A stretch of 64,000 nucleotides of DNA from Candidatus Obscuribacterales bacterium (GTDB taxonomy: Bacteria > Cyanobacteriota > Vampirovibrionia > Obscuribacterales > Obscuribacteraceae). The stretch spans positions 73,547 to 137,546 of the forward strand of contig JAXLXI010000003.1 in the NCBI GenBank assembly GCA_046328035.1, in the 5' to 3' direction. Below are positions 1-64,000 of the stretch, piece after piece. Positions within the stretch are counted from its first letter, which is position 1; every line of letters begins with the position of its first letter. The notes under the pieces are model-generated. The model saw nothing but the letters and a program-made list of their open reading frames with translations. It did no database searches and was not told the origin of the DNA. A program made the translations under genes and the position numbers.

Positions 1-1
1 C

Positions 2-3000
2 CTCGGAAAGCTCAATAGAAGGAAAGGAAACCTGCAGGCGGCGGAAAAGGCATACCGCACTCAGTTGGATTTGCTGATCAAGTCCAAAGCCACCGCCTCC
101 GAACTGGAAGATCCACTTAAGGAACTGGGCCGGGCACTGGTCGAGTTGGGACGTCTCGGAGAGGCAGAACCTTATTACAACCAGGCTTACGTGAGCATAG
201 CCAACAAAAGACAGGTGCGAAAGAACGTTTTTATTGATGTGGTCATAGAAACCCAGAGCGCAATGGCCACCAGCGTCTATAAAAGCAAGTTTGGCGGCAA
301 TGCCGACGATCTCGCTAAAACCATCGCAGACACCAAAGCCCGACTTGATCCTAATGGCGGTGTTAATTCACGTTCTCTGGCGTACGCTGATTTTTTGGAA
401 TCCGTTGGCTTTGCCTATCCAAACTTTCGCATCAAACGACAGCCCCTGATTCCGTTGCTTGAAGAAGCCATTCAGATCAGACTGCGTGTTGAAGGTCCCG
501 ATACGCCAAGAATTGCCGACGACAAATTCCAAATCGCCGTGCGTCTCGCCAATCTCGGAGGTGATTACACAGCTCCCGCTCTGGACGCATACAAGATTTG
601 GGTGAAATTGCGCGACAGACACGATGTGCGTCTCAAGTCATTTCAGCCTTCCATCCTGCGGCTTGCGTACCTGCTTGCCGGAAATGCCGAGACCAAGTCG
701 CAAGCGCTGGAAATGGCAACTTTAGCCCGCGCGAACCTTGCACCAGATTCGCCGAATGCCGGCCGCGAATGGGGCGGATTCGGACTTCTGTACGAGAATC
801 TAGGAGAATTCGGGCAGGCACGTACCGCTTATGAAAAAGCGAACCTCTGGTTTCAGGCTCACAACGATCCCACAGGCACCGCGCGCACCGCCATTGCTGA
901 TGCACGAATTTGTTATCTCGAACGCGACTACGATGTTGCTTGGCAAAAAGCAAAAGCCGCTGAAGCGATCTGTCAAAAGAACTGGGGAGTTACCCACTAT
1001 CAGGAAAACGTCGCCGGCATGATGTGCCTGGAGACACTGACGGCGATCGCCAGAGCCAGAGGAGATCTGGAAGCGGCCGAACTTTACGCGCGTATGCTGA
1101 CACTGAAAACCAAATGGCTGCAGCAAAACAGCGATATGGCACGCCACTATCTGGCGCTAGCTCAGGTGTTGAGCATGGGCAACGACAAAAGCGAAGCCAC
1201 CAGGTATGCTCAGGACGCAGTCTCAATTCTCTCGAACCTGAGAGAGAAGACCTCATACGATGAGATCGAGTTAGCTAAGGCGCACCTTCTATTGGGTGGT
1301 CTGGCGCTGGCGAAGCAAGATTATAAGCTCGCCGATGCAGAGTACAGACAGGCATTTATTCTCCACGGCACCGATAAGTCCACCGACGGAGTATTGGGAT
1401 TGGTGGCAGACTTGAATGGCATAGCTTTCACCGGCAGCAAGCTCGGCAAGAAACAAGCCGCCATTGAAAATGCGCTGCTCGCCTGCGACAAACTGGACAC
1501 CTACATCAAAACCGGGTTTCCAGAACTTTCCTTTGCTGAACAATGCGCGTTTATCAAATGTGTACGCGATGAGATCAATCCGCTGCTTTCGCTGGGCACT
1601 ACTGGCGATACTACTGCTGAACCATTCAAGTATGTCATGCGCTGGCAAGGTCTACTGATAGATGCGGTCAGGAGACAGACGAGTCTCGAGCGCAGCGGTG
1701 ATCCGCAGACCGTCGCGCAACTGCGGCAAATCAGGCAGGAGCTGTCGCAACTTTCTTCGGGCGCCGCCATGAATAATCAAGCTGCATCTACTGCGGCTGC
1801 GATCCAAACCAAGACCGAAGCGAAGGAGGCATTGGAACGTAAACTAGCTCTCAGCGCCACGGTCACCACTGCCACCACCGATCCGATGCTAACGCTGACT
1901 CCACGTGACTTTGTCAATTCACTGTCAAACGACGAAGCTCTGGTGGACGTACTGCGCTATAAAGACTTGCTCGCTAACAAACCTGCGTATTACGCTTTCG
2001 TAGTTTCGAAGAAAGCCGGTGTCAAAGGATTCCGTCTGGGAGATGCGGATGACATCGAAAAGCTGTCCGCCCAGTGGCTGCAGGCAATGGCATCCAATTC
2101 CGGCAGCACCCGTGACGTGTCGATCTTGGATGAAGATCCCAAATCAACTGAGCCGGCCAAAACTCAGATCGACCTGGATGCCGCTACCGGCACCGTCACA
2201 CAAAAACTGTGGACGCCGATAAAAGCTGCACTGCCTCCCGGCATACGCCGAGTGTGGATTTGCCCGGATTCCCAACTAGCCACTTTGCCGTGGTCCACCA
2301 TGGTGGATTCAGTGGAAAACGGACAGGTACTGACTAGCCAAATCGATAGCCCCAGGGCTTGGTGGCAGCTCAAAGCGCCACACCAGACTCCGGTCGCGCA
2401 AGACTTTCTGCTGATTGGCGGTATTCGGTTCGCCCAACAATCTCTGTTTCTTCCCGGCACCGAATCTGAAGTCGCCGACATTTCGAAACTTGCCGAGCCG
2501 GTGAAACTGCATCTGTCGAAACTGACCGGTGCTGAGCCGACAAAGAACGAAGTTTTGAGACAACTCGGGACGGCAACTTATGCGCACCTTGCTACTCACG
2601 GCTTTTTTGATCAAGGTGACGAAAAAACAATCAGTCAGCAGGCTGCACAAACTGTCGCAGATCAATTGTTGGCGTCGCAGAGAAGCTTCGTGACAGTCTC
2701 TACAGGAGAGGGCGCACTCAACACCACGGCTGTCATGTCCGCACGAAACCCGCTCGTAATGTCAGGCTTGCTCGTAGCACCAGCCCAGGGGTCCAATGTG
2801 AACGCCAACGATCGACTGACGGCCGAAGAACTGGTCGGCCAAGATCTCAGCCACTGTAACCTGGTTGTTCTATCCGCATGCAACACCGGTCGCGGCAAAG
2901 ATTACGAAGGGCAGGGTGTGATGGGGCTGCGCGCCGCACTGATCGGAGCCGGTGCACGCGGAGTGCTGATGTCTCTCTGGCCGGTTGATGATCGCGCAAC

Positions 3001-3169
3001 CAAAGAGTTGATGAAGAACTTCTACCAGAATCTTTGGAACCCAACCAATCCGATGCAACCCGTAGCCGCGTTGAGAGCCGCTCAGAACACCGTCAGGTCG
3101 GCTCCTGGTGGCAAATGGAAGCATCCCTATTATTGGGCAGGCTGGGTCTTCGACGGAGTTGGTTGGTGA
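2..3169 (+). CDS. TPR-repeat / CHAT-domain (caspase-fold) protein, 5'-partial. The reading frame is open to the window edge.
   Basis: ORF 65-3169 has no in-frame stop upstream to position 2. It has N-terminal TPR-like repeats. The C-terminal CHAT signature includes HLATHGFFD and LVVLSACNTGRGKDYEGQGVMGLRAA, which carries the His/Cys dyad context. Confidence 0.8.
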   Translation, partial: LGKLNRRKGNLQAAEKAYRTQLDLLIKSKATASELEDPLKELGRALVELGRLGEAEPYYNQAYVSIANKRQVRKNVFIDVVIETQSAMATSVYKSKFGGNADDLAKTIADTKARLDPNGGVNSRSLAYADFLESVGFAYPNFRIKRQPLIPLLEEAIQIRLRVEGPDTPRIADDKFQIAVRLANLGGDYTAPALDAYKIWVKLRDRHDVRLKSFQPSILRLAYLLAGNAETKSQALEMATLARANLAPDSPNAGREWGGFGLLYENLGEFGQARTAYEKANLWFQAHNDPTGTARTAIADARICYLERDYDVAWQKAKAAEAICQKNWGVTHYQENVAGMMCLETLTAIARARGDLEAAELYARMLTLKTKWLQQNSDMARHYLALAQVLSMGNDKSEATRYAQDAVSILSNLREKTSYDEIELAKAHLLLGGLALAKQDYKLADAEYRQAFILHGTDKSTDGVLGLVADLNGIAFTGSKLGKKQAAIENALLACDKLDTYIKTGFPELSFAEQCAFIKCVRDEINPLLSLGTTGDTTAEPFKYVMRWQGLLIDAVRRQTSLERSGDPQTVAQLRQIRQELSQLSSGAAMNNQAASTAAAIQTKTEAKEALERKLALSATVTTATTDPMLTLTPRDFVNSLSNDEALVDVLRYKDLLANKPAYYAFVVSKKAGVKGFRLGDADDIEKLSAQWLQAMASNSGSTRDVSILDEDPKSTEPAKTQIDLDAATGTVTQKLWTPIKAALPPGIRRVWICPDSQLATLPWSTMVDSVENGQVLTSQIDSPRAWWQLKAPHQTPVAQDFLLIGGIRFAQQSLFLPGTESEVADISKLAEPVKLHLSKLTGAEPTKNEVLRQLGTATYAHLATHGFFDQGDEKTISQQAAQTVADQLLASQRSFVTVSTGEGALNTTAVMSARNPLVMSGLLVAPAQGSNVNANDRLTAEELVGQDLSHCNLVVLSACNTGRGKDYEGQGVMGLRAALIGAGARGVLMSLWPVDDRATKELMKNFYQNLWNPTNPMQPVAALRAAQNTVRSAPGGKWKHPYYWAGWVFDGVGW

Positions 3170-3171
3170 CT

Positions 3172-6100
3172 ATGAAGAAACTGCTACTTCTCTTAGCGGC
3201 GGCACTATCCTGTGCCTGTCAGGTGGATGCCCAGGAATCCAGCAAGAAATTGCAGGACGCCGAAAAGTCCTGCCGAGCGCAAATCGAGCAGCTCACTAAA
3301 AATAAGGCGCCTGAGGCGCAGCTGGCGAAAGCCCTTCATGAGTTAGCGGGAATACTCGTTGAGGAGGGTCGCCCGGCAGAGGCAGAGCCCCTCTACAATC
3401 AGTACAGAGACAACGATGCACTAATTCGCAAAAACATTTTCATAGACATTGCTTTAGAAGCTCAGAACTCCGCCGCACGCGAAACTCACGAAAAAGCTTT
3501 TGGTATCGCACCCGATCTCAGCAAAGTAATGTCCGACAACGGCTCAAAAATGGATCCGAACTCGGTCCAGTACGCCCAGTTTCTGGACGATGTTGCAATT
3601 GCGTATCCATACTTCAAAAACAAGACGCAGCCGGTGATTCCAATCATTGTTCAGGCGATGCAGATCAGACAGAAGCTGGAAGGCAACGATAGCCCGTCCG
3701 TCGCTCAGGAAAAGTTTTTGATCGCACATCGACTGGCGGCGCTGGGTGGTGACTATGTTCCGCCCGCGCTGGAAGGGTATGCAATCTGGAAGAAGTTGAG
3801 CGATGCAAAAGATGCTCGCCTCAAGACACCAGCCGTTCAAGCATCGTTGGTGCGCCTGGCTTACCTCTTGTCCGGCGATGAGAGAACGCGGCAGAAGGGG
3901 GTAGAACTGGCAAATCTGGCTCTTGCCAATTTCAGCGCTCTTGCTCCCAACGGTGACTTATCCGTATCGCCTGTTAACGGTCGCGAAAAGTACGGATTGG
4001 GACTGTTGTTTGAAAATCTCGGAGACTATGCAAAGGCTGAAGCTACCTTCGCGGCGTCTCAAATTTGGTACGCAAACCACAACCAGCCGCAAGACAACAG
4101 AGTGCGAACACTGATTGCCCGAGCCAGAGTGTGTCGCCTGGAAGGTGACTATGATGTAGCTTGGTCGAGAGCCAGAGAAGCAGAAGATCTCTGCAAGAAA
4201 CTTTGGGGGCCGACCTATTATCAGGACAACATGCTCGGCATGAATTGCCTGGAGGTCCTCACGTCGGTCGCCCGATCCAAAGGCGATCTGGCAGCAGCAG
4301 AAAACTATGCGCGGCAGCTGTGTGGGAAATCGAACCTGCGATTGAGCAACAGTCAGGTAGCTAGTCATCAACTGGAACTAGCACAAGTTCTCAGCTTGTC
4401 GAACAACGCCGCTGAGGCGGCATCGGTCGCGCAAAAAGCGGTGACAATTCTCTCCAGCATCATCCAACCAACCTACACCGATCAGTCCGAACTAGCCAAA
4501 GCGCACTTGCTGCTTGCCGGGCTTGCCCTTTCCAAGCAAGACTACAAACTTGCGGACACCGAGTATAACCAGGCATTGAAACTGCATCTCAAAGACACGT
4601 CGAGCGCTGGTGTTCTTGGGCTGGTGGCGGACTACAATGGCATTGCATTCGCTAACAGCAAACTTGGTGCCCAAGCAGTTGCGAATAAAAATGTTTTGGC
4701 CGCCTGCGAGAAGCTGGACGAGTTTGTAAAGTCCGGGTTTCCGAAGCTCTCATTTGCAGGTCAGTGCGCGTTTATCAAGTGCGTAGGCGATCAGATCAAC
4801 GCGCTCCTATCATACGGCTCGGCAACTGAGTCAGCCGACAAGCGATTTGAATATGTTATGCGCTGGCAGGGTCTTTTGATCAACGCTGTCAGACAACATT
4901 CCAACCTGGAACGCAGCGGCGACCCGAACACCGTCGCCGCCCTCAGAAACATCAGGCAAGAGCTTTCAAAACTCTCCGCCGGTGGTGCCGGTCAACAATC
5001 CGATCTGATCGGCATTCAGACCCGGACAGAAATTAAAGAAATGCTCGAACGCAAACTCGCCCTCAAAAATACTGCGACCGGCGAGATCGATCCAACGCTC
5101 ACCAAAACAGCTCGCGAGTTCGCAAGCTCATTGAGCAGCGATGAAGTCGTAGTAGACATGCTCCGCTACAAAGATATGCTCACCAACAAGTCGGCATACT
5201 TCGTCTTTGCAGTTTCTAAGTCAGGTGGTGTCAAGGGATTTCGACTGGGTGATGCCGACGACATAGATAAGGTGTCAACCGATTGGCTTCACGCCATGGC
5301 TTCGAACTCTGGCACCGCCCGCGATGTCTCCATTACCGACGACGACGAGAAACCAAACTCGCCAAACGCTGCCAATGCACCCCGCGTCGATTGCACTGAG
5401 CTGGCAAATGCCGTCGGCAAGAAACTTTGGTTGCCCATCAAAGCAGCAATCCCGGCAAGCGCTCCAAAAGTGTGGATTTGCCCCGACTCAAAACTTGCGA
5501 CCCTGCCCTGGTCTGTTCTCATAGATAACAACGAAGGCGGCCGCATACGCACCTGTCAAATCGACAGTCCGCGCGCCCTGCTGCAATTGCGGGCACCTTA
5601 TAAAGCTCCTCAAGCAAAAGATCTCTTTGTGATCGGCGGCATCGAGTTTGCGCAAAAGGCACTTTTCCTTCCGGGTACAGAATCCGAAGCCAACGAAATC
5701 GCCGCGCTTGCAGAGCCAATGAAGCTTCATGTGTCGAAGTTGACTGGTCTTCAGCCGACCAAGGATGAGGTGCTCAAACACTTGAGCAGTTCCACTTATG
5801 CACACCTTGCCACGCACGGATTCTTCGATCCGGCAGACGACCGAGACAAAACGGTGCCCCTGGTGACATTGCCTGGCGACACAGTGAGGTTCTCCGGCAA
5901 AGATCAGGGCGGCATCGACACGAGAGCTGCAGCCGCCTCGCGCAATCCACTTGTCTTGTCCGGTCTTCTGGTGGCACCAATACCGGACGCACAAAAATTG
6001 GGCGGTGGCCAATTCAAATCCAACTACCTGAACATCATCGCGGGCAGCAACAACGATCGGCTTACCGCTGAGGAGTTGGTTGGCCAGGACTTGAGCCACT

Positions 6101-6414
6101 GCAATCTCGTTGTCTTGTCCGCCTGCAACACCGGTCGCGGCAAAGACTACGAAGGGCAGGGAGTGATGGGACTGCGCGCCGCATTAATCGGTGCCGGAAC
6201 GCGAGGAGTCTTGATGTCACTCTGGTCTGTCGATGACAAGGCCACAAAAGAATTGATGAAGGCGTTCTATCAAAATCTGTGGAATCCCACGAAACCGATG
6301 AAACCAGTCGACGCATTGAAGGCGGCGCAAGAGTCGGTGAAGTCAACCCCCGGTGGCAAGTGGAAGCATCCCTACTACTGGGCGGGTTGGGTCTACGACG
6401 GCGTGGGCTGGTAG
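3172..6414 (+). CDS. TPR-repeat / CHAT-domain protein with a Sec signal peptide. It is a tandem paralog of the upstream gene.
   Basis: The ATG at 3172 (M47 of the ORF) opens MKKLLLLLAAALSCACQVDAQ. The domain order is the same as gene 1 and the C-terminal roughly 120 aa are near-identical to it. Confidence 0.85.
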   Translation: MKKLLLLLAAALSCACQVDAQESSKKLQDAEKSCRAQIEQLTKNKAPEAQLAKALHELAGILVEEGRPAEAEPLYNQYRDNDALIRKNIFIDIALEAQNSAARETHEKAFGIAPDLSKVMSDNGSKMDPNSVQYAQFLDDVAIAYPYFKNKTQPVIPIIVQAMQIRQKLEGNDSPSVAQEKFLIAHRLAALGGDYVPPALEGYAIWKKLSDAKDARLKTPAVQASLVRLAYLLSGDERTRQKGVELANLALANFSALAPNGDLSVSPVNGREKYGLGLLFENLGDYAKAEATFAASQIWYANHNQPQDNRVRTLIARARVCRLEGDYDVAWSRAREAEDLCKKLWGPTYYQDNMLGMNCLEVLTSVARSKGDLAAAENYARQLCGKSNLRLSNSQVASHQLELAQVLSLSNNAAEAASVAQKAVTILSSIIQPTYTDQSELAKAHLLLAGLALSKQDYKLADTEYNQALKLHLKDTSSAGVLGLVADYNGIAFANSKLGAQAVANKNVLAACEKLDEFVKSGFPKLSFAGQCAFIKCVGDQINALLSYGSATESADKRFEYVMRWQGLLINAVRQHSNLERSGDPNTVAALRNIRQELSKLSAGGAGQQSDLIGIQTRTEIKEMLERKLALKNTATGEIDPTLTKTAREFASSLSSDEVVVDMLRYKDMLTNKSAYFVFAVSKSGGVKGFRLGDADDIDKVSTDWLHAMASNSGTARDVSITDDDEKPNSPNAANAPRVDCTELANAVGKKLWLPIKAAIPASAPKVWICPDSKLATLPWSVLIDNNEGGRIRTCQIDSPRALLQLRAPYKAPQAKDLFVIGGIEFAQKALFLPGTESEANEIAALAEPMKLHVSKLTGLQPTKDEVLKHLSSSTYAHLATHGFFDPADDRDKTVPLVTLPGDTVRFSGKDQGGIDTRAAAASRNPLVLSGLLVAPIPDAQKLGGGQFKSNYLNIIAGSNNDRLTAEELVGQDLSHCNLVVLSACNTGRGKDYEGQGVMGLRAALIGAGTRGVLMSLWSVDDKATKELMKAFYQNLWNPTKPMKPVDALKAAQESVKSTPGGKWKHPYYWAGWVYDGVGW

Positions 6415-7257
6415 TTAGCCGGAAATTCTGCGATGTCCAATAAAAACGTGCTTGCCCTGCAGGGACTCTACTAGTCCCATAAAATCGGCCAGTGTGGTTT
6501 GCGGATCTTGATCCGGATTGAGCGCGACCGCAAGTCCTGCGAGATCGCCGTAGGAGCTGTTTCCTTCCTGAGCTTTCTCAATGATCGCCGCCGCCACATG
6601 TCCCACGGACAAGAAACGAATCTCTTTGTCCTCAGGATCTCGATAAACAAGGACAATACTCGGCTCCGCCTTCACGTCTACCGGCAACTCATCCGACTCT
6701 TCTTCCAGCTTCTCGGCGATGGCGATGAGATCGAACTGATACCGCCGAATAAGCAGAGCCGGGTTGACCAGAGGTTTGAATCCCGCGAACTCCTCAGCCG
6801 ATTGCAGCAGGCACGTATCGGATTGATAATCGAATTCCGTATCATCGAAATCAATCATGTCGCTTTCGGAAAACTCGTAATCGACCAGGTCCGTCAAGTA
6901 AGGAAACTTTTCCTTCACCTGTTCGTTCAAATGTTTTTCGATGAATGTCTTGAAGTGTTCGCCGGCGCGACTGGATCTGTAGCTGGTCGGCGGGCAGATG
7001 TTGCGATAGTCTTCCACGATTTCGTCCCAGTCTTCTCCTAACAGTTTTTCCGTCAGAGGAAAAGTCATGCTCATCGTTTCGTAGTGTTTGACTTGCAAAA
7101 CTTGAACGTAGATCATCAGCCGTTCTTTATCGATTTGAGCGGCGATCTCGGGACCAATGTCCGAGAAGTCGCCTGCCAAGAATCGCTCCAATGCGTCGCG
7201 ATTGGTCCATAATTTGGTCATTGCCTTTTCGACTTCGGAGAGCGTGGTACCAGGCAT
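6415..7257 (-). CDS. DUF2063-like partner protein of the DUF692/MNIO enzyme (MbnC/BufC/HvfC-type)
   Basis: It lies 4 nt downstream of the DUF692 gene on the same strand. It is 280 aa with an N-terminal region compatible with DUF2063. The call rests mainly on the conserved gene pairing. Confidence 0.55.
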   Translation of the reverse strand: MPGTTLSEVEKAMTKLWTNRDALERFLAGDFSDIGPEIAAQIDKERLMIYVQVLQVKHYETMSMTFPLTEKLLGEDWDEIVEDYRNICPPTSYRSSRAGEHFKTFIEKHLNEQVKEKFPYLTDLVDYEFSESDMIDFDDTEFDYQSDTCLLQSAEEFAGFKPLVNPALLIRRYQFDLIAIAEKLEEESDELPVDVKAEPSIVLVYRDPEDKEIRFLSVGHVAAAIIEKAQEGNSSYGDLAGLAVALNPDQDPQTTLADFMGLVESLQGKHVFIGHRRISG

Positions 7258-7261
7258 AGTT

Positions 7262-8179
7262 TTATCCGCGTACCCGGTGTGACGTCTTCGCCTGATTCGC
7301 CTGAGACTTGCTGTCGAGCCAGCCTGGTTGTGCTGCTTTGACTACAGCTCGAATATCGTCCAGCTCTGCCAGTAACTCAGAAAACTCATCGGGAAAATGC
7401 TGATCGCGCTCGAGGAGAATCGCGTTGACTGGAACCCGTTCCATCACATACTTAAGCAGATCCAGAACCGGTCTTGGAGGTGTGGCACCATGCGTATCCA
7501 CATAGGCATCGAATTCGGGAGCATGGTGGTGACCGGCTATGTGAATTTGTACGGTGCGCTCAAGCGGAATCTGATCCATAAATTCGATAGGATCGAACTT
7601 GTGATTGAGCGAATTGACATACACATTGTTGATATCGAGCAGAAGCCCGCAATCGGCTTGCTCCAACACTTCAGAAAGAAACTGAGCTTCATCCAGCTCG
7701 CTGCCGGGCATACGCATGTAGTACGTGATGTTTTCGAGAAGAAACGGAATGTCCGTCATCTCCTGGACTTTCTTCGCGCGTGTCACGCAATGCGCAACGG
7801 CTTCGCGTGAGAACGGCAGCGGCAGCAACTCGTGCGTTTGCACGCCGCCAAAGGCGCTGAAACAAAGATGGTCGCTCCACCAAGGAGCATCGATATGCTT
7901 CAGGAGTTTCTTCAGAGACCGGATGTAGTCCTGGTCTATTTCGTCGGTGCTCCCGAGAGACAGTCCGACCCCGTGCGCGATTAGAGGGAACACCTTTAAA
8001 GCCCTGTCCAAGCGGGCTCGCGATTTTCCGCCCAGTCCCATGAATTGCTCGGAGATTATTTCCAGCCAGTCGATCTGCTCGGCGTGCTCGAAGGTTTCGT
8101 CTTCCACTTCGTTGCGCAGCCCCATGCCGACACCCAGTATCGGCAATTGCTTTTTCACATCGAGAAACTTAGACGTCAT
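7262..8179 (-). CDS. DUF692 / UPF0276 family TIM-barrel protein (MNIO, MbnB/BufB/HvfB-like)
   Basis: The N-terminal LGVGMGLR motif is typical of UPF0276. The protein is about 305 aa. The motifs HLCFS, IHIAGHHHAPEFD and DTHG provide His/Asp/Glu metal-ligand candidates. Its start overlaps the upstream stop as TAATG. Confidence 0.8.
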   Translation of the reverse strand: MTSKFLDVKKQLPILGVGMGLRNEVEDETFEHAEQIDWLEIISEQFMGLGGKSRARLDRALKVFPLIAHGVGLSLGSTDEIDQDYIRSLKKLLKHIDAPWWSDHLCFSAFGGVQTHELLPLPFSREAVAHCVTRAKKVQEMTDIPFLLENITYYMRMPGSELDEAQFLSEVLEQADCGLLLDINNVYVNSLNHKFDPIEFMDQIPLERTVQIHIAGHHHAPEFDAYVDTHGATPPRPVLDLLKYVMERVPVNAILLERDQHFPDEFSELLAELDDIRAVVKAAQPGWLDSKSQANQAKTSHRVRG

Positions 8180-9570
8180 TATTTAGCCTTGCGCTTGCTT
8201 ACGGGAAGTCCACAATCAGCGGGATTGGAATCACCGGCGTACGACCAGTCAGGTCGCACAAATTTTGTGTCGGCGCAATAAATTGCCATGCCGGCCATCG
8301 AGTCTTGCGGCTGCGCCGTCGGATTGACGTAAGTCGCTTCCAGCTCGTAATGCTTGCCCCCTATCAAAGGAATACCTTCGCTGGAACTCAGCGTGTCGAT
8401 GTGCAAAATCTGCAGCGGCTTTTCCTGCGTTCGCGCCTTGACCAAGATCACTTCTTTGCGCGCTTTACCGTTGCACTCGACCAGCGCAAATTTTTCACAA
8501 TAAGGATGCACGTGAGCCATGACCAGATGAACGCGTCTGTTCACCGCGGAGAAATCGGCATTGGCAGGCGATGTGATGGTGCTGACGGGACTTGTGTAAG
8601 TGTGAGTACCGGGTGGCACCACCCAGTGCCCGATTTGTTTGCGCCCCAGCTCATCACTGAAGATCATGCTTCGCATGCTGCTCGGTGCCGGCACGCCATC
8701 AGACATCAAAGAGCAGTCCGGGCACATGTTGTGTTCTTCCTGTGCCGCCTCCGGCGAATTGCGATCGATCACCACATTGATCACCGGGTAGTACCAGAAT
8801 AGAGCTTTGATTGGATAAACAAGTTCCGAATCGCGGACGAATGAAAGTATGCAGCGTTGTTTCACACGCCGGGGCTTGTCGCTGTCTCTATTGATTGCTT
8901 GAAAAATGAATCGCCAGGTCTCGTCGCTGGCCACCGGCAATCCATAGCCGCGAGGAAAGGTGAATTCGGTCTGCCCCTGCGAGAGGACGATGTGGCGCAT
9001 GCTTCCTGGTTGTTCGCTCTCAGGAAACACCTGGCTGCGGAAATCTAGATCGACATCAATGGTCGAGTGGCAGAAAAATTCGTCGGTAGGTAAAACCTGA
9101 TCGTTTTCGTCCAGGACTTCCAGCTTGATCGACTTCAGCCAGAGCAACTCTCTGCCTTTTGTGCGCGAGGCTTTCAGCCCGATCACACCTGCATCCGTTA
9201 CATCGGACTTCGCCCCTTTGGCACTGCCGGACATAGCAGGTGCCGGTTTTGAACAACCTTCAACGAATTGTACAAGGGCTTCTGGAATTTGAATCTGCTT
9301 CGACGCAATCAGATCGGCAATGCGCAGCGGCTCGCGCACATAGGGACCTTCCATGGATCGATATTTTTTGTGCAGGTCGAAAGGACCGATAGTAATTTCG
9401 ACGGTGCTCAGCGGTCCTTCCGTTTGCTGACTATCGCGTTGGACAGGCAGCGCTGTACTTACTAGAGAATCAAACCCTGCGCCCATTGCGGGCAACTTGA
9501 GCTGGTTGGCAAATAAACTACCAACCAGACACAACGTTGCTAGCACGGACGCAGGGCTAAATTTTCTCAT
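8179..9570 (-). CDS. Secreted 463-aa protein of unknown family, co-operonic with the MNIO genes
   Basis: The N-terminal signal peptide is MRKFSPASVLATLCLVGSLFA. It contains several Cys/His clusters, including HVHPYCEKFALVECNG and MCPDCS. I could assign no domain. It is translationally coupled to the DUF692 gene. Confidence 0.6.
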   Translation of the reverse strand: MRKFSPASVLATLCLVGSLFANQLKLPAMGAGFDSLVSTALPVQRDSQQTEGPLSTVEITIGPFDLHKKYRSMEGPYVREPLRIADLIASKQIQIPEALVQFVEGCSKPAPAMSGSAKGAKSDVTDAGVIGLKASRTKGRELLWLKSIKLEVLDENDQVLPTDEFFCHSTIDVDLDFRSQVFPESEQPGSMRHIVLSQGQTEFTFPRGYGLPVASDETWRFIFQAINRDSDKPRRVKQRCILSFVRDSELVYPIKALFWYYPVINVVIDRNSPEAAQEEHNMCPDCSLMSDGVPAPSSMRSMIFSDELGRKQIGHWVVPPGTHTYTSPVSTITSPANADFSAVNRRVHLVMAHVHPYCEKFALVECNGKARKEVILVKARTQEKPLQILHIDTLSSSEGIPLIGGKHYELEATYVNPTAQPQDSMAGMAIYCADTKFVRPDWSYAGDSNPADCGLPVSKRKAK

Positions 9571-9585
9571 TGAACCTGAGGCTGA

Positions 9586-9930
9586 CTACTTGGTTTCAGC
9601 TTCCTTTTTGGCATCTTCGGCCGGTTTGGATTCGCCGGCTTTGTCGGTCTTGCCATGCTTCTTGGCGTTGCCGTAGTGGCATCCGCACGGATATGTGCAA
9701 CCGCCGCCTCTGTTTTTGCCAGGACCTTTTTTCTTGCCGGCAGGCTTGGCTTCTTCTTTCTTGGTGTCGTCTTTCTTATCGGTGTCGGCCAGGTTGGTTC
9801 CCTTTTCAGCGATTGCCATTCCGGTCGATTTGGCTGCTACTGCCGGTTGACCTGAGCTGACCAGAACACCAGAGCTGACGCTGATCGCTGCGAGCAATAC
9901 CGTCAAATCGGTCTTGTTCAATTTTTCCAT
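9586..9930 (-). CDS. Putative RiPP precursor peptide. It is Sec-secreted, Lys/Glu-rich and carries a single CTYPCGCHYG core motif.
   Basis: The ATG at 9930 is preceded by GGAGG at a 5-nt spacing. The ORF-track start at 9942 is a TTG. The signal peptide is MEKLNKTDLTVLLAAISVSSGVLVSSGQPAVAA. The remainder has three Cys in a 7-residue window. It sits 15 nt upstream of the next gene. Confidence 0.65.
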   Translation of the reverse strand: MEKLNKTDLTVLLAAISVSSGVLVSSGQPAVAAKSTGMAIAEKGTNLADTDKKDDTKKEEAKPAGKKKGPGKNRGGGCTYPCGCHYGNAKKHGKTDKAGESKPAEDAKKEAETK

Positions 9931-10046
9931 TCTGTCCTCCAATTCCTATAACTCAGGGAAGGTTACTTCCCTTATGGCGGGCCAAAACAGATTATCGTCG
10001 GCAGATAACGATTTGCCCATATGTTTCTACAAAAAATTCCTTGGCT

Positions 10047-12164
10047 TTATCTAATGACAAGCCTGAGAGTCGTCGTGGTCCACTCGTCAAGCGAGTTGCT
10101 GTCTTCCTCGCTGACGCCCAGATCGCGGGTGTTGTGACCACCGACGCTGCGGCGGAAAAGTTCTTCCAGCGCCGTACCGGGACCGGACGGAGCAGCACGG
10201 CTGACGCCAGACTGTCCAAGTATGGTGAAATCAGCCGGCTTGGTTGTGACGATAAATTTGAGGGTCTCCACTCCCAGGGGCGGCTTGATGCTAAGCAAGC
10301 GCTTCTGTGCCGGCCACCGGAAAGTACCTTTAGGAGGCAGCGGATATTTGGCATTGTCCGGCGGATAGAGCACAGCGATGCTGCCGCTGGTCTCAATTGC
10401 CAAAATAGCGATGTAGATATTTTCGTCCGTGGTGTTGGTCAACTTGAGTCGCAACTTGTCCCCCACGTGCACGGTGGGCACAAGTTGATTTCCTGGAACG
10501 GGATCTTCTTTGAAGGTCGGCTCGCCCCATTCGTCTTTACCAAGTGGGGTAACTTTCAGCACTTCGATCTTCAGAGCGCCCTTGAGAGGCGAGACTTGAT
10601 TATCGAGAGCCAACACGCGCTGCTGTCGAGCTCCCTTTTCCAGAGCGCTGGCTATGGTGTCGGCAGCGTGTGGATCGTTTTCATCCACCCAGACATCAAA
10701 GAGCGGCGCACCATCCTTAGTGGCAATGAAGTAACCGTTGCCTTTGGCGTCACGAGTGCCGGCGGAACTTTTCTCCTGCTGGAAGTTATTGTATGTGTCC
10801 TTCACGACAGACATGTCCCAGCCGCCGGCGTCGCGTGTTTTGAACGGATCAGCGGTTTTGCTGGCAATTTTGACCAGTTTGGGGTCGACCGAATCAGTCA
10901 GGCCCTTGGTGAACTGCTGCCAGCTGGCTGAGTTCGTTTCTCCAGGAACGGCATTGAATGCTGTCACATTGAGCGGACCGGCGCCGAAGTGCGGCGTGAC
11001 GATTTTGGCTTTGGCCGACTTCAACGCTTCCTGATCAACGCCTGCCGGTCTTTCGATGGTGGCACTGAGTGCATTGCAATCTTTGGCGCTGGCGACACCC
11101 AACAAATCTTTGTTGCCGCGCAGCTGAGTTGCTTCCTTTTTATAGAACGCCACCAGCGTGCCTGGATCGATCCCCTGCAGAGAACCGGCGGCAATGGTGA
11201 TGCTCTTGTCGGTGACTTCCGAAACTGGAATGTACGGATCGGCTCGATCGGTTGCATCGCCGAATATGAAACGGTCGATGTCGCCTTCGATTTGCGGATG
11301 CTGATTGGAACGGTTGCCCGTCACTCCCGTTGCCACCGCTCCCCACAAGTCGCGATATGTAGTACCGGCGTTCGCCTGCTCAAGCGCATCAATCAAGTTT
11401 ATTGTCAGAAGTCCATTGGCACGGTCACCCTGCGGAGTATCGGTGTCGGACTCGCCGGCAGTCTCGTTGGGCAAGCATCCCGCCATTGACACATAAGTAG
11501 CCGGTGGAGCGCTTTTGGCGTCCTTTGGTTTTTGTGGAGGTTGCGGTCTGTCATCAGTCTCGGCCTTGCGCAGTCTCACACTCACGGTCGCGTCTCGAAC
11601 ATTGGAGCCGGAGTGGCAGCAATCAGTGATTATGGTGATGTTTTTCGTATATTGACCGAGCTGGTTGATCAGGTCTTCCAGATCGTCGTCGGTAAGGTCG
11701 TAGTGATCAGGCTGGCGAGAATCTACCGGCACGAGAGTTTCATCCATACCGTCCTCCTCATCGCCGTTCATGTCGGGCACCTGAGAGCCATGCCCGCTGT
11801 AATGAAACACACAGATGGCATTCGGATTTGCTTTGGCATTCTCAATCAATTGAGCCTTGAACGCATCAACGATGGCTTGTCTGGTTGCCTGGCGCGAGAG
11901 CAAGACTTTTATATGTTTGTCGTCATCAGGAAACCCGAAGCGTGTCGTGAGAAGCTTGCGCATGTCCTTCGCATCGTTTTCACAACCATCCAGCTTTTCC
12001 AGGCGTTTGGAGATGTAGTCATCAATGCCAATCAAAAGGGCAAACTTGTTTTGATTGCCCGGCTGCTGGGGAGCGTCAGCTGCGGCAGCCATACGAATCG
12101 GTCCGAGTACCGCCACCAGCATCACGCAAAGTGCCACCACTGGAGAGATCAGATGTCGTTTCAT
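10047..12164 (-). CDS. Secreted peptidase C14 (caspase/metacaspase-fold) domain protein with a roughly 450-aa C-terminal extension of unknown function
   Basis: It has a signal peptide. Caspase signatures present are FALLIGIDDY, HYSGHGSQ and DCCHSG. Confidence 0.8.
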   Translation of the reverse strand: MKRHLISPVVALCVMLVAVLGPIRMAAAADAPQQPGNQNKFALLIGIDDYISKRLEKLDGCENDAKDMRKLLTTRFGFPDDDKHIKVLLSRQATRQAIVDAFKAQLIENAKANPNAICVFHYSGHGSQVPDMNGDEEDGMDETLVPVDSRQPDHYDLTDDDLEDLINQLGQYTKNITIITDCCHSGSNVRDATVSVRLRKAETDDRPQPPQKPKDAKSAPPATYVSMAGCLPNETAGESDTDTPQGDRANGLLTINLIDALEQANAGTTYRDLWGAVATGVTGNRSNQHPQIEGDIDRFIFGDATDRADPYIPVSEVTDKSITIAAGSLQGIDPGTLVAFYKKEATQLRGNKDLLGVASAKDCNALSATIERPAGVDQEALKSAKAKIVTPHFGAGPLNVTAFNAVPGETNSASWQQFTKGLTDSVDPKLVKIASKTADPFKTRDAGGWDMSVVKDTYNNFQQEKSSAGTRDAKGNGYFIATKDGAPLFDVWVDENDPHAADTIASALEKGARQQRVLALDNQVSPLKGALKIEVLKVTPLGKDEWGEPTFKEDPVPGNQLVPTVHVGDKLRLKLTNTTDENIYIAILAIETSGSIAVLYPPDNAKYPLPPKGTFRWPAQKRLLSIKPPLGVETLKFIVTTKPADFTILGQSGVSRAAPSGPGTALEELFRRSVGGHNTRDLGVSEEDSNSLDEWTTTTLRLVIR

Positions 12165-12203
12165 AGCTCGATTCCTTCATCCTGTTGGATGGCGTTGACT
12201 GAC

Positions 12204-13136
12204 TTAGGGCGATGGGTCTGAGGGTTTTGCAAAAAGCACGGCATCGCTGCCGCTCCACCGGCTGTAGTTCACCGTGGGATGCTGTTCGTGCATGCGCAGC
12301 CTGGCTGCCATAATCACTTGCTGGCGTGTTTCCTCAAAAGCAGTCTTGAGTTTTCCGTCGTATTTGGCCAGGTTTTCCAAAAGATAGTGAGTGAAAAGCC
12401 CGCTCTCGTTAAAATCGTCATCTACAGATGTTTCATTGGCAGAGCAGGCGGTGACAGCAATCTGTCCGGCACCGATGACGTCGGTGGTCGCTGCGGCGTC
12501 TCTGGTTTTGACGTTGCCGGAAAAACAGGTATCAACGATGATGACGACTCGATCTGAGGGGAGCGATTGTTTGATCATGCGACCCAGCTCTTGCATGCTC
12601 AATCCCGTGCTCTTCGGATTTCGATCGTCGAAGTCGTAGGTGAGAATGTAATTTTCGCCGTTCTTGTCCGAGAATGACGTGCTGCCGTGGCTGGAGAAGT
12701 ACACGACCACCAGGTCGTCGGGGCGTACGACGTTTTTCAGCCAACCCGAGCCCAGGTAATAACGAATTTTTTCGCCAGTGGCTTGCGAGTTCAACAAGAC
12801 TTTCACGTGGCTGGGGGCAAATCCGGCTTTGTAAATCAGGAAATTGCGCACGTCGACGGCATCCTTGACGCTGAACGTGAGCGAGTCGGCGCGAGCCGGG
12901 AGAACCAGGCGAGGAGTAGTGGACGTGCCTTTCTCGATGTGAGCGCCGAGCAAATCGACTGTGGGAAACTCGCTAACTCCAATCAGCAATGCCCACTTAT
13001 CGGTGACCGGGCGATCGACAGAAGCGGCTGCCGGAGCGGCTGCCTCAGTTTTTTCCGACGCTGCGCGCACCGGTCCGAGGGTGGGCACGAGCAGTGCTGC
13101 CAGCAAAAGGTAGAAGCGCAATTTCGAAAACGACAT
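12204..13136 (-). CDS. Secreted caspase-like (peptidase C14 fold) protein
   Basis: WALLIGVSEF, YFSSHGS and VDTCFSG provide the His/Cys dyad context. The signal peptide is MSFSKLRFYLLLAALLVPTLG. The ATG at 13136 is preferred over the GTG at 13163. Confidence 0.7.
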   Translation of the reverse strand: MSFSKLRFYLLLAALLVPTLGPVRAASEKTEAAAPAAASVDRPVTDKWALLIGVSEFPTVDLLGAHIEKGTSTTPRLVLPARADSLTFSVKDAVDVRNFLIYKAGFAPSHVKVLLNSQATGEKIRYYLGSGWLKNVVRPDDLVVVYFSSHGSTSFSDKNGENYILTYDFDDRNPKSTGLSMQELGRMIKQSLPSDRVVIIVDTCFSGNVKTRDAAATTDVIGAGQIAVTACSANETSVDDDFNESGLFTHYLLENLAKYDGKLKTAFEETRQQVIMAARLRMHEQHPTVNYSRWSGSDAVLFAKPSDPSP

Positions 13137-13223
13137 AGTTGTATGCCTGGGTTGATCGTGCACATATTAAGACGAAATGCGAAAATGACGCGAGGTTGTG
13201 AACAATTTCTCGTCTGCCGGAGT

Positions 13224-14312
13224 ATGGAAAGACCGATGCTATCTAACAAATTCACTCGGTTCGGGAAAATTGTGCCGGCAGCATTGGCCCTGTTATTCAC
13301 CATAGCGACTTGCCAAGCGCAGGGATCTCAAGATGCCAAAACGGCAAGCACGCTGAAGCGAATGGCATTTTCCAGCGCCGACCAAAATTTGCCTGTGACT
13401 GCACTGCAGGGCAAATGGCGGGCGACCAGATCGATTGAATCGGAAGCGATTCAGAGAGCAAGAGAGAAGATCAATAAAGGAAACTGGGAAGCTGCCATCG
13501 TTGATTTGAACGAAGCGTTGAAAGCCGACCCCAAGAACGTCACCGCTTTGACCTGGCGCGGATTTGCTCGACTGAAACTAAACGAAACCAACTACGCGCT
13601 TGCTGACCTCAGCGAGGCGCTCAAGTACGACGATGAGAATGCCGATGCCTTGACATTTCGAGGCTGGACCAAAACCAGCATGGGTGATGCCGATGGAGGC
13701 ACTGAAGACTGCACCCACGCCATCAAGCTGCACCAGAATGCACAGGCGTTCTACATTCGCGGCAAAGGACACTCGATGTCCAACAATGCCATAGCAGCAG
13801 TGTTGGACGAAGACAAAGCTTTGAAGTTGGACCCGAACCTCGCCGATGCCTGGCAAATCAAAGGGCAGTGCCGGCTGACTCTGGGCGATGCAGCCGTGGC
13901 GATCAGTGACTTCAGCGAAGCAATTAAAAAAGATCCCAGCCCACGCTATTACCTGGACAGAGCACGAGCTTATTTGCTTTGCGATCAATTCGACAAGGCG
14001 TTGCCTGACCTGACCAAGGCAGCGGAAGGCATGCCGAATTCACCGGTGGCTTACATGTTTCGCGCGCTGGCTTATTTGGGACTGAAAAACGTTCCTAAAG
14101 CGCTGGAGGATGCACAGCATTCCGTCGAGCTTGCGCCCGATTCTCCAAGGGCACATCGCATTCTGGCTTATGCACTCGAAGATAGCGGTGATATCACCGG
14201 TGCCACCGCCGAATACGACAAGGCTTCCAAACTCTACTCGTCCGACGACGATCAAGAAGACATGCAGAGCTGCGTAAAACGTCTGAAGAGTGCCACCGCT
14301 GCGACGGAGTAG
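13224..14312 (+). CDS. Secreted TPR-repeat protein
   Basis: The signal peptide is MLSNKFTRFGKIVPAALALLFTIATCQA. It has multiple 34-aa TPR-like repeats, for example AxxDxxEALK. The long upstream ORF extension runs antisense to the caspase gene and was rejected. Confidence 0.7.
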   Translation: MERPMLSNKFTRFGKIVPAALALLFTIATCQAQGSQDAKTASTLKRMAFSSADQNLPVTALQGKWRATRSIESEAIQRAREKINKGNWEAAIVDLNEALKADPKNVTALTWRGFARLKLNETNYALADLSEALKYDDENADALTFRGWTKTSMGDADGGTEDCTHAIKLHQNAQAFYIRGKGHSMSNNAIAAVLDEDKALKLDPNLADAWQIKGQCRLTLGDAAVAISDFSEAIKKDPSPRYYLDRARAYLLCDQFDKALPDLTKAAEGMPNSPVAYMFRALAYLGLKNVPKALEDAQHSVELAPDSPRAHRILAYALEDSGDITGATAEYDKASKLYSSDDDQEDMQSCVKRLKSATAATE

Positions 14313-14322
14313 CGATCGGGGT

Positions 14323-15069
14323 CTACAGACCGAGTAGCGTGCGCAGCGTGGACGGAACAGACACAGGCTTGTTGATTTCGACCTGTCCCTGGCTGAGTCC
14401 GGTTTGCCGTACCAGTTGTTCATATTGATGTCTGGCATGCGGATCGGGGACATCTTCCATGTTCATGCGCACCAGGTGAAATTGCAGGAGTTCATCGCCG
14501 CGCTTGATAGTCAGATCCACGGCTTGCCCTTCGACGCCGCAGCTAAAAACCCAGGTCGGAATTGAGGGATCTTTGATGCCCGCGTCCTCTGCTTCCTCTT
14601 CGTCCACAATGATCAGGTCGCCCAATCTAATTCCCGCCTTTTCAGCCGGACATCCGGGAATCAGCACCGTGATTTTTGCGAACTGCGTGAAGTAGGTGCG
14701 ATCGCTGTCGTATCCGAGGACACCAATGCCGAGGTCGCGGTAGTCTTCGGAGGTAAGTTTGGCGCGCAGCGCCAGTTTCTTCAATGCCGCTTCGCGCCTC
14801 GCGGCTCGATCGGCAGGGCTGGCCGGTTGCGTTTGCAATGTTCCAGCATCCGTAGAAGATGCTGAACCGAGCGCATCCCCTTTTTCAACTGCGCCCTTCA
14901 AGGTCGGCGTTGCGGCGGGCGCATCCTCCGCGGCAGTTTGCGTATCGACGGCAGCTTCTTGCTTTTGCAGGGACGGCAAATCTCCAGCGAACGCAGCAGG
15001 CGCAAATTGCGCGCTCAGCAGCATTGGCATCAGTAGCTGGACCAGAAACCGGTTCTTTTCGCTTGTCAT
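14323..15069 (-). CDS. Secreted PDZ-domain protein
   Basis: It has a signal peptide. The PDZ-like segment is GIGVLGYDSD...GIRLGDLIIV. Confidence 0.6.
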   Translation of the reverse strand: MTSEKNRFLVQLLMPMLLSAQFAPAAFAGDLPSLQKQEAAVDTQTAAEDAPAATPTLKGAVEKGDALGSASSTDAGTLQTQPASPADRAARREAALKKLALRAKLTSEDYRDLGIGVLGYDSDRTYFTQFAKITVLIPGCPAEKAGIRLGDLIIVDEEEAEDAGIKDPSIPTWVFSCGVEGQAVDLTIKRGDELLQFHLVRMNMEDVPDPHARHQYEQLVRQTGLSQGQVEINKPVSVPSTLRTLLGL

Positions 15070-15333
15070 CACGACGTCCTACAACAAGGGTAATGACCTG
15101 AGCGAGGCCGATATTAGGGGAGTTGTACCCGCCGAAAAGTTTAAATTCAGCACACCTGCCACCATGGAGTGACTGACACCCGAAGCAATGCAATGTATTC
15201 AGTCATCTCTTCGGTTGATACCGCCAATGGTGTCAGCCCATGGTGCGACTCCTCTTCTTCAGCACCATATTCCTTCAGTCGGGACGTCGAGCATCATCTA
15301 CACGACAATCTACCGGCTCCGCGTGCCGATATA

Positions 15334-15642
15334 ATGAGTGTCTCGGCGAGGAGGCACCGTTCGACAGTGAACTTCGACACCATTATTCCGGTGGGAGGGC
15401 TCGTCCTCTCGATCGTGCTGACGCTGTACGGCGTTATGGGACTGCAAACCGGTGAGGTCACCGGTCAGAGTATGGCGTTTTACACCAAGCAGACCTACAC
15501 CGGAAAGAATGCGTCCATGCTCTCCATTGCCTGGATAGTCTGCGGATTGCTGGGCACTGTGGCTTTTGGCGGTCACCTGGCGGGTTTCAGACCTGCCTCC
15601 CCGCTCTATAACTTCTTCATGGACATGCTCAAATCAGGCTGA
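15334..15642 (+). CDS. Small two-TM membrane protein, hypothetical
   Basis: The ORF contains hydrophobic helices. The start was chosen at an internal ATG. Confidence 0.3.
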   Translation: MSVSARRHRSTVNFDTIIPVGGLVLSIVLTLYGVMGLQTGEVTGQSMAFYTKQTYTGKNASMLSIAWIVCGLLGTVAFGGHLAGFRPASPLYNFFMDMLKSG

Positions 15643-15782
15643 AGCAGCCAATGCTGAGACAGGACTAATCAGCCGGAGCCTGCTCAGTGCTGCTTTTACG
15701 AAAGACGGCTTGGGTCGTCTTGGGGTACTATTTTGCCTGGCAATCCCCGTCCCTGCCTTGGTTGGAGGCAAGGGAAGTGAAC

Positions 15783-16442
15783 ATGCAGCAAACCACGACG
15801 AGTGGGCAAACGACACAGCGTCCCGATGAGGACATTCGTGTTCCTACAGTTAAGGAACATCTGCTGCGCGTTTTCGGGCATAAACGGGGCGAATCTTTAT
15901 ATGGGTCCGAGGGCGACAAGCTTGCCGCGCAGTACCCGCAAAAAAAGTGGAACTGGGTGCTCGGATATGACGAGCCGATACCCCTGTTTTTGGAACAGAG
16001 TCGGCAAAATCAGGCTAAAGCTTACTGCGTGCTAATCGGAGCAGCTCTGATCACGGTCTTTATGCTCTCCAGTTTTGTGAGGTCCGCCAATAACGAAAGC
16101 GGCTATAACCCATCGGGTGAACTGTCTCCGGCAGAACGCCTGTTGATGAACACCGCCCAACAGTCGTTGGGTGTATCGGACAAAGCGATGCGCGATTACT
16201 ATGCACCACCGGTGGAGCAGGCACCACCTCCGCCTGAACAAACGTCGGCGACTGAGCAGCAGGCGCCACCACAACAGCACCACCCGCCGTCGATGCGCAC
16301 CTTCGGGTTGCGCGCGCAGCAGCAAGCGCAAATGCAACAACAGCAATATGGCGGCGAAATGCCTATGCAGCAGCAACAGCAGTATGGAATGCCGGCGCAA
16401 CAAGGTCAACCCCAGCGGTTCCAAGTCTACGTGTCTCGCTGA
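15783..16442 (+). CDS. Hypothetical membrane protein with a Gln/Pro-rich low-complexity C-terminus
   Basis: GGAGG lies before the ATG at 15783. There is one TM segment. The tail has QQQ..., MQQQQYG and similar repeats. Confidence 0.5.
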   Translation: MQQTTTSGQTTQRPDEDIRVPTVKEHLLRVFGHKRGESLYGSEGDKLAAQYPQKKWNWVLGYDEPIPLFLEQSRQNQAKAYCVLIGAALITVFMLSSFVRSANNESGYNPSGELSPAERLLMNTAQQSLGVSDKAMRDYYAPPVEQAPPPPEQTSATEQQAPPQQHHPPSMRTFGLRAQQQAQMQQQQYGGEMPMQQQQQYGMPAQQGQPQRFQVYVSR

Positions 16443-16446
16443 CCCG

Positions 16447-16842
16447 ATGTTGCTGACGCCGGTAATTGATGTTCGAGTAAAGCACACCATGCTCCTGCTC
16501 TGCTGCGTAATCTTCATGTTCGCGAGCGGAATGTTGGAGGAAGCATTCTTCTCAGACCTGATAGACAGTCCCGCGCCACTTGCTTTTGACGCTGGCAAGT
16601 GGCGCACAGGCGGCAACAAGTTGCGTGAATGCATGGCAGAGGACATCAAACAAAATCATCGACTTCATGGATTACATCGGCAGCAAGTGATTGAGCTGCT
16701 CGGACCAGAAGATGGGTGTCACATTGAGCAACGTCCCGAAAGTCTAACTTATAGCTTGGGTCCTTACCTTTTTGACACACTTTGGCTCACCATTGAGTTC
16801 AAGAACGAACAGGTTGAAAGTTGCCTGATCTGGGTCGATTGA
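16447..16842 (+). CDS. Hypothetical small protein
   Basis: The ORF has a hydrophobic N-terminus. No domain was recognised. Confidence 0.35.
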   Translation: MLLTPVIDVRVKHTMLLLCCVIFMFASGMLEEAFFSDLIDSPAPLAFDAGKWRTGGNKLRECMAEDIKQNHRLHGLHRQQVIELLGPEDGCHIEQRPESLTYSLGPYLFDTLWLTIEFKNEQVESCLIWVD

Positions 16843-16887
16843 ACTTAGCTCCTGTACAATTGGAATTCCGCCGCCGCACCAACGAGG

Positions 16888-17604
16888 TTGAGTATGCTCC
16901 CCGTCAAGAACATGATCGCGGTACGCAGCATTGCCATTGCGGTGCTTGTGGCAACTTTGCTTTCCTCCTGTGGCGCGATCACAAAGGTGACGCCGACAAA
17001 AGTGGAGGACGGTCCGGAGCAGCGTGCCGAACTTGAAAAACTGGAAAAGCAAGGTTTGGAGTTGATGGTATCAGAGCACTACGCCGAGGCAGAGCCAGTG
17101 CTGAAGCGCAGGGAAGAGTTGTGGACCAGCATCTACGGGAAGAATGACGCGTTGATGTCGGACGTACCCTCCGCGATTCAGAAAAACATGGATAACGGGC
17201 TGCCCGACCCTCCGAATTTCGATCAACTCGCAGAGTGCTATGAAGCACAGGGCAAGTTCGCCGTTGCGGAACCATTGAGACGAACCATTCTCCAGGCTCA
17301 CCAACAAAATGGTCAGCAGAAAGACCAACTCCAGACAAACTACTGGTCGCAGTTCGACAAACTTGCTGCCAACCTGGCCGCGCAGAAGAAATACGACGAG
17401 GCCGTTCAGCTCTATAAAAAGTCGATTGACATGAAAACTGCTCAGCTGAGGCCGGAGCAGTTTCCGCGTGCCGGCGCGTACGAATCAATGAAGTTTGACA
17501 TGAGCGCGGATGAATATGCGGCACTCGCCAAAATCTATCGCCAACAAGGGCGCTCGGACGAAGCAACAGCTCTTGAGAAACAGCTGCAAAAAGCCCATCA
17601 CTGA
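16888..17604 (+). CDS. Lipoprotein, hypothetical, with helical/TPR-like content
   Basis: It has a signal peptide with the lipobox LLSSC. Confidence 0.55.
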   Translation: MSMLPVKNMIAVRSIAIAVLVATLLSSCGAITKVTPTKVEDGPEQRAELEKLEKQGLELMVSEHYAEAEPVLKRREELWTSIYGKNDALMSDVPSAIQKNMDNGLPDPPNFDQLAECYEAQGKFAVAEPLRRTILQAHQQNGQQKDQLQTNYWSQFDKLAANLAAQKKYDEAVQLYKKSIDMKTAQLRPEQFPRAGAYESMKFDMSADEYAALAKIYRQQGRSDEATALEKQLQKAHH

Positions 17605-17743
17605 AGCATTGCCAGCCAGAATACGCAGCGCCTTATCCTGACAACGCCGCACGAGGCGAACGTGACAGGAAACTAGGGCTTGGTCGGCGATTTTGCGATA
17701 TCCTTGCACATCGGTGTAAGTCTGAATCGCGGAGGGACATGCG

Positions 17744-19360
17744 ATGCGCGCTGTCGTCGGGTTGCTGGTAGGAATGCTGACTCTCGGCATCGGAATGGCT
17801 GGAACTTCGCATTGGTGTTCGCCGGCGCTGGCGACTGTTGCTTGCGTGGCAGAAGTAAAGGAAGCACCAGAGCACAAAGGTATTGTCTTCGAGCAGTTCT
17901 ATCTTCCTTGCCTGTCGCAAGCATCTTATTTGATTGGCGACACCAAATCAGGCAAGGCGATTGTTGTCGATCCTGAACGCGACATCGACAAGTACATAGA
18001 GTCGGCTCAGAAACACGGACTCAAAATCACGCACGTGTTCTTGACGCACGTGCATGCCGATTTCGTCGCCGGACACCTGGAACTGCAGCGACGCACGGGC
18101 GCGCAGGTTTGCATGGGTTCGGAAGCAAAGGCTGCGTTCAAGTTTCTTCCTTTCAAAGATGGTGACAAACTGACCTTCGACGGACTGGAGGTGCTAGCCA
18201 TTCACACACCGGGGCACACGCCGGAAGCGATATCGCTGGCGATTGTCGATAAGCAGAGTGCAACCGGCGGCGCGTCCGATAACGCAGCACCGTATGCGGT
18301 ACTGACCGGCGATGCGTTGTTCATCGGTGATGTGGGTCGCCCGGACTTGCTGGCATCGTCGGGTTATACCGACAAGCAACTGGCTGGCATGCTCTACGAG
18401 TCATTGAGAAGCAAGCTGATGAAACTGGACGATGCGGTGCTCGTCTACCCAGCGCATGGTGCAGGGTCGCTGTGCGGCAAAAATATGAGCACAGAAACTG
18501 TTTCAACCATCGGCGAGCAGAAGAAGACTAACTATGCGCTGCAAGAGATGGAGAAAGATAAGTTCATAGCGCTGGTAACTGCGGATCAACCGCCGGCACC
18601 GAAGTATTTCAGTTATGACGCCAAGCTCAACATGAGCAAACATCCCTCGCTGGAAACTGTAGTCGCTCAGAAACTTAAGCCGTTAACTCGCGAGCAACTC
18701 TTGAGACTGAAAAATGGTGGCGCACAAATATTGGATGTGCGTGAAGCCGACGACTACGCCAAGGTGCACTTCGTGGATAGCCTCAACATTCCGCTCTCAG
18801 GTCGGTTTGCTGGGTGGGCGGGAGCGTTTCTCGACCGCGAAATCCCGATTGTTTTGATCGCCCCATCTGGCAAGGAGAAACAGGCTGCGCTGCGTCTGGG
18901 CCGTGTCGGTTTCGATAACTATTCGGGATTTTTGAGTGACGCGATCGATCAGCTCTCGCTTGAAGAAGGAACGCTTGTGAAAGCGCCGCGCACAGATGCG
19001 CAACAACTGGAAAGCGAGGTTAAAGGCCAAACACCACCGGTAGTGCTGGATATTAGGACCAAAACGGAACGCGGCGAAGCGCAGATTGCTAACTCGCTGT
19101 TCATTCCGCTTATTCAGATGCAGACAAACATCGCTGACGTGCTGAAGCAACAACTCGCCGATGTTCCGAAGGACAAAGAGATTGTGGTTTACTGCGCCAC
19201 CGGGTTTCGGTCGTCCCTGGGAGCCAGTCTTTTGCGCCAGCAGGGTTTCAAGAACGTCAGCGATTTGCGTGGTGGCATCACGGCCTGGCAAAAAGCAGGA
19301 TTCCCGGTACAGACCGGAGAGTGTGCCGCGGCGGCCAAACCTGCACTGCCACCAGAGTGA
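17744..19360 (+). CDS. MBL-fold persulfide dioxygenase fused to two rhodanese domains (CstB-like)
   Basis: The metallo-beta-lactamase motif is THVHADFVAGH, followed by HTPGHTPE. The first rhodanese-like domain has no active-site Cys. The second has CATGFRSS. Confidence 0.75.
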   Translation: MRAVVGLLVGMLTLGIGMAGTSHWCSPALATVACVAEVKEAPEHKGIVFEQFYLPCLSQASYLIGDTKSGKAIVVDPERDIDKYIESAQKHGLKITHVFLTHVHADFVAGHLELQRRTGAQVCMGSEAKAAFKFLPFKDGDKLTFDGLEVLAIHTPGHTPEAISLAIVDKQSATGGASDNAAPYAVLTGDALFIGDVGRPDLLASSGYTDKQLAGMLYESLRSKLMKLDDAVLVYPAHGAGSLCGKNMSTETVSTIGEQKKTNYALQEMEKDKFIALVTADQPPAPKYFSYDAKLNMSKHPSLETVVAQKLKPLTREQLLRLKNGGAQILDVREADDYAKVHFVDSLNIPLSGRFAGWAGAFLDREIPIVLIAPSGKEKQAALRLGRVGFDNYSGFLSDAIDQLSLEEGTLVKAPRTDAQQLESEVKGQTPPVVLDIRTKTERGEAQIANSLFIPLIQMQTNIADVLKQQLADVPKDKEIVVYCATGFRSSLGASLLRQQGFKNVSDLRGGITAWQKAGFPVQTGECAAAAKPALPPE

Positions 19361-19371
19361 GACGTTGATGC

Positions 19372-20598
19372 ATGGATGAGCTGCTCGGCGCTCGATTAGA
19401 TAGGCGTGCATTTCTGAGAATCGCTGCGCTCGCCGGTACAGCAGCGTCTGGACTGGCCGGCTGTGTAGAACGCGCCGAGAAGTCGCTAATTCACGTGCCG
19501 GCGGGGCAAACTGTCGCGCGGTTTCCTGAGAAAGCGCAGTTGATCATGCTCACCGATCGGCCGCCGCAGTTGGAAACGCCGCTTTACTATTTCAAGGAAA
19601 TGCTGACACCAAACGATGCATTCTTTGTGCGGTGGCACTATGCGGGCATTCAAACCAGCATCGACCCAAAGAGTTTCACCTTGAGCGTCAACGGGCTGGT
19701 AGGAAACCCGATCTCGCTCGGGATGGAAGAGTTGCGCAAGCAGTTCGACCCAACAACGATCACCGCTGTCTGCCAGTGTTCCGGCAACTCTCGCAGCCGC
19801 ATGCTCCCACCAGTGCCCGGCGGGCAGTGGGGTGAGGGCGCCATGGGCAACGCACGCTGGACCGGAGTGCGGTTGAAGGATTTGCTGAAGAAAGCCGGCA
19901 TCAAATCTGGTGCGGTCGAAGTCGCATTTGCCGGCACTGACGAGGCACCACTTTCCAACATGCCGAAGTTTTGCAAGTCGCTTAAAGTCGACCACGCTTT
20001 ATCGGGCGAGGTGTTGGTCGCCTATGAAATGAACGGTGCACCGCTGCCGGTGCTCAATGGATTCCCGTTGCGCCTGGTGGTGCCTGGTTGGTATGCGACG
20101 TACTGGGTAAAGGCGCTGACCGAGATAACGGTCTTGCCGGAAACGCTGGATAGTTTCTGGATGAAAACCGCATATCGCATTCCGAACAATGCCACCGCCA
20201 ATGAATTGCCGAAGACACTGGCGACCGACACCGTCCCCATCAACAAGCTCAACCTGCGGTCGATATTCGTGGTACCTGAAATGAACGCCACAGTTTCCTC
20301 CGGCGAGCAAATCCAGTGTCAGGGAATTGCATTCGATGCCGGATCCGGCATAAAGCAGGTTGATGTATCCACCGACGGCGGCAATACATTTATGCCTGCA
20401 ACTCTGGTTGGACCAGACCTGGGCAACTACAGCTGGAGGCAGTGGCGTTTTGATTGGCGTCCGGACAGGGTCGGCAAGCACACACTCGCCGTCCGCGCCA
20501 CCAGCAACTCGGGCGCCGTGCAGACCAACATACCCCACTGGAATCGCAGTGGATACATGCGAAACGTAATCGAGAAAGTGGAGGTCAAAGTCGTTTGA
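19372..20598 (+). CDS. Sulfite-oxidase-family molybdopterin enzyme, SorA-like catalytic subunit with a Tat signal
   Basis: The twin-arginine motif is RRAFLRIAALAGTAASG. The Mo-Cys loop is CQCSGNSRSR. A C-terminal dimerisation-like domain is present. Confidence 0.7.
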   Translation: MDELLGARLDRRAFLRIAALAGTAASGLAGCVERAEKSLIHVPAGQTVARFPEKAQLIMLTDRPPQLETPLYYFKEMLTPNDAFFVRWHYAGIQTSIDPKSFTLSVNGLVGNPISLGMEELRKQFDPTTITAVCQCSGNSRSRMLPPVPGGQWGEGAMGNARWTGVRLKDLLKKAGIKSGAVEVAFAGTDEAPLSNMPKFCKSLKVDHALSGEVLVAYEMNGAPLPVLNGFPLRLVVPGWYATYWVKALTEITVLPETLDSFWMKTAYRIPNNATANELPKTLATDTVPINKLNLRSIFVVPEMNATVSSGEQIQCQGIAFDAGSGIKQVDVSTDGGNTFMPATLVGPDLGNYSWRQWRFDWRPDRVGKHTLAVRATSNSGAVQTNIPHWNRSGYMRNVIEKVEVKVV

Positions 20599-20987
20599 AC
20601 CTCCGACAGCCGCTTCTTCCCATAGCTGTTTTCACCGTGCTGATGTTATCGGCATGTTCAAGCACTAGAACCGCCGGTACTGCTCCGGTGGCGCCCGATG
20701 CTCACGCAAATGTGCCGGCAGACTACATGGAAGCACGTAATGTCCAGTTCCCCGTAGATCAAGGCGTCTTCCCGCAGGTGAAGGGCTACGATAAGTTTGC
20801 CGCCTCCTGCACTATTTGCCATTCGCTGCGTTATATCGAGATGCAGCCGAATTTCCCAAAGACTACATGGGCAAAGGTTGTGCATAAGATGGTCACCACT
20901 TACGGTGCACCTATATCCGATGCCGACGCCGCCGAAATCATTGATTATCTGGCTACTATTAAAGGAAAGCCGGAGGCGCCGAAATGA
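20595..20987 (+). CDS. Mono-heme cytochrome c, SorB-like electron-acceptor subunit
   Basis: The TTG start at 20595 overlaps the upstream stop and has GGAGG 9 nt upstream. It has a lipoprotein-like signal peptide. The single CxxCH motif is CTICH. Confidence 0.65.
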   Translation: MNLRQPLLPIAVFTVLMLSACSSTRTAGTAPVAPDAHANVPADYMEARNVQFPVDQGVFPQVKGYDKFAASCTICHSLRYIEMQPNFPKTTWAKVVHKMVTTYGAPISDADAAEIIDYLATIKGKPEAPK

Positions 20988-23620
20988 CTCATCAGGCAGA
21001 GGGCAATTTCGACTCGCCACCGATTGCTACCGGGCTGATACGCGCTCACGGCATAGCAGCATTTGTGATGCTGGCGCTGGTCGCCACATTCGGCGTTCTC
21101 GCCGCGATGAAATTGCATTCGCCTGATGTAGCCGCCAACAGCGCGGCAATGACCTGGGGACGCATCCGCTATAGCCACACGCAAGCGGTATTCTTTGGAT
21201 GGCTCGGCAACGCTTTCTTGATGTTTCTCTATCACGCAGTGCCCAGGCTGGCGCGCCGTCCGATCACAAGCCCTAAGCTGGGATGGTTCCTTTTCGCACT
21301 CTGGAATTGCGCCACTGTCGGCGGCTTAGTGCTGATGTTGATGGGACATAGCCAGGCTCTGGAATGGGCGGAGTTTCCTCTGGTCATCGATGGCGTAATC
21401 GTGCTTTCGTTTGCGCTCATGGTGGCACAATTTGTGGTACCGCTTTTGCGCTCGCGGTTGCACGAATTGTTTGTTTCCGGCTGGTACATACTGGGTGGCT
21501 TGATATTCACATTGCTCGCCTACCCGGTCGGCAATCTCGTGCCAGAGCTTCTTCCTGGCGCTCAGGGAGCTGCATTTAGTGGTCTGTGGATCCACGACGC
21601 GATCGGACTCTATGTGACACCGCTGGTGTTGTCGATTGCTTACTTTGTCATTCCTGCCGTCAGCAAACGCCCTATATTCAGCCACTTCTATTCGATGCTC
21701 GGTTTTTGGCTGTTGTTCTTCGTCTATCCGCTGAACGGCACGCACCACTATGTTTTCTCGGCACTGCCCATGGAGGCGCAGACGGGTGCCATCATCGCCT
21801 CGGTCATTCTTGGCATCGACGTAATTATCGTCGTGTCCAACCTGCTCCTCTCGATGCGCAAAGCCGAAATACGCGGCAGCCTCCCGCTCCTGTTTGTAAA
21901 AACCGGAACCATCGCTTATCTGATCGTCAGCCTGCAAGGCTCAATGCAAGCCTTGATGCCCGTCAACAAATTGCTGCACTTCTCAGATTGGGTTATTGGA
22001 CACTCGCACCTGGCCATGCTGGGATTCGCCACCTTCACCACCATCGGTGGCATGGCCTACGTGTGGCAAGCGACCCCGGAGATGAAGTTCAATTCGCGAG
22101 TTTTCAAATACTGCTATTGGCTGTTGCTGGTCGGCTTGCTCTGGATGGTTGTCGACCTCAGCATCGCCGGCGTGGTGCAGGCACAACTCTGGCAGGATGG
22201 ACTGCCGTGGCTTGAGTCTCTGCGCGCATCCAGGCAATACTGGGTGTGGCGCACATGGTCGGCAGTGCCTCTGATCGCCGGATTTGTTCTGCTATTCGTC
22301 TCGTTTTTCACGGGCAACAAAACTGCGGTTGACGAAGGTGCTGAACGAGCGAGCGACGCAATCTTCACCGCATCGGAAACACCTCCTCCGCACTCAACTC
22401 ATCCCTGGTTACGCATGGCGTATCTCAGCGCCTTCGCAGCCGGCTTTGGGTTGTTCGTGTTTTCTTTTGCCTTGCTCGGTATCGCTCCCGGTCTTGCGTT
22501 GGCGCAGCAAATCAAACTCACCAAGCCACCTGACATGGTGCCGCTGACTGCGCAGGAAGAACATGGAAGAAACATTTACGCCCGCGAGGGCTGTGGCTAC
22601 TGTCACACGCAACAGGTGCGTTTCGTCCTGGCGGACGCCAAACGATTTGGTGCCCCGACGCGCGCATGGGAAACCACCTTCGACTACCCGCAACTCTGGG
22701 GCACCAGACGGATAGGACCGGACCTGGCACGTGAAGGTTCGGTGCGCAGCGATGACTGGCAGCGAGTCCATCTATTCAATCCGCGGCTGGTGGTGGCACA
22801 ATCGAACATGCCCCGCTATCCCTGGTTGTTCGATGGCTCGGCCGCCTTGCCGAATAAAGATGGGCAAGCGTTGCTGGCGTATGTAAAAACCCTGGGACGC
22901 GCTCGCATGATGTCTGGTAATGCAAATGCCGGTCCCCTACCTGGATGCAACTGCCCGGATGAGGTGCGAGACCTCGAGAGTCCCGACGTTCCGCTCAATA
23001 CAAATGCCAACATGGCAATCAACAATGTCACATACGCGCCGCCGACCGGTACCGGCGCACCCGACGCTGGTCGAGGCGGCACTCTCTTCAAACAGAACTG
23101 CGCATCCTGCCACGGATACTCCGGCGAGGGAGATGGCGATGCCGCAGCACTGCTTTTGCCCAAGCCCGCCGATCTCGCCGCCAAAAACCTCTCGCACGAC
23201 CGCATCGGCAACGCCATACTCAATGGCGTGCCTGGAACCGCGATGCCAGCATGGCGCGATCTGCCACCAGGTCAAATCGAGGATTTGATCGCGTTTGTGC
23301 AGACTTTGTCGCCGGCGCGAAGCGCGTCACCGGATGGGCCGTTACCTAACGTCGCTATGAACATTTCAGGTGGTAGGCTGTTCGCCCAAAACTGCGTGTC
23401 GTGTCATGGAGTGAGAGGCGACGGCAATGGTCCGGCTGCTGCCACGCTGCCGCGCCGTCCTCCGAGTTTCCTCACTGATCGACCAACGCAAGAATACGCC
23501 GAGCAGGTCATTGCCAACGGTGTCCCGGGAACATCGATGCCACCCTGGACGTTGCGCCTCACACAACAAGAGCGTGCCGACCTGGCAACTTACGTCCGGT
23601 CGCTCTACGTCCCAAAATAG
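20984..23620 (+). CDS. ccoNOP: cbb3-type cytochrome c oxidase with CcoN, CcoO and CcoP fused in one polypeptide
   Basis: The CcoN motif NGTHHYVFSALP matches GPHHLHYTALP, and HSHLAMLGF is present. The CcoO-like CGYCH follows, then two further CxxCH motifs, CASCH and CVSCH, for CcoP. The start overlaps the upstream stop as ATGA. Confidence 0.8.
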   Translation: MTHQAEGNFDSPPIATGLIRAHGIAAFVMLALVATFGVLAAMKLHSPDVAANSAAMTWGRIRYSHTQAVFFGWLGNAFLMFLYHAVPRLARRPITSPKLGWFLFALWNCATVGGLVLMLMGHSQALEWAEFPLVIDGVIVLSFALMVAQFVVPLLRSRLHELFVSGWYILGGLIFTLLAYPVGNLVPELLPGAQGAAFSGLWIHDAIGLYVTPLVLSIAYFVIPAVSKRPIFSHFYSMLGFWLLFFVYPLNGTHHYVFSALPMEAQTGAIIASVILGIDVIIVVSNLLLSMRKAEIRGSLPLLFVKTGTIAYLIVSLQGSMQALMPVNKLLHFSDWVIGHSHLAMLGFATFTTIGGMAYVWQATPEMKFNSRVFKYCYWLLLVGLLWMVVDLSIAGVVQAQLWQDGLPWLESLRASRQYWVWRTWSAVPLIAGFVLLFVSFFTGNKTAVDEGAERASDAIFTASETPPPHSTHPWLRMAYLSAFAAGFGLFVFSFALLGIAPGLALAQQIKLTKPPDMVPLTAQEEHGRNIYAREGCGYCHTQQVRFVLADAKRFGAPTRAWETTFDYPQLWGTRRIGPDLAREGSVRSDDWQRVHLFNPRLVVAQSNMPRYPWLFDGSAALPNKDGQALLAYVKTLGRARMMSGNANAGPLPGCNCPDEVRDLESPDVPLNTNANMAINNVTYAPPTGTGAPDAGRGGTLFKQNCASCHGYSGEGDGDAAALLLPKPADLAAKNLSHDRIGNAILNGVPGTAMPAWRDLPPGQIEDLIAFVQTLSPARSASPDGPLPNVAMNISGGRLFAQNCVSCHGVRGDGNGPAAATLPRRPPSFLTDRPTQEYAEQVIANGVPGTSMPPWTLRLTQQERADLATYVRSLYVPK

Positions 23621-23630
23621 GTAGAGTCCT

Positions 23631-24539
23631 TTACGAGCTTTCGCGGCGCTTGAGCGCTTCGAGTTCTTCGAGGGTGCGTGGCCAGTCTGACTTGAGGATG
23701 CGCGACAGACTTCGATCGGCGAGAAGCACGCCTTCGGTCTGACACCGCGGGCAGTAGTTTGTTTCGTTGTCAGCGTAGCGAATGCGTTGAATGAGTTCCC
23801 CACATACTGGACATGGCTTTTGATATTTGCCATGGGCCGCCATGTCGGGACGAAAGGCGGTCACCTTTTCGGGAAACTTCTTTTCCGCCTCGGCGCACAA
23901 TCTATCCATCCACATCTGCAGCGATGATTTGCATGTGTCGTAGAGTCGCTGCCACTGTTCGTCCGTCAATTTGTGCGTACGCGCAATCGGGGACAACTTC
24001 GCCGCATGGAGAATTTCGTCCGAATAAGCATTACCAATGCCGCTGATGATACGCGGATCGGTGAGCGCGCGCTTCAAGGTACGATTCTCTACGAACAGCG
24101 CCGCACGAAACGCCGGCAGATCGCAAGCAAACACATCGATGCCGCCAGGATCGATTGCCGTCAAGGCATCCTGTCCATGGAAGAAATGCAGAGACGCCCG
24201 GTGTTTCGACCCAGCTTCCGTAAATACGAGCGACCCATCGGGGAAGTCGAACGCCGCCAGGTTCTGCCTTCCGCCAAGCGCGGCGCCCTTGCTTCTCCAA
24301 TGCAAGCGCCCCGCGATCATCAGATGCAGCACCAACCAATAATCGCCCTCCAGCCCGATCGCAATGCGCTTGCCGATGCGGCGCAGTTCCCGCACTATAC
24401 GCCCCTCCGCCTGCTCAATCGGCGGCTCGGCCGTCCTCAGTAAAAACACGCTGGCCAACCGCACCTGTTCGAGCGGCTTGCCGAGAACGCGCGGCTCGAG
24501 CGCGTGCATATAGGCTGCGATGTCGGGCAACTCAGGCAT
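23631..24539 (-). CDS. Fpg/Nei family DNA glycosylase
   Basis: The N-terminus is MPELPDI. There is a Lys/Glu catalytic region. The C-terminal zinc finger is CPVCG...CPRC. Confidence 0.8.
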
Positions 24540-24546
24540 GCGTCAA

Positions 24547-25575
24547 TTAACTCTCTTCCTCATAGATTTCGCAAGCGTTGGAAGAATGACAGTGATCCTC
24601 AATGGCATCTTCCTCCGCCTCTTCTTCTTTGAATTCGATTTGATACTGCAAGAATGATAGAAGGTCGGCGCCCACGAATTCGCGGTTGTCAGTTTCGTGA
24701 TCCCAGCGATAGACACGTCCGCCGATTTGCCCATCGATGATTGGAAATCCATAGAGATCGCCATTGCCCTCTTCACCGAAAAAGTACATCGATTCAAACG
24801 ACAGATAAAAGCCTTCGTTTTTGTGGTGCGCAGCCCGCAAACGTTGCGCCGCGTTTAATTCGAACAGTTTCTCCAGAGGAAACACCGTCCACCATCCGTC
24901 CTGAATGCCGTCGCTAAATAAATAGATGGCTTTCGCTTCTGGTGGCAGCTGCAAACCAGTTGCATTCTCGAAGTCGGCAAGTTGCTTCTCGGTCACTGCC
25001 TCACGAATGTCAAAGAATTGCTTGAGCTTGCCAGCAATTTCGTCCACAGATCCGACCGGGCAGCGATTGAACACGGCATCGGCATCGAAAACCCAATTCG
25101 TTTGGCGGGCCGCCTTCGAGGTGGCCAGGACTCGCTCGAAATAGCTGCCCAGACATACTGCCAGCACTTCGCGGTTATCGGACTTCGGGCACCACTGCAC
25201 AACTTGCTGGTCGATCTCGAACGGTAAAACTCTAAACCCGAGTAAATTGCCATTCGGGGCCGATGCGAAAAACAGCAAATGCTCGAACGGCATGCATACC
25301 GCGTGCAGCTTTCCGTCGTTGCGCATTTCGTGATTGGTGGCACGGATGCGTTCCAGCGACCAGAGCAATTCTTCGCCACCAGCCCCGGTCACCCCGTCGG
25401 CACAAACAAGCAGATCGACCAGCTCCGCCGGCAGTGTCAGCCCCAGCTCTTTCTCGTATGCGGCAAGATCATCGACAGATACGGGCGGCGACAGATGCGC
25501 CTTCTGAGTTTCGAACGCCTCGACTACATTTGACAAGCACGACTTATGCGCGGCACCGTGTTCGCGTTTCTTCAT
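24547..25575 (-). CDS. Tandem SMI1/KNR4 (SUKH-1) domain protein, immunity-protein-like
   Basis: Two repeats of the SUKH motif are present: LAAYEKELGLTLPAELVDLL..DG and LADFENATGLQLPPEAKAIYLFSDG. Confidence 0.6.
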   Translation of the reverse strand: MKKREHGAAHKSCLSNVVEAFETQKAHLSPPVSVDDLAAYEKELGLTLPAELVDLLVCADGVTGAGGEELLWSLERIRATNHEMRNDGKLHAVCMPFEHLLFFASAPNGNLLGFRVLPFEIDQQVVQWCPKSDNREVLAVCLGSYFERVLATSKAARQTNWVFDADAVFNRCPVGSVDEIAGKLKQFFDIREAVTEKQLADFENATGLQLPPEAKAIYLFSDGIQDGWWTVFPLEKLFELNAAQRLRAAHHKNEGFYLSFESMYFFGEEGNGDLYGFPIIDGQIGGRVYRWDHETDNREFVGADLLSFLQYQIEFKEEEAEEDAIEDHCHSSNACEIYEEES

Positions 25576-25587
25576 CGGCTCTAGTTC

Positions 25588-27444
25588 TCAGTTGTTACTG
25601 GATTGCTGGCGCTTCGACGCGATCCACAGCGCAATCTGCGCCCGCAGCACATCGAGCGGCACAGTTCCATTCGCCAGTACCGCATCGTGAAATTCCCGCA
25701 CATCAAACTGGTCGCCCAGTTCTTTCTTAGCCTGCTGGCGCAGCTCCTTAATCGTCATCTGCCCGATCTTGTACGCAGTCGCCTGCCCCGGCCAGACAAT
25801 ATACCTGTCGACCTCGACGTTGATGTCGTGTTCTGTCTTGCTGGAGTTTTCTCTGAAATAATCCACCGCCTGCTGACGCGTCCAGCCCATCGAATGAATG
25901 CCTGTGTCCAGCACCAACCTGATTGCACGCCACATTTCGTAAGTCAACTGACCATACCTGGAGTACGGATCTTTGTACATATCCAGGTCGCCGCCCAGAC
26001 TCTCGGCATATAGTCCCCACCCTTCGCCGAACGCGTTGTAGCCTTCATGTCGGCGAAATTCGGGTACGCCCTCCATCTCTTCCGCCAGAGCAATCTGCAA
26101 GTGATGCCCGGGCACCGCTTCGTGCAGCGTGAGCGCTTCCATCTCCCACTTCGGTCGCGTCTTCAAGTTGTATGTGTTAGCGAAGAACACACCAGCGCGC
26201 CCAGCCTCCACCGAACCCGGACGATAGTATGCTGTCGGTTGCGCGCGCTCAGAAAACGCAGGCACCGCTTGCACTCCATATTGCAAACGCGGCAACTTAC
26301 CAAACTGCTTCATCAATTGCGGATCGATGCGCTTGGCGATGTCGCGATAGGCTGCCACCAGTTCATCCGAGTTGGAATAGAAGAACTTCGGGTCGGTGCG
26401 CAGGTACTTGGAGAAGTCTTGCAGATTGCCTTTGAAACCAGTCTCGGCAATCAGCTTATCCATTTCGCCGCGAATGCGCTTCACTTCATCGAGACCGCGC
26501 TGATGGATCTCCGCCGCCGAAAGGTTGGTCGTAGTGTTGGAACGCAGGTTGAAGGCATACCAGGCTTTGCCGTTGGGCAGGTCGCTCAATGCCAGCGTTT
26601 CACGCGTCTTCGGATAGTACTCCTCGGTGAAGAAGGTGTACAGCTTCTGATAAGAGGGTTTGATACTGGTGGTGTATATGGTGGCTGCCGACTCTTTTAA
26701 GCGCTTGCGGTCGGCTTCGCCTATTTCGGCAGGAAACTTTTTGAACGGTTCGAGGAGCGGGCTCGCCATCGGGTCGTCAACAATTTGATCCTTGATCTGC
26801 TGCGGAACATCCTTGAGCGTCACCTTCGGCGGCGTGAGTCCGGCTTTCAATCCAGCCTTCATCAGATCGATCTGCTGATCGATGACGGTCGGAACTCCCT
26901 TCAACCGCGAGATAATGTCTTCGTAGTCCTTGACCGATGTGGTCGGATTTTGCGCAATAGTGTTGGCAGGACTTTCCTGCGGTCCATTCAATTGATTCAA
27001 CGGCATCAACTCGTCGGGAAACTGTCGCCCCTCCAATTCGAGGGATAATCCATATTCGAACATGTCGTAATTGAGCTGGTCCGCCTTGGATAGTTTCGTC
27101 CTGTCAATGCTCTTGAGCGCCTTCATAGGGGCTTCCAATTCGCGCTTGCGTCTCTCGATCGCGGACAGCGAATCATCGGTCCACTTACCGTTTTGTCCAG
27201 GATAACCAACAGCGGTTGCCCAGTCGGGATTCTCCTTCATTTTGTAGGACCAGCAAGCATCGAATATCTTCCAGAGGCGGTCGTGCTCGGACTTGCTGTC
27301 GGTCGCGGTGCCCGCAGCGATACCAGCCATGGTGCGCTCAAAATCGGTCTGCTCAGCCGCCACCACCGATGCACCACCCAGCAGACTGAGGACAGCTACC
27401 GCCACCACCATCTGTGCCAGTCGACTCTTCTTCTTGGATCGCAT
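25588..27444 (-). CDS. DUF885 family secreted putative metallopeptidase
   Basis: It has a signal peptide. It carries the hallmark HEAVPGHHLQ. Confidence 0.7.
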   Translation of the reverse strand: MRSKKKSRLAQMVVAVAVLSLLGGASVVAAEQTDFERTMAGIAAGTATDSKSEHDRLWKIFDACWSYKMKENPDWATAVGYPGQNGKWTDDSLSAIERRKRELEAPMKALKSIDRTKLSKADQLNYDMFEYGLSLELEGRQFPDELMPLNQLNGPQESPANTIAQNPTTSVKDYEDIISRLKGVPTVIDQQIDLMKAGLKAGLTPPKVTLKDVPQQIKDQIVDDPMASPLLEPFKKFPAEIGEADRKRLKESAATIYTTSIKPSYQKLYTFFTEEYYPKTRETLALSDLPNGKAWYAFNLRSNTTTNLSAAEIHQRGLDEVKRIRGEMDKLIAETGFKGNLQDFSKYLRTDPKFFYSNSDELVAAYRDIAKRIDPQLMKQFGKLPRLQYGVQAVPAFSERAQPTAYYRPGSVEAGRAGVFFANTYNLKTRPKWEMEALTLHEAVPGHHLQIALAEEMEGVPEFRRHEGYNAFGEGWGLYAESLGGDLDMYKDPYSRYGQLTYEMWRAIRLVLDTGIHSMGWTRQQAVDYFRENSSKTEHDINVEVDRYIVWPGQATAYKIGQMTIKELRQQAKKELGDQFDVREFHDAVLANGTVPLDVLRAQIALWIASKRQQSSNN

Positions 27445-27590
27445 TTCCAATTCGCTCCACACGCACCTAGACAATTGCGACATTATAGAAGATGGGACTC
27501 CTGACTTCCTCATCAGTCGACAGTCGACAGGTCGGTTAACATAGGAGCGATAAGCGCGGCGCCGGCAAGACAGCCAAGTTACCAGTAGCA

Positions 27591-28331
27591 ATGGATAACA
27601 ACCTCTCGGCAATAGTGACGATCATCGGCATGACGTGCGACGTCATGGGCGGCCTCTACCTGGCATACGATTTATTGGGCGGCGAAAACGGTCCGCTCGC
27701 TCGCCTGACCAAGATTGTCAACTACAGCGTCCTGATCGTATTGCTGTTCCTGGTCCCGATGGGCTTCAGATTTGGGTTGATTGTCGGTTTCGGATTTGGA
27801 ATTCCACTGGGTCTGCACCTGGATCGAGCAGGACGCAACATTCCTGACAGCAATGCGTTTCTCATGTCTACCGGCATGCTGCGCGGCGTTGCCATGGCAG
27901 CAGCCCTCTGGCCGCTCGCCTCGCCACTGCTCGCCATCTTGATGGGCTGCCTGGTTTGCACTATGTCGTACGTTTTGCCCAAAGTCAAAATTTCGCCGGC
28001 GCTCGTTTACCAGTCCGGCAAGAAACCTCAATTTCACTGGAAACAACTTCTGCTCGTCCTCTTTCTTGGCGGTCTCGCTCTCACCTCAGGTATATTCGGC
28101 GCCGGCATCACGCATGCCGATCAGAAGACCTTGCTGCTCGTGGTTAAGTTCTGTTTGACGTTTGCAACCATGATTCTCGTGGTCACATCAATCAGCCCGG
28201 TCATAGAGTGGTACTCCGACAACTTGCCACCAAAAACATTCGGCATCGCCGGTATCATTTTGTTTATCACAGGATTCGTCATTCAAGCGCTGCCTTCGCT
28301 AGTCACTATCTTCGAGATGACACCACAGTAG
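27591..28331 (+). CDS. Polytopic membrane protein, hypothetical
   Basis: It has several TM helices. No domain was recognised. Confidence 0.45.
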   Translation: MDNNLSAIVTIIGMTCDVMGGLYLAYDLLGGENGPLARLTKIVNYSVLIVLLFLVPMGFRFGLIVGFGFGIPLGLHLDRAGRNIPDSNAFLMSTGMLRGVAMAAALWPLASPLLAILMGCLVCTMSYVLPKVKISPALVYQSGKKPQFHWKQLLLVLFLGGLALTSGIFGAGITHADQKTLLLVVKFCLTFATMILVVTSISPVIEWYSDNLPPKTFGIAGIILFITGFVIQALPSLVTIFEMTPQ

Positions 28332-28391
28332 CTGCTGCTGTTGGCAGCCGTTTCCTCTACAATATGCGACGCACGTCATATCGCTCAGGGG

Positions 28392-30947
28392 ATGAAACTT
28401 ATGCGGCACTCGCTTCGCAAACTGCCGGCGTTGACTTCGGCATTCAGTGTGTTGATTGCCGCGACCATCACTGCAAAAGCGACAGCCGCGGCGGTCACCT
28501 ACAACGACGAAAAGGTCGACACGCAGATAAAAAACCTGGTCAAGCAAATGACAGTCGACGAAAAGATTCTCCTGCTCTCTGGCACCGCCGACGAAATGGG
28601 AGTGCCCGGTATCGAGAGATTGGGGATACCTCAACTGAAGTTCAGTGACGGTCCTGTCGGTGTGCGAGTGTGGGGCAAGTCCACCGCCTACCCGGCGGGC
28701 GCCATGCTCGCCGCAACGTGGAACACTGACACCGCACGCGCCGTTGGCAAAGCGCTGGGACGAGATTGTCGGGCGCGCGGCGTGCACATTTTGCTGGGAC
28801 CCGGTTGCGATCTTTATCGGGTCGCGCAGTGTGGAAGAAACTTCGAGTACTTCGGCGAAGATCCGTTCTTGTCCGCCGCGATCACGTCAGCCTGGATCAA
28901 GGGATGCCAGGGCGAGCGCGTCGCCGCCTGCGTCAAACACTATGCTGCCAACGATCAAGAAATCCAGCGCGGCAGCATCAATACAATCATCGACGAACGC
29001 CGCTTGCACGAAATCTGCCTGCCACCGTTCAAAGCCGCGGTGCAGGACGCAAATTCGTGGACGCTGATGGCTGCATACAATAAAGTGAACGGCGATTGGT
29101 GCACCGCCAACAAATATTTGCTCGACGATGTGCTGCGCAAGCATTGGGGTTTCAAGGGCACCGTGATCTCAGACTGGGGCGCCGTGCACGATGCACTGGG
29201 ACCGCTCACCGCAGGCACCGATCTCGAAATGGGCACGCGTGAGTTTTACAAGTACGACACGATCAAAGGTTTCTTGCGGGACGGGAAATTATCGGAAGCT
29301 GTTCTCGACGAGAGGGTCAGCAATGTGCTGCGCCCATCAGTTGCGATGGGCTGGTTCGACAACAAACAAGAAGATAAATCGATCCCGCTCGATGATCCAA
29401 CAAGTGATGCGGTGGCGCTGCAAGTCGCACGCGAAGGCTTGGTGCTACTGAAAAATCAAAACAACTTCCTGCCTCTCGACAAAACTAAGATCCGAAAACT
29501 GGTGGTGCTCGGTCCCAACGTCTGGCCGCCGGTGATCAGTGGTGGTGGCAGCAGTTATACGCAACCTTTCAAAAGCGTGGGATTGCAATTTGCGTTGAAG
29601 GATATCGCCGGACCCAACACCGAAGTCGTGTACATCCCAACATGGGTCGGTCCCGACCCGACCAAAGCACTAAATCTCGCCATCAATAAGATACCGTTTG
29701 AGTCGCTGCCGGAAAACGGATTGTCGGCAGCCAAAGTCGAGTACTTCGCCAATAACTCTCTGGCAGGACCGCCGGTCTTGACCGACTACGAAACCATCAT
29801 CGACCACCAATGGGCTGAGTGGCAGCCAAAGCCACTGCCTCTGAAGAAACCGTTCTCGGCTCGCTGGACATTTAAAATCAAAGCGCCGCAAACCGACGAG
29901 TACGATCTGGCATTCGCCAGCGATAACGCCCGCATCGCAGTGGAAGGTCAGCCATACTTCAACCTCGGCTACAGCCCGAACGCCAAGCGTTTGATTCAGA
30001 GTCTCTCGATGAAAGCGGGCGAGAGTCGGACTGTCGTCATCGAGTACAAGCATGACTCGACGGAACAAGCGGTGATGCAGTTTGCCTTCAATAAGTCCTC
30101 AAAAGATTTTTCGCCGGAACAGAAAAACGCTATCGAAGAAGCCGACGTCGTGGTGGCAGCTGTTGGTTTCAATGCAGCACTGGAATCAGAAGGCTTCGAT
30201 CGCTCGCTCGATTTGCCGGCTGAACAACAGGAATTGCTTAAGACAGTTTCCCAACTCAATCCCCGCACCATAGCCGTGATCAATGCCGGCGGCAATGTAC
30301 TCATGCAAGGCAGCGCGGACAAAGTTCCGGCTCTGCTCCACGCCTGGTACCCGGGTCAACACGGCTATACCGCCGTCGCCGAAGCCATATTCGGCGAGCT
30401 CAATCCGAGCGGCCGCCTGCCGGACACCTTCGAACGCAAGTGGGAAGACTCGCCAGCCTTCAGCAATTATCCCGGCGACTCCGCAGACGGTGGCACAGTC
30501 AAATACGCCGAAGGCATCTACGTCGGCTACAGACACTACGACAAGAAGAACATCGAGCCCCTGTATCCGTTCGGCTACGGATTGTCGTACACGACCTTCG
30601 CTATGAAGAACGCGAAGCTCACTCACGAGAAGGGACAGCCCATGACCGCATCGGTCGATGTCACCAATACCGGTGCGCGCCCCGGTGCCGAGGTTGTGCA
30701 GATGTACGTGCGTCCAATCGGCAGCACCGTGGATAGGCCGAAGCAAGAACTGAAGGGGTTCGCTCGCGTGGTGCTGGCTGCTGGAGAAACAAAAACCGTG
30801 ACTCTACCTTTAAACGCCGAGTCGTTCGCCATATACGATGCGCAGGCGCACCAATGGGTTTCGCCCGCCGGCAAGTACGAAATCGCGTTCGGTGCTTCGA
30901 GCCGCGATATCCACTGCTCGCAGACGCTCGACTGGCATGGCGACTGA
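28392..30947 (+). CDS. bglX: Glycoside hydrolase family 3 beta-glucosidase with a signal peptide
   Basis: GH3 N-terminal motifs include KHYAANDQE and GFKGTVISDW. A C-terminal fibronectin-like domain is present. Confidence 0.8.
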   Translation: MKLMRHSLRKLPALTSAFSVLIAATITAKATAAAVTYNDEKVDTQIKNLVKQMTVDEKILLLSGTADEMGVPGIERLGIPQLKFSDGPVGVRVWGKSTAYPAGAMLAATWNTDTARAVGKALGRDCRARGVHILLGPGCDLYRVAQCGRNFEYFGEDPFLSAAITSAWIKGCQGERVAACVKHYAANDQEIQRGSINTIIDERRLHEICLPPFKAAVQDANSWTLMAAYNKVNGDWCTANKYLLDDVLRKHWGFKGTVISDWGAVHDALGPLTAGTDLEMGTREFYKYDTIKGFLRDGKLSEAVLDERVSNVLRPSVAMGWFDNKQEDKSIPLDDPTSDAVALQVAREGLVLLKNQNNFLPLDKTKIRKLVVLGPNVWPPVISGGGSSYTQPFKSVGLQFALKDIAGPNTEVVYIPTWVGPDPTKALNLAINKIPFESLPENGLSAAKVEYFANNSLAGPPVLTDYETIIDHQWAEWQPKPLPLKKPFSARWTFKIKAPQTDEYDLAFASDNARIAVEGQPYFNLGYSPNAKRLIQSLSMKAGESRTVVIEYKHDSTEQAVMQFAFNKSSKDFSPEQKNAIEEADVVVAAVGFNAALESEGFDRSLDLPAEQQELLKTVSQLNPRTIAVINAGGNVLMQGSADKVPALLHAWYPGQHGYTAVAEAIFGELNPSGRLPDTFERKWEDSPAFSNYPGDSADGGTVKYAEGIYVGYRHYDKKNIEPLYPFGYGLSYTTFAMKNAKLTHEKGQPMTASVDVTNTGARPGAEVVQMYVRPIGSTVDRPKQELKGFARVVLAAGETKTVTLPLNAESFAIYDAQAHQWVSPAGKYEIAFGASSRDIHCSQTLDWHGD

Positions 30948-31493
30948 CATGCCGCCAGGTAAAGCGGATTTCATTATTAGTTTGTCGAAAGAATCGGCGA
31001 CTCGTATATGTTCAGTTACTATCGGCTGTTAACTGGGTCCGGCTTTCATAATGATCACAACTGGCGTTGTCGGTTTAGGGGGTGCTATGTCCCAGCAAAT
31101 TCGTTCACTTTGTCCGAGCGAAGACGAGTAAATCTCGCCACCTGATGTCGTCGGTGGCTCATTGCCACCACATTCGTCCTGAACAACTCTCCATCAACCC
31201 AATCAATTAAGACACCCTGAAGGGTGCCTGTCACTGCGTCCTGATGCGGAATAAATCAAAAGCACGGTAGCCTGCAGAGCTTCCGGGGCAACGCGATGCG
31301 TGCAGCTTACCGCTGCCTGCCGCCGTTGCGCGAAGTCGGCTGCGTCGCCAAGCTTGCGATGTTGCACGCATTGACACCTCATGCCTCATGCCATGCCGGA
31401 GCTCGCATGGCACGCGGTCGCACGGCAGTCACCACCACCTATTTACCGCTTTTACCTAGCGGCACCTTGTGCTGCAACCGGGAGGAATCAATC

Positions 31494-32594
31494 ATGACAG
31501 AAGTTATTACACAAGCACCGGCACCGCAACTGAACATCATGGATATGATCGCTAAAGATCTCGAAGAGCGCGCGGAACAGCCCCAACCATTGCACAATCA
31601 ATTCTCCGGCACTTCGGCGACCGAACAGAGAGATGCCTGGACAGCGATGACCGCCACCGCCGCCAGTACCACGGACAAAGTACCTGGGCTGACCCTGGTA
31701 AATGATCCGCAGCAAGGACAAGACAACTTGCACCCGGCAGAGATCGAAGTCGGTGGATACAACGCCGTGGTGGCAGCCAAAATCCCGGCACAGGGCGAAG
31801 GCGTGCTGACCTCGTTCGGACACGTATATAAGGATGCGTTGGAGCCCGGACTTCACGCAAAATGGCCGTGGCAACACGTCTATATGATGCCGACCAACTT
31901 GATTGCCAATACGGTGCGTGCGCAGGCTGGTTCGCACGACTTGCAACAAGTGACGACCCAGGTGACGGTGCCTTTCCACATGAATGCGGGACATGGACCG
32001 CAAGTCTTCCAGAGAATCGGCACTCTGGAAAAAGTGGAGGCCGTCGTCATCAATCCTGGAGTCCTGGAGTGCCTCAAGGCAGTATGCGCCCGCTACACGG
32101 CGGAAGAGCTGATCACTAAGCGGCAACATGTGAAAGAAGAAGTCGAGCAGGCTTTGAAAGACTACATCGCCACCGCACTCAAAGAACGCGGATTGGAAAA
32201 TGCACTTTCAATTGGCGTGATCGCCATCACCGACTTCAAATTCTCCGATGAATACAATAAGAGCATCGAACTGAAAGTGAAGGCAGCACAAGATGCATTG
32301 CGCGCCGAATCTGAGAAGAAACAGCGCATTACCGAAGCTGAGGGTTTGCGCGAAGCCATGAAGGCGAAAGCCGACGGCGAAGCCTATGCCACTGATGTGC
32401 GCAGCAAAGCAGAAGCCGATGCAATCCGTCGCCGTGCCGAAGCCCTGAAGGTCAACCCGGCGCTAATTGATCTGAACGCCATCGAAAAATGGGATGGCAA
32501 AGTGCCCGTCTACCAGGGTGGTGGCACTCCCATTCCGTTCATCAATGTGCCGAGACCTGGCGAAGTGCCACCACCTGCCGCTCCCACCAAATAA
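31494..32594 (+). CDS. SPFH/band-7 (stomatin/prohibitin/HflKC-like) domain protein
   Basis: GGGAGG lies upstream of the ATG. There is an SPFH core and a coiled-coil tail. Confidence 0.7.
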   Translation: MTEVITQAPAPQLNIMDMIAKDLEERAEQPQPLHNQFSGTSATEQRDAWTAMTATAASTTDKVPGLTLVNDPQQGQDNLHPAEIEVGGYNAVVAAKIPAQGEGVLTSFGHVYKDALEPGLHAKWPWQHVYMMPTNLIANTVRAQAGSHDLQQVTTQVTVPFHMNAGHGPQVFQRIGTLEKVEAVVINPGVLECLKAVCARYTAEELITKRQHVKEEVEQALKDYIATALKERGLENALSIGVIAITDFKFSDEYNKSIELKVKAAQDALRAESEKKQRITEAEGLREAMKAKADGEAYATDVRSKAEADAIRRRAEALKVNPALIDLNAIEKWDGKVPVYQGGGTPIPFINVPRPGEVPPPAAPTK

Positions 32595-32608
32595 GGGTTC
32601 GGTTGAAC

Positions 32609-33631
32609 ATGGAGAGTGGGCGTGCCTCCGGGCACGCCTTGCCTCCATGGCAGACGCAATACACACAAGATACCGCCATGTCCGACCAGACACGAATTCC
32701 ATTACTGAGCAAGGATGCACCGCTTTCGCCACCAGATGCGGCGGCACAAGTTCAAGATGCCGCCTTGCGCAAAATGTATGAAGATGTGAATCCGGCAGTC
32801 GTTCAGCTGAAGACAGATAAAGGCACGGGCTCCGGTTTCTTTATAAACGACCACGGTGAAATTCTCACCGCCGCGCATGTGGTGCTCAACGCCAGAGAAA
32901 CCTTCGCCGTCACCATGAACGGCAAGGCTTACCGCGCACGCATCGTCGATATCTCTGATACGACCGACCTGGCTCGTTTGCAACTTGAAGAATTCGACGG
33001 CAGCAAGCAACCTTATCTGAAGCTCGCCGACGATTCTAAAATGGCTCCCGATCAGCCTGTGTACTCAATCGGCTATCCGAAAGGATTGAGCACCGCGTAC
33101 CTTTCTCCAGGCGACTACAACGCGCACGTGACGATCTACGATCTCGTTGACAAAAACGCCATCGCCGCCAAATTCAAATCCGCCAACAGTCTGGAGAAAG
33201 ACAACTGGCTGAAAGCGCTGTCCGGCAAAGTCATCGAAGGCGATGTGCACGTCGAGCGCGGCAACTCCGGCGGACCGCTGCTCAACAGCGAGGGCAAAGT
33301 GATCGGCGTTGCCGATATCGCATCGCGCGATGGTGTCAGCATCTCGTATTACCGCCCGGTCGAAGACGTGCGTTCGTTTCTTAAACAGGAGCGCGAAAAA
33401 CCTTTTACCATTACATACACACACGTTCGCTCCGCACCGGGTACCTTCTGCATCGCTGGATTGCCACCGCTTCAAGGCGAGCCGGCGGCACCGCCAAAGG
33501 CGCCGCAAGACGTTTCTTGCCCGGCCCGAGATCGACTGGTGCTCGAAGAGATTCGTCGCAACGATGGACTTCTGGTTCCACCCTTTGACTGGAGTTCGGT
33601 AACCTTCAGACCATCAAAGTCGCCCAAATAG
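32609..33631 (+). CDS. Trypsin-like serine peptidase, S1 family
   Basis: GSGFFI is present. The catalytic motifs are TAAHVV (His) and GNSGGPL (Ser). The start is ambiguous between 32609 and 32678. Confidence 0.7.
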   Translation: MESGRASGHALPPWQTQYTQDTAMSDQTRIPLLSKDAPLSPPDAAAQVQDAALRKMYEDVNPAVVQLKTDKGTGSGFFINDHGEILTAAHVVLNARETFAVTMNGKAYRARIVDISDTTDLARLQLEEFDGSKQPYLKLADDSKMAPDQPVYSIGYPKGLSTAYLSPGDYNAHVTIYDLVDKNAIAAKFKSANSLEKDNWLKALSGKVIEGDVHVERGNSGGPLLNSEGKVIGVADIASRDGVSISYYRPVEDVRSFLKQEREKPFTITYTHVRSAPGTFCIAGLPPLQGEPAAPPKAPQDVSCPARDRLVLEEIRRNDGLLVPPFDWSSVTFRPSKSPK

Positions 33632-33655
33632 TGCAAAATCTGATAGGCTCAAGGC

Positions 33656-34498
33656 ATGAGTCGCCAGCAGGACAAAGCCACGGTCTGCATCGGAAACAAG
33701 ATCGATGCGTGGGTCGCGCATTCGACTATTTGTTTGCGGTTGGCCGACGAAACCTTTTCAGCTTCTGATGACAACAGCGATGACGCTCACAATCTGGCGG
33801 CGGAAGAGGCGATTCAGCTGGCCGATGCCTTGACCGACCTCAGCAAAGTGCTGGTCCCCGCCGGGCTGGAGAAGCGCCCGACACGCGACGAGTGGGAAAA
33901 GGACAAAAACGGATATTACTTCGCGCACGACAAGATGGAAGTCTGGATCGAGTCGCGACTGGTGATCAAAATGCGCCTGGCGAGCGAATTGCAACTTGGT
34001 GCCGCCGACGCGTGCAGATTTGCCGATGTCCTGCGACACGTGGCTTCCATCTCGCTCTCCGAGCGGCAGCAATTGATCGATGAGGGCAACATCGTCAGCC
34101 TCAATCGGCTGGAGCGTCAGGATGCCGTGCGAGATCTAGCCTGCGACATTCTCGAACGCAATGCTGCCGACTACTCGAACACTAATGCAATGATCGCGGT
34201 CAGGTATCTCTGCGAACACTATCCGGAGCGGCTTGATATGTGGTGCGACCGCTACGCGCACCATGCCGACGCCGACGTTTTATTCGAACTGGCGCTGCAG
34301 GCACGCAAGGTCAGCGTGGACCGCGCGCTCTTACTCCTGGAGACGGCATTTCAACGGGCTCCTATTGCCGATATCAGAACTAATGTTTTGCAAGTGCTCG
34401 AAACGCTGATGCGTCCAGAAGAAAAGGAGGATGCGGAGAAGGCTCGCCGTGTCTTCCGCCGGTTGTCACGCCCCACTGCAGAACAGGGCGACAATTGA
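33656..34498 (+). CDS. Hypothetical protein
   Basis: It is a 280-aa ORF with no recognised motifs. Confidence 0.4.
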   Translation: MSRQQDKATVCIGNKIDAWVAHSTICLRLADETFSASDDNSDDAHNLAAEEAIQLADALTDLSKVLVPAGLEKRPTRDEWEKDKNGYYFAHDKMEVWIESRLVIKMRLASELQLGAADACRFADVLRHVASISLSERQQLIDEGNIVSLNRLERQDAVRDLACDILERNAADYSNTNAMIAVRYLCEHYPERLDMWCDRYAHHADADVLFELALQARKVSVDRALLLLETAFQRAPIADIRTNVLQVLETLMRPEEKEDAEKARRVFRRLSRPTAEQGDN

Positions 34499-34555
34499 CG
34501 ATGGGTATAACAAGGGTTATGCTCGACAAGTACCCCTTCTCCGCTAAACGACAAA

Positions 34556-35734
34556 ATGCGTAAGCTCTTCAATAGCGCCGTCACGGCATTGGCAATATTT
34601 TCAGCGCTCAGCGCCACGGTCACGATTTCGACGACCAGCGCCTTGGCAGAACCAGTCTGCTACGTCGACAGCAAAGTAGGCGAAGAACTGAATCTGCCCG
34701 TCTATGAATGGGTCGACACCAGCGTTCCGCAAAAAGGAATTATCGTCGCCATTCACGGACTAACGTTTTATGCCGACGCTTACGACAAACTGGCGAGACA
34801 CCTCGCTTCGGAAGGGTTCAAATTTTACGCGTGCGACTTGCGCGGATTCGGGCGCTGGAAGACCGACTACGCGAAATTCGGCGGCGACGATCAAGTGCAC
34901 TTCACGCAGAGCAAAGACGACCTGACTCGCCTGGCGAAGAAACTGCGAGCAGAGAATCCCGACTCGCGAATGATTGTCTTGGGCGAGAGTCTCGGCGCCA
35001 ACTATGCGCTCTGGTCGATGTCGGAAGAAGGCGGACAACTCTTTGACGGTGCCGTCGTCTTCGCGCCCGGCGTCAAAACTCGCATCCACCCGAAGCCGCG
35101 CATGGCGGTAGATTTCTTCCACGGGCTCAGGCATCCTAAAAAACCGATGAACCTGGAGCCGTACATCACCCCTTACTTGTCGAACGATCGACAGGTGACA
35201 CAAACTTGTTTGAAGGATCCGCTGATCTGCAAGGAACTCTCGCCCATCGAATTGATCAAAGTCGCACTGACTAATAAAGAATCGATTCAGAAGGTGAAAA
35301 ACATTCCTGCCGACAAACCAATTATGATCGTCGCCGGCGATGAAGATGCCGTGTTCAAGACGTCCGCCATCAACAAATGGGCGCGACGGCTGGGCAGCGA
35401 TAACGTGAGCATTCACGAATTGCCCAACAAGGGACACTTGATGCTCGAGTCGCAAGACGTCGACATGGGAGTCGTCGGCATCGTCGACGACTGGCTGTCA
35501 ACCGCTCCGAAGGTGACGGCTGAAGACAACGCACTCGTAGCCGGCGCCACTGAAGCAGAATCCGCGAAGCCGGCTTCCTCATCATGGCTGAAAACGAGCA
35601 TCGAGCATTACTCGCCGATTCGCATGTCGAAAAACACAATCGACTACGCGAAAAACTGGAGCAAGCGCATCACCGCATCCAGTTCATCCGGTGGCAGCAG
35701 CGCGCCCCACACGCCGAGCGCCTCCACCGACTAA
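34556..35734 (+). CDS. Secreted alpha/beta hydrolase (lysophospholipase / monoacylglycerol-lipase-like)
   Basis: It has a signal peptide. The nucleophile elbow is GESLGA. Confidence 0.7.
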   Translation: MRKLFNSAVTALAIFSALSATVTISTTSALAEPVCYVDSKVGEELNLPVYEWVDTSVPQKGIIVAIHGLTFYADAYDKLARHLASEGFKFYACDLRGFGRWKTDYAKFGGDDQVHFTQSKDDLTRLAKKLRAENPDSRMIVLGESLGANYALWSMSEEGGQLFDGAVVFAPGVKTRIHPKPRMAVDFFHGLRHPKKPMNLEPYITPYLSNDRQVTQTCLKDPLICKELSPIELIKVALTNKESIQKVKNIPADKPIMIVAGDEDAVFKTSAINKWARRLGSDNVSIHELPNKGHLMLESQDVDMGVVGIVDDWLSTAPKVTAEDNALVAGATEAESAKPASSSWLKTSIEHYSPIRMSKNTIDYAKNWSKRITASSSSGGSSAPHTPSASTD

Positions 35735-35936
35735 GGAGTTGGAGGGGTCTCAAGCCGCGCCTTGGAAAATGTTGATCTATACGATAACATGCTTGCCCGC
35801 CTCAAAAATGTATGAGCGCGACCGAGAAGGCTCATCCCTGGAGGCTTTCGCGCTCCAGCCTCTGCCGGAAGCGTCGACTTTCGCTGTTATCGTATAGATC
35901 AACTTTTTTCTAAGCGTTGAGGTGAGCCCCCCAACA

Positions 35937-36581
35937 TTAGCCGGTGATTTCGGCTTTCTCTTTGATGCGCACCTTGATGTATTGCCCTTGTTCAGGCTTG
36001 CTCTCGGGTATCGCCTCGAGCTGGGACTTGGGCTGGGGCTTGGTCTCGCGCTCGGGCTCGTGCTCACCCTCGGAGCCTCGCCGCTGAACCGTCCACTCGA
36101 AGGGCGCAAAGGCAGCAAGCACCACGCACAGAGGCATGATCGAAACGAACGAAAAGAAGGTCAACGGCATTAGTCCGGCCGTTATGTTCTGAACACTGCG
36201 CCCTATCAACACGATCAACATAAACATGCCAAAGAAAACGATTGCATAGTGGCGCAGAAAGTTCATCACGATCCGCCAGAGCGAGCGCGTCGGATTAATC
36301 ACTGCAGCATGAGCAACCATGAGACAGAGCACGAAGGGCACAAGCAAAAAGGTGGAATTGGGATCGAAGACGACATGTGCCATACGTAGCAACAATGCAG
36401 AATCGTAAAGTTGATTCGCTTCAGCGTTTGAATAATCCACAGGAGTGGGAAGCTGCCATGCCGTCCCATCCCAGTTCATGTGAATTCTAATCGCGAGCAG
36501 GCAGATACTGATGCACAACGCTGCCAAGATCGCCCACACGTAGGTTTTCTTGCTGCACTCAGCCCGGACCGGATCATCCAT
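35937..36581 (-). CDS. Hypothetical multi-TM membrane protein
   Basis: It has four or more hydrophobic helices. The start is uncertain. Confidence 0.4.
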   Translation of the reverse strand: MDDPVRAECSKKTYVWAILAALCISICLLAIRIHMNWDGTAWQLPTPVDYSNAEANQLYDSALLLRMAHVVFDPNSTFLLVPFVLCLMVAHAAVINPTRSLWRIVMNFLRHYAIVFFGMFMLIVLIGRSVQNITAGLMPLTFFSFVSIMPLCVVLAAFAPFEWTVQRRGSEGEHEPERETKPQPKSQLEAIPESKPEQGQYIKVRIKEKAEITG

Positions 36582-36698
36582 GGCGTCCGCCTCGATGCTA
36601 GTAATTGTTTCTTCCCCAGTCCCATGCTAGCATCGGGCTCGAATTCTCGGTGGCTGGGACCATACGATCGATTAAGGATTGCAACAGGAGTCGCCGGA

Positions 36699-37433
36699 AT
36701 GCCCGACGTCCATTATGAAGATCCGAGACTCGCGCAGATCTATGATCTAGACAGCGGATGGTCCGAAGACCGCGACTTCTATTTAGCGCTGCCGGTGAAG
36801 GCAGAACAGCACATTCTCGACATGGGCTGCGGCACCGGTTTGTTATGCAACGCGTACGCAGAGAAAGGGCACCATGTCACCGGAGCGGATCCTTCCGCGG
36901 CAATGCTGAATGTTGCGCGACGCAAGCCGCATGGCTCCGCGATCGAGTGGGTGCAATCCGCCGCGCAGACCTACAAGTCTGACAAGCGATTTGATCTGAT
37001 CATTATGACTGGTCATGCGTTTCAAGTATTGCTCACCGAGCAAGATATTCTCGCCGCCTTTGCTGCTATGAAACACCACTTGCGTGCCGGTGGCATGATT
37101 GTTTTCGAGTCACGAAACCCCGGCATCGACTGGGCACCACGTTGGAACTACGAGATAGAACTCGACACGCCCGCCGGTATCGTGCGCGAGTCGCGGCACT
37201 TTATCAGCATCGCGGACGGTATCATGCAGTTTGAACTGCGGTATCAGTTTCCCGACAGACAAGTACTCGCTTCTGCGAGCACGCTGCGTTTCTCACCGAG
37301 AGAAACTATCGAGCGTCTGCTCACCGCATCCGGTCTCAAGGCAGACAACATTTTCGGCGACTGGAGCCGCAACCCCTTCGATAGCAACGCATCGGAAGAG
37401 ATGATATTTGTCGTGGGTGCAGACGATAACTAA
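36699..37433 (+). CDS. Class I SAM-dependent methyltransferase
   Basis: The motif I sequence is LDMGCGTG. CAGGAG is the RBS before the ATG at 36699. Confidence 0.75.
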   Translation: MPDVHYEDPRLAQIYDLDSGWSEDRDFYLALPVKAEQHILDMGCGTGLLCNAYAEKGHHVTGADPSAAMLNVARRKPHGSAIEWVQSAAQTYKSDKRFDLIIMTGHAFQVLLTEQDILAAFAAMKHHLRAGGMIVFESRNPGIDWAPRWNYEIELDTPAGIVRESRHFISIADGIMQFELRYQFPDRQVLASASTLRFSPRETIERLLTASGLKADNIFGDWSRNPFDSNASEEMIFVVGADDN

Positions 37434-38308
37434 GTCAGCGCGATGCCGTCGGCATCGCTGAGCGGCACGTCTTCTTGTTTGCGCAAACCAACTGTGCATC
37501 CCACCGACGCAGTGATGATGGCCCCAATAGCCAGCCATTGCAACGGCGTCAACACCTCATTTAGCATGAACAAGCCAGTGAGTGCACCAGCGACAGGTTC
37601 CATGCTGAGTAGAATGCCAAACGTTTGTTTCGGCATTCTTTTGAGCGCATACAACTCCAGCGTAAATGGGATCGCGCTGGACATCACAGCCACGACGACA
37701 CCGGCAAGGAGCAGCGATGGTTCGGCAATCGCGCGGGAGAGATGAGTGATACCAAATGGCAGCACGACCAAGCCGGCGGCTGTCATTCCCAGCGAAGTGA
37801 CCTGTCCGGAGTGACCGCGACCGACCTCTTTGCCGATCACAATGTAGAGCGCCCAGAGCACTGCAGCTACCAATATGTATGTGACGCCGACCGGATCCAG
37901 ACTGCTGACACCGCCGGTGGCAAATGGAGAAAGCAAAAACATGCCGACAGCCGCGAAGGCAATCCACACAAAGTCCAGCGCGCGCCTCGACGTGCACACA
38001 GCTAGCGCTAGTGGACCGATAAACTCGACGGCGATGGCCACTCCGATAGGTATCGTCTCGATGCCTTTGTAGAACAACAGGTTCATGGCACCGAGAATCA
38101 GCCCGTAGAGCACAATCAATCCCGCCTGCCGGCGCGACAGCGACAACCGCCACGGACGCCAGACAGCCAGCAACATGAGCGCGGCAAACCCGACCCGCAT
38201 GACTGTGGCTCCTTCCGGACCCAGTTGCGCGAAAAGCATCTTCGCGTACGTGGAGCCCACGCAGAGCGAGATGATCGATAGCAGGAGTGCGAGTACGGCC
38301 AGGAACAC
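37430..38308 (-). CDS. EamA/DMT family transporter
   Basis: It has ten TM helices and two EamA-like halves. Confidence 0.7.
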   Translation of the reverse strand: MFLAVLALLLSIISLCVGSTYAKMLFAQLGPEGATVMRVGFAALMLLAVWRPWRLSLSRRQAGLIVLYGLILGAMNLLFYKGIETIPIGVAIAVEFIGPLALAVCTSRRALDFVWIAFAAVGMFLLSPFATGGVSSLDPVGVTYILVAAVLWALYIVIGKEVGRGHSGQVTSLGMTAAGLVVLPFGITHLSRAIAEPSLLLAGVVVAVMSSAIPFTLELYALKRMPKQTFGILLSMEPVAGALTGLFMLNEVLTPLQWLAIGAIITASVGCTVGLRKQEDVPLSDADGIALT

Positions 38309-38414
38309 GGGGATGTTGCCTCACTCAGTCCAGATAATTGTACCTTGGAAGTGCCCGTTTGAGCGTGTACACTTGTGCATACGGACATTCCTAAACCCGG
38401 ACAGGCTGCACTGA

Positions 38415-39665
38415 ATGCACCAGGATAAAAGAAGCTATCTGCTCGCGATCGTTACATTGGTGGCGATGGCGAATGTGGTGCCGAGTCCGCATGTGGTGCC
38501 GGGATGGAATGTGGTGCCGGCAGCACGCGCACAAAGCGCAGCATGGACGCAATATACAAACGCCGGCATGAACGCGTTGAGCAATGCCAATTATGCCGAT
38601 GCCACCAAACTGTTGACGGCGGCTATGAGCGAAGCGGAAAAATCCGGGCCGACCAGCGAGCCTTATCAGAAAAGCCTCAACAATCTGGCAGCGCTGGCGA
38701 CCGCGCAAGGACACTATGCCGACGCCGAAACGTTATACAAGCAAGTGTACAAAATCCAGCAGAAGGCGTATGGACAGCTTGATCCACGAGTAGCGCCGGT
38801 GCTCAATAATCTGGCGGGGCTCTACTTCAGGCAAGGCAAATACGAACAAGCGGAGCCTCTCTATGAGGGGGCTCTAACGGTCGATGAGCGAGCTTATGGA
38901 CCGAATCATCCAAATGTAGGAGCGGTGCTCAACAATCTGGCCGCGCTATATAAAGAAGAAGGTCGTTATGCCGATGCTGAGAAGTATTATTGGCGTGCCT
39001 TGAAAATTCATGAGCAGTGTTTTGGTATCAATCACATAACGGTTTCCACTGGGCTGAATAACCTCGGCGAACTGTTTCATCAACAGAGAAAATACGCGCA
39101 AGCGAAGACCTTCTATGAGAAGGCGCTTTCCATCAACGAGAAAGTTCTCGGTCCGGATCATCTAGAGGTTGCCACCGTACTCAACAACCTGGCTGAACTG
39201 AATCGTGACCAGAGGATGTTTGCGCAAGCAGAACCTCTTTATCAGCGCGCTCTCGCAATAAACGAGCGCAAGCTCGGTCCCGATCATCCGCGCGTTGCCA
39301 TCAATTTGCAGAACCTGGCTCTCATGTATCAAGCACAAGGCAAGCAATTGGGCGATGCCGAGCGTTTGTACAAACAGGCGTTAGCCATCGAAGAAAAGAC
39401 ACTCGGTGCCAACCATCCACACGTTGCCACCACTCTCGAAAATCTCGCCGACCTCTATTACGGTCAGGGAAATTATGCGGCCGCGGAACCGCTGTACAAG
39501 CAGGGACTGGAGATCGACGAAAGTCATGGTCCTAACCAACCGGGACTGATCGCCGATCTGGAAAGCTACGCAAAACTGTTGCGCAAAACTAATCGCCCGC
39601 AAGAGGCAGCAAAATTGGAAGCGCGTGCGCAGATGATCAGAGCTGCACAATCTCAAGCTAGATGA
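38415..39665 (+). CDS. Secreted TPR-repeat protein (TPR_10/12-type repeats)
   Basis: It has a signal peptide. The repeat A.L.NLA.LY..QG.Y..AEPLY..AL occurs about 8 times. Confidence 0.75.
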   Translation: MHQDKRSYLLAIVTLVAMANVVPSPHVVPGWNVVPAARAQSAAWTQYTNAGMNALSNANYADATKLLTAAMSEAEKSGPTSEPYQKSLNNLAALATAQGHYADAETLYKQVYKIQQKAYGQLDPRVAPVLNNLAGLYFRQGKYEQAEPLYEGALTVDERAYGPNHPNVGAVLNNLAALYKEEGRYADAEKYYWRALKIHEQCFGINHITVSTGLNNLGELFHQQRKYAQAKTFYEKALSINEKVLGPDHLEVATVLNNLAELNRDQRMFAQAEPLYQRALAINERKLGPDHPRVAINLQNLALMYQAQGKQLGDAERLYKQALAIEEKTLGANHPHVATTLENLADLYYGQGNYAAAEPLYKQGLEIDESHGPNQPGLIADLESYAKLLRKTNRPQEAAKLEARAQMIRAAQSQAR

Positions 39666-40671
39666 GTTCCGCGGCAGCCTGGAGCCAGCTTTCAGGTTGC
39701 GCTTCACAGTCAAGACAGCGAGACGGCGTCAATCCGCTGCCGTGCATGCATTCATTGCTGGGCAGAAACACACGGGCGGTCACCACTTTCGCCACCGCTC
39801 CGGGCAGTTCGACAACATCCTGTGCCACGCCCTTGCCGAATGTGCGTTCACCTATGAGCACCGCACCACGCGTGTCGCGCAAAGCACCAGCCAACATCTC
39901 ACCTGACGATCTGGTTTTACGATCAACGAGAATTACCACCGGCTTACGCGCAGTCAGATTTTTGTGACGGGGCTGCAAATCCCAGTGACTCTCGAAGCCA
40001 GACTTAATAGAATCCGCGTCGACGACAAGTTCTTCGACTTTCTCGGCAGTGCCGTTTCTCTCCACCATGCGCAGAAACAGCGCCCGATCCACAAACATGG
40101 AATACACCCGCGATGTCAGTGATATATAACCGCCCTTGTTGCCGCGCAGATCGAGAATGTATCCCTTACTGTTTCTGAGCTCCGTAAGCGCCTGCAACGT
40201 GCGCGCTTCCACCGCATCATTGTTGAAAGCCTTGATGCGAATGTAGCCGACGTTGCCACTCAGTTTCTTCCACTGCACTATAGCGCCTGCAGCCTCCGGT
40301 GGTGGTACCGGCAGTTTCTTTAAGTAAGTGAAGTCGTCGTGCAGTGACGCAAGCATAAGTTCTACAGCAGCTCGCGTTTGCTCCTCATTCTGCAGGCGTC
40401 CGCGATAGCGATCTCGCCACTCGCGCCAGGAAGCCATCTTGTCGGAAAAAATGTAGTTGCGCTGCACGAATTCCCAGACCTTCAGGTACTCCCGCTCATA
40501 CTCATTTTCAGGCATCGGCTCAATCGCCTGCACAGATACCGGCGGTACCGCCTCCATCGCTAAGGCTGAGCTTGAAGGAACCGCCACCGAATTGAGAGTC
40601 GGGCACGGGTTGCCGGCTGGGGATTTAACTGCAATGACAGCGCCGATAAACAGGGTGAGGAACGAACACAT
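39658..40671 (-). CDS. S41 family C-terminal processing peptidase
   Basis: VDRKTRSSGEMLAGAL contains the Ser nucleophile, and GNKGG is present. The signal peptide begins at the ATG at 40671. Confidence 0.7.
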   Translation of the reverse strand: MCSFLTLFIGAVIAVKSPAGNPCPTLNSVAVPSSSALAMEAVPPVSVQAIEPMPENEYEREYLKVWEFVQRNYIFSDKMASWREWRDRYRGRLQNEEQTRAAVELMLASLHDDFTYLKKLPVPPPEAAGAIVQWKKLSGNVGYIRIKAFNNDAVEARTLQALTELRNSKGYILDLRGNKGGYISLTSRVYSMFVDRALFLRMVERNGTAEKVEELVVDADSIKSGFESHWDLQPRHKNLTARKPVVILVDRKTRSSGEMLAGALRDTRGAVLIGERTFGKGVAQDVVELPGAVAKVVTARVFLPSNECMHGSGLTPSRCLDCEAQPESWLQAAAELI

Positions 40672-40752
40672 TTTCACGACGCAGCTCACCCCGGCTTGAC
40701 AACAATGAATGCGGAGACGGCAAGGAGGGAGAGTGAGTTCCAATAAAAGCGT

Positions 40753-41823
40753 ATGGGACAATGTAGCCGCCACCGACGGAGACTGCTCCCCATGACGACC
40801 CTGGACGCGACGTGTAACATCAGTCGTCGAGTCGCATCCGCCGTCATTGCGTTGGCGATGTCCATGACGCAAACAACTTCGGTCGCTTCCGCACAATCAA
40901 GCACGATGGCACCATCAAACCCTGTCCCTGTACGCCGTGCATTGGCCGCGGTGCAGCCGGGACAACCCGCGCAGTCGGGGGCTGCCGCGTCCGGTGCGCC
41001 AGAGGCTTCTCCGGCACCGAGCACACAAAATCGGGGGCTCAATCTGACACCCACTGCTCGTGATATCGCTCAGCAACTAGATTTGATGCCTTTGCTCGAG
41101 CAAATTGCTGCATATCAGGCTCGATCTTCACTCGATCTTCGCGACGAGATCGAATTGCTCAAACTCAAACAACGACTGCATTCCAAATTGTTCGTCGCAG
41201 CATTGCAAGTTCGCGATGCCACCGCTCGTATCGAACGCGAACTGGCAATGATCAATCGTATGCGTGGTGTGCTCGAAGATAAACGGGATCGAGCGATCAA
41301 ACTCAACTCGATGGAGAACGTGGCAGCAAGTGGTGCCATGGGAGAGGTTGCGCAGGCTGGCAGCCTATTCAGAAATGAAGTGCCCGGCGAGGTGATCGGA
41401 CTGGTGGCGGGAGCTGCCACTATCGGGTTGGGTACCTGGGCGCTGCGTCAGCAAACAGGCGCCAAGCAGCGCGTCAGCATCAAACCCAACATGCTGACCG
41501 AGATTTTCAACTTCCAGGCAGACAGAGAATCCACCTATCCAGCGGTGATCTGGAATTATCTCAACCGCGCTCCGGTTGGAGAAACCAAAACCAGATTGCA
41601 ACTTTTGATTGAACGGTGGCAGCGGTTCAAAGTCATCCCAGTCAACTTGAAAGGACCGGAAGCGCAGAAACGCATAGGCATTCTGTCTAACACCAGGCAT
41701 AACGGCACGGTCAATATCGACACTTTCAACGACCAGGCAGACATGCTGCTCGACATCAAATCTGAGATCTTCCAGATGGATAAGGACCTGCTCGAACTGA
41801 TGCAGTGTCTCCAGCTCGATTAG
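40753..41823 (+). CDS. Secreted coiled-coil hypothetical protein
   Basis: It has a signal peptide and an Ala/Gln-rich helical region. Confidence 0.45.
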   Translation: MGQCSRHRRRLLPMTTLDATCNISRRVASAVIALAMSMTQTTSVASAQSSTMAPSNPVPVRRALAAVQPGQPAQSGAAASGAPEASPAPSTQNRGLNLTPTARDIAQQLDLMPLLEQIAAYQARSSLDLRDEIELLKLKQRLHSKLFVAALQVRDATARIERELAMINRMRGVLEDKRDRAIKLNSMENVAASGAMGEVAQAGSLFRNEVPGEVIGLVAGAATIGLGTWALRQQTGAKQRVSIKPNMLTEIFNFQADRESTYPAVIWNYLNRAPVGETKTRLQLLIERWQRFKVIPVNLKGPEAQKRIGILSNTRHNGTVNIDTFNDQADMLLDIKSEIFQMDKDLLELMQCLQLD

Positions 41824-41932
41824 ATTTCGATGTACCGGATGAGCATCCTGCACGCTAGGAATTTCGACCGTGGAACGAAGCGAGCGGCTGGTCGTCGCCG
41901 TTGAAGTCATAGCAGAAAGAAGGAGCTCAACA

Positions 41933-42238
41933 ATGCCTAGAGGAAGCAAAGAAAAATACACCGCCAAACAAAAGCGTCAAGCTGAGCATATTGCCGAGAG
42001 CTATGAAGAGAAAGGCGTAAGCGAAAAGGAAGCTAAGTCGCGCGGATGGGCAACCGTCAATAAAGAATCAGGTGGTGGCGAGAAGAAAGGCGGCTCTGGC
42101 ACCAAAAAATCCGAATCCGCCAAGAAAACATCACGCAGCGAAGCCGCGAAGAAAGCAGCAGCAACAAGAAAGCGCCGCGGAACACAAGCCGGCGGCAAAA
42201 CCAAGAAAAAGACTTCGTCCAAGAAGAAAGCCGCTTAG
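41933..42238 (+). CDS. Small Lys-rich basic protein, hypothetical (histone-H1-like tail)
   Basis: AAGGAG is the RBS. The C-terminus has KKxxSxKK repeats. Confidence 0.5.
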   Translation: MPRGSKEKYTAKQKRQAEHIAESYEEKGVSEKEAKSRGWATVNKESGGGEKKGGSGTKKSESAKKTSRSEAAKKAAATRKRRGTQAGGKTKKKTSSKKKAA

Positions 42239-42303
42239 TCCACGGCTAGCCCATTACATCTGTTTTGCGGTAACGTTGTCGGGTCATTCCCGGCGGAAAC
42301 CGC

Positions 42304-42948
42304 ATGTTGCAAACGGATGTCATCAATGTCTACTCAAATCTGCGCTCAGTCGGTGACGCTGACGGGCGCACCGCCATCGGTGAGTTCGCGGTGCACAACG
42401 ATGCACTGACAGCGGCTGCGGAAACAGTGATGAACAATCTGTTCGACTTGCATCGAGCATCCGGCTACACATACTCCGCCACCGAACTCTACGAGCATTG
42501 GTTGACCGAAGGCATCGAAGCGCATATTGAACCGGACGATGCGCAAATGCCGTTTTCGGCTATGAACTTCGCGCGATTGATCGTGCTGCAGGTGACTGGC
42601 GACTACAAATACACGTTGATTCTGGAAGTGACTTGCCAAGACGCTTTGATCTTCCCGTCGGGCTTTGCGGCGCCTTCTCGCGAGTGGAAATTTTGGGTGA
42701 AGGCTCCCGGTACTTATCACGGTCCCGGTGTCGACGGTCTGGTGCGACGCGCAACTGAAGTTTTGTATGAAGATATGAGCTATAAGGCGCTCGAGGCAGA
42801 CGGTTCCAGATACAAGCTGTTGGAGCTCTGGGTACACGAAGTCACCGAATCGCAGATGCGGTCTGAGATGAATCGCACTAATTACGATACTGTGTACTTC
42901 GTCCAGAAAGATGGCGCGTTCGGCACCACAATGCCACGGGACGACTAA
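42304..42948 (+). CDS. Hypothetical protein
   Basis: It is a 214-aa ORF with no recognised motifs. Confidence 0.4.
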   Translation: MLQTDVINVYSNLRSVGDADGRTAIGEFAVHNDALTAAAETVMNNLFDLHRASGYTYSATELYEHWLTEGIEAHIEPDDAQMPFSAMNFARLIVLQVTGDYKYTLILEVTCQDALIFPSGFAAPSREWKFWVKAPGTYHGPGVDGLVRRATEVLYEDMSYKALEADGSRYKLLELWVHEVTESQMRSEMNRTNYDTVYFVQKDGAFGTTMPRDD

Positions 42949-42950
42949 GT

Positions 42951-43022
42951 AGTATACGTATACTGAATCTGTACCGATGCTGCAGTGAATCTGCACTGAT
43001 TTTGCACAGAATCTGTACTGAT
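42951..43022. promoter_or_regulatory. A 14-bp perfect palindrome plus three phased 14-nt direct repeats upstream of the 833-aa/calpain operon
   Basis: AGTATACGTATACT sits at 42951-42964. The repeat GAATCTGYACYGAT occurs at 42965, 42986 and 43009. Confidence 0.35.
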
Positions 43023-43152
43023 TCCGGCCAGATACATAAATATGCAGTCCGACGTTTCCTAATTCCACATTGTCCAGAACTGGGCGCGGCCGTATATATA
43101 GAGCCAGGGCAGGCTATCCGGAAACATCCCCACCGTTTCCAGAGATAACCCA

Positions 43153-45654
43153 ATGGGCGATAAAATCACGCTGCTTCCCCCAGCCGATACATCTCCGCAC
43201 CCGGAGGTCTTGTCGGGATTCGACTTGATTCTAGACGCGCGGCGCGGAGTCGGTAAGGCAAAGACTGCCGAAACGGATCCGATGTTGGCTTTCGCAGAAG
43301 CAAGTTTTCTGATTGAAGAACTCAACGGCTATGCCGGAGTGCGTCGCGATCAGACCACCGAATTTAAAGATGGCGATAAGACTGTCAAATCCACAGTTGG
43401 CGAGCGCGTGGCTCGTTTGCCTGAGCAGATCAATCGCCAATTCAAGCGCGCAGAAGACATGGCCGACGGCGCCGACTTCATGAAGGCTGCGCAAGTCCTC
43501 AATCTTGTTCAGCAGGAATTGCTGCTGCGCCAGCAGCGTCTGGGACAAAACAGCCTGGCGTTGCGGCTTCCTACTCCCGGTGCAGCCGCCAAACTAGATC
43601 TGGAAGGCAGAATGCGTCCAGACGGCAAACTCGATCTGGAAAAATTCACGCCGCAAGAACTGCTTATTCTCAAAAGTCGTCTGGAACAAGTGATCACTGC
43701 GCCGCGAGCAATTCGCGAAATGCACGCGGCGTTTCTTGCTGAAACCGGCGACCTCACCGGTGCCCAGAAGGTCTTAACAGAATCGATGTTGTATGGCGGC
43801 GGCGGACCGGAAAGCGCGGATATTCGCGATGACGTCGCGCTCCGTTTGAAGCGTCAGGCGATCGCTGGCGGCGTCGACCCGCTCGAACTGGCGAGAATGG
43901 GCAGCCGTGCTTTGAGTTTTCACAACAGCGGCGAAGCGACAAGCTACTTCGATCGGGCCGCGGCTGTTGCCGATGGCTTGAACTACGAAGCGCTGCGCAC
44001 TCGCCTCAAGTCGGTAGACGACGAGTTGTCCGCCGGTAAAGCAACTCAAGAACGGCAAGCCGATTTGCAGTTGGAGAAACGGGCTACCGAAGAACTGCTG
44101 CATGCATCAGCGGCGGTGCGGTTCGGTCGCGTGAAACTGGCAGTCAGCCAGGGAAGCTTTGCAGAAGCCACTAACCTCGTCGAAAGCGCAGCGAAAATCG
44201 ATCCAGAATTTGTCAGCGAAAATCACGGCATGTATCTCAACACCTTGCTCTACACCAGAACTGAAGGCAAGGAGCAATCGGTATTCGAGTTCCACAATCA
44301 CCTTGTGCAGTTTCAGCGTCATTTGAGCCCCAAATCGTTCGATGCGGAAGCAGCCCAGCGCGAGCTGGCTCTGGCTCAGGAAGAAGTGAAGAAACTTCCT
44401 TCTGACGCCATCGAAAAGCTGCGCAAGTCCCAAGACGAGAAGGCTAAGAAACTAGAGGCTGACCTGGCGATCGCGACATCGGACGCCGACAAACAAAAAT
44501 TGGCGCGCGAGTTGGAAGAGGCGAAGGAAGGACTGAAAGGTCTGGAGCTGCTTGCGCATGCTCCTGCGTACACAAGACTGATGGAAGGCGTGTTCGCGCT
44601 CTGCAACAAGAAGCAAGGCGACGCGCTGGCAATCTTCGATGAAATCGAGAAGATTGACCCGGAGTACGCGAAAAGTGCAGCAACACAACTGGAAGAGCTG
44701 CGAAAGTTTGCCACCATGCCGCAGGCTATTGAGAAGGAAGAGTCGTTCATCAAGCATCTGCTGAAAGAGCTGGGATACACAGCAGCCGCCATCGCCGCCG
44801 GTGCTCTGGTAGTGGTGGCTACGGGTTGGAGCGGACCCGCTGCGTTAGCAGCCGGATTCGCCGCCGGATCAGCCACGCGCACCGGTCTCAAATATATGTG
44901 CGAAGGCGAAGTAAAATGGTACGACCCGCTAATTGGCGGCGTCGATGGTCTCAGCGGTGGTGCCGGCGTTCTAGTGCGCCGTGCCGCATTGAGTGGATTG
45001 AACGGCAGCGCCCGGGCACTGACTTCCGCAGAGCGCGCCATGCGCGCCGTCTCCGCCGACACTGCGCTACTGGAAGGCTTGCAAGGCGCCCAACGTTTCG
45101 AGACAGCACGCGAACTGGCATACACTGGATTGAAGGGAATGCGTTCAGGTCTCCCCTGGTATTCGAGATTGCCAATCGTCGGCAATCCCGCTTATCGCGA
45201 AGCAGTGGGCGCCGTCGCCAGCATGGGTCGAGTCGGCGCACGCAACGTCGTACTCGCCGACCTGGCAGCCGGTGCCACCACATCGGCCATCGCCCGCGGA
45301 CGCCAGTACGCACCCAAGGCATTCGACGGATCGTATTCATCAGGATTCGACCTGGCATCCGACTACGGAAAAGATGTCTTTGACGATTCGCTATTCTCAG
45401 CCGCCGGCGGAGCCGTCTTGCGTATCATGCCCGGTCAGTCTTACGTACCATGGGCAAAGGCAACCCCGTTCCTCAACGGGCAACGCCGCGTCTTAGATGA
45501 AGTACCGGTGACCATGCAAGCGTTGGAAAAGATAGATGAGCTTCTCAACGAGATAAATGCACCGAGCACACCCAAGCAAGTTCGCCAGTGGTATCTCCAG
45601 AGTCCCGGTCCAAAAGTCGAACTATACATTCCACCTCTGAGCGGCAAGAAGTAA
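43153..45654 (+). CDS. Large (833 aa) coiled-coil protein of unknown function with one predicted TM segment
   Basis: It has extended helical repeats. The hydrophobic stretch AAAIAAGALVVVATGW is present. Its stop codon abuts the calpain start. Confidence 0.6.
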   Translation: MGDKITLLPPADTSPHPEVLSGFDLILDARRGVGKAKTAETDPMLAFAEASFLIEELNGYAGVRRDQTTEFKDGDKTVKSTVGERVARLPEQINRQFKRAEDMADGADFMKAAQVLNLVQQELLLRQQRLGQNSLALRLPTPGAAAKLDLEGRMRPDGKLDLEKFTPQELLILKSRLEQVITAPRAIREMHAAFLAETGDLTGAQKVLTESMLYGGGGPESADIRDDVALRLKRQAIAGGVDPLELARMGSRALSFHNSGEATSYFDRAAAVADGLNYEALRTRLKSVDDELSAGKATQERQADLQLEKRATEELLHASAAVRFGRVKLAVSQGSFAEATNLVESAAKIDPEFVSENHGMYLNTLLYTRTEGKEQSVFEFHNHLVQFQRHLSPKSFDAEAAQRELALAQEEVKKLPSDAIEKLRKSQDEKAKKLEADLAIATSDADKQKLARELEEAKEGLKGLELLAHAPAYTRLMEGVFALCNKKQGDALAIFDEIEKIDPEYAKSAATQLEELRKFATMPQAIEKEESFIKHLLKELGYTAAAIAAGALVVVATGWSGPAALAAGFAAGSATRTGLKYMCEGEVKWYDPLIGGVDGLSGGAGVLVRRAALSGLNGSARALTSAERAMRAVSADTALLEGLQGAQRFETARELAYTGLKGMRSGLPWYSRLPIVGNPAYREAVGAVASMGRVGARNVVLADLAAGATTSAIARGRQYAPKAFDGSYSSGFDLASDYGKDVFDDSLFSAAGGAVLRIMPGQSYVPWAKATPFLNGQRRVLDEVPVTMQALEKIDELLNEINAPSTPKQVRQWYLQSPGPKVELYIPPLSGKK

Positions 45655-46764
45655 ATGGCAGATGTGATTATCGAAAACGAAGCACCGGCGCCGGTCATAC
45701 AAGCGCAACCACCTGCGGTGGCTGATATTGAGCCGTGGTTCAAGGCTCACCGCGAAGAGCTTGACACCAATCACAATGGCAGGGTTGAAGTTGCGGAGTT
45801 GTTCGAAACCGTCTCCAACAAAAAATTCACCAGCCACGATGCGGGTATGGTAATCGGCATGCTCTACGGATTCGAACTGATTGACGGACAAGACAAGAAA
45901 GACAGCGGCATCTCAGAAAAAGATGTGCAAGCGATGAGCAAAAAACTGAAAGACGATCCGAATGGCGACCTCGCGGAAAAGCTAAAACTGGCCATGCTGA
46001 TCGCCGGCTCGCGCACCGACAACATCAATCAAAAACTGTGGGGCGAGTTCAAGAAGCCTGTCGACGCAATCAAGTCGGATGCCGTAGGACAGGGCTCGGT
46101 CGGCGACTGCTGGTTTCTTGGCTCGGTAGCAGCGGTAGCAGACACCATGCCTGAAACCATTGCGCGCATGATCAGGGAAGAACCCGATGGCAAGTTCACC
46201 GTGACATTCCCTGGCGCACCGAAATATCCAGTCACAGTCGATGCACCAACCGCGATGGAGATGGCGCTCTTCGCGCGCTCCGATAAACACGGATCATGGG
46301 TGGCAGTTCTGGAGAAGGCGGCAGCTCAGTTGTTCAACCGTAATTCGCCGTATCCCGCCAAGCACGACATCGCGGCATTGCACGGCGGCGACTGCGGCGT
46401 GGCACTGAGCTTGTTGACCGGCGAGCAGTATGCGCGGCTCGATCCAACAGACCGCAACTTCAGGCAAAAACTGGAAGTGACGGCGCAGTGGGGATTGCCT
46501 ATGTGCGCCGGTTCCAAGCCTATCAACACCGACAAGGACATGGATGAGCGCGGTGTGTTTTTCACGCACCTGTACACAGCCAAGTACGACCCGCGTGACC
46601 GGCAAGTGAGCGTGCGCAACCCGTGGGGCTGGTCTCCCGGCGGCAACAGTGAACCGGTCACTCCCGACGGACAACCGAGAGACGGAGTCCCGGATGGCGC
46701 TTTCAAGCTGTCTGTCGCCGATTTTCAAAAAAGCTTTCCGTCCGTCTGGGTCGTCGTGCCCTGA
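45655..46764 (+). CDS. Calpain-like cysteine peptidase (C2 family) with an N-terminal EF-hand
   Basis: QGSVGDCWFLGSVAAV aligns with the calpain QGALGDCWLLAA and carries the Cys. LEKAAAQ, THLYTA (His) and VRNPWG (Asn) are also present. The EF-hand loop is DTNHNGRVEVAE. Confidence 0.8.
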   Translation: MADVIIENEAPAPVIQAQPPAVADIEPWFKAHREELDTNHNGRVEVAELFETVSNKKFTSHDAGMVIGMLYGFELIDGQDKKDSGISEKDVQAMSKKLKDDPNGDLAEKLKLAMLIAGSRTDNINQKLWGEFKKPVDAIKSDAVGQGSVGDCWFLGSVAAVADTMPETIARMIREEPDGKFTVTFPGAPKYPVTVDAPTAMEMALFARSDKHGSWVAVLEKAAAQLFNRNSPYPAKHDIAALHGGDCGVALSLLTGEQYARLDPTDRNFRQKLEVTAQWGLPMCAGSKPINTDKDMDERGVFFTHLYTAKYDPRDRQVSVRNPWGWSPGGNSEPVTPDGQPRDGVPDGAFKLSVADFQKSFPSVWVVVP

Positions 46765-46824
46765 TCCGACCCGACCTGACCTGACGGGGAAGAAGAATCC
46801 GTTGGGGGTGCTAGTAACCCCTTA

Positions 46825-46854
46825 GGGGAAATCAACACTTCTGTTGATTTCCCC
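46825..46854. terminator. Perfect 13-bp stem / 4-nt loop hairpin between convergent genes
   Basis: The sequence is GGGGAAATCAACA cttc TGTTGATTTCCCC. Neither strand has a strong U-tract. Confidence 0.4.
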
Positions 46855-46892
46855 AAGGCCGAATCAGGACCCACCTGCCCCAGAAAGAATGC

Positions 46893-48470
46893 TTAGTTTT
46901 CTGCAAACCCGAACCAGAGTTTCCTCCTTTCTTCATTACTCATTGGCGGCAACACAGGTACGTTGCCCTCGTTTCTCACAAACGCCCTCACGAATTGCAC
47001 AAAGCGATAAGCGACCGGAAGTTTTTCCTCGCAGCCTGGAGCCGTTTTCCAGATGGCGGGGTCGTCATTGCCGATGCACAAATACGCCTGCCCGCCGTCG
47101 GCAAGGTCGGCAATAGTCACCCAGATGGTGCGGTCCCAGATGGTGCTCTCGTCGACAACCGGTTCGTGCTCGAAGACGAGTTCCGCCAGTGGTCTGATTC
47201 GGGCACCAACACCACTGACCGTATCAGAGAACACAATACCATTGCAGTCCCGGTAGAACGCGGTCAAGCTGTTGGCGTCAACGCCATAAAGAGCACGCAG
47301 ATGCAACAAATCGAGCAACGGCAACTTCTCCTCTGCGCCCAAAGGCGGCTCAATCGTCCAAGTCTGCGGAATGTCGTAGTTGAAATAGGCCGCAATCGCC
47401 GCCTGCCGCACTGCCCATCCAAGCTTCGGGCGCAGCGCCAGTGTTTCTTCATCTTGATCGACGCCCACAAAGCCGCCGACGATTTCCATACTGAATGAGC
47501 GAGTCGGCTCAGTCGTTTTGTCGATTAACAGAAATGGGACCAGCGCCGTACCCATTGGAAGCAATGAGGAAAACACTTCGGCATCCTCAGAGCGAGGATC
47601 AGACGACGGCAGCAGCAGTGGATTTACATCATCGAATTTCTCAGAGCGCCCTTTCAGGTATGGAATCAACTTGGCTATCCAGCCATTGATTCGCGCTACT
47701 CCGTAATCGGTCTGTTGCTTGTAGATGCTCTGCCAATGATTGAGATCGATGTCGCCGCGCGAAGCTCTGTAAAACTGCTCCAGAATCGGCCGCACGTGTA
47801 CAAGCCAGAAGTCCAGACCGAAGTCGGTGAGTACATCCAGCTTGCGACACAACTTCAGCCAGTCTTCACTGGTCCCCTCCAGGGTAATGGAGGGAATTCC
47901 GCATCCGGCTAAAATTACGTAATCGAAAAATGGCTCATAGATATCGAGAAGCGTGATTTGACTTACTGTGCGTTCGACTGGCCCTGTGGTGCTGAAATCG
48001 CACATCAAGTTATCGAAGATATCGCCAATCTCATTGCGCAAAGCAAATGCCAGCATCTCAATCGCTTCGTGCCAGGCACTTTCTGGAGATTCGAGAAAGA
48101 GGTCATCCATCGCGATGCCGATCTCCACTTTTCCTTCGGCGTGTTTGACCAGCTTGTGACGCAGTGCTTCCGAATTGTTGCGCACGTGCTGCGAAAAACC
48201 TTGCAGTATCGTCACCCAGATCATGTCAGGCGAAATGACCAGGGGACGGTGATCGGCGAATGCCAGGTGCACTGCGGCGATCAGCGGATGAAACTCGACG
48301 TCGCTCACGACTTTGGAATTGTAGTCGGACCACGAGTTGAGTCGCACACCGCCGGGCAACAATGTGCTCAGCCCGTATCCCAGGTCGCGACAATTGAGCG
48401 CAGCTGTCGCTGGCTCCACATCATCGACACTGAATGTGATACCACCCGCGGACTTCGTAATATTGACCAT
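46893..48470 (-). CDS. Hypothetical protein (possibly DUF4419-like)
   Basis: The ATG at 48470 has a GAGGA RBS. No domain was firmly recognised. Confidence 0.45.
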   Translation of the reverse strand: MVNITKSAGGITFSVDDVEPATAALNCRDLGYGLSTLLPGGVRLNSWSDYNSKVVSDVEFHPLIAAVHLAFADHRPLVISPDMIWVTILQGFSQHVRNNSEALRHKLVKHAEGKVEIGIAMDDLFLESPESAWHEAIEMLAFALRNEIGDIFDNLMCDFSTTGPVERTVSQITLLDIYEPFFDYVILAGCGIPSITLEGTSEDWLKLCRKLDVLTDFGLDFWLVHVRPILEQFYRASRGDIDLNHWQSIYKQQTDYGVARINGWIAKLIPYLKGRSEKFDDVNPLLLPSSDPRSEDAEVFSSLLPMGTALVPFLLIDKTTEPTRSFSMEIVGGFVGVDQDEETLALRPKLGWAVRQAAIAAYFNYDIPQTWTIEPPLGAEEKLPLLDLLHLRALYGVDANSLTAFYRDCNGIVFSDTVSGVGARIRPLAELVFEHEPVVDESTIWDRTIWVTIADLADGGQAYLCIGNDDPAIWKTAPGCEEKLPVAYRFVQFVRAFVRNEGNVPVLPPMSNEERRKLWFGFAEN

Positions 48471-48869
48471 GTAATGATCCTCATAGAGACAACACGAATC
48501 GCCGCGCGTCGATGCGAGAGCATCGCTACGCGACAGGACTTGTTTTCCTATCCTCATGATAACTGTTTTTCGATAAATTTTGCCTGGGAAAAACCTGGTA
48601 TTTAGACTGATTTACGCGCCCTGAAAGCCTCTGCCTGTGGCGCTTCTCTGTCAGCGCTGGTGAGGGATTCGCGCACCACCTGCACCACCGTCTGTGATAC
48701 CGCTACCAGACCCGCCGTCCGGCATTCTGTGGTTCGCCAGATCGCCCCGGAAGTCAAGTGGACACTCGAAATCGACAGCCTGTCGCTTTTAATGTAGTTC
48801 TTCGACTGAGTGGGTAGTAAGAGTGTGCGGAGAACCAGCAACAAGGTCCTGAAACACCGAGGTAATTAC

Positions 48870-49358
48870 ATGCGACATGCATTGCTTGCACTATCAATCG
48901 CTTTCTCGGCGATGCTACCGGCAGCCGCCGATACGGCGCCAATTACGGGACCCCAGGAAGTCGGAACGACAACTATGCCCGCCGGACAGTACTACGTCAC
49001 CGAACAGATCTCTCACAGGTCGTACTCGCTGACAGTGACGCAAAAGGGCAACATGATTCTTGGTCCGGCGCCCGAAGGTCTGGAAGTAAAAATTGCCGGC
49101 AGCGCGACGCCAGGCACACCGGCAACTCCGGCCGCCGCCAGTACTCCGGCCGTTGCTCCGGGCGCTCCCGCCACAGCAGCAGCCGGCGCACCGCCAGCTC
49201 AAGCCACCACTAACTCATTGATTCCCAACGGCGTTGCCGGCGACATGATGAAGGGGCTGGTGAAACAGGGCATGCAAAAAGGCGTCAACGAACTGATGAA
49301 ACAGGGCGTGAAACAGGGCGTCGGCGGCACCAAGGGACTGGAAAACCTTCTGAAGTAA
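48870..49358 (+). CDS. Secreted Ala/Pro-rich hypothetical protein
   Basis: It has a signal peptide, a PA-rich linker and a KQG-repeat tail. Confidence 0.5.
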   Translation: MRHALLALSIAFSAMLPAAADTAPITGPQEVGTTTMPAGQYYVTEQISHRSYSLTVTQKGNMILGPAPEGLEVKIAGSATPGTPATPAAASTPAVAPGAPATAAAGAPPAQATTNSLIPNGVAGDMMKGLVKQGMQKGVNELMKQGVKQGVGGTKGLENLLK

Positions 49359-49597
49359 CGCTACGCATCGATTGATCAACCAAACGAAACGACGCGAGGT
49401 CTGCTCTTGCCGGCCTCGCTACTTCTCTTGCTTATGCCTGCGTGTAGTACCGCAATTGGTGGCAACACCCGACACAGTTCGCCACGCAATTGCAGTCGCC
49501 ATGAGCACCCTCGTATAAGCAACGTATATGTTAAAATCAGCCAACTTATCCGCGCGTCCCCGCTGCCGGAACTATTGAAAACTTATCGCAGGTACCA

Positions 49598-50446
49598 GTG
49601 ATGCTTTATCGATTGAATCGTCTGTTTCATCCAACATCCAAGCGCACTCTCGTAGTTGCGGTTGACCATGCTCTCTTCAACAACACCGCCTTCCTGGAAG
49701 GCATCGAGAATATGGAAAAAACAGTGACCACCCTCGCCGATGCTAATCCCGACGGCGTGCTTCTGTCCCCCGGCGAAGCCCCACATTTGCAGCGCGTACC
49801 TGGACGCAACAAACCGGCTTTGATGCTGCGCGCCGACACAGCCAATTTCTACAACGACGTCGTGCCGACCACAAAACTTTTCTGCGAAGCCTACGAAGGC
49901 GCCGTTGAAGTCGCGGTTCGCCTCGATGCCGCATGCATTCTGTTGAATCTGTTGCAAGTTGACGACTTCCCGGAAATGCTCAATCAATGCGTGCGCAACA
50001 TCTTGAAAATCAAGAACGAATGCGATCGCTACGGCATGCCGATGGGTATCGAGCCTCTGTCGTTCAAGAAAACGAAAGACGGACTGGTAGGCGACGGTAA
50101 TCCTGCTCGCGTTGCCACTTTGGCCAGAATGGCCGCCGAACTGGGCGCCGACTTGATCAAGACTGACTCGACAGAACCGGAAAGCGAATTCGATCGCGTC
50201 ATCGAAGCTGCGTCCGGTGTACCTGTTTGTGTACGCGGCGGCAGCCGCGCTTCCGATAAAGAAGTGCTCGAACACACAGAAAAATTGGTGGCTGAAGGTG
50301 TTGCCGGATTTATCTACGGCCGCAACGTCATCCAGCACAAAAATCCCAAAGGCATGACTAAGGCCCTGCAAGCCGTTCTGCATTATGGCGAATCAGCCAA
50401 AGATGCACTCAGGCACATTGAAGAAAAAGAACTTTCGAAAGTGTAG
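49598..50446 (+). CDS. Class I aldolase of the DhnA/FbaB/LsrF (DeoC-like) family
   Basis: It has the TIM-barrel aldolase pattern, including GADLIKTD. Confidence 0.6.
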   Translation: MMLYRLNRLFHPTSKRTLVVAVDHALFNNTAFLEGIENMEKTVTTLADANPDGVLLSPGEAPHLQRVPGRNKPALMLRADTANFYNDVVPTTKLFCEAYEGAVEVAVRLDAACILLNLLQVDDFPEMLNQCVRNILKIKNECDRYGMPMGIEPLSFKKTKDGLVGDGNPARVATLARMAAELGADLIKTDSTEPESEFDRVIEAASGVPVCVRGGSRASDKEVLEHTEKLVAEGVAGFIYGRNVIQHKNPKGMTKALQAVLHYGESAKDALRHIEEKELSKV

Positions 50447-50460
50447 GCAAAGGAAAACTC

Positions 50461-51021
50461 ATGAAGCAAAGCGAGATCAATAAACTGTGTCGCGAAGCGG
50501 CAGAGTGCTTGAAGAAACATCACTGGGTGCTGCCGCCAAAAGCCGAATGGTCAGCCTGCGATTTCGGCCTGGGCGACTACAAAACGGTCGGTCTGGTCGA
50601 GGTGTTGCTCGCCAATGAGCCTGAATACTGCGAAAAGATCATGTACGCACAAGAAGGCATGGTGACACCAGCGCACACGCACTACGAAAAGAAGGAAGAC
50701 ATCATTTGCCGACAGGGCACCTTGCAGATCACATTGTGGTCTTCGAACCCCAGCGAAGGCAAACCCAATGGTGCGGTCGAAGTAAAAATCGATCGCGCCA
50801 TGCAAAAGCGTGAGTCGGGTGTGCCGTTCCAGTTGAAGGCTGGCAGCCGCATAACGCTGACACCGGGCATCTGGCACGAGTTTGTGCCGGTGGGCGGCGA
50901 AGCTTTGATCGGCGAAGTCAGCACTTTCTGCAATGAAGAAACCGACAACGTGTTCGCCAACAAGAAAATTGATATCTTCCAGGCGCCGGAAGCCGACGAA
51001 CCGGCGGCACTGCCCAACTAA
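50461..51021 (+). CDS. Cupin-fold sugar isomerase, D-lyxose/D-mannose isomerase-like
   Basis: The metal-binding motif TPAHTHYEKKEDIICR is present. The protein is about 186 aa. Confidence 0.45.
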   Translation: MKQSEINKLCREAAECLKKHHWVLPPKAEWSACDFGLGDYKTVGLVEVLLANEPEYCEKIMYAQEGMVTPAHTHYEKKEDIICRQGTLQITLWSSNPSEGKPNGAVEVKIDRAMQKRESGVPFQLKAGSRITLTPGIWHEFVPVGGEALIGEVSTFCNEETDNVFANKKIDIFQAPEADEPAALPN

Positions 51022-51030
51022 AACGAGGGA

Positions 51031-51723
51031 TTGATTATGCGTACTCCGCAAGCCCTGATCTTCGATATGGACGGGCTGCTTCTCGATACGGAAGGACTGT
51101 ACAAACGTGCCTGGACGCAGGCAGCAAAAGAATCGGGTTTTGACCTGACTGATGCTCTGTATCTGAAACTGATCGGTATCACCATTGCCGATTGCGAACG
51201 CGTTTTGTGCGACTCGTTCGGTGCGTCGTTTCCTCTGGAGACATTCCGCACTCGCGCCGCATCCTTATATAAGGAACTGCACGAACGCGAAGGGCTGCCC
51301 CTGAAGCCAGGGGTAAACGAACTGCTCGTCTGGGCTAAGGAGAATAATATTCTTTGCGCAGTCGGCACATCCACCGTGCAAGCTGAAGCCAGCGAACGTC
51401 TCGAGCACCACAAAATACGCGAATACTTCAAAGTGATTATCGGCGGGGACATGGTTGAACGAGGCAAGCCGAATCCCGATATCTTCTTGAAAGCACAGGA
51501 AGCGCTGGGAGTCGAACCGGCTCATTGCTTGATCCTGGAAGATGCGCATAGCGGCCTGCTGGCAGCTCGTGCAGGCGGAATGCGTTCGTGCCTGGTGCCC
51601 GATTTGCTTCCCGCATCTGATGAATCACGCCAGATTGCCGAAGGCGTATTTTCGTCGCTTCATGACGTCCGTAACTGGCTGGCACAGGGTTGCCCACTGG
51701 CGGCACAGCAGGTCGCCACGTGA
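51031..51723 (+). CDS. HAD-IA hydrolase (beta-phosphoglucomutase / sugar-phosphatase-like)
   Basis: The HAD motif I is FDMDG, and GGD is present. Confidence 0.75.
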   Translation: MIMRTPQALIFDMDGLLLDTEGLYKRAWTQAAKESGFDLTDALYLKLIGITIADCERVLCDSFGASFPLETFRTRAASLYKELHEREGLPLKPGVNELLVWAKENNILCAVGTSTVQAEASERLEHHKIREYFKVIIGGDMVERGKPNPDIFLKAQEALGVEPAHCLILEDAHSGLLAARAGGMRSCLVPDLLPASDESRQIAEGVFSSLHDVRNWLAQGCPLAAQQVAT

Positions 51724-51757
51724 TCGCTGCGCCCCGCTCTGGTAACCTCGCCGGCTG

Positions 51758-52933
51758 ATGCTGCGCCCAAAACTACTGACGCTGCTTTGCTATGCCGCCA
51801 TGATGAGTCTGGCGATCGGCGTCAATCTTTTGCCGATATTTCTGGTATCGATACAGCATTCCTTTCCGGGGGCTGATGGTGGTGCTCTGACACAAGAGCA
51901 ATTGGGCCGCCTTGGCGCCGTCACATTCATTGGTCTGGTACTGGCGATTTTGACCACCGGTCCGTTGGCTGATCGATTTGGTGCCAAGGTCTTTGCGCTC
52001 CTGGGCAACGCTCTTCTGGTCGCAGGCTTGATCGTCACGTACTGGTCGCCCGACTACGCCGTCTTGCTTTGCGCCAACTTTTTGCTGGGCTTCGGTGCCG
52101 GCGCTTTAGATATGGTGCTCAGCCCGGTCGTGTCGGCACTCAATCCGGAAACACGCACCGGCTCAATGAACTGGTTGCATTCTTTTTATTGCGTGGGAGC
52201 AACCTTGACTGTAATAGCAGGCACACTAGCTCTGCAAGCGGGCATCTCCTGGCGCGTCGCCAGCCTGCTTCTGATTCCCTTGCCTCTGATCCTGATTTTT
52301 GCGCTCGGCGCAGTTAAGTTTCCCGAGCTGGTCACCGAAGGTGGTGAACGCACTCCACTGCGCCAACTGATCAAAGACTACTGGTTTGTCGGCGCGCTGA
52401 CAGCGATCTTTTTAGGAGGCGCCACTGAGCTGGGCATGGCTCAATGGCTGCCCGCGTATGCCGAGATCTCGCTCAAATATCCGCAATGGGTGGGCGGCGT
52501 CGGATTGTTTCTCTTTTCCATCTGTATGGCCATCGGGCGCATGGGTATCGGTGCTCTCAGCTCTCGCGTCGACAGCTACACGATCATGGCATGGGGATGC
52601 GGCATCTCAGTCTTGCTTTTCCTGATCGGCTCGTTTTGTCCCATCGGCATAATCGCTTTACTCGCGTGCATACTGGCCGGGTTGACCGGCAGCTGTTTGT
52701 GGCCGACTATGCTGGCGATTACGGCTGACAGATATCCAAATGGCGGCGCCACTATGTTCGGTGCGCTGGCGGCATTTGGCAATGCGGGGGGTATTTTCAT
52801 GCCGTGGGTAGTCGGCACCATTGCCGATGTCTCAAACCTGCATTATGGACTTGCCGTTTCGACCCTGGCACCATTTTTCATGCTGCCCATAGTACTGGCA
52901 CTGGGAGCGCGCCGACAAGCGGCTACGACTTGA
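51758..52933 (+). CDS. MFS transporter
   Basis: It has twelve TM helices. Confidence 0.7.
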   Translation: MLRPKLLTLLCYAAMMSLAIGVNLLPIFLVSIQHSFPGADGGALTQEQLGRLGAVTFIGLVLAILTTGPLADRFGAKVFALLGNALLVAGLIVTYWSPDYAVLLCANFLLGFGAGALDMVLSPVVSALNPETRTGSMNWLHSFYCVGATLTVIAGTLALQAGISWRVASLLLIPLPLILIFALGAVKFPELVTEGGERTPLRQLIKDYWFVGALTAIFLGGATELGMAQWLPAYAEISLKYPQWVGGVGLFLFSICMAIGRMGIGALSSRVDSYTIMAWGCGISVLLFLIGSFCPIGIIALLACILAGLTGSCLWPTMLAITADRYPNGGATMFGALAAFGNAGGIFMPWVVGTIADVSNLHYGLAVSTLAPFFMLPIVLALGARRQAATT

Positions 52934-54404
52934 TCAACTTGTCGCGAATGGCGATTCGCTTCGCGAGCAGCGCACCAGAACGCAGTCCACCTTCCATGTA
53001 TCCTTGAAACGCAAAACTTGTGTGTTCACCGGCAAAGTGCAGCCGTCCGATGCCGTCATACAGAATCGGACCGAGTGTCATGATCTGACCTGGTGCCGGG
53101 GCGGAGTAGCCGGCTTGCGACCAGGGATCGGACGGCCAGTCGATGAACTTGCCTTTGACGAAGTTGTCGGAGTACCGCGGATAGATCTTTTCGATCGCCA
53201 GCGCATAATGAGCCATTCGTTGATCAGAAGGCCAGGCGCGACCGACGTCTGCCATGTTTCCTCCCGCGAAAACTGTCAGACATGCATGACCGGGACCTGT
53301 CTGATGTTCGGTGGCATCCCAGGTTTCAGCGGCGATGCCGTCACTGAGCGAATTGGGTGACATGTGGTCTTTTTCCCAGAAGCGCTCACGCACCTCGGAG
53401 AGAAACTTCACCTGATTGGCCATCTGCGGCGAAAGGGATGGAGGAAATGGCGGCGTAAACATGATGCGCTTCCACGTGCCTGGTGGCACAGCCACGATCA
53501 CGTCGTCGCATTGCAGCACCTGCTCATTGGCAAGCGTCACTTCCACATATTTGTCTTTGACTTCCACCTCGGTAACGGGCGTTTCCAGGTGGATGTGCTC
53601 ACGACCGATGGCGTCGGCCAGATGATCGGCGAGTTGCTGGTTGCCGCCCTTGCACCGATAGACCTCGGACTCGGTCCAGTATTTCTCCAGCCCACCGCCT
53701 TTGACCACAGCCAATCGTCCCAGCAGACTTTGCCAACCTGGATCGTTTGCATCCGATGCTTCCGATAGACGAATCGCCAACTTGCAAAGATCCGAACACT
53801 CCAATCCATCAATCCAGCTGTTGACGGTGGTGCCATCCATTACTTTGGCGTTGGGGCTCTTCCAGGGCTGATCGGCATCGACCGGCACCGCTAACTTGTT
53901 GTAGAGCGAAAGGTAGTGATCTACGTCTTCCCAGAGAGCCTGTGCTTCTTTGGGTTCGAGAATACGTCCATGGAAATGACAGGGGCGCTCGCTGTCCGGA
54001 TACTCCGAGCGGTCGAGCATCTGCAGTTTGAAGCGCTTGGCATAAGCCTGCCACGTTGGGTGATTGGCACCGATCAACTCGGCACCAGCTTCCACTGTAC
54101 GTCCGGGAATGAAATCGGTGAGCGTGTGCACACGCCCGCCAAGACGATCGCGCGCTTCCAGAACCGTGACGGTGTAGCCCGCCTGCGACAATTCGAAAGC
54201 GGCCGCCAATCCGGCAAACCCACCGCCGATCACCACGATACGATGATCGTTTTTGGTGGCGGCCCGCGCGCTGTCGGCAAACTGAGAGCTGACCATCAGG
54301 CTGGCGGCGGTTGCCATCATGCCCTGCAGCATCTCGCGACGCGAGAGTCGCTCGTCCTTGGAAACGAATTTCTGAGCTAACCTGCTAATGAATGACCGTG
54401 ACAT
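52923..54404 (-). CDS. Tat-secreted flavin-containing amine oxidase family protein
   Basis: The RR motif is RREMLQG. The FAD fold is GGGFAGLAAAFEL...LEARDRLGGR. Confidence 0.75.
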   Translation of the reverse strand: MSRSFISRLAQKFVSKDERLSRREMLQGMMATAASLMVSSQFADSARAATKNDHRIVVIGGGFAGLAAAFELSQAGYTVTVLEARDRLGGRVHTLTDFIPGRTVEAGAELIGANHPTWQAYAKRFKLQMLDRSEYPDSERPCHFHGRILEPKEAQALWEDVDHYLSLYNKLAVPVDADQPWKSPNAKVMDGTTVNSWIDGLECSDLCKLAIRLSEASDANDPGWQSLLGRLAVVKGGGLEKYWTESEVYRCKGGNQQLADHLADAIGREHIHLETPVTEVEVKDKYVEVTLANEQVLQCDDVIVAVPPGTWKRIMFTPPFPPSLSPQMANQVKFLSEVRERFWEKDHMSPNSLSDGIAAETWDATEHQTGPGHACLTVFAGGNMADVGRAWPSDQRMAHYALAIEKIYPRYSDNFVKGKFIDWPSDPWSQAGYSAPAPGQIMTLGPILYDGIGRLHFAGEHTSFAFQGYMEGGLRSGALLAKRIAIRDKLIKS

Positions 54405-55649
54405 TTATTGTTTCCCAAAGTTTTCAGGCACAGGCGATGAAACTGTAGCATCGGCTACGACACGTGGTTTGAAGAGGAACAGCGGAACACAGATAACGAA
54501 CAGAACACTCATAATCATCAGTATGTGCAAAATCGGCATGTGGTGGGCCGAGTCTGTTGCCACTTCGACGAAAAAATCGGCGGAGATCATGCCCACCGAG
54601 TAGGACAGATTATAGACCGCATAAGCGACTGCGTACGACTTGGAGCCGCGCCGATCCACCGCGTCACCAAGTTCTGCCGAAGTGGGGTTGATCGTGAAGG
54701 CATACCCGATGGTGATCAGGCACAGCACGATACCGGCGAAAATCGTATTGGGCGAGAGAGCCAGGAGCGGCATTGTGATTGCAGTCATGACAAGTCCGGC
54801 GGCTGTCGTCTGCCTGATGCCAATGCGATCAGAAACCTTGGCGACGATTGGCGCAAGAAACGCGTACAAGACATTGGAAATGGTGAACAAGACACCGATA
54901 GCGGTGGGCGAAGCATCCTTCGCAACACGCCCGATTTGCATGGGAAAGAGCGGCTCCATCAAAGCCCAACTGGCGGCAGCTAGAGAAACTGCAAATCCGG
55001 CAGCAAGCACACTCTTGTCAGTGACGATGCCGCGCAGCTCTTTAAACCATTCGTCCCACGGTGGATTGTTCCTCGGTCCTTTGGTGGAAGGCGTCAATAC
55101 AAATATCAAAATCGCATTGATAATCAGGGCACCGACGGCAAAACCAAAGGCCGGATCGTACCCCACCCAGTCATAGAGTTCGCCCCCCATCACCGGTCCG
55201 ACAATCGACCCGGTGGTGGCGCCGAGCATGGCGAAACCCATTCCTTTGACGCGATTCTGAATGTAGTAACCGGCTACCAGTGCCAGTCCAGCAGTCCATG
55301 TGCAGGCGGCGCCGGCACCCTGCAACACGCGTGCGACGATCCAATATTCAGTGGACGTGCCGTACCACATCAAGAACGCGGAAATCAGAAGCAGCACCAC
55401 GCCCAGTACCATGGGCCTGCGTCTGCCGATTCTCTCGGTGAGTACCCCCAACACTGGTGTCGCCAAAATCAAGCCAATCGCGTAGGCACCGTATAAGGTG
55501 CTCAGCATGTGCTCGTCCTGGATGTGTGCCGGCGATACCGGCGTCAGCGGCACAACCAGTCCGTAGAGCAACTCCTCTACGAAAAGCGCAAACGACACCA
55601 CACACAGAACAGTCGTCGGCGCAGATTTCAGTTTCTCAAACCAGCTCAT
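54405..55649 (-). CDS. MFS transporter
   Basis: It has twelve TM helices. Confidence 0.7.
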   Translation of the reverse strand: MSWFEKLKSAPTTVLCVVSFALFVEELLYGLVVPLTPVSPAHIQDEHMLSTLYGAYAIGLILATPVLGVLTERIGRRRPMVLGVVLLLISAFLMWYGTSTEYWIVARVLQGAGAACTWTAGLALVAGYYIQNRVKGMGFAMLGATTGSIVGPVMGGELYDWVGYDPAFGFAVGALIINAILIFVLTPSTKGPRNNPPWDEWFKELRGIVTDKSVLAAGFAVSLAAASWALMEPLFPMQIGRVAKDASPTAIGVLFTISNVLYAFLAPIVAKVSDRIGIRQTTAAGLVMTAITMPLLALSPNTIFAGIVLCLITIGYAFTINPTSAELGDAVDRRGSKSYAVAYAVYNLSYSVGMISADFFVEVATDSAHHMPILHILMIMSVLFVICVPLFLFKPRVVADATVSSPVPENFGKQ

Positions 55650-55682
55650 TCACGCTCGCCGATTGTTCCCACTCGCCAGCTC

Positions 55683-57206
55683 TCAGTGGCTGCTTCTCAA
55701 ATTCTGCAAATCCTGCCCGAACTGCTTCGGCTTGGCAGCCGGTTTGGCTGCTGGTTTCGCTGGTTTTGGGACAGGCGCGGGTGCAACTGTAGCATGCCTG
55801 ACAGGCTTGGCAACTTTCTTCGCAGGCGGAATCCGAGGTTTGACGGCACTAGTTGACTTAGACTGAACCGGCGTCGGTTTTGCATCGTCCGGTTCGGGAG
55901 AACTGCTTGCCGGTTCAGCAGCCGGCGTTTTAGTTGGCGTCGAACTTGGCGTCGTACCCGGTGTGGTAGCTGGAGTCGGTGCCGGCGTGACAGCCGGCTG
56001 TGTCGGTGCACTGGTGTTGGTCAGCTTCGGCAGCAGGAAGAAACCCAGACCGCCCAAAAGCACGACCGCGACCACAACGCCAATCAAAACACCCATACCC
56101 AGCGATGACTTTTGTGGAGCCTGTCCGTCGCTGATGGTGGCATATCTGGCGCGATTGAATTCGCCGCCGCGTGCAGCGGGAGGCGATGGGGCTGCGGCCG
56201 AATTTGATGATGTCGCCCGACTGGCGGCAGCAGCGGCGGCCCGCAAAGCGACATCGCCGGATGTCTTCGACACCGGTCCGGCGCAGGCGCCAACCAGCGC
56301 ATCTTGCAATTCGCGAATCGTTTGATAGCGCTTGCTGGGATCCTTTTCCATCGCCTTAAAGATCACTGCCTCCACTACTGGTGGCACCGATACATCGGGA
56401 TTCTTGTCTTTCATCGAAGGTGGAATGCTGGACGTGTGACACTGCAGCATCTCGAAGACACTGCTCACATAATTGAACGGATCCATGCCGGTGAGCATCT
56501 CATACATGACGACGCCCAGTGAGTAGACGTCGGAGCGAATATCGCCCGGTTTGCCGAGACACTGCTCGGGACTCATGTATGGCGGACTACCGAGGATTTC
56601 GCCGGACTGCGTCAACTTACGATTTTCTTCCTCGACTTTTGCCAGCCCGAAGTCGACGACTTTGACGAAATCGGTTTGGTCATCGAGCAACACGATGTTT
56701 CCCGGTTTCATGTCGCGGTGTACAACGCCGTTAGCGTGCGCATGGTCGAGCGCACTGAGAACTTGCAGAGTGATGTTGAGAAAACGATCCATACTGAATG
56801 GGCCGTCCTGCGCGATCAAAAAGTCCAGGCTGCGCCCGCGCAAATAATCCATCACCACGAATGGTGCACCGTCGTCGCCGAACAGGCAGTCGTAGACTGT
56901 GACGACATGTGGATGGTTCATGGCGCAAAGTGTATTCACCTCGCGTTGAAAACGGTCGCGCGCGGTGGAGTTTCTTCCCAGCTGCATGCGAATGGTTTTG
57001 ATGGCGACATAGCGATTGACGTTGATCTGTTTGGCTTTATAAACCACACTCATGCCACCAGATCCGAGCACCGATTCGATTTCAAATCGGCCGTCCAGTG
57101 TCATGCCGACGAGAGGATCGGGGAGTTCATCACTCCTCGTTCCACCGCCTTGACTCAAGTAAAGATCGCCGTTCAACGCCGGTACCTGCGCACGCCCACC
57201 AGTCAT
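55683..57206 (-). CDS. Ser/Thr protein kinase with a Pro/Ala/Thr-rich linker and a TM anchor
   Basis: The glycine loop is GSGGMSVVYKA. HRDMKPGN and DFG are present. Confidence 0.85.
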   Translation of the reverse strand: MTGGRAQVPALNGDLYLSQGGGTRSDELPDPLVGMTLDGRFEIESVLGSGGMSVVYKAKQINVNRYVAIKTIRMQLGRNSTARDRFQREVNTLCAMNHPHVVTVYDCLFGDDGAPFVVMDYLRGRSLDFLIAQDGPFSMDRFLNITLQVLSALDHAHANGVVHRDMKPGNIVLLDDQTDFVKVVDFGLAKVEEENRKLTQSGEILGSPPYMSPEQCLGKPGDIRSDVYSLGVVMYEMLTGMDPFNYVSSVFEMLQCHTSSIPPSMKDKNPDVSVPPVVEAVIFKAMEKDPSKRYQTIRELQDALVGACAGPVSKTSGDVALRAAAAAASRATSSNSAAAPSPPAARGGEFNRARYATISDGQAPQKSSLGMGVLIGVVVAVVLLGGLGFFLLPKLTNTSAPTQPAVTPAPTPATTPGTTPSSTPTKTPAAEPASSSPEPDDAKPTPVQSKSTSAVKPRIPPAKKVAKPVRHATVAPAPVPKPAKPAAKPAAKPKQFGQDLQNLRSSH

Positions 57207-57249
57207 GGACTATATGCCCACTGCGGACTACAGGCAACGGATTTATGAA

Positions 57250-58398
57250 TTAAGGAGGACCACCGCCTGGAGGTGGACCTCCCGGCGGTCCGCCGCCCGG
57301 AAAACCGCCGCCCATCGGACCTCCGCCCATGGGACCTCCGCCCTGACCGCCGCCCATCGGACCTCCGCCCTGACCGCCGCCTTGCTGGCTGCCTCCGCCT
57401 GGCGCGAACATGTCGACATTTATAGTCTGCTGAACCAAAATCTGAAACTCGTGAAGGGTTTGAAACGCCTCCGGCTCCCGCCCCGTGGCGAAGGCAGCAT
57501 CAATAGTCTTCTTGATGTCCCGCAACTGAGCGCCGACTTTAGGATTTTTCAGCTGCACCGAACGAATCAGATTATCTGAATCTCGCTGAAATACCGCTTT
57601 CAGGTGCGCAGCTTCCGGAGGTACGTAGCCTGCCGCTGCAGATTTGACTTGTCCAGTTCCCGTAGACGCGGTTCCACCTGTTCCCCCGGCTCCAGAACCT
57701 TTGGCGACCAGGGTGCTCGCCTTGAGCCGTTTCCTCAAAATAGCTTCCTGGTCAGCGAGCTGCCCTTCCAAGATGCTGACCCGCTGGTCGATATCGGGAC
57801 TCTTCTGCTTTACCAGTGCTTCGATCTCGCTGAGCGCGTTCTCAAACGGGCGCACCCCGACTTGCTGGACGCGCAGCTTGTCGATTCTCTTGGAGATTTG
57901 AGTGCGGCGTTCCAGCTCCGGACCCGGTTCTAATGCTCTTTCCTGGCGGGCTGCCTCAAATTTGAGTTCAAGCGAGTCCACCAGGTCCTTACCTGAAAGC
58001 GCGCCCTTCTCATATTCAGTGATCTGAGTCTTGTCCACGGTCACAGAGCGGCTGTTCTTGCCGGTTTGCAGAAACACTACTTTTACATTGTTCACTTGAT
58101 CCGGCGAATCGGACACCAGCGCATGCGCTAGGAAGACAGCGTCAATCTTCAAATCGTTGTCGGTGGCAGCGGGACCTTCTTCGGCGACCACCGTGATGTT
58201 CGCTCCGTCCAATCCCGTCACTTCCACAGTGCGAGCTTTGGAGCCGACGTTAGGCTTTCTGATCACCAGCGTCAACTCTTGCACCGTCTTCGAGATCGCA
58301 GCGGCGACTTCTGTCTGAAGACCAATCAAAGCCGCCGTTATGCAAGCACAGGCGACCAGCAAACCCTTCAACAGGTGAGATTTGAAAATTCCTAGCAC
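57250..58398 (-). CDS. Secreted protein with a coiled-coil region and a Gly/Pro/Met-rich C-terminal repeat tail
   Basis: The start is tentatively the GTG at 58398, giving a signal peptide. The tail is GGGPMGGGQGGGPMGGG...GGPPGGPPPGGGPP. Confidence 0.5.
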   Translation of the reverse strand: MLGIFKSHLLKGLLVACACITAALIGLQTEVAAAISKTVQELTLVIRKPNVGSKARTVEVTGLDGANITVVAEEGPAATDNDLKIDAVFLAHALVSDSPDQVNNVKVVFLQTGKNSRSVTVDKTQITEYEKGALSGKDLVDSLELKFEAARQERALEPGPELERRTQISKRIDKLRVQQVGVRPFENALSEIEALVKQKSPDIDQRVSILEGQLADQEAILRKRLKASTLVAKGSGAGGTGGTASTGTGQVKSAAAGYVPPEAAHLKAVFQRDSDNLIRSVQLKNPKVGAQLRDIKKTIDAAFATGREPEAFQTLHEFQILVQQTINVDMFAPGGGSQQGGGQGGGPMGGGQGGGPMGGGPMGGGFPGGGPPGGPPPGGGPP

Positions 58399-58453
58399 GT
58401 CAAAAGCCCAAGTACTCTGGTTGTGTAATTCCAAGAATACCTTGGAACCAAAC

Positions 58454-59221
58454 TCATTTGGCGTCGTGAAAAATAACTCCGGCTGTATGGCGCAATCCGC
58501 CGCGCACACGGCTGACACCGTGGCGCATGTTGACGCGATAGCTGCCCCGAGTGCCGTTCACCGGGCGCTGGTGCACGGCAAAGATGACCGCGTCGCCCTG
58601 TTCGAGCGGCACCACCATCGGTCGAGATTGCATGCGCGGTCGCTGCTCGGTCAACACAAATTCGCCACCGGTGAATTCACACTCAGGCTGCGCCAGCAAA
58701 ATGGCCAGTTGCAACGGAAAAACATGCTCGCCGTAAAGATCTTGATGGAGGCAATTGAAATCATCTTTTTCGTACTGCAACAACAATGGCGTTGGTCGCT
58801 GCTGTCCAGCCTGGTGACAGCGTTCTATAAACTCTGCATGGGTCTCGGGAAAGCGCACCGGCGATTTCATTTCTTCCATCCAGCGATTGGCGATTGGCAC
58901 AAGATACGGATATGCCGCAGTTCGCAGACCTTCAATTATTTGCGGCAATGGATAGGCGAAGTATTTGTATTCACCACGTCCGTACCCGTGGCGCGCCATC
59001 ACAACCCGGCTGCGAAACAGATCGTCATTCGCATAGAGCCCGGACAACGCCCGGCATTCATCGATTTGCAAAAGCGTGCATGTCGTGGCAAAGCCGTCGG
59101 CATCGAGATTTTGATACATCTGCTGCCAGTTGATATTGGCTAGCCGTTGCGCGATTGATAATTGACCAGGTTTCGCCGTGGCACTCACTACGTTTTCTCC
59201 GTCACTGCTCGATAGGGTCAT
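58454..59221 (-). CDS. 2OG-Fe(II) oxygenase superfamily protein
   Basis: The HxD motif is LHQDLYGE. The distal His is MRHGVSRV. The start is the ATG at 59221. Confidence 0.6.
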   Translation of the reverse strand: MTLSSSDGENVVSATAKPGQLSIAQRLANINWQQMYQNLDADGFATTCTLLQIDECRALSGLYANDDLFRSRVVMARHGYGRGEYKYFAYPLPQIIEGLRTAAYPYLVPIANRWMEEMKSPVRFPETHAEFIERCHQAGQQRPTPLLLQYEKDDFNCLHQDLYGEHVFPLQLAILLAQPECEFTGGEFVLTEQRPRMQSRPMVVPLEQGDAVIFAVHQRPVNGTRGSYRVNMRHGVSRVRGGLRHTAGVIFHDAK

Positions 59222-59374
59222 TTTACTTCCCGGCACACTGGAAGAAACTCCGATTGTTGCGCTCAAATTCGGGTCTTCTTTATAGATTAAATCCTTCCGC
59301 CGAATTGAACTTTTTGCAGGTCTCAAACGTATAGAGTAGAAGGAACAATGCGATGCAACACGGGGGGCGACTAG

Positions 59375-59860
59375 ATGTTTGGATTTGGCGGCGGCGGCTG
59401 CGGCAAGCGGGGCGGTGGTGGACCGGGCGGCTTTGGCGGCGGTGGGTTTGGACCACCCCCGTTCGCCAGGATGATGCATCGATTTGGAGGACCCGGCGGT
59501 ATGCTGCGCGACCTCAACTTGAACGATGAACAACTGGAAAAAATAGCTGAATTAAAAATGTCAGGCATGTCCCAACACATGCAAATGAAACTATCCATGG
59601 GCGCCTTGATGAAGGATATGGTCAAGGAACTGAGTAAGGAACACCTCGACAAAGGAAAAATCAAAGAAATCGGCAAACAGATTCAAACATTGAAGGTGCA
59701 GGCAGGAGATGAGTTTCTCGAACGCGTCATTTCGTTCGCGGAGGTATTGTCTCCTGCGCAACGCAAAGCCATGCGAATGAAGGCAATCAAGCACTTCCTG
59801 GGTCTGGAAGGCGGCAGGCGCGGCGGTCCCGATGACAGGCACGAGCCGCCCGACGACTGA
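59375..59860 (+). CDS. Spy/CpxP-like periplasmic protein with a Gly-rich N-terminus
   Basis: The LTxxQ-like helical motifs are LNLNDEQLEKIAEL and LSPAQRKAMRMK. The N-terminus is GFGGGG-rich. Confidence 0.5.
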   Translation: MFGFGGGGCGKRGGGGPGGFGGGGFGPPPFARMMHRFGGPGGMLRDLNLNDEQLEKIAELKMSGMSQHMQMKLSMGALMKDMVKELSKEHLDKGKIKEIGKQIQTLKVQAGDEFLERVISFAEVLSPAQRKAMRMKAIKHFLGLEGGRRGGPDDRHEPPDD

Positions 59861-59931
59861 TTAGCCAGCCGCACTTCAATTGTCGTGGCGCACGGTGTAC
59901 GATCCTGAGTACTTATTGAGAAGACTCGTGC

Positions 59932-60822
59932 ATGGACGTATATCTGGTCGACGGAACTTATGAATTATTCCGGCACTTCTTTGCAGTGCCTGGTGCCACC
60001 AACGCCGCCGGCGAAGAAATTGGCGCCGTGCGCGGCGTGCTCACGTCCGTGCTGACGATGCTGGAGCAGGGTGCCACTCACATCGCAGTGGCGACGGATC
60101 ACGTCATCGAGTCGTTCCGCAACGACCTGTATCCCTACTATAAAACCGGTGCAGGCATTGAACATGAATTGATATCGCAATTCCCGATTCTGGAAGAAGC
60201 GCTGCAGGCTATGGGCGTTCTTGTCTGGCCGATGGTCGAATTCGAAGCTGACGATGCGCTGGCAGCGGCAGCCGCAAAAGCGGCTCTCAACAAGAACGTC
60301 GACCGGGTCGTGATTTGCACCCCCGACAAAGATCTCAGTCAGTGTGTCGTCGGCACACGTGTGGTGCAACTGGATAGACGGCGTGAGACCACCCGCGATG
60401 AAGCGGGGGTGATTGAGAAATTCGGAATCAAACCAGCATCGATACCCGACTATCTGGCATTGGTCGGTGATACCGCCGATGGTTTTCCGGGACTGCCGGG
60501 TTGGGGAGCCAAAGCGACGGCTGCTGTGCTCTCACACTACGAGCATCTGGAAAACATCCCGCAAGATGCCAAACAATGGCCCGCTTCGATTCGCGGTGCG
60601 GCTAAACTGGCGACTACACTGTTCAGTTCTTATGACGACGCGCTGCTGTTTCGTAGACTAGCTACTCTGCGCGTTGACGTACCGGTTTTCGAAGACATTG
60701 ACGAACTGCGGTGGAAAGGAACTCATTCTTCATTTGATGCAACCGCCACGAGGGTGAAGGTCAGCGACAACTTCCTGCGCAAGATCAAAAAGCTCCAGGT
60801 CGGCGATCCAATCAAGACTTGA
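59932..60822 (+). CDS. 5'-3' exonuclease (FEN / Pol I N-terminal-like)
   Basis: It has PIN-like and H3TH regions. The motifs DGTYELFR and IPDYLALVGDTADGFPG are present. Confidence 0.75.
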   Translation: MDVYLVDGTYELFRHFFAVPGATNAAGEEIGAVRGVLTSVLTMLEQGATHIAVATDHVIESFRNDLYPYYKTGAGIEHELISQFPILEEALQAMGVLVWPMVEFEADDALAAAAAKAALNKNVDRVVICTPDKDLSQCVVGTRVVQLDRRRETTRDEAGVIEKFGIKPASIPDYLALVGDTADGFPGLPGWGAKATAAVLSHYEHLENIPQDAKQWPASIRGAAKLATTLFSSYDDALLFRRLATLRVDVPVFEDIDELRWKGTHSSFDATATRVKVSDNFLRKIKKLQVGDPIKT

Positions 60823-60823
60823 G

Positions 60824-62887
60824 TTAATTCCCGCGCGCCGTCGCTGCACGCTTCAGCGCTTCCTGACGCGCAAAACCCATCGCGGCAACGCTTACTTTCT
60901 GATTGTCGGGCTTGTTCGCTTTCGCCCAGCATGCTTTCGCTTCGCCGGCTGCACGCTCACCTTCCGCGATCTGATCGCAATTAAACAGATTGACCGCCTG
61001 GTTGCCCAGCGATTCTGCAAGTTGTGCGTACCAGCCCTGAGTAAAATTGCTCATCGAGCGGGTGCGCGATAGTTTGACCGCCTCTGCGAAATATGGTCCG
61101 GCAGCCTGAGGACTGGCAGCCTTCTCAAGCACCCGCCCGTAGGTCTGATAGCCCTGGGTCAGTTCATCGTCCGACTTCAGATTGGCTTTCGTTGCGCCCT
61201 GAGCAATCTTCATGTATTCATCCATAATTTTCTTCGCGTCGGCAAAGCGATGTTGCGAAACCAACGAGTCTGCCCACAGCCTTCTCATTTCCAACTTGGG
61301 TCCGAACCATTTCGTCATCTGGTCCGCTACCTGCACGGCCTGACGCCAGGAATCATTGCTCTCTTCAAACTGTCCGCTGTTTCGGTAAGCCTCTCCAAGC
61401 CTTTTGTACGCACTAGCCAGATCTGTCTGCTGGCGTTCGTAAGGACCGACTGTTTTATAAGCCCGCTCGTAGGCCGCTAGACCTTTTTTGGCGTACACAA
61501 TCGCCTGTCCGTAGTTTTTTTTCTCTGCTTCGAAATCACTGCGCTCAGTCCAGTGCCAGCCTACTCCGGCAGTATCCGTATTTCTGAGAAGCTTCTCCGC
61601 TTCAGCGTAATACCTGTCACCCATCGCATTATCGCGACGTGTCCTGTAAGCGAGGGCTAGAAACATTTTGACTTCGAACTGGTGCTGCGGAGTAAGCTTC
61701 GAATTCCTCTCGACTTTGACCAGTTCATCGGCTCTCTGCAGACACCTGATCACCTGATCGTTATCACGCTGTACCTGAGCGCGCATGCCTTCCAAATAGC
61801 ATTCTTCGGCCGTAGAAGGCAGACTGGGCGTCACATGAGCCGTGGACTCTCCGGAGGACATCGCATCATTGGACATCATCATAGTAAAGGGCACACCCAA
61901 CACAATCGCCATCATCAGTACAACCATGCCAACAACGATCACCGCCCACTTGGACAGTCGTCGCATGCGTCCGTGATAGATTGCCCGTTCAACCGGCAAG
62001 TGCCCGCTGAGCATGGTGCGAAATTCGTGTATCGACTGCGGTCTGTCGTTGCGATTTTTCCTGAGTGCCGTAAAAATCGCTTGCTCGATATGTGGCGACA
62101 ACTTCACGTCAGGTCGCACCTGGCTGAAAGGTCGCGGCATGTCGTGCACCTGATGGTACATGATATCGAGGGCAGTCTCACCGGTGACCGCCGGCACACC
62201 TGTGAGCGTTTCGTACATGACGCAAGCCAGTGAATAAATGTCGCTGCGAAAATCAGCGCTGCGCCCGGCACACTGCTCCGGACTCATGTAGGCGGGGGTG
62301 CCAAAAAAGCTTGATGTTGCACGGCTTACATCCTGGGCACCACCGGCGGAGTCGATGAGCAGTTTGGAAATTCCAAAATCAACCACCTTCACGCGCATCT
62401 CGCCATCTTCTTCGCGAGTGATCATGAGATTGCTGGGCTTTATGTCGCGATGCACGATGCTGCGCGAATGAGCATGCTCGAGCGCGTCCATTACCTGCGC
62501 GAAGACATGCATGAATGTCCGTTCGTCGAAAGTTCCATCCTCCTGCACCACTTTCTGGATCGTGCGTCCTCCAATCAGATCGGCGACCAGATAGGGATAA
62601 CCATCGTCGGAGACTTGCAAGCGCAGGACTCGCAATATGTTTGGATGGTCGAGAGTCGAAATCAGTTGGGCTTCTCGCTTCAGCCGTTGCAGGGCAGCGC
62701 CGTCATCGACATGCGTGTGCATGACTTTAACCGCCACCGATTGATTGAGTGGCACATAAAGAGCTTTGTAAACAACGCTCATTCCGCCGCGGCCGAGCAC
62801 CGAGACAATCTCATAGCAGCCGGCGAACAAAGTTCCCACCAGCGCATCTTCTGGTCGTCCGTCGAGTCTGTCTTCGTCAACGCTCAC
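60824..62887 (-). CDS. Ser/Thr protein kinase with a TM segment and a C-terminal TPR region
   Basis: The glycine loop is GRGGMSVVYKA. HRDIKPSN and DFG are present. Confidence 0.85.
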   Translation of the reverse strand: MSVDEDRLDGRPEDALVGTLFAGCYEIVSVLGRGGMSVVYKALYVPLNQSVAVKVMHTHVDDGAALQRLKREAQLISTLDHPNILRVLRLQVSDDGYPYLVADLIGGRTIQKVVQEDGTFDERTFMHVFAQVMDALEHAHSRSIVHRDIKPSNLMITREEDGEMRVKVVDFGISKLLIDSAGGAQDVSRATSSFFGTPAYMSPEQCAGRSADFRSDIYSLACVMYETLTGVPAVTGETALDIMYHQVHDMPRPFSQVRPDVKLSPHIEQAIFTALRKNRNDRPQSIHEFRTMLSGHLPVERAIYHGRMRRLSKWAVIVVGMVVLMMAIVLGVPFTMMMSNDAMSSGESTAHVTPSLPSTAEECYLEGMRAQVQRDNDQVIRCLQRADELVKVERNSKLTPQHQFEVKMFLALAYRTRRDNAMGDRYYAEAEKLLRNTDTAGVGWHWTERSDFEAEKKNYGQAIVYAKKGLAAYERAYKTVGPYERQQTDLASAYKRLGEAYRNSGQFEESNDSWRQAVQVADQMTKWFGPKLEMRRLWADSLVSQHRFADAKKIMDEYMKIAQGATKANLKSDDELTQGYQTYGRVLEKAASPQAAGPYFAEAVKLSRTRSMSNFTQGWYAQLAESLGNQAVNLFNCDQIAEGERAAGEAKACWAKANKPDNQKVSVAAMGFARQEALKRAATARGN

Positions 62888-62930
62888 AGGCTAATCCGGC
62901 TCGGCTGATAATCTTATGCCCACTGGGACG

Positions 62931-64000
62931 CTACTTCGAAACGCCGGGAGGCGGCATCTCTACGGGGATACTTTGCGCAAAATGGAAGAAATTGTCCGGA
63001 TCGTATTTCTTCTTCACCGCCACCAGCCGAGTCAGGTTTGCTCCGTAGTAGGCATGCGCCCAGTCTTCGACTTCGCGGTCGCAATAACTCACATACGCAA
63101 ATCCTGATACGTGGGTTTGCATCGCTTTGCGGAAGCCGTTTACCCAGTGAATGCTGCGCTCGTCATCCGACCTATGGTTCCAGCTGACTTGATAGTGCAT
63201 GCAAAACATCGTGTCACCGCGATGGCAAAATGCGGTGGCGTCAGCCGGCACCCGATTTATAGCTCCGCCGTAGCCATCCAATTGCAGGCAACTGCTGCCG
63301 ATTGGACTTTGAGAGAGGAAGTTGACTATCGTCTCGATGGCAGACTTATCCAGTGGTTTGGCAACGTAGTCGGACGTGTTTTTGAAACGGGTGTGCGACT
63401 CAGGATGGATGTGCACCGTCTGCGGTGCAGGCGGCGGCACCGTCGGCGTTGCGGACTGCGTTGCGGACTCCGATGAGGGCTGCCTTGTGGGCAGCGTTGA
63501 CTGTGGTTCTGCTTTGATCGGCCGCTTGTTAGGCTGACGCTTAAAGCCGGAAAAGCGACGCGCGGCGTCTATAAAAGGCACCACTGAATAGGAAATGTGT
63601 GTCGGCTTGACCGCGGTGTAGAGCGGTCTCAATAGTTTCTCCGCCTCCGTCCGTCCTCCCACGAAAACTCCAATACAGGACAGGCTGTAAGCCATCTTCG
63701 AAGTAAGCGTGAGCACTGAAGTAATGCGATCGTCGGTGAAGGGCGCCCACTTCTGCCAGGCTTCGATCACGGCAGGCATTTCCTGCCAATCCCAGCTCAA
63801 CCTGAACACGGTGACATTGCCAATCGGTTGCAACCGAAACGTAAATTCGGTGACGATGCCGAAGTTTCCTCCACCACCGCCGCGGCACGCCCAAAATAAA
63901 TCTGAGTTTTTGCCGGCGTTCGCCTCTACTATGTTTCCTTTCGCATCGACCATGCGCAGCCCCGCCAGGTTGTCGCAGGTCAAGCCGAACCGCCGCGCCA
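62931..64000 (-). CDS. FAD-linked oxidase with a C-terminal BBE domain, 5'-partial (runs off the window)
   Basis: The berberine-bridge-like C-terminus is [37 protein letters not shown]. The ORF is open to the window end. Confidence 0.65.

Follow-up and report, generated by a model that had tools for sequence, protein, structure and literature searches.

Four exported caspase-family protease genes bracket an MNIO peptide operon in an Obscuribacteraceae bacterium and probably form a separate module

A 64,000-nucleotide stretch of DNA (the window) from a member of the Obscuribacteraceae (Melainabacteria), called a soil bacterium and non-photosynthetic, contains four caspase-family protease genes. 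Pfam and ORF analysis placed these two TPR-CHAT and two peptidase-C14 genes on either side of a tight four-gene RiPP operon with the order precursor, U463, MNIO, DUF2063, all on the minus strand. The arrangement raises the question of whether the proteases mature the peptide or act independently of it, which the original prediction had rightly kept open. The reading preferred here, given a probability of about 0.6, is that the proteases belong to a stand-alone exported C14/TPR-CHAT module and that the RiPP cassette is a lineage-specific neighbour. Table 1 lists the features.

Table 1. Positions of the protease genes, the peptide cassette and the adjoining features in the window.
Feature	Position	Strand	Remarks
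CHAT1, TPR-CHAT protease, 5' end missing	2..3169	+	Pfam CHAT PF12770 1.5e-52 + TPR
CHAT2, exported TPR-CHAT protease	3172..6414	+	Pfam CHAT 3.9e-50 + TPR
DUF2063/HvfC-like MNIO partner, last cassette gene	6415..7257	-	Pfam DUF2063 + NGO1945_C
MNIO (MbnB/TglH/ChrH family) enzyme	7262..8179	-	Pfam PF05114 1e-91
U463, exported 463-aa protein	8179..9570	-	PHM/DBH-like two-domain beta-sandwich fold
Precursor, 114 aa, Lys-rich	9586..9930	-	Sec signal peptide; core GGGCTYPCGCHYGN
C14L-precursor spacer, 116 nt	9931..10046	-	weak promoter-like site 10019-9991; hairpin 9971-9956
C14L, exported 705-aa metacaspase-like C14 protease	10047..12164	-	Pfam Peptidase_C14 2.9e-30; C-terminal DUF4384
C14S, exported 310-aa C14 protease	12204..13136	-	Pfam Peptidase_C14 2.6e-16; weak C13 match
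TPR protein, exported	13236..14312	+	Pfam TPR families; divergent from C14S

The predicted island of four caspase-fold proteases was borne out by the Pfam domains and by gene geometry. The tandem plus-strand CHAT genes do converge on the operon, the stop codon of CHAT2 (6412-6414) meeting that of the DUF2063 gene (6415-6417) with 0 nt between them. The gaps put at about 39 and 115 nt proved to be 39 nt between C14S and C14L and 116 nt between C14L and the precursor, counted to an ATG at 9930 with the Shine-Dalgarno sequence GGAGGA; counting to an alternative TTG at 9942 gives 104 nt. Other descriptions had to be amended. CHAT1 is present but its 5' end is cut by the left edge of the window, and export signals had been ascribed to most of the proteases whereas all four N-termini are signal-peptide-like. 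The remaining 51 kb of the window contain no further C14 or CHAT paralogue and because of this, with CHAT1 and CHAT2 being tandem duplicates of 57% identity, the four-protease pattern was judged not to be due to chance.

Catalytic His/Cys motifs are kept in both C14 proteases and, as far as motif resemblance shows, in both CHAT proteins. Both C14 proteins exceeded the PF00656 cutoff of 21.4 bits (C14L 106.1, C14S 60.5). In an alignment with the yeast metacaspase Yca1 that spans HYSGHG, DCCHSG and the GDEEDGMDE loop, the metacaspase Ca/S1-loop motif common to both proteins, the C14L motifs YSGHGS and DCCHSG fall on the Yca1 His and Cys; residues H125 and C183 are invariant across 30 homologues. 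The top Foldseek matches of the C14L AF2 model (pLDDT 79.4) were GSU0716 (6.7e-14), AtMC9, AtMC4 and Yca1, and as modelled C14L has the caspase/hemoglobinase fold. The motifs of C14S are FSSHGS (12681-12698) and DTCFSG (12516-12533). Its weak C13 match is a likeness to the plant asparaginyl endopeptidases (C13, clan CD), and clan-CD enzymes mature plant cyclic peptides. The C14 domain and the His/Cys dyad motifs are shared with orthocaspases and metacaspases (Microcystis MaOC1, Geobacter GSU0716, Yca1); the C14L model can be superposed on GSU0716 and metacaspases, and the DUF4384 of C14L is a known accessory domain in cyanobacterial orthocaspases (PMC8283722). Unlike orthocaspases, C14L and C14S have cleavable Sec-type signal peptides and are paired beside TPR-CHAT genes in a non-photosynthetic Melainabacterium. 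Assignment to the EACC1-associated caspases (NCBIfam NF047832) was rejected at 46.8 and 71.4 bits against a cutoff of 140.

The CHAT pair scored 179 and 171 bits against a PF12770 cutoff of 24, with TPR_12 also above cutoff in both. The listed ORF of CHAT1 is 65-3169(+) but its reading frame is open from base 2 (tblastn), and in the near-identical locus L002 full-length CHAT1 has 1317 aa with its own signal peptide. The signal-peptide-like N-terminus of CHAT2 is MKKLLLLLAAALSCACQVDAQ. The motifs LATHGF and LSACNTG were located at 2588-2605 and 2870-2890 in CHAT1 and at 5806-5823 and 6115-6135 in CHAT2. None of the solved structures matched the CHAT proteins at sequence level, so the assignment of the active-site His and Cys rests on motif resemblance. 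A TPR arm followed by a C-terminal CHAT domain with His/Cys motifs is also the layout of Csx29 (Craspase, type III-E CRISPR). Unlike Csx29, CHAT1 and CHAT2 have signal peptides, hence a predicted extracytoplasmic location, and gave no PADLOC match; Craspase was rejected as no Cas7-11 or other CRISPR gene lies among the neighbours. Identity between genomes is 28-45% for the CHAT genes versus 70-87% for their neighbour genes, and the next best homologue of CHAT2 in a large protein database is only 23-28% identical. Judged by sequence, the four proteins are probably active clan-CD cysteine proteases exported by the Sec route.

The cassette has a Sec-signal Cys precursor, an MNIO and a DUF2063 partner in the order of the bufferin and oxazolin (HvfA) clusters, bufABC and hvfABC (PMC12452194). 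Sec signal peptides are found on most MNIO precursors (PMC12452194). Unlike bufABC and hvfABC, the cassette has U463, for which Pfam gave no family match, inserted between precursor and MNIO, and it has a core motif, CxYPCGCHYG, that is new, and protease neighbours, which are not among the described features of such clusters. Within the cassette, 15 nt separate the precursor from U463, U463 and MNIO overlap by 1 nt, and MNIO and DUF2063 are 4 nt apart. Equivalog-level identity as BufB, HvfB or HvfC was rejected, all scores being under the NCBIfam cutoffs (271 vs 310, 260 vs 360 and 67.6 vs 142 bits, respectively). Among MNIO relatives, the nearest are accompanied by oxazolin-type (GKEGSCK)n precursors. 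In loci L003, L136-L143 and L149, U463 orthologues adjoin precursor orthologues whose core reads RG(G)C[NT]YPCGCHYG. Lys and Arg account for 22 of the 114 residues of the precursor, and KNR and KK flank the core.

The linkage of proteases and cassette is kept among close relatives. The C14 pair, the divergent TPR gene and the CHAT genes adjoin the operon in four lineages (L002, L149, L136 and L137; 73-100% identity). In the window, L002 and L149 the cassette lies downstream of C14L, whereas in L136 and L137 its place is upstream of the TPR gene; since it occupies two positions among the four lineages, the adjacency has survived rearrangement. While the cassette position differs, the TPR/C14S/C14L block is intact at 70-87% identity. 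C14S orthologues in L136 and L137 are 82-87% identical, C14L is always directly downstream, and the TPR protein accompanies the C14 pair in all relatives, its orthologues in L136, L137 and L149 (70-73% identity) being divergently placed in the same way. Neither the window nor L002 has homologues of the genes that lie to the left of the cassette in L137, so at least one outer flank differs. Adjacency maintained through rearrangement, together with a differing outer flank, is a pattern to be expected of selection for linkage.

The same precursor core and U463 recur in the sister clade (58-61% identity; L003 and L138-L143, seven loci), where the Arg just before the first core Cys is equally conserved, but within 5-10 kb neither tblastn nor profile HMM searches turned up a C14 or CHAT gene. 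Nor was one present in any of 55 metagenomic loci with MNIO relatives of 29-63% identity, which gave 433 kb of flanks, 16 loci having at least 3 kb on both sides. The synteny that the original prediction had made its test thus holds in the closest relatives and breaks down in these two sets. A dedicated RiPP protease, as judged by cross-lineage co-occurrence, was rejected: the genes occur together in four lineages of at least 73% identity and in none of the 7 + 55 loci. C14L homologues outside the clade (31-36% identity; Acidobacteria and other bacteria) lie in C14/TPR-CHAT arrays without MNIO in three of four contexts. In one of these (L144/L145) six caspase-fold genes, every one with a signal peptide, follow one another; L147 and L148 are the other two, and in L146 the homologue stands alone. 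The recurring module combines at least one TPR-CHAT gene with one or two C14 genes, of which one has DUF4384; all encode signal peptides, and the module is MNIO-free and found in soil bacteria. In two further sets of loci, C14S-like genes were seen at a distance of one or two genes from a U463 paralogue. Over all 146 loci scanned (1.82 Mb), C14 or CHAT genes occurred only in the clade, in the C14L-homologue contexts and in six U463-paralogue loci, the last with C14 only. In a survey of ~14,000 MNIO clusters the usual neighbours are DUF2063, DoxX, sigma-70 and NrsF, and the words caspase and peptidase are absent from its text (PMC12452194).

C14S and C14L, 39 nt apart, probably share a transcript. 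No recognisable terminator was found in the same-strand gap between C14L and the precursor, so that read-through into the precursor is possible. A hairpin does exist where the original prediction had placed a possible terminator (9956-9971), but it has no U-tract and its fold is not significant (z = -0.85). In L136 and L137 the ATCTGCC..CGA element of the spacer likewise precedes the precursor; judging from this recurrence, it is part of the native upstream sequence of the precursor, relocated together with the cassette.

What was observed are the protein domains, their catalytic motifs and export signals, the order of the genes and their distribution among relatives; from these we infer where the proteases act, what they cleave and at which residues, and that they are independent of the cassette, as follows. 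The C14 pair, the TPR-CHAT pair and the divergent TPR protein would form a self-standing extracytoplasmic protease module, and the cassette would be a separate packed operon that lies beside it, at two positions, only in one Obscuribacteraceae subclade. C14S and C14L would be transcribed jointly and then exported, the C14 enzymes would cleave periplasmic or extracellular proteins after Arg or Lys, and substrates or partners may be recognised by the TPR protein and by the TPR arms of CHAT1 and CHAT2. The proteases would be dispensable for the RiPP, with signal peptidase removing the precursor signal peptide on export. A separate module is favoured because the sister clade and the 55 MNIO-relative loci lack caspases, because C14L homologues elsewhere sit in MNIO-free arrays and because the TPR/C14S/C14L block stays intact as the cassette shifts. 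Separation is also argued for by the contrast between the 116-nt C14L gap and the tight gaps of the cassette, with spacer sequence preceding the precursor in L136 and L137 as well, and by the facts that the survey text contains neither the word caspase nor the word peptidase (PMC12452194) and that the pre-core Arg is conserved independently of caspases.

Against a separate module stand the adjacency kept through rearrangement, the export compartment shared by all the products including the precursor and U463, the metacaspase loop of C14L, the basic flanks of the core, the C14S-like genes near U463 paralogues and the lack of a terminator. The same observations, with the different outer flank, the common strand of C14L and precursor and the Lys/Arg-rich composition of the latter, favour a lineage-specific maturation in which C14L and/or C14S trim the exported MNIO-modified, possibly also U463-modified, peptide in the periplasm at Lys or Arg beside the core, the TPR and TPR-CHAT proteins assisting or regulating and the caspase genes being an accessory part of the cluster in the subclade. 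Also in favour is that orthocaspases cleave after basic residues (PMC6426788; basic P1 also PMC8283722). Exported protease genes adjoin RiPP operons elsewhere, as with the secreted second-step proteases CylA and LicP, but unlike these the C14 and CHAT genes fail to co-occur with the precursor outside one subclade. Maturation is made unlikely by the caspase-less sister clade, whose core is almost identical, and by the other MNIO relatives, by the occurrence of the same protease module MNIO-free in other phyla, and by the pre-core Arg being conserved whether or not caspases are present. No dedicated protease is known to be needed for Sec-type MNIO products, the bufferins among them (PMC12452194, PMC11626156), and a review of RiPP proteases describes no bacterial C14 or CHAT enzyme and mentions no caspase-family leader protease (PMC10885120). 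The fuller proposal that the subclade recruited exported C14L and C14S, possibly with TPR-CHAT, to trim the Lys/Arg-rich flanks of a peptide modified by both the MNIO and the PHM-like protein is unlikely.

A conflict or programmed-cell-death system, with caspase and TPR-CHAT effectors as in NTP-dependent conflict systems or Craspase and the cassette irrelevant, is distinctly unlikely. In its favour, C14L and C14S are picked up by a generic 'caspase' model of PADLOC, the EACC1-associated caspase model gives a weak match, and the very fast divergence of the CHAT genes is what an arms race predicts. The signal peptides on all four proteases, however, imply action outside the cytoplasm, and to our knowledge known caspase and CHAT defence effectors are cytoplasmic. 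Moreover, the EACC1 scores are far under cutoff, Pfam and PADLOC found no NTPase, CRISPR, sensor or effector-associated domains nearby, and CHAT1, CHAT2 and the TPR protein have no PADLOC match. Given that genes of the C14 and CHAT types abound in soil bacteria and that CHAT1/CHAT2 are just a recent duplication, the four genes might be functionally unrelated and together by chance. This is very unlikely, as C14/TPR-CHAT co-location recurs in three of the four unrelated C14L-homologue contexts and in all four lineages of the clade, and elsewhere among the 146 loci, the six U463-paralogue loci with C14 apart, neither gene type was found.

If the proteases did process the peptide, this would be a new protease family in RiPP biosynthesis and the first bacterial caspase-family RiPP maturation system, and the bacterial orthocaspases, which are largely without defined substrates, would gain one. 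On present evidence the main value of the locus is negative, in that adjacency here should not be equated with membership in the biosynthetic cluster. As a by-product, exported C14-DUF4384 and TPR-CHAT arrays were seen to recur across phyla and could be an undescribed extracytoplasmic protease cascade. Another by-product is U463 itself, an exported protein with a PHM/DBH-like fold beside a new CxYPCGCHYG precursor, which is a more unusual item than the protease island.

The gene map, built from the ORF listing and Pfam scans of the window, bears out the original prediction that four caspase-fold proteases bracket a RiPP-like operon. Two TPR-CHAT genes (CHAT1 and CHAT2) lie on one side and a large and a small peptidase C14 gene (C14L and C14S) on the other; the operon, here called the cassette, encodes a precursor, a 463-aa protein (U463), an MNIO enzyme and a DUF2063 partner. 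Judged from sequence, the catalytic motifs of all four proteases appear intact. No further C14 or CHAT gene was found elsewhere in the window, over 51 kb. The expected gaps of 39 nt between C14S and C14L and 116 nt between C14L and the precursor (predicted as about 115) were found, as were the abutting stop codons of CHAT2 and DUF2063 at 6414/6415. The prediction that most of the proteins carry signal peptides was too low for the proteases, as 4/4 have signal-peptide-like N-termini; the same holds for U463, the precursor and the TPR protein. CHAT1 is cut off on the left by the end of the window, and its counterpart in the near-identical locus L002 is 1317 aa long with a signal peptide at its start. 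Junctions inside the cassette are 15 nt, a 1-nt overlap and 4 nt and thus indicate a tight operon. At 6412-6417 the convergent CHAT2 and DUF2063 ends have a spacer of zero, and their equivalents in locus L149 (8712-8733) overlap by 22 nt, so the opposite-strand transcripts should overlap at their 3' ends.

Features of the region and of compared genome or metagenome loci (L numbers)
Feature	Locus	Coordinates	Strand	Description
CHAT1	window	2-3169	+	TPR plus CHAT, 1.5e-52 (Pfam)
CHAT2	window	3172-6414	+	TPR plus CHAT, 3.9e-50 (Pfam)
DUF2063 partner	window	6415-7257	-	DUF2063 (Pfam)
MNIO	window	7262-8179	-	PF05114, 1e-91 (Pfam)
U463	window	8179-9570	-	463 aa, without family
Precursor	window	9586-9930	-	114 aa
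C14L	window	10047-12164	-	705 aa, Peptidase_C14 2.9e-30 plus DUF4384 (Pfam)
C14S	window	12204-13136	-	310 aa, Peptidase_C14 2.6e-16 (Pfam)
TPR protein	window	13236-14312	+	divergent from C14S
Precursor	L003	7594-7917
Precursor	L136	650-1021
Precursor	L137	5194-5541
Precursor	L138	4799-5122
Precursor	L139	7780-8109
C14S-like gene	L015	12576-14858		fused to TPR repeats
C14S-like gene	L019	6563-8857
C14S-like gene	L026	6515-8491
C14S-like gene	L031	6351-7931
C14S-like gene	L033	1-621
C14S-like gene	L043	8444-9325

The four protease genes add members to known families, and the way they are arranged is of modest interest. C14L motifs align with the His and Cys of the yeast metacaspase Yca1 and include a GDEEDGMDE loop, the catalytic residues are invariant across 30 homologues, and the predicted model (pLDDT 79.4) matches bacterial GSU0716 and metacaspases. 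CHAT1 and CHAT2 (2-6414, plus strand) are tandem duplicates, 57% identical. Apart from each other, neither has a relative above 28% identity in a search of 5.8 billion proteins, and a CHAT2 orthologue outside the species was therefore rejected.

On the evidence of U463, the window belongs to Obscuribacteraceae (Melainabacteria/Vampirovibrionia). About 236 U463 homologues were found. The majority belong to Melainabacteria, where a single genome has several paralogues, and many of the homologues are cyclophilin fusions. Among 79 genome loci with such homologues, MNIO, DUF2063 and precursor were also present only in L002 (MAG_AAO_H10.39), which has the gene order of the window at 92-100% identity, and in L003. 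The closest relatives of U463 and C14L added L136, L137 and L149 (73-92% identity) and L138-L143 (58-61% identity), the latter forming a sister clade with L003. In the window, L002 and L149 the divergent TPR gene is followed by C14S, C14L, precursor, U463, MNIO and DUF2063 on one strand and then by a convergent CHAT gene. In L136 and L137 the cassette comes before the TPR gene, C14S and C14L, and a TPR-CHAT gene follows on either strand; neither the window nor L002 contains a homologue of any gene to the left of the cassette in L137. Between these closer genomes identities are 82-87% for C14S, 77-78% for C14L, 70-73% for the TPR protein and 69-75% for the cassette enzymes. CHAT proteins have diverged far faster, at only 28-45% identity against 70-87% for their neighbours in the same genome pairs.

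In the sister clade the order is RND pump, response regulator, fasciclin, precursor, fused MNIO-DUF2063 and U463, and C14 and CHAT genes are absent from the 5-10 kb around the cassette. The fused protein is 610-626 aa (L003 and L139-L143, e.g. L139 2582-11461), and the upstream efflux pump, response regulator and fasciclin genes of these loci hint at a metal or envelope stress context. Locus L138 carries precursor and U463 at 4799-6583, and its flanks, covering ∼5 kb on the upstream side and 10 kb on the downstream side, contain neither MNIO nor DUF2063. The precursor-U463 pair would then form the conserved core, and MNIO may be dispensable or encoded elsewhere. A TPR-prolyl-oligopeptidase (S9) gene convergent on the cassette in L139, L140 and L143 was considered as an analogous protease and rejected because it lacks a signal peptide and belongs to the usual conserved surroundings in that clade. 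A metagenome scan with MNIO gave 55 loci (29-63% identity), in which a DUF2063 partner accompanies oxazolin-like (GKEGSCK)n precursors. The profile-HMM search for C14 and CHAT, which spanned every ORF of 146 loci (1.82 Mb), found neither in any of these 55. No direct or inverted repeats marking a mobile element flank the cassette, the sole repeat being the CHAT duplication.

Seen from the proteases, C14L homologue identities fall from 92% and 77% directly to 36% in Acidobacteria. The Pyrinomonadaceae loci L144/L145 carry, on one strand, TPR-CHAT, TPR-CHAT, C14-DUF4384, C14, CHAT and TPR-CHAT genes (L144 129-18157), with signal peptides in 6/6. In L147 a TPR-CHAT gene adjoins C14-DUF4384 and a second C14-DUF4384 protein is present, L148 has TPR-CHAT, a small gene, C14 and C14, and L146 has C14 alone. 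None of these loci has an MNIO gene; L144/L145, L147 and L148 thus indicate that exported C14 beside TPR-CHAT is a recurrent arrangement independent of RiPP cassettes. Acidobacteria and other soil bacteria carry such arrays with as many as six genes in a row, and no description of this neighbourhood was found in the literature searched. Exported C14S-like genes (34-42% identity) also lie 1-2 genes from U463 paralogues in Melainabacteria, in two further orthologous locus sets and always ∼3 kb or less from U463. A Rosetta-stone argument that ties C14S to the divergent TPR gene through the C14-TPR fusion of L015 was rejected, the TPR types being different and tblastn giving no match.

Conserved synteny, proposed as a check in the original prediction, was found in part: adjacency holds in L002, L149, L136 and L137 but is absent from the sister clade and the 55 MNIO loci. 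The protease island therefore stands, while membership of the proteases in the operon is less favoured than an independent exported module, to which we give a probability of roughly 0.6; the C14 and TPR-CHAT genes would act apart from the cassette, a neighbour probably acquired in one subclade. That caspase-family proteases process the precursor peptide is doubtful. The adjacency does survive rearrangement, all players appear to be exported, C14S-like genes recur near U463 paralogues, and the precursor core is flanked by KNR and KK, orthocaspases being known to cut after basic residues (PMC6426788, PMC8283722). In a published survey of MNIO clusters, however, Sec signal peptides are the rule among the precursors, the neighbours listed are DUF2063, DoxX, sigma factors and NrsF with no proteases, and the supplement text searched has no occurrence of C14 or CHAT (PMC12452194). 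Caspases are likewise unmentioned in a review of RiPP leader proteases (PMC10885120). A cytoplasmic defence role is unlikely because the proteases carry signal peptides and gave no defence-system matches, PADLOC yielding only a generic caspase model.

Read-through from C14L into the precursor is possible. In a sequence scan, the gap showed a weak promoter-like site at 10019-9991 and nothing resembling a terminator on the cassette strand. The terminator suspected at 9955-9970 was rejected: a minus-strand hairpin exists there (9971-9956, GGGAAG-UAAC-CUUCCC, 25 nt upstream of the precursor start codon) but the U-tract is missing. A regulatory RNA was also rejected, as 1-16000 gave no Rfam match and the fold of the gap is no improvement on that of shuffled sequence (z = -0.85). 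The hairpin is absent from L136 and L137; in L149 (about 5150-5170) its pairing is kept through one compensatory change, GAGAAG/CUUCUC. L136 and L137 have the gap element ATCTGCC..CGA ahead of their precursor genes too, and no C14 gene lies upstream there; the cassette thus took along some or all of its own 5' region when it moved.

The precursor core R-G-(G)-C-[NT]-Y-P-C-G-C-H-Y-G is conserved in the window, L002, L003, L136, L137, L149 and L138-L143, and this CxYPCGCHYG-type family is unlike the (GKEGSCK)n precursors of the nearest MNIO relatives. Its members have a Sec signal peptide and Lys/Glu/Thr-rich flanks and adjoin a U463 orthologue in every locus recovered. U463, for which no family was assigned, is what sets the region apart. 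The protein resembles the enzyme PHM in predicted fold only, no link being found at the sequence level. The invariant residues H353-x-H355 and M425 are spaced as in the PHM CuM site; the HH..H site is not conserved. A PHM-like function of U463 is a lead.

Follow-up and report, generated by a model that had tools for sequence, protein, structure and literature searches.

A 64,000-nucleotide stretch (hereafter the window) from a Candidatus Obscuribacteraceae bacterium of the Obscuribacterales (Vampirovibrionia), a non-photosynthetic cyanobacterial relative (GCA_046328035.1, JAXLXI010000003.1:73547-137546), carries genes for an MNIO (DUF692) enzyme and a DUF2063 protein beside a small open reading frame (ORF) and the gene for a secreted protein of 463 amino acids, here called X463. 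This raises the question of whether the four genes form a new RiPP-like system, as a preliminary description of the sequence had proposed, or belong to a class already known, and what X463 contributes to it.

Gene layout and the MNIO enzyme pair

The four ORFs are densely packed between positions 6415 and 9930, all on the minus strand, in the order precursor, X463, MNIO, and partner. A 15-nt gap separates the precursor and X463 genes, the MNIO gene is translationally coupled to X463 through a one-base overlap (TAATG), and the partner starts 4 nt past the MNIO stop; positions and spacings agree in full with the preliminary description. A Shine-Dalgarno sequence, GGAGGA (9935..9940, minus strand), is read directly from the DNA 4 nt ahead of the precursor ATG at 9930. 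A weak sigma-70-like promoter match, TGGGCA-17-GATAAT (9991..10019, minus strand), lies in the 116-nt gap 5' of the precursor gene; it comes from a consensus scan alone (9/12 matches) and carries no evidence of function.

Directly upstream of the precursor gene, on the same strand, are two caspase-like C14 peptidase genes (10047..13163, minus strand; PF00656, E=2.9e-30 and 2.6e-16) encoding proteins of 705 amino acids, with DUF4384, and 319 amino acids, both with signal-peptide-like N-termini. Such a pair also adjoins the operon in two related loci, L097 (upstream) and L092 (downstream), and is absent from the loci of types B and C described below. Its membership in the system is uncertain.

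The MNIO (7262..8179, minus strand, 305 amino acids) matched PF05114 (MbnB_TglH_ChrH/DUF692) with E=1e-91 and 307.3 bits (cut-off 25), residues 16-280 covering positions 1-262 of the 263 in the profile. Its closest solved structure is 3BWW (phmmer, E=4.5e-51), to which it is identical in the motifs HG, SDH, EN, LD-NN-YVN, HIAGH, DTHG, and LLERD, whose metal-ligand roles are taken from the literature. The partner (6415..7257, minus strand, 280 amino acids) is of PME type 1, with an N-terminal DUF2063 domain (residues 30-106; PF09836, 37.1 bits, cut-off 27.2) and a C-terminal NGO1945_C/RRE-like domain (residues 165-266; PF22106, 31.9 bits, cut-off 27). The two products had been named beforehand as DUF692/UPF0276 and DUF2063-like proteins, and the profile checks bear out both assignments, adding an RRE-type domain to the second.

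Among NCBIfam models, BufB (NF050167, 271.2 bits) and HvfB (NF003818, 260.1 bits) fit the MNIO best by a wide margin, ahead of ApyH (115 bits), ChrH (62 bits), and MbnB (TIGR04159, 42.3 bits, cut-off 325). Both leading scores lie below their cut-offs, 310 and 360, respectively, as does that of the partner against the HvfC model (67.6 bits, cut-off 142). Mapped via 3BWW, the positions that have been described as setting specificity in FonB read R-N and D-Q in this enzyme, not R-R and D-F; its cysteine selectivity, or even its reaction, could therefore differ.

A rare precursor family with one cysteine motif

The small ORF (9586..9930, minus strand), previously given as 115 amino acids, encodes 114, with exactly three cysteines, in GGGCTYPCGCHYGNAKKHGK. 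Its product begins with a Sec-type signal or leader, continues with a presumably disordered spacer rich in Lys, Glu, and Asp, and ends with the core followed by a charged tail. The signal peptide or putative leader, called only on its hydropathy and an AXA motif, comprises residues 1-33 (9832..9930, minus strand), is hydrophobic (maximum Kyte-Doolittle hydropathy 2.33, 11-residue window), and ends in AVA|AK, the predicted cleavage site. The mature chain of 81 amino acids contains 19 Lys, 1 Arg, 6 Asp, and 7 Glu (pI 9.4, net charge about +7), and the AlphaFold (AF2) model, with a pLDDT of 51.8 and a helix at residues 6-18 as its sole secondary structure, is consistent with a disordered chain. 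Apart from its length, the ORF was thus correctly described as a Sec-signal, Lys/Glu/Asp-rich, disordered, and polycationic peptide with three cysteines in a single motif.

The core, G75-G-G-C78-T-Y-P-C82-G-C84-H-Y-G87, is encoded at 9670..9708 (minus strand). In the family alignment C78, Y80, P81, C82, G83, C84, H85, Y86, and G87 are invariant, and all family members share YPCGCHYG. The family is tiny, with 9 clusters among 5.8 billion proteins, and a six-frame scan of 94 loci found the core motif confined to precursor loci. Conservation of the signal peptide or leader is unusual: measured as the fraction of sequences that carry the most frequent residue of a column, mean conservation is 0.74 over residues 1-21, whereas the spacer reaches 0.44 and the signal peptide of X463 0.33.

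The precursor gave no Pfam match at E<=10 and no NCBIfam match at E<=0.1, DUF2282 included. It has no EGKCG repeats, and its three cysteines (GC-T, PC-G, GC-H) form no KC or CK dyads. By Pfam and NCBIfam profiles and by motifs, none of the known precursor types fits it (DUF2282/Buf1, BUF_6/12Cys/Buf2, EGKCG/oxazolin, CxxxxC, or Lys-Cys/Cys-Lys repeats), where Buf2, EGKCG, and CxxxxC were compared without their authors' own profiles; its earlier placement outside the DUF2282 and EGKCG signatures holds. Both the YPCGCHYG motif and the host lineage are absent from the MNIO landscape paper with its supplements and from the searchable literature.

The arrangement in the window is not a chance juxtaposition: some ten further distinct loci also have the peptide family next to MNIO genes. 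An MNIO gene stands beside the peptide gene in all looked-up loci but one, in three gene orders. Type A, precursor-X463-MNIO-DUF2063, occurs in the window and in L001, L092, and L097. In type B (L002, L081-85, L095, and L096) the precursor is followed by an MNIO::DUF2063 fusion and then X463; a heavy-metal RND pump scoring 1131 bits as CusA/CzcA (cut-off 701) and a regulator of the OmpR type are encoded just upstream. Type C (L087-91) has two tandem precursors ahead of the fusion and no X463; the two have the same leader and differ in their cysteine cores, which is the classic RiPP pattern. The exception, L080, keeps the precursor-X463 pair with no MNIO nearby. The invariant YPCGCHYG, the conserved N-terminus, and the adjacency to MNIO genes in three gene orders identify the small ORF as a genuine precursor, and we regard it as very probable that the genes form an MNIO-PME1 RiPP operon whose substrate is the product of the small ORF.

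X463 itself could be proposed as the MNIO substrate, with the small ORF as an accessory or non-substrate, since its gene immediately precedes the MNIO gene in the window, it has a signal peptide and the invariant cysteines C167 and C286, and the MNIO landscape paper allows long protein substrates. However, in type B it follows the fusion while the small ORF occupies the canonical slot directly upstream, X463 is missing altogether from type C, and more than 100 X463 homologues retain the same cysteines with no MNIO nearby, making this proposal extremely improbable.

More weight attaches to the small ORF being the substrate of a different reaction, in which the MNIO would oxidize Tyr or His, cross-link, or rearrange the backbone of the Tyr/His/Cys core as other MNIO subfamilies do, and the product would not be primarily a copper binder. 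An enzyme that scores under the cut-offs of BufB as well as HvfB, and an invariant core in which Tyr, His, Pro, and Gly abound besides Cys, would suit such chemistry, and MNIOs are known to make ortho-Tyr cross-links and other products (PMC12257519). Nevertheless, BufB and HvfB are by far the best models, the thiooxazole group is marked by the combination present here, a genuine PME-type-1 partner and a Sec-signal precursor, and the core contains, at C82-G83, the Cys-Gly dyad that FonB prefers (PMC13097082); we consider a different reaction improbable.

X463, a secreted protein with a PHM/DBH fold

PHM (peptidylglycine alpha-hydroxylating monooxygenase) and DBH (dopamine beta-hydroxylase) are type-2 copper, ascorbate-dependent monooxygenases (PF01082 + PF03712), and PHM-type copper enzymes of animals amidate hormones. 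X463 (8179..9570, minus strand) matches the two-domain jelly-roll fold of both. By hhalign the comparison with PHM gave E values of 0.04-0.12 (0.12 against a 25-sequence PHM alignment), a similarity that is significant at fold level only, and neither X463 nor the 28+10 relatives scanned had a Pfam Cu2_monooxygen match (PF01082 + PF03712). Unlike PHM and DBH, with which it has no significant sequence similarity, X463 is bacterial, carries an interdomain insertion of about 50 amino acids and an N-terminal extension bearing an invariant SMEGP, and belongs to a family often fused to cyclophilin. The preliminary description rightly saw a secreted protein with Cys and His residues; its statement that no family could be recognised gives way to a PHM/DBH fold with a conserved CuM-type triad.

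In a 121-sequence family alignment C167, H168, H315, H353, H355, and M425 are invariant, the triad H353, H355, and M425 in the 119 sequences that cover it, the other two being gapped or truncated there; H315-W316, S72-M-E-G-P76, and C286 are invariant as well. The triad is collinear with PHM H242, H244, and M314, and H355 and M425 are 70 residues apart, as are H244 and M314. On this alignment X463 is predicted to retain its CuM-type site, His-x-His...Met, intact. We consider it decidedly improbable that X463 is instead a non-redox jelly-roll protein, PNGase-F-like or otherwise, such as a hydrolase or binding protein, whose His and Met residues would be structural and whose role in the operon would be unrelated to copper.

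The CuH-type site is altered. Its equivalents in X463 are C167-H168 and I226, the latter being Ala elsewhere in the family; Cys and Ile/Ala stand in place of the ligands H107 and H172, and one of three His is kept. Because two of the three ligands are not His, the canonical two-copper PHM mechanism is not guaranteed. In the peptidyl-Gly carboxylate clamp of PHM, R240 corresponds to M351, where the outgroup has Trp; N316 corresponds to G427, a variable position; and Y318 corresponds to A429, where the outgroup has Gly. As the clamp residues are not conserved, X463 is not a peptidyl-Gly amidating enzyme.

The X463 family is large, with about 840 clusters, has no Pfam model, and is mostly stand-alone. 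By gene neighbourhood, most of its members have no link to MNIOs, and only one subclade sits in the operon. In that subclade (at least 58% identity) every looked-up member adjoins the precursor, in two gene orders. Nine substitutions are specific to it, and four of the nine lie at or beside PHM active-site equivalents (I226 at H172, M351 at R240, A429 at Y318, and T170 beside the C-H pair), suggesting that active-site-equivalent residues were remodelled in the operon subclade. Since the majority of its homologues lack such a link, X463 is not a general MNIO accessory; nor is it essential to the peptide family, because type C loci lack it. The earlier idea that it replaces a DoxX/BufD-type gene holds insofar as DoxX is absent from the operon.

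These observations make a functional coupling of X463 to the peptide likely, and its specific role as a tailoring oxygenase a tentative proposal. Somewhat less probable, and in our view unlikely, is that X463 is a client or partner: the thiooxazole peptide would act in the periplasm as a chaperone or buffer for copper, loading, unloading, or protecting X463, or its ligands would complete the degenerate CuH-type site. The single His kept there, the precursor-X463 pair of L080, and a family that works without the peptide in most genomes, from which the subclade may have gained a dedicated copper supplier, are in line with this. So are the copper-binding bufferins and captophorins and methanobactin, whose peptide serves a copper enzyme of its own host, with which X463 might be compared. 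On the other hand, the subclade-specific changes also fall at substrate-pocket equivalents (R240, Y318), not at metal ligands alone, and we found no precedent in the MNIO literature consulted.

Relation to known MNIO pathways and a proposed route

Bufferins and captophorins (BufABC, HvfABC/oxazolin, FonABC/fontiphorin) combine an MNIO and a PME-type-1 partner with a Sec-exported Cys peptide that becomes a 5-thiooxazole copper binder. Since 2025-26 any MNIO+PME1+Cys-peptide cluster has been counted among them, and hundreds of their small signal-peptide precursors are unclassified (PMC12452194, PMC13097082). The genes in the window comprise everything in this definition, an MNIO, a PME1, and an upstream Sec-signal Cys precursor (PMC13097082, PMC12452194). 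Under this usage of the field, the system is an unclassified branch of the bufferin/captophorin class, not a new class; the preliminary description is supported as to an uncharacterised branch with an undescribed precursor family, and its candidate new RiPP-like system is qualified accordingly.

Further likenesses are the BufB/HvfB-type MNIO, the DUF2063+NGO1945_C partner, the Cys-Gly dyad in the core, and the heavy-metal efflux context of sister loci. The differences lie in a precursor with one YPCGCHYG motif, three cysteines, and a Lys/Glu-rich chain, in an enzyme and partner under the BufB, HvfB, and HvfC cut-offs, in the absence of both DoxX and a sigma/anti-sigma pair, in the inserted PHM-fold protein, and in an Obscuribacterales host, not Pseudomonadota, with an extremely rare precursor family. 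Unknown genes inserted in otherwise classical buf operons are known as adjamnio-VI and were suggested to add modifications (PMC12452194). By description the extra gene within the precursor-MNIO-PME1 unit resembles these; also by description, and not by sequence, it is set apart, since in buf1 operons the adjamnio-VI genes separate MNIO from PME1, whereas the gene for X463, a secreted PHM-fold protein, separates precursor from MNIO in type A and follows the fusion in type B. As in the methanobactin system (MbnA/MbnB/MbnC), a copper chelator is predicted to arise here through MNIO modification of cysteines in a ribosomal peptide. The methanobactin precursor, however, is short, with a leader, no signal peptide, dedicated transporters, and an oxazolone-thioamide product, and the system here has a DUF2063 partner instead of MbnC and, as noted beforehand, a signal peptide.

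The pathway might proceed as follows; its chemistry, the binding of copper, and the direction in which X463 and the peptide are related are inferred. [quoted passage not shown] At least one of the three core cysteines would then be oxidized to 5-thiooxazole (-4 Da each) by the iron-dependent MNIO and its partner, acting in the cytoplasm; this step is proposed because the enzyme pair is BufB/HvfB/FonB-like. Installing Cu-binding 5-thiooxazoles is a broad property of MNIO-PME1 pairs (PMC13097082; PMC11626156), and PME-type-1 partners correlate with Sec-signal precursors (PMC12452194). By this analogy we slightly favour a thiooxazole-containing, copper-binding product. Sec export and removal of the signal peptide would then leave a disordered Lys-rich chain of about 81 residues whose single thiooxazole/His cluster may bind copper, and in the periplasm the co-translated X463 would act on or with the peptide, most likely as a copper-dependent oxygenase adding a second oxidative modification. 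We give about equal credence to and against the overall reading of a bufferin/captophorin-type RiPP operon with a new precursor family, a new accessory protein, and a periplasmic copper-linked X463 step.

The operon is a rare variant of widespread iron-enzyme operons, built around a previously undescribed peptide. It is conceivable, though rather doubtful, that it encodes a two-compartment, two-metal RiPP pathway, in which a cytoplasmic multi-iron MNIO is followed by a hitherto unrecognised bacterial branch of the PHM/DBH copper-monooxygenase fold acting in the periplasm on the same peptide, or in which the thiooxazole/His cluster supplies the missing electron-transfer copper site of that protein. 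If so, X463 would be the first PHM-fold enzyme from bacteria for which a defined peptide substrate is known, and would provide a function handle for a secreted, often cyclophilin-fused orphan family of about 840 clusters.

Operon layout and the precursor family

Four co-directional ORFs on the minus strand occupy positions 6415 to 9930. The precursor ORF (9586..9930, 114 aa) starts with an ATG at 9930, preceded by GGAGGA as read from the sequence, and is followed after a 15-nt gap by the ORF of a 463-aa secreted protein, designated X463 (8179..9570). The start of the ORF encoding a 305-aa MNIO, a DUF692-type iron oxidase (7262..8179), overlaps the X463 stop by one base (TAATG), and the ORF encoding the 280-aa DUF2063 partner (6415..7257) begins 4 nt after it. 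The operon recognized in the preliminary description is real, and its interpretation as an MNIO system is supported by the four packed genes, the identities of enzyme and precursor, and conserved linkage. An RNA hairpin acting as a stoichiometry-setting attenuator at the precursor-X463 junction was scored no better than shuffled sequences (z = -0.41). The window DNA is 97-98% identical to the Candidatus Obscuribacteraceae MAG JBGASG010000001.1, and the host lineage is a non-photosynthetic cyanobacterial relative.

The small ORF encodes a genuine conserved precursor, which had been proposed to be a secreted, disordered Cys-motif peptide outside the known families. It has no Pfam match down to E=10 and no NCBIfam match even at permissive thresholds, and a profile search of 5.8 billion proteins yielded a family of nine clusters only, with members of about 100-120 aa and one gene call of 156 aa carrying an upstream extension. 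All nine clusters contain Y-P-C-G-C-H-Y-G with a further Cys before it. Conservation, taken as the fraction of sequences that have the most frequent residue at a column, is bimodal, reaching 0.86 in the core (residues 75-87) and 0.74 in the N-terminal 21 residues, and falling to 0.44-0.50 in the Lys/Glu/Thr-rich spacer and tail; for comparison, the signal peptide of X463 scores 0.33 across its family. Cleavage is predicted at AVA|AK, releasing a mature 81-mer with a net charge of about +7. AlphaFold places a helix at residues 6-18 only, with pLDDT of about 50 elsewhere, as expected for a signal peptide leading into a disordered chain.

The precursor family is extremely rare and confined to a small number of Obscuribacterales genomes from metagenomes. 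In a six-frame search of the window, the motif occurs once and no second precursor copy was found, and a motif search of all other X463 loci did not detect it. Scanning 241 million JGI metagenome records for YPCGCHYG gave 8 raw matches; tblastn confirmed a single locus (L094). The ORF at that locus (151..480) was dismissed as a chance match, being antisense to a gene for a His/Asp-rich protein, with no signal peptide and no MNIO context.

The modifying enzymes and their genomic setting

The 305-aa protein matches PF05114 over its full length (307 bits, E=1e-91), and the 280-aa protein carries DUF2063 and NGO1945_C (RRE-type) domains, each above its gathering threshold; both family assignments made from the sequence alone therefore hold. 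With these two domains the partner is a "PME-type 1" protein in the nomenclature of PMC12452194. The best NCBI curated models for the MNIO are BufB (271 bits, cut-off 310) and HvfB (260 bits, cut-off 360), both below cut-off, and the ApyH, ChrH, and MbnB models score far lower. Enzyme and partner are not members of the curated BufB, HvfB, and HvfC equivalog groups. The closest solved relative of the MNIO is 3BWW (E=4.5e-51), with all conserved motifs identical; this Histophilus somni MNIO has been placed among the PME1-dependent enzymes in a study that also reports an Arg-Arg pair near the N-terminus and an Asp-Phe pair after the catalytic Asp as determinants of residue preference around the target Cys (PMC13097082). 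At these two positions, 3BWW has RR and DF and the window MNIO has R22-N23 and D260-Q261; the window enzyme retains the putative catalytic base and lacks the residues that specify the Lys-Cys or Cys-Lys groups.

Homologue contigs were looked up and fell into four architectures. Type A, precursor-X463-MNIO-DUF2063, is that of the window and of L001, L092, and L097. In type B (L002, L081-85, L095, L096), the order is precursor, MNIO::DUF2063 fusion, X463. Type C (L087-91) has two tandem precursors and the fusion, without X463, and type D (L080) has a precursor-X463 pair with no MNIO within 5 kb (contig end) or 8 kb. The fused MNIO and DUF2063/RRE proteins of these sister lineages, encoded by separate genes in the window, are 608-626 aa long (L081 6148..8001; L084 6121..8001; L002 8040..9866; L087 8319..10157).

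The tandem precursors of type C (L087 7552..7896 and 8001..8303; L090 7592..7924 and 8001..8303) have a common leader (MERKPKPDLAALLTALS...) and differing Cys cores (CIDCTCGC or CADCCGCKY versus CYPCGCHYG), with QKCIDCTCGCGKSG or GRCADCCGCKYSKG in one precursor and CYPCGCHYG in the other. The pairing of a constant leader with a varying core is the hallmark of RiPP precursor families. Genes for a heavy-metal RND pump of the CusA/CzcA family (1131 bits, against a cut-off of 701) and for an OmpR-type response regulator lie immediately upstream of the type B operons and give the operon an independent metal-homeostasis context. They are accompanied by a divergently transcribed fasciclin-domain gene (L081 582..3812, 3917..4594, and 4709..5284; also L084, L095, L096). 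At the other end, a convergent gene for a Peptidase_S9 of the prolyl-oligopeptidase type overlaps the 3' end of X463.

In the window, the operon is flanked on both sides by CHAT/caspase/TPR genes. Two large CHAT-TPR paralogues (65..3169 and 3034..6414, plus strand), 57% identical to the L001 copies by tblastn, are convergent with it. Directly adjoining the precursor gene on its upstream side, and in the same orientation, are two genes for caspase-like C14 peptidases (10047..12164 and 12204..13163, minus strand); their products have signal-peptide-like N-termini, and one also contains DUF4384. In L097 the same pair lies beside the operon on the upstream side, and in L092 it is found relocated to the downstream side. 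The two proteins could mature the Lys-rich peptide as Lys/Arg-specific proteases, or their genes could simply be syntenic. Farther away, an 878-aa single ORF (20984..23620, plus strand) encodes an apparent fused cbb3-type oxidase with COX1 (CcoN-like), FixO (CcoO), and two cytochrome c/CcoP-type domains; just upstream of it are genes for a metallo-beta-lactamase+rhodanese protein (17744..19360) and a sulfite-oxidase-like molybdoenzyme (19372..20598).

X463 and the copper monooxygenase fold

X463 had been described as belonging to no recognized family, and no Pfam or NCBIfam domain was found in it down to E=10; it can nevertheless be placed as a protein of the PHM/DBH fold. A copper-monooxygenase model was never found in 28 X463 relatives and 10 distant ones, where only fused domains were matched, and a profile search against PDB sequences returned noise only. 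Aligned with hhalign, X463 gave short, collinear, non-significant matches to rat PHM (E 0.044) and to a 25-sequence PHM alignment (E 0.12), so the homology rests on fold and motif order. Along the two chains, F-C167-H168 of X463 corresponds to V-H107-H108 of rat PHM, P206 to P151, Q224 and I226 to Q170 and H172, V-V-P-P-G321 to V-I-P-P-G217, M351 to R240, H353-x-H355 to H242-x-H244, D423-S-M425 to D312-E-M314, and A429 to Y318. The spacing from H-x-H to Met is 70 residues in both proteins, and the sole large difference in the alignment is an interdomain insertion of about 50 residues. Among 121 family members, C167, H168, Q224, N227, H315, and W316 are invariant, as are H353, H355, and M425 in all 119 sequences covering them. 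Because the motifs are collinear, the spacing equal, and the ligands invariant, X463 is distantly related in structure to the type-2 copper monooxygenases and is a putative cuproprotein.

By these residues, X463 retains the oxygen-activating CuM triad, has a different second site formed by the Cys-His pair, possibly together with H315, and lacks the residues with which PHM clamps a C-terminal glycine. C-terminal amidation of ...HYG, where Gly87 is conserved and basic residues follow, is accordingly unlikely, as the carboxylate-clamp residues of PHM are not conserved.

X463 has 236 close homologues, and a library of 1.8 billion proteins gave 842 representative clusters at E<=1e-3. Most members of the family come from MAGs of Obscuribacterales/Melainabacteria, Xenobia, Acidobacteriota, Gemmatimonadota, and Myxococcota, and a single genome often encodes 3-5 paralogues. 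Roughly two thirds of the close homologues end in a cyclophilin domain. Across the family, fusion to cyclophilin PPIase recurs at either terminus, and ankyrin, HTTM, AhpC/TSA redoxin, and VanZ domains occur in single cases (fusion examples: P0012-P0113, P0172, P0184, P0196, P0214, P0031). Clustering of 1021 neighboring ORFs found no recurrent neighbor family. The fusions and the multicopy occurrence without recurrent neighbors suggest a protein- or peptide-directed redox function.

X463 is not a general MNIO accessory, since L001 and L002 are the only ones of 79 genome loci with an adjacent MNIO. At L023, in a 'Proteobacteria' MAG, a distance of 7 kb separates an X463 paralogue of the cyclophilin type from an MNIO; this MNIO is part of an unrelated MNIO-PME1 operon whose signal-peptide precursor (19337..19783, minus strand) has seven KSCKGKE-type repeats of the Cys-Lys type. 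The subclade at least 58% identical to the window protein (P0001-P0011) has no cyclophilin domain and lies beside the precursor in every looked-up case. Compared with 109 outgroup sequences, it differs at nine outgroup-conserved positions (147, 170, 195, 211, 226, 297, 351, 385, and 429), four of them at or beside equivalents of the PHM active site: the positions of H172, R240, and Y318 and the second residue after the Cys-His pair. Translational coupling, pairing in two gene orders, the precursor-X463 pair of L080, and the remodelled cleft point to an existing secreted enzyme family that was recruited and re-specialized to work with the operon peptide.

A proposed pathway and its relation to known systems

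The precursor and X463 are exported, and the MNIO and its partner, both without a hydrophobic N-terminus, are cytoplasmic. By analogy with characterized relatives (PMC11626156, PMC13097082), MNIO and PME1 would convert core Cys residues to 5-thiooxazoles before Sec export, and the exported peptide would bind copper via these heterocycles and probably through His85 as well. The RRE domain of the partner may recognize the conserved signal region; a role of this region as an obligatory leader is retained only as a supposition, as Buf1 does not need its signal peptide (PMC11626156). Judging from fold and conservation, X463 may then bind copper at H353/H355/M425 and oxidize the exported peptide, or may alternatively exchange copper with it. 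We rank tailoring slightly above the copper-chaperone reading because the subclade changes involve not only the degenerate metal site but also pocket residues. Post-export tailoring by a copper monooxygenase, or a copper site completed by the peptide, is put forward as a tentative and rather doubtful proposal.

Judged by its defining parts, the locus is a cluster of the bufferin/captophorin type. Its precursor is set apart, by their descriptions, from all described groups (the DUF2282, BUF_6/12Cys, EGKCG/oxazolin, CxxxxC, Lys-Cys, Cys-Lys, and adjamnio families). The uncharacterized branch initially claimed is thus a variant outside those groups but within a well-populated class, not a new class. 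The MNIO landscape study took only ORFs <200 aa immediately upstream of the MNIO gene, so the type A layout would have escaped it, and neither the motif nor the Obscuribacterales lineage appears in its text or supplements. In the searched literature, no paper contained the motif, and none was found that ties a PHM-type protein to MNIO or bacterial RiPP clusters.

MNIO-PME1 clusters are among the commonest bacterial peptide-modifying systems and are linked to copper stress, and their accessory genes and minor precursor types are largely unexplored. With one invariant 8-residue core, the precursor is a single-site minimal substrate that could serve as a clean model for Cys choice by MNIOs. Genetic linkage ties the pathway to a secreted protein that shares its fold and CuM site with the animal enzymes that amidate hormones and hydroxylate dopamine. 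To our knowledge, no function has been assigned to bacterial relatives of this fold; the MNIO-linked subclade offers a candidate substrate or partner, and with the accessory protein placed as a putative cuproprotein, an orphan bacterial family gains a testable partner. Our findings also extend the predicted range of thiooxazole-type RiPPs to non-photosynthetic relatives of cyanobacteria, which are known only through metagenomes.

What the first reader, a model, noticed from the sequence alone, without database searches (positions are those of the whole stretch)
8179..9570. Unclassifiable 463-aa secreted Cys/His-containing protein translationally coupled to the MNIO gene
Its stop TAA overlaps the ATG of the DUF692 gene (TAATG), implying co-translation and a fixed stoichiometry. 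It has a signal peptide and motifs such as HVHPYCEKFALVECNG, MCPDCS and ADCGLP. It resembles no enzyme family I know. It could be a new tailoring enzyme, an export or chaperone component, or the metal-handling partner of the modified peptide.
Basis: partly seen in the sequence, partly recalled or inferred. Interest (0 to 1): 0.6.

Follow-up and report, generated by a model that had tools for sequence, protein, structure and literature searches.

The report
PHM-like copper protein in RiPP operon
The gene encodes a secreted protein whose predicted fold and three key metal-binding residues match the copper enzymes that amidate animal peptide hormones, and in a few Melainabacteria it sits in an operon that makes a cysteine-modified, probably copper-binding, peptide.

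The parts
9991..10019 (-). Sigma-70-like promoter candidate (TGGGCA-17-GATAAT) upstream of the precursor gene
   Evidence: Consensus scan, 9 of 12 matches. Weak evidence only. It lies in the 116-nt gap after the upstream caspase-like gene.
9586..9930 (-). Precursor peptide gene: 114 aa from the ATG at 9930 (the ORF list starts it at TTG 9942). It has a Sec-type leader, a Lys/Glu-rich linker, a Cys-rich core and a tail.
   Evidence: GGAGG lies 8 nt before the ATG. Homologues start at the equivalent Met. The leader MExxxKxDLTxLLxAxS and the core are conserved in 4 aligned sequences and in 9 database clusters.
9670..9699 (-). Core CTYPCGCHYG of the precursor. YPCGCHYG is invariant in all relatives.
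8179..9570 (-). The finding: a 463-aa secreted PHM/DBH-like two-domain protein
9499..9570 (-). N-terminal signal-peptide-like segment (residues 1 to about 24), followed by a disordered linker to residue ~46
   Evidence: Sequence inspection. AF2 shows helix 6-19 with low pLDDT and pLDDT <50 for residues 23-46. Relatives also have hydrophobic N-termini.
9343..9357 (-). Invariant S72-M73-E-G75-P76 motif in the N-terminal strand region
   Evidence: S, M, G and P each in 84/85 sequences (the one other a gap) and E74 in 73/85. Role unknown.
9067..9072 (-). Invariant C167-H168 pair, a candidate replacement for PHM's CuH ligands H107-H108
   Evidence: 86/86 conserved. One hhalign alternative pairs it with PHM 107-108 (hit 2); the top alignment pairs C167 with PHM C81 instead. 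The mapping is unresolved.
8608..8628 (-). H315-W-V-V-P-P-G321. The VPPG part aligns with PHM's IPPG at the start of domain 2. H315 is invariant and has no His counterpart in PHM.
8503..8514 (-). H353-V-H355-P356, aligned to PHM CuM ligands H242 and H244
   Evidence: hhalign. 84/86 conserved, the remainder gaps.
8296..8304 (-). D423-S-M425, aligned to PHM D312-E-M314 (the CuM methionine). The HxH-to-Met spacing is 70 residues in both proteins.
   Evidence: hhalign. Conservation.
8177..8181 (-). TAATG stop/start overlap between this gene and the MNIO gene
   Evidence: The same overlap is in L010. A TGATG overlap occurs in the reversed gene order of L001, L006 and L011.
7262..8179 (-). MNIO (DUF692) enzyme, 305 aa, closest to the Cys-modifying BufB/HvfB types
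   Evidence: PF05114 1e-91. NCBIfam BufB 271 bits (cut-off 310) and HvfB 260 bits (cut-off 360).
6415..7257 (-). DUF2063/HvfC-type partner protein, 280 aa
   Evidence: PF09836 3.9e-9, PF22106 1.8e-7. NCBIfam HvfC 1.4e-18, below its cut-off.

Best explanation
The gene encodes an exported two-domain beta-sandwich protein of the PHM/DBH (copper type II monooxygenase) fold. It keeps the O2-activating CuM-type site (H353, H355, M425). It has lost PHM's CuH histidine triad and its glycine-carboxylate binding residues. It carries other invariant residues instead: C167-H168, H315, M73 and C286. It belongs to a clade of a large unnamed bacterial family that has specialised on one substrate, the small secreted peptide encoded just upstream (core YPCGCHYG). 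Proposed sequence of events: (1) In the cytoplasm, the MNIO enzyme and its DUF2063 partner recognise the conserved leader/signal peptide and oxidise the core cysteines, by analogy with bufferins and oxazolins, to 5-thiooxazole or oxazolone-thioamide. (2) The peptide is exported by Sec. (3) In the periplasm, the PHM-like protein uses copper and O2 to oxidise the peptide further. The likeliest reaction is C-H hydroxylation at an invariant Gly (PHM-like, which could end in cleavage to a C-terminal amide) or at the benzylic carbon of an invariant Tyr (DBH-like). SHOWN: the fold match, the conserved residues, the clade-restricted and order-independent linkage to the peptide and MNIO genes, and the export signal. 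INFERRED: copper binding, catalysis, the peptide as substrate, and the reaction type.
Against: No sequence method reaches significance. Pfam Cu2_monooxygen models do not hit. A PHM HMM against 341 family members gives nothing. hhalign probabilities are only 1-5%. PHM's third CuH ligand H172 aligns to I/A/L, so it is absent. The HH pair is at best Cys-His, so electron delivery cannot work as in PHM, and ascorbate is not an expected bacterial periplasmic reductant. I could not read model coordinates, so the geometry of the putative sites is untested. Three peptide loci (L090/L091, L092) have MNIO-DUF2063 and two tandem precursors but no PHM-like gene. The protein is therefore not obligatory in cis for every such peptide. 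Most of the family has no peptide or MNIO neighbour, so the ancestral function does not depend on this RiPP. No experiment exists for any member.
Confidence: 0.5

Rival explanations
1. Copper hand-off. The PHM-like protein is a periplasmic cuproenzyme, or a copper acceptor, with some other substrate. The MNIO-modified peptide is its dedicated copper chaperone or chalkophore, in the way methanobactin supplies copper to methanotrophs. The peptide is a partner, not a substrate.
For: Most family members work without any peptide or MNIO neighbour and keep the same invariant residues. The catalytic function therefore does not need this peptide. Some peptide loci lack the protein. The clade has gained His and Met residues (H193, M191, M299, M302), typical of Cu(I) transfer surfaces. 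A copper storage protein (Csp) gene lies 2.5 kb from a paralogue in L003. A CusA/CzcA-type pump lies upstream in L006.
Against: Each Obscuribacterales genome has several paralogues, yet only the clade member is peptide-linked. If the peptide merely delivered copper, all paralogues would need it. The cyclophilin fusions point to peptide or protein substrates for the family. No uptake or export genes of the methanobactin type (TonB receptor, MATE exporter) were seen in the operon.
Confidence: 0.25
2. Non-catalytic periplasmic binder. The double beta-sandwich only sequesters copper, or binds and holds the mature peptide as a storage or presentation protein, without redox chemistry.
Against: About 20 invariant polar and aromatic residues are held across more than 8 phyla. 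These include a His-x-His...Met triad identical in spacing to a known O2-activating site. This is more typical of an enzyme than of a binder.
Confidence: 0.12
3. Hydrolase. The protein is a PNGase F-like amidase or a novel Cys/His peptidase that trims the leader-less precursor's Lys-rich linker or tail in the periplasm.
Confidence: 0.08
4. Passenger gene. It is an unrelated secreted protein that happens to sit in the operon in this lineage.
For: The family at large is unlinked to MNIO.
Against: The linkage survives a rearrangement of gene order and a fusion of MNIO with DUF2063. The junctions are overlapping in both orders. The linked proteins form an exclusive clade.
Confidence: 0.05

Closest known systems
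Peptidylglycine alpha-hydroxylating monooxygenase (PHM domain of PAM; PDB 1PHM, 1SDW)
   Different: About 8-10% identity, and no Pfam PF01082/PF03712 hit. CuH ligand H172 is absent, and HH is replaced, at best, by Cys-His. Substrate residues R240, N316 and Y318 are not kept. There are extra N-terminal strands with an invariant SMEGP motif, a ~55-residue insertion (261-314) and an invariant H315. It is bacterial and has no PAL lyase partner.
Dopamine beta-hydroxylase / tyramine beta-monooxygenase (PDB 4ZEL)
   Different: No DOMON or dimerisation domains. CuH site not conserved. No sequence-level homology detectable.
Bufferin (BufABC) and oxazolin (HvfABC) MNIO gene clusters
   Same: The layout has a signal-peptide-bearing Cys-containing precursor, an MNIO and a DUF2063 partner. 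The MNIO scores best against the BufB and HvfB models. The products of those systems bind copper (PMC11626156, PMC11252979).
   Different: The precursor is a new type (YPCGCHYG core, not DUF2282/Buf1, Buf2, EGKCG or CxxxxC). MNIO scores fall below both equivalog cut-offs. No DoxX gene was seen in the operon. No PHM-like protein is described among MNIO cluster components in the 2025 landscape survey (PMC12452194).
Methanobactin operon accessory proteins (MbnH/MbnP, MbnF, MbnN)
   Same: Accessory periplasmic or tailoring proteins are encoded with an MNIO (MbnB) and a copper-binding RiPP. This is an analogy for both the 'tailoring' and the 'copper handling' readings (from general knowledge).
   Different: No sequence or fold relationship. 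The MNIO here is far from MbnB (42 bits against a cut-off of 325).
BURP-domain peptide cyclases (plant copper-dependent RiPP enzymes)
   Same: Copper-dependent oxidative modification of Tyr-containing ribosomal peptides (PMC12186524, abstract seen). This is the only functional analogy for copper enzymes in RiPP tailoring.
   Different: Unrelated fold and lineage; not tested here.
PNGase F family (PDB 1PGS, 3KS7)
   Different: Lower structural scores than PHM. It is a metal-free amidase with acidic catalytic residues, and the HxH...M triad has no counterpart in it (from general knowledge; catalytic residues not aligned here).

Membership tests
Copper type II ascorbate-dependent monooxygenases (PHM/DBH/TBM; Pfam PF01082 + PF03712) | Two tandem beta-sandwich domains with the PHM topology | tested here: met
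Copper type II ascorbate-dependent monooxygenases (PHM/DBH/TBM; Pfam PF01082 + PF03712) | Sequence match to the family's profile models | tested here: not met
   No Pfam hit for the protein at E<=1. No PF01082 or PF03712 hit for any of 41 relatives at E<=10. A PHM-family HMM against 341 family sequences gives a best E of 0.5. hhalign probability is 1-5%.
Copper type II ascorbate-dependent monooxygenases (PHM/DBH/TBM; Pfam PF01082 + PF03712) | CuM site: His-x-His plus Met about 70 residues later (H242, H244, M314) | tested here: met
   H353, H355 and M425 align to these positions in three hhalign runs. The residues are invariant apart from gaps. The 3-D geometry could not be checked.
Copper type II ascorbate-dependent monooxygenases (PHM/DBH/TBM; Pfam PF01082 + PF03712) | CuH site: His-His pair plus a third His (H107, H108, H172) | tested here: not met
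   The H172 position aligns to I226, which is A/L/I in the family. The HH pair is either absent or replaced by C167-H168 (second alignment).
Copper type II ascorbate-dependent monooxygenases (PHM/DBH/TBM; Pfam PF01082 + PF03712) | PHM-specific binding of the peptidyl-glycine carboxylate (R240, with N316 and Y318) | tested here: not met
   In the hhalign register, R240 corresponds to M351 (W/A in relatives), N316 to G427 and Y318 to A429; none is conserved. R240's role is taken from PMC12164859.
Copper type II ascorbate-dependent monooxygenases (PHM/DBH/TBM; Pfam PF01082 + PF03712) | Binds two coppers and hydroxylates a C-H bond with O2 and a reductant | not testable with these tools
   Needs metal analysis and an activity assay.
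MNIO RiPP biosynthetic gene cluster (bufferin/oxazolin type) | An MNIO (PF05114) gene with a DUF2063/HvfC-type partner | tested here: met
   PF05114 1e-91, PF09836 and PF22106. The same pair, or a fusion of the two, occurs in L001, L006, L010, L011, L093 and L094.
MNIO RiPP biosynthetic gene cluster (bufferin/oxazolin type) | A precursor with a Sec signal peptide and a conserved Cys motif next to the MNIO gene | tested here: met
   Window 9586..9930 has a conserved leader and an invariant YPCGCHYG core. The signal peptide was judged by inspection only.
MNIO RiPP biosynthetic gene cluster (bufferin/oxazolin type) | The MNIO reaches the BufB or HvfB equivalog score, and the precursor belongs to Buf1, Buf2, EGKCG or CxxxxC | tested here: not met
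   BufB 271 bits against 310; HvfB 260 bits against 360. The precursor has no Pfam or NCBIfam hit, and its motif differs from the groups described in PMC12452194.
MNIO RiPP biosynthetic gene cluster (bufferin/oxazolin type) | The 463-aa protein is a recurrent component of such clusters | tested here: inconclusive
   It is recurrent only within one clade (8 loci). It is absent from 3 related peptide loci. Conversely, about 70 of the family's own loci have no MNIO gene nearby. No such component is reported in the literature searched.
PNGase F-like amidases | Double jelly-roll fold with acidic catalytic residues and no metal | tested here: inconclusive

The most novel reading that the evidence does not exclude
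A large, unnamed bacterial family of exported PHM/DBH-type copper oxygenases exists. Its classical His3 electron-transfer site is replaced by a Cys-His-based site. One clade is the first PHM-type enzyme dedicated to a bacterial RiPP. It acts in the periplasm on a thiooxazole-bearing peptide after Sec export, for example by alpha-hydroxylating the invariant Gly to give a C-terminal amide or by beta-hydroxylating Tyr. The copper-binding substrate itself may possibly serve as copper or electron donor.
Probability: 0.3. Interest if true: 0.8.

Novelty: new variant of a known kind. Interest (0 to 1): 0.62.

Why it matters
PHM and DBH are textbook animal neuropeptide and catecholamine enzymes. No bacterial relative was found in the literature searched here, and none has been linked to ribosomal peptide natural products. 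If the reading is right, three things follow. First, a family of at least 864 sequence clusters that no Pfam or NCBIfam model covers gets a fold, a candidate active site and a testable function. Second, MNIO peptide pathways gain a post-export, copper-dependent tailoring step, a new logic for RiPP maturation. Third, a natural variant of the PHM scaffold with a Cys-His site in place of CuH would bear on the long-running question of how electrons cross the 11-Å gap between the two coppers. The operon is small (four genes, about 3.5 kb). This makes heterologous reconstitution straightforward.

Tried and rejected
1. Sequence classification failed. Pfam and NCBIfam gave nothing on the protein, and Pfam gave nothing relevant on 41 relatives at E<=10. 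phmmer and a family profile against PDB sequences gave only a spurious 0.12 hit to IPP isomerase.

2. A PHM-family HMM against 341 family members found nothing significant. The PHM link rests on fold plus weak profile-profile alignment.

3. The afdb50 Foldseek library was unavailable.

4. Model coordinates are not exposed to the script environment. Distances between candidate ligands could not be measured, and the C167-H168 mapping stays ambiguous. hhalign gives two competing registers: C167 on PHM C81, or C167/H168 on H107/H108.

5. I looked for a conserved small peptide or any conserved neighbour next to the non-MNIO paralogues. No YPCGCHYG-like core occurs outside the clade, and no neighbour family is shared across the whole family.

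6. L031 has MNIO and DUF2063 genes 7 kb from a 45%-identical paralogue. They are on the opposite strand behind unrelated genes, so I judged this a separate cluster rather than linkage.

7. The idea that dibasic sites directly follow the invariant Gly, as in animal amidation signals (Gly-Lys-Arg), does not hold cleanly. The residues after CHYG vary (GKS, NAKK, VNSKK, AQDR). C-terminal amidation is therefore only one of several possible reactions.

8. Literature searches for a described PHM-like protein in bacteria or in MNIO clusters found none.
Full report
OBSERVATION. The ORF at 8179..9570 lies on the minus strand (ATG start, 463 aa). On that strand the junction reads AAATAATGAC. The TAA stop and the ATG of the next gene share base 8179.

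The next gene (7262..8179) is an MNIO enzyme: Pfam PF05114 at 1e-91. In NCBIfam it scores best against BufB (271 bits) and HvfB (260 bits), both below the equivalog cut-offs. It is followed 4 nt later by a DUF2063/HvfC-type partner (6415..7257).

Fifteen nt upstream of the target gene ends a small ORF (9586..9930 from an ATG preceded by GGAGG). It encodes a secreted-looking, Lys-rich peptide containing CTYPCGCHYG. A weak promoter-like site lies just upstream of it.

The operon is therefore peptide, then the target, then MNIO, then DUF2063.

The N-terminus has the n-, h- and c-region layout of a Sec signal peptide (inspection only).

THE PROTEIN BY SEQUENCE. Pfam, NCBIfam and PDB sequence searches are empty. 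The protein is not an orphan, though.
- 236 homologues were found at E<=1e-3.
- A profile search of 1.84 billion cluster representatives found 864 clusters at E<=1e-3 and 305 at E<=1e-30.
- A scan of one genome per species confirmed 135 relatives. The best 80 loci come from Obscuribacterales/Melainabacteria (several paralogues per genome), Xenobia/Vulcanimicrobiota, Thermoanaerobaculia, Gemmatimonadota, Polyangia, Elusimicrobia, Nitrospinota and others.
- The closest genome hit is a Candidatus Obscuribacteraceae MAG at 92% identity with the same gene order (L010).
- Roughly two thirds of the 120 listed homologues carry a C-terminal cyclophilin domain, and one carries ankyrin repeats.

Across 85-86 distinct sequences the invariant residues are S72, M73, G75, P76, W144, C167, H168, R192, G199, P206, P212, Q224, N227, A295, H315, G321, H353, H355, P356, Y414, N416 and M425 (some with one to three gapped sequences). 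C286 is kept in 81/86.

THE PROTEIN BY STRUCTURE. An AlphaFold2 model built on 41 relatives is confident (pLDDT 85, pTM 0.82). It is all-beta with two domains, plus disordered segments at 23-46 and about 100-135.
- Foldseek independently returns PHM or DBH as all of its top 26 hits, with E down to 1.6e-7 and probability 1.0.

I checked my recalled PHM sequence against PDB chains; it is identical over residues 66-356. I then built a 21-sequence PHM-family profile from database proteins that carry PF01082 and PF03712.

Profile-profile alignment with a 54-sequence profile of the target family is weak: E 0.0096, probability 4%. It nevertheless lines up VPPG with IPPG, H353 and H355 with H242 and H244, and D423-S-M425 with D312-E-M314. 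These are the three CuM ligands (ligand identities from PMC12164859). The HxH-to-Met spacing is 70 residues in both proteins.

A more permissive run extends the alignment into the N-domain:
- FPRGYGLPV aligns with LPKGVGFRV.
- Invariant Q224 aligns with Q170.
- The third CuH ligand H172 falls on I226 (A/L/I in the family) and is therefore absent.

The His-His pair is unresolved. The top alignment puts C167 on PHM C81. The second puts C167-H168 on positions 107-108. Counting strands in order favours the second, but this is inference.

The residues that hold the glycine carboxylate in PHM (R240, N316, Y318) are not conserved. HMM-to-sequence searches do not detect the relationship at all.

In summary, the protein has a PHM/DBH-type fold with a CuM-type triad, a different second site, and a different substrate pocket. 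It does not belong to the Pfam-defined family.

GENOMIC LINKAGE. In 89 loci I searched every ORF with the window's MNIO, DUF2063, peptide and target proteins.
- MNIO, DUF2063 and the peptide are adjacent only in L010 (same order as the window) and in L001/L002, L006 and L011. In that second group the order is peptide, then a fused MNIO-DUF2063, then the target, with a TGATG overlap.
- L093 and L094, found through other searches, repeat the window's order with 66- and 110-nt gaps.
- L009 has the peptide and the target adjacent and no MNIO gene next to them.
- The remaining ~70 loci, all at 50% identity or less, have neither. L031 has an MNIO pair 7 kb away on the other strand, which I regard as separate.

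In a neighbour-joining tree the seven peptide-linked proteins form an exclusive clade. L094 was found after the tree was built and is not in it. The peptide core motif occurs nowhere else in the loci.

The peptide family itself is tiny: 9 clusters in 5.8 billion sequences. It has an invariant YPCGCHYG and a strongly conserved leader.

Three loci for its most divergent members (L090/L091, L092) carry two tandem precursors, the second with a CIDCTCGCG or CADCCGCKY core. They also carry a fused MNIO-DUF2063 but no PHM-like gene. One of these comes from the same metagenome as L001.

The protein is therefore an accessory module of this peptide system, recruited once from a much larger family.

MECHANISM. 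What is shown:
- an export signal;
- a PHM-like fold;
- a conserved His2Met triad, plus C167/H168/H315;
- clade-specific, order-independent linkage to a secreted Cys-rich precursor and to a BufB/HvfB-like MNIO.

From published work on bufferins and oxazolins (PMC11626156, PMC11252979, PMC12452194), such MNIO and DUF2063 pairs oxidise cysteines of signal-peptide-bearing precursors. The resulting heterocycles bind copper, and the products act in the periplasm.

The most economical inference is that the PHM-like protein meets the modified peptide after export and oxidises it with copper and O2. By analogy with PHM and DBH chemistry, the invariant Gly and Tyr residues of the core are the obvious C-H targets. 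The family's frequent cyclophilin fusions and the invariant Pro in the core fit peptide substrates.

I put this at about 0.5. The main rival (0.25) is that the peptide delivers copper to the protein rather than being modified by it. Three observations favour that rival:
- the rest of the family works independently of the peptide;
- the clade has gained H193, M191, M299 and M302;
- the neighbourhood has a metal theme: a CusA/CzcA-type pump in L006 and a Csp gene near a paralogue in L003.

A non-catalytic binder, a hydrolase and a passenger gene are less likely, for the reasons given under the rivals.

The two overlapping genes encode proteins destined for different compartments, and the overlap is replaced by a gap in L093 and L094.

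NOVELTY. None of the papers found describes this family, a PHM-like component of MNIO clusters, or this precursor type. The fold and the metal site are of a known kind. The altered second site, the bacterial periplasmic setting and the RiPP linkage are new. I rate it a new variant of a known kind.

Noticed in passing
window 10047..14312 (also L093 4296..8021 and L094 8323..11371): A block of one TPR protein and two secreted caspase-like (Peptidase_C14) proteins, one with DUF4384, flanks the operon. In the window it lies upstream of the peptide gene. In L093 and L094 the same block lies downstream of DUF2063. C14 genes also lie within 4 kb of 9 other paralogue loci. Bacterial orthocaspases cleave after Arg or Lys (general knowledge), and the precursor core is flanked by basic residues. 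They could be the trimming proteases.
   Followed up: partly
L090 6552..6896 and L092 6592..6924: Related loci that lack the PHM-like gene encode two tandem precursors with the same leader but different cores: CIDCTCGCG or CADCCGCKY, followed by CYPCGCHYG. They sit ahead of a fused MNIO-DUF2063 gene.
   Followed up: partly
Homologues P0012-P0113; e.g. L003 6001..7914: Most family members outside the peptide-linked clade carry a C-terminal cyclophilin-type prolyl isomerase domain. One (P0031) carries ankyrin repeats instead. Several genomes hold 4-5 paralogues, some in tandem (L023, L026, L088).
   Followed up: partly
L003 3123..3515: A copper storage protein gene (Pfam Csp, PF03860) lies 2.5 kb upstream of a cyclophilin-fused paralogue, next to an MgtC-like gene.
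   Followed up: no
L006 1..2594 (also L001, L002, L011): In L006 a CusA/CzcA-family heavy-metal RND pump (TIGR00914, 582 bits on the C-terminal fragment) and an OmpR-type response regulator precede the peptide/MNIO/PHM-like cluster. A fasciclin-domain gene lies between them. L001 and L002 show the same ACR_tran, regulator and fasciclin layout; for L011 only the regulator was seen.
   Followed up: partly
window 65..6414: Two consecutive giant TPR-CHAT domain proteins (1034 and 1126 aa). The second converges on the DUF2063 gene with no intergenic gap (stop at 6414, DUF2063 stop at 6415).
   Followed up: no
window 17744..20598: A metallo-beta-lactamase/rhodanese fusion (persulfide-dioxygenase-like) is followed by a sulfite-oxidase-type molybdoenzyme (Oxidored_molyb plus Mo-co_dimer). 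This is a possible sulfur-oxidation pair.
   Followed up: no
window 20984..23620: A single 878-aa ORF combines COX1 (CcoN-like), FixO and two cytochrome c (CcoP-like) domains. It is an apparently fused cbb3-type oxidase.
   Followed up: no
window 8992..8994, 8998..9000, 8674..8676, 8665..8667 (residues H193, M191, M299, M302): The peptide-linked clade has His or Met at four positions where the rest of the family has aliphatic or small residues. It also has T170 where others have Asn and V195 where others have Thr. These could mark the peptide- or copper-docking surface.
   Followed up: no
L070/L071 (Gemmatimonas contig JAJKIV010000224.1): Two copies of a distant family member lie in inverted orientation about 5.5 kb apart on one contig.
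   Followed up: no

What the first reader, a model, noticed from the sequence alone, without database searches (positions are those of the whole stretch)
9586..9942. Precursor gene start is probably the ATG at 9930 with a GGAGG RBS, not the ORF-track start; the signal-peptide plus CxxxCxC core architecture is unusual
The ORF-track start at 9942 is a TTG. Four codons downstream, an ATG at 9930 is preceded by GGAGG with a 5-nt spacer. The predicted protein then begins MEKLNKTDLTVLLAAISVSSGVLVSSGQPAVAA|K, a classical Sec signal. The mature product of about 82 aa contains roughly 30 percent Lys. Its only Cys lie in C-T-Y-P-C-G-C-H-Y, which has aromatic and His residues suited to metal coordination. 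Most MNIO substrates are short peptides. Only bufferins are protein-like and Sec-exported, but they have different Cys motifs.
Basis: seen in the sequence. Interest (0 to 1): 0.6.

Follow-up and report, generated by a model that had tools for sequence, protein, structure and literature searches.

The report
New copper-peptide precursor with PHM-like partner

Summary
ATG 9930 is preceded by GGAGG (9936-9940) with a 5-nt spacer, and the ATG-GAA start is conserved in all 8 homologous loci, whereas the in-frame TTG 9942 occurs only in this species. The 114-aa product has a signal-peptide-like N-terminus, K/E/T-rich filler and one Cys motif. About 12 homologues exist, all from Obscuribacterales-type contigs. 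They conserve the N-terminal block and YPCGCHYG (family-wide C-x2-3-C-G-C). Synonymous changes dominate (40 synonymous vs 7 non-synonymous codons, L004 vs L006).

The "unusual architecture" claim is not supported. Published surveys show that a Sec signal peptide, a Cys core, an MNIO and a DUF2063 partner form the majority MNIO layout (bufferins/captophorins).

Best reading: a captophorin-type copper-binding peptide is modified in the cytoplasm, exported, and then acts with, or is tailored by, a periplasmic PHM-like copper protein. All chemistry is inferred.

The parts
9936..9940 (-). Shine-Dalgarno sequence GGAGG, 5 nt upstream of the ATG
   Evidence: Read directly from the sequence. GGAGG recurs with a 4-nt spacer in L001 and L003, and GGGGGT occupies the same position in L004-L010 and L014.
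9586..9930 (-). Precursor gene, 114 aa plus stop codon, starting at ATG 9930
   Evidence: Homologues P0001, P0002 and P0123-P0129. ATG-GAA start conserved in 8 loci. Excess of synonymous changes.
9835..9930 (-). Residues 1-32: conserved Sec-type signal peptide, which probably also serves as the leader recognised by the MNIO-partner complex. Predicted cleavage is A32|A33.
   Evidence: In A2, M1, E2, K6, L9, T10, L12, L13, A15, S17, S20, G21, S25, P29 and A32 are invariant. The block is still recognisable in paralogues that have different cores. The recognition role is inferred from PMC12452194.
9670..9699 (-). Core motif C78-T-Y-P-C82-G-C84-H-Y-G87, the presumed MNIO target and metal-binding site
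   Evidence: C78, Y80, P81, C82, G83, C84, H85, Y86 and G87 are invariant in A2. C78, C82, G83 and C84 are invariant in all 12 sequences of A4.
8179..9570 (-). 463-aa exported PHM/DBH-like two-domain beta-sandwich protein. It has no Pfam family and is a candidate periplasmic copper monooxygenase.
7262..8179 (-). MNIO (DUF692) enzyme, 305 aa, with no signal peptide. Its start overlaps the stop of the PHM-like gene by 1 nt.
   Evidence: PF05114 at E = 1e-91. The nearest NCBIfam models are BufB (271 bits, cut-off 310) and HvfB (260 bits, cut-off 360). The nearest solved structure is 3BWW at E = 4.5e-51. Gene junction.
6415..7257 (-). PME-type-1 partner protein (DUF2063 N-domain plus NGO1945_C/RRE-type C-domain), 280 aa, cytoplasmic
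   Evidence: PF09836 at E = 3.9e-9, PF22106 at E = 1.8e-7, and NF050145 (HvfC) at E = 1.4e-18, below its cut-off.
9991..10019 (-). Weak sigma-70-like promoter candidate (TGGGCA, 17 nt, GATAAT) in the 104-nt gap upstream of the precursor
   Evidence: 9 of 12 matches. Five such sites were found in the region against 2.3 +/- 1.7 expected, so this is only a hint.

Best explanation
Window 9586-9930 (minus strand) is a genuine gene that starts at ATG 9930.

Its product has three parts:
1. A conserved 32-residue Sec-type signal peptide, which probably also acts as the leader bound by the DUF2063/RRE partner protein.
2. A variable, disordered Lys/Glu/Thr-rich spacer.
3. A single invariant core, C-x-Y-P-C-G-C-H-Y-G.

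It is the precursor of a captophorin/bufferin-type RiPP. The proposed pathway is:
1. In the cytoplasm, the MNIO (7262-8179) and its PME1 partner (6415-7257) oxidise one or more of the three Cys, most likely to 5-thiooxazoles.
2. The Sec system then exports the peptide, and signal peptidase cuts after A32.
3. In the periplasm, the thiooxazole, His and Tyr residues form a copper site.
4. There the peptide works with the co-encoded exported PHM-like protein (8179-9570), either as its substrate or as its copper donor or buffer. As a substrate it would undergo hydroxylation or oxidative cleavage near the Y-P-C-G-C-H-Y-G motif.

Shown here: the gene, its start, motif conservation, gene linkage, the enzyme families and the fold.

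Inferred: signal-peptide cleavage, the thiooxazole chemistry, copper binding, and any reaction by the PHM-like protein.
For: - Start and RBS.
- Real coding gene: 40 synonymous vs 7 non-synonymous codon differences.
- Conserved leader and core across about 12 homologues whose spacers have diverged.
- Paralogues in L015 and L018 keep the leader but carry different Cys cores. This is the pattern expected if the N-terminus is the recognition element.
- The precursor stays linked to MNIO plus HvfC despite changes in gene order and an MNIO::HvfC fusion. This holds in window/L013, L001, L003, L004-L009, L014 and L015-L019.
- The MNIO is nearest to the 5-thiooxazole-forming BufB and HvfB models and to 3BWW.
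- The partner is PME type 1, the type that correlates with signal-peptide precursors (PMC12452194).
- Compartment logic: the MNIO and partner lack signal peptides, while the precursor and the PHM-like protein have them.
- PHM-like fold and an invariant HxH...M triad.
- The PHM-like gene is adjacent to the precursor in all main-clade loci.
- Paralogues of the PHM-like family are fused to cyclophilin or ankyrin domains, which points to peptide or protein substrates.
Against: - There is no experimental or mass-spectrometric evidence for any modification.
- The MNIO scores below the BufB and HvfB equivalog cut-offs, so its chemistry may differ.
- The precursor matches none of the described captophorin precursor groups. 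None of its Cys residues sits in a Lys-Cys or Cys-Lys context.
- The signal-peptide n-region has no net positive charge, and SignalP was not run.
- The PHM-like family lies mostly outside MNIO clusters (L011, L012).
- The PHM-like gene is absent within 7 kb in L015-L019. L010 has the precursor and the PHM-like gene but no MNIO within reach. The three-way link is therefore not obligatory.
- The CuH-type His3 site of PHM is not conserved.
- Sequence similarity to PHM is marginal (E = 0.007-0.043), and no Pfam copper-monooxygenase model matches.
Confidence: 0.62

Rival explanations
1. The peptide is not a substrate of the PHM-like protein. Instead it is that protein's dedicated periplasmic copper chaperone or buffer. 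The MNIO-modified peptide binds Cu(I) and loads or protects the cuproenzyme, in the way a caddie protein serves tyrosinase. The enzyme itself acts on some other substrate.
For: - The PHM-like family (854 representative clusters) is mostly unlinked to MNIO genes, so it has a function of its own.
- In the window, L001, L003 and L010 the precursor lies immediately upstream of the PHM-like gene. In the window the gap is 15 nt.
- In L010 the pair persists without an MNIO.
- Published bufferin domains are fused to the cuproenzyme FGE-sulfatase (PMC12452194).
- A Csp copper-storage gene lies 2.5 kb from a cyclophilin-fused homologue in L011.
Against: - In L015-L019 the precursor and MNIO occur without an adjacent PHM-like gene.
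- Cyclophilin and ankyrin fusions in the PHM-like family, together with the invariant Pro and Gly residues in the core, fit a peptide-substrate relationship at least as well.
- Nothing here measures metal transfer.
Confidence: 0.3
2. The 463-aa PHM-like protein is itself the MNIO substrate, as a protein-sized precursor with a signal peptide and conserved Cys. The small ORF would then be an accessory.
For: - In the window the PHM-like gene immediately precedes the MNIO gene and overlaps it by 1 nt. That is the position normally held by precursors (gene-order rule in PMC12452194).
- It has a signal-peptide-like N-terminus and an invariant C167.
- The literature proposes protein-sized MNIO substrates.
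Against: - In L004-L009 the order is small ORF, MNIO::HvfC, PHM-like gene. In L015-L019 the PHM-like gene is absent while the small ORF remains directly upstream of the MNIO.
- C167 is invariant across the whole family, including members with no MNIO nearby.
- The small ORF has the leader-plus-Cys-core anatomy and leader-sharing paralogues typical of RiPP precursors.
Confidence: 0.05
3. The small protein acts without modification, as a secreted, disordered, Lys-rich protein with a Cys3-His-Tyr metal site. Its linkage to the MNIO would be incidental, or the MNIO performs non-thiooxazole chemistry on it.
For: - L010 lacks an MNIO within 6 kb.
- The MNIO scores below the equivalog cut-offs for BufB and HvfB.
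Against: - Linkage to MNIO plus HvfC is kept in every other locus despite rearrangement and gene fusion.
- PME1 proteins are almost always dedicated MNIO partners (PMC13097082).
- C82-G83 is the Cys-Gly dyad preferred by a characterised 5-thiooxazole-forming MNIO.
Confidence: 0.1
4. Translation starts at the TTG at 9942, as in the ORF track, adding M-E-D-R in front.
For: The TTG is in frame and opens the longest ORF. It is also present in L013.
Against: - The TTG overlaps the GGAGG itself (9940-9936) and so has no SD of its own.
- The -12 codon is not a start codon in L001, L003, L004-L010 or L014. All homologues begin with ATG-GAA.
Confidence: 0.03

Closest known systems
Captophorins (fontiphorin, oxazolin/HvfA, gonophorin) and bufferins (Buf1/DUF2282, Buf2): MNIO-PME1 RiPPs carrying Cys-derived 5-thiooxazoles that bind copper
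   Same: - MNIO plus a DUF2063/RRE partner plus a Cys-containing precursor with an N-terminal Sec-type signal peptide.
- The MNIO is nearest to BufB, HvfB and 3BWW.
- The core contains a Cys-Gly dyad.
- Enzymes are cytoplasmic and the product is exported.
   Different: - The precursor matches no DUF2282, Buf2, EGKCG (Lys-Cys), Cys-Lys or CxxxxC group.
- It has one three-Cys motif, YPCGCHYG, embedded in low-complexity K/E/T filler.
- There is no DoxX, sigma factor or anti-sigma gene.
- The lineage is Melainabacteria, not Pseudomonadota.
- The MNIO scores below the equivalog cut-offs.
[quoted passage not shown] The surveys say secondary tailoring genes are rare in the large families.
- In sister loci the MNIO and partner are fused into one 608-626-aa protein.
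Peptidylglycine alpha-hydroxylating monooxygenase (PHM) and dopamine beta-hydroxylase: eukaryotic type II copper monooxygenases
   Same: - V-P-P-G ... H-x-H aligns locally with PHM V-I-P-P-G ... H242-x-H244.
- An invariant D-S-M425 resembles PHM D-E-M314 (the correspondence is inferred).
- The protein is secretory or exported.
- It is linked to a peptide with an invariant Gly after the core.
   Different: - About 10% identity and no Pfam PF01082 or PF03712 match.
- The CuH pair H107-H108 is replaced by C167-H168, and no invariant counterpart of H172 exists.
- There are additional invariant residues (M73, H315, N227, W144).
- There is an extra N-terminal segment and a disordered insert at residues 106-125.
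- It is bacterial, with no PAL lyase domain and no known ascorbate supply.
Methanobactin system (MbnA/MbnB/MbnC)
   Same: An MNIO acts on Cys of a ribosomal peptide to build a copper-binding heterocycle and sulfur ligand set.
   Different: - The MbnB model scores only 42 bits against a cut-off of 325.
- The partner is DUF2063 type, not MbnC.
- This precursor has a signal peptide, whereas methanobactin precursors do not.
- No MbnT, MbnE, MbnH or MbnP genes were seen in the region.
Buf1|Cytochrom_C|FGE-sulfatase fusion proteins (bufferin domain joined to a cuproenzyme)
   Same: A captophorin/bufferin-type Cys peptide is physically or genetically coupled to an exported copper-dependent oxidase (PMC12452194).
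   Different: That case is a fusion, whereas here the genes are separate. The cuproenzyme fold also differs (FGE vs PHM-like).

Membership tests
Captophorin / bufferin-type MNIO-PME1 RiPP cluster | MNIO (PF05114) enzyme encoded in the cluster | tested here: met
   PF05114 at E = 1e-91, 307 bits against a cut-off of 25. 3BWW at E = 4.5e-51.
Captophorin / bufferin-type MNIO-PME1 RiPP cluster | PME-type-1 partner: a DUF2063 domain plus an RRE-type C-terminal domain, encoded next to the MNIO | tested here: met
   PF09836 scores 37.1 bits (cut-off 27.2) and PF22106 scores 31.9 bits (cut-off 27). The NCBIfam HvfC model scores 67.6 bits, below its equivalog cut-off of 142.
Captophorin / bufferin-type MNIO-PME1 RiPP cluster | Cys-containing precursor peptide encoded in the cluster | tested here: met
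   C78, C82 and C84 are invariant in 12 homologues, which are linked to MNIO/HvfC in 7 of 8 distinct locus types.
Captophorin / bufferin-type MNIO-PME1 RiPP cluster | N-terminal Sec signal peptide on the precursor | tested here: inconclusive
   The heuristic features fit: a hydrophobic core, A-V-A at -3 to -1, and invariant P29 and A32. However, the n-region net charge is 0, and no SignalP or DeepTMHMM was available.
Captophorin / bufferin-type MNIO-PME1 RiPP cluster | Precursor belongs to a described group (DUF2282/Buf1, Buf2 6/12-Cys, EGKCG Lys-Cys, Cys-Lys, CxxxxC) | tested here: not met
   No Pfam or NCBIfam hit. The Cys contexts are G-C-T, P-C-G and G-C-H, with none Lys-Cys or Cys-Lys. 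The motif is absent from the survey supplements and from all searchable papers.
Captophorin / bufferin-type MNIO-PME1 RiPP cluster | MNIO reaches the equivalog score for BufB or HvfB | tested here: not met
   BufB scores 271.2 bits against 310, and HvfB scores 260.1 bits against 360. They remain the closest models by a wide margin over ApyH, ChrH and MbnB.
Captophorin / bufferin-type MNIO-PME1 RiPP cluster | Gene order precursor-MNIO-partner (bufABC) | tested here: not met
   [quoted passage not shown] The canonical order, with a fused MNIO::HvfC, is found in L004-L009 and L015-L019.
Captophorin / bufferin-type MNIO-PME1 RiPP cluster | Cys converted to 5-thiooxazole, with copper binding by the product | not testable with these tools
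   This needs heterologous expression, MS, UV and NMR, and metal titration.
PHM/DBH type II copper monooxygenase (for the 463-aa protein) | Two-domain beta-sandwich (double jelly-roll) fold | tested here: met
   [not shown]
PHM/DBH type II copper monooxygenase (for the 463-aa protein) | CuM site: H-x-H plus a distal Met | tested here: met
   H353, H355 and M425 are invariant in 56 sequences. HxH aligns to PHM H242/H244 (E = 0.043 and 0.007). The equivalence of M425 to M314 rests on motif resemblance only.
PHM/DBH type II copper monooxygenase (for the 463-aa protein) | CuH site: H-H pair plus a third His in the N-terminal domain | tested here: not met
   The only invariant His in the N-terminal domain is H168, preceded by invariant C167. 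No third invariant His exists, and H193 is variable. No residue-level structural superposition was available.
PHM/DBH type II copper monooxygenase (for the 463-aa protein) | Match to the Pfam Cu2_monooxygen or Cu2_monoox_C models | tested here: not met
   No such hit at E <= 10 in 35 members, nor at E <= 1 in 10 distant members.
PHM/DBH type II copper monooxygenase (for the 463-aa protein) | Copper- and reductant-dependent hydroxylation activity | not testable with these tools
   Biochemistry is required.
Methanobactin (Mbn) system | MbnB-type MNIO with an MbnC partner and a leader-core MbnA lacking a signal peptide | tested here: not met
   MbnB scores 42.3 bits against a cut-off of 325. The partner is DUF2063 type. 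The precursor has a signal-peptide-like N-terminus.

The most novel reading that the evidence does not exclude
This would be a two-compartment RiPP pathway. A cytoplasmic MNIO installs thiooxazoles on C-x-Y-P-C-G-C. After Sec export, a bacterial PHM-type copper monooxygenase hydroxylates the invariant Gly87, or another C-H bond of the core. That would release a C-terminally amidated, copper-binding Y-P-C-G-C-H-Y-NH2-type peptide. It would be the first bacterial counterpart of animal peptide amidation, and the first copper monooxygenase tailoring step in an MNIO pathway. The PHM-like enzyme would use a Cys-His site in place of the classical His3 electron-transfer copper.
Probability: 0.12. Interest if true: 0.85.

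Novelty: new variant of a known kind. Interest (0 to 1): 0.55.

Why it matters
MNIO-PME1 clusters are now seen as a very widespread bacterial answer to copper stress. However, they have been described almost entirely in Pseudomonadota, with three precursor groups and few tailoring enzymes.

This locus would extend the class in four ways:
- It adds a new lineage, Melainabacteria.
- It adds a fourth kind of core, a single Cys3-His-Tyr motif in a disordered Lys-rich chain.
- It offers a natural case of leader sharing between different cores.
- It points to an 850-cluster family of exported, unannotated proteins with a PHM-like fold and an invariant Cys-His plus His-x-His...Met ligand set.

If that protein acts on the peptide, it would be a bacterial analogue of peptide-amidating copper chemistry. 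If instead the peptide feeds it copper, it would be a clear example of a RiPP serving as a dedicated metallochaperone. Either outcome can be tested directly with four genes.

Tried and rejected
- Pfam and NCBIfam scans of the precursor and the 463-aa protein found nothing. Relaxed Pfam scans of 35 and then 10 family members gave no copper-monooxygenase hit.
- A profile search of the PHM-like family against PDB sequences gave only a spurious 0.1 hit to an isopentenyl-diphosphate isomerase.
- Global hhalign to PHM produced a meaningless alignment. The equivalence of the N-terminal (CuH) domain could therefore not be mapped by sequence.
- The afdb50 fold library was unavailable.
- A metagenome scan with the leader pattern found no confirmed relative. 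A scan with the back-translated YPCGCHYG gave 8 hits, all chance: short ORFs with no leader and no MNIO, HvfC or PHM-like gene.
- The genome scan found only 2 species.
- Literature searches for the motif, for MNIO plus peptidylglycine, and for bacterial PHM-like proteins found no precedent. The hits that mention PHM only draw analogies.
- I considered a lipoprotein signal and a Tat signal and rejected both. There is no lipobox Cys and no twin-Arg motif.
- I considered whether the window holds further precursor paralogues. It holds none. The C-I-Y-C-G-C hit at 1783(+) follows a stop codon and has no leader.
- No intrinsic terminator lies between the precursor and the PHM-like gene on the coding strand.
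Full report
**Observation.** On the minus strand the sequence reads ...TATAGGAA-TTG(9942)-GAGGACAGA-ATG(9930)-GAAAAATTG.... GGAGG occupies 9940-9936 and is separated from ATG 9930 by the five bases ACAGA. The TTG that opens the longest ORF overlaps the GGAGG, so it has no ribosome-binding site of its own. From the ATG the product is 114 aa. Its only Cys residues are C78, C82 and C84, in C-T-Y-P-C-G-C-H-Y. If the first 33 residues are removed, the remainder is 81 aa with 19 Lys (23.5%, not about 30%), 12 Gly, 10 Ala, 13 Asp+Glu and a net charge of +7.

**Is it a real gene, and where does it start?** Two direct homologues were found first (P0001, P0002). Their contigs repeat the same four-gene order. 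Following the neighbouring 463-aa gene to more distant contigs revealed further small ORFs of 107-109 aa. A profile search then returned nine clusters among 5.8 billion.

All homologues begin ME(K/R). In all eight loci compared, the ATG-GAA start is preceded by a purine-rich SD: GGAGG at 4-5 nt, or GGGGGT. The codon at -12 is a start codon only in the window and in L013, its same-species counterpart.

Codon comparison shows purifying selection in this frame. L004 vs L006 differ at 40 synonymous and 7 non-synonymous codons, and L001 vs L003 at 29 and 17. The start at ATG 9930 is therefore well supported.

**Anatomy of the protein family.** The seven-sequence alignment A2 has two conserved blocks separated by variable Lys/Glu/Thr-rich filler.
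- N-terminal block: M1, E2, K6, L9, T10, L12, L13, A15, S17, S20, G21, S25, P29, A32.
- Core block: R74, G77, C78, Y80, P81, C82, G83, C84, H85, Y86, G87, K91, G93.

More distant members keep YPCGCHYG but move the first Cys. P0129 has D-C-Y-P-C-G-C and P0127 has C-S-A-C-Y-P-C-G-C.

In L015 and L018 a second small ORF lies just upstream. It has the same N-terminal block but a different core, C-I-D-C-T-C-G-C-G-K-S or C-A-D-C-C-G-C-K-Y-S. Across all twelve sequences the invariants are M1, L12, L13, C78, C82, G83 and C84.

That is what one expects of a RiPP leader.

**Signal peptide.** No predictor was available. The heuristics give a hydrophobic stretch (Kyte-Doolittle mean 2.12 over 12 residues), no lipobox and no twin-Arg motif. 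Invariant P29 and A32 place an AxA-type site at A30-V31-A32|A33. The n-region has net charge 0, which is weak. The MNIO and its partner have no such N-termini. The 463-aa protein does.

**The neighbours.** Gene 7262-8179 is an MNIO (PF05114, E = 1e-91). Its nearest NCBIfam models are BufB (271 bits, cut-off 310) and HvfB (260 bits, cut-off 360), far above ApyH, ChrH and MbnB. Its nearest solved structure is 3BWW (E = 4.5e-51), which Gadgil et al. name as a captophorin-type MNIO.

Gene 6415-7257 is a PME-type-1 partner, with DUF2063 plus NGO1945_C. The genes are tightly packed. The gap from precursor to 463-aa gene is 15 nt, the 463-aa gene and the MNIO overlap by 1 nt, and the gap from MNIO to partner is 4 nt. 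In sister loci the MNIO and partner are fused into one 608-626-aa protein, and the gene order changes, but the precursor remains linked to them.

**Comparison with what is known.** Antoine et al. 2025 report four relevant points:
- Precursors range from 31 to 506 residues.
- Hundreds of further small signal-peptide ORFs with 1-18 Cys precede MNIO genes.
- Signal-peptide precursors go together with PME-type-1 partners, and the signal peptide is probably part of the recognition sequence.

Gadgil et al. 2026 define captophorins as the products of MNIO plus PME1 plus a Cys-rich precursor, carrying 5-thiooxazoles. [quoted passage not shown] They also find that one such MNIO prefers a Cys-Gly dyad.

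This precursor nevertheless fits none of the described groups. The motif is absent from the survey supplements and from every searchable paper. The survey text does not mention Cyanobacteria. The window matches a Candidatus Obscuribacteraceae MAG, in which the precursor is 100% identical at nucleotide level. That places it in phylum Melainabacteria. The survey took the ORF immediately preceding the MNIO and required fewer than 200 residues. In the window, L001 and L003 that rule would have met the 463-aa gene and skipped the locus.

**The 463-aa protein.** It has no Pfam, NCBIfam or PDB-sequence match. It has 236 word-indexed homologues, many fused at the C-terminus to cyclophilin and one to ankyrin repeats. 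An exhaustive profile search found 854 representative clusters.

In a 56-sequence alignment the invariant residues are W144, C167, H168, G199, P212, G321, H353, H355, N416 and M425. I validated a rat PHM sequence against the PDB; it was identical to 4e4z_A. With it, hhalign aligns V-V-P-P-G...H353-V-H355 to PHM V-I-P-P-G...H242-T-H244, at E = 0.043 and then 0.007 with the broader profile. Q-D423-S-M425 resembles PHM S-D-E-M314 (inferred).

PHM has the CuH pair H107-H108. At what is probably the equivalent strand this family has C167-H168, and there is no invariant third His. The protein is thus PHM-like in fold, with a CuM-type triad. It fails the CuH and Pfam membership tests, so I do not file it as a PHM family member.

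**Linkage of the PHM-like gene.** It is adjacent to the precursor in every main-clade locus: window/L013, L001/L002, L003, L004/5, L006/7, L008/9/L014 and L010. P0126 and P0006 probably also share one 2,044-bp contig. It is absent within 7 kb in L015-L019. Most of the wider family is not near an MNIO (L011, L012). L010 has the precursor and the PHM-like gene but no MNIO within reach.

**Mechanism.** The best-supported model has these steps:
1. The cytoplasmic MNIO-PME1 pair binds the conserved N-terminal block.
2. It oxidises core Cys, most likely to 5-thiooxazoles.
3. Sec exports the product, and signal peptidase cuts after A32.
4. The thiooxazole, His and Tyr core binds copper in the periplasm.

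Topology dictates that the PHM-like protein can meet the peptide only after export. Two roles are compatible with the data.
- **Tailoring of the peptide.** The cyclophilin and ankyrin fusions in paralogues argue for peptide or protein substrates. The invariant Pro81 and Gly87 are suggestive.
- **Copper client of the peptide.** The published fusion of bufferin domains to the cuproenzyme FGE and the MNIO-less pair in L010 favour this reading.

I rate tailoring slightly ahead of the chaperone role. The amidation-at-Gly87 version is specific and unproven (probability about 0.12).

**Verdict.** The claim of an unusual architecture is wrong as stated. The locus is still a new variant of the captophorin/bufferin kind, with a new precursor family, a new lineage and an unreported PHM-like accessory protein. 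None of the chemistry has been shown.

Noticed in passing
window 10047-12164 (-), 12204-13163 (-), 3034-6414 (+): Two caspase-like genes (Peptidase_C14; one also carries DUF4384) lie directly upstream of the precursor on the same strand. Both have signal-peptide-like N-termini. A CHAT/TPR protein converges on the partner gene. The same gene set neighbours the cluster in L001 and L003, in a different arrangement, but not in L004-L010. Caspase-family proteases that cut after basic residues could process the Lys/Arg-flanked core, but this is pure speculation.
   Followed up: partly
L004 4148-6001; L006 4121-6001; L008 4175-6001; L015 7319-9157; L018 7361-9205: In sister loci the MNIO and the HvfC-type partner are fused into a single 608-626-aa protein.
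   Followed up: partly
L015 6552-6896; L018 6592-6924: A second precursor-like ORF lies in tandem with the first. It has the same conserved leader but a different Cys core (C-I-D-C-T-C-G-C-G-K-S; C-A-D-C-C-G-C-K-Y-S). This suggests that one MNIO-partner pair serves two cores.
   Followed up: partly
L010 4799-6583: The precursor and the PHM-like gene are adjacent, with no MNIO or HvfC detectable by tblastn in the 12.6 kb held. The contig ends 4.8 kb upstream. It is unknown whether the MNIO is elsewhere in that genome.
   Followed up: partly
L011 3123-3515 (-), 3590-3991 (-), 6001-7914 (+): A Csp-type copper storage protein gene and a Cys-rich exported 133-aa ORF lie about 2.5 kb from a cyclophilin-fused member of the PHM-like family. 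This is a single-locus hint of a copper context.
   Followed up: no
L004 7428-10106 (-); L008 11607-13434 (-): A prolyl-oligopeptidase-type S9 peptidase gene lies next to, or near, the cluster in several sister loci. Upstream, an RND transporter, a response regulator and a fasciclin-domain gene are conserved in L004-L009.
   Followed up: no
window 9957-9970 (-): A short inverted repeat, GGAAG-TAAC-CTTCC, lies about 17 nt upstream of the SD. In L013 it has one change in the loop. Its function is unknown.
   Followed up: no
window 8179-9570 vs L013 8361-9797: The PHM-like protein of the GTDB representative MAG carries a 15-residue insertion in the disordered linker after the signal peptide and is about 92% identical over the alignment. 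The precursor gene, by contrast, is 100% identical at nucleotide level. The window therefore comes from a close relative rather than from the same assembly.
   Followed up: partly
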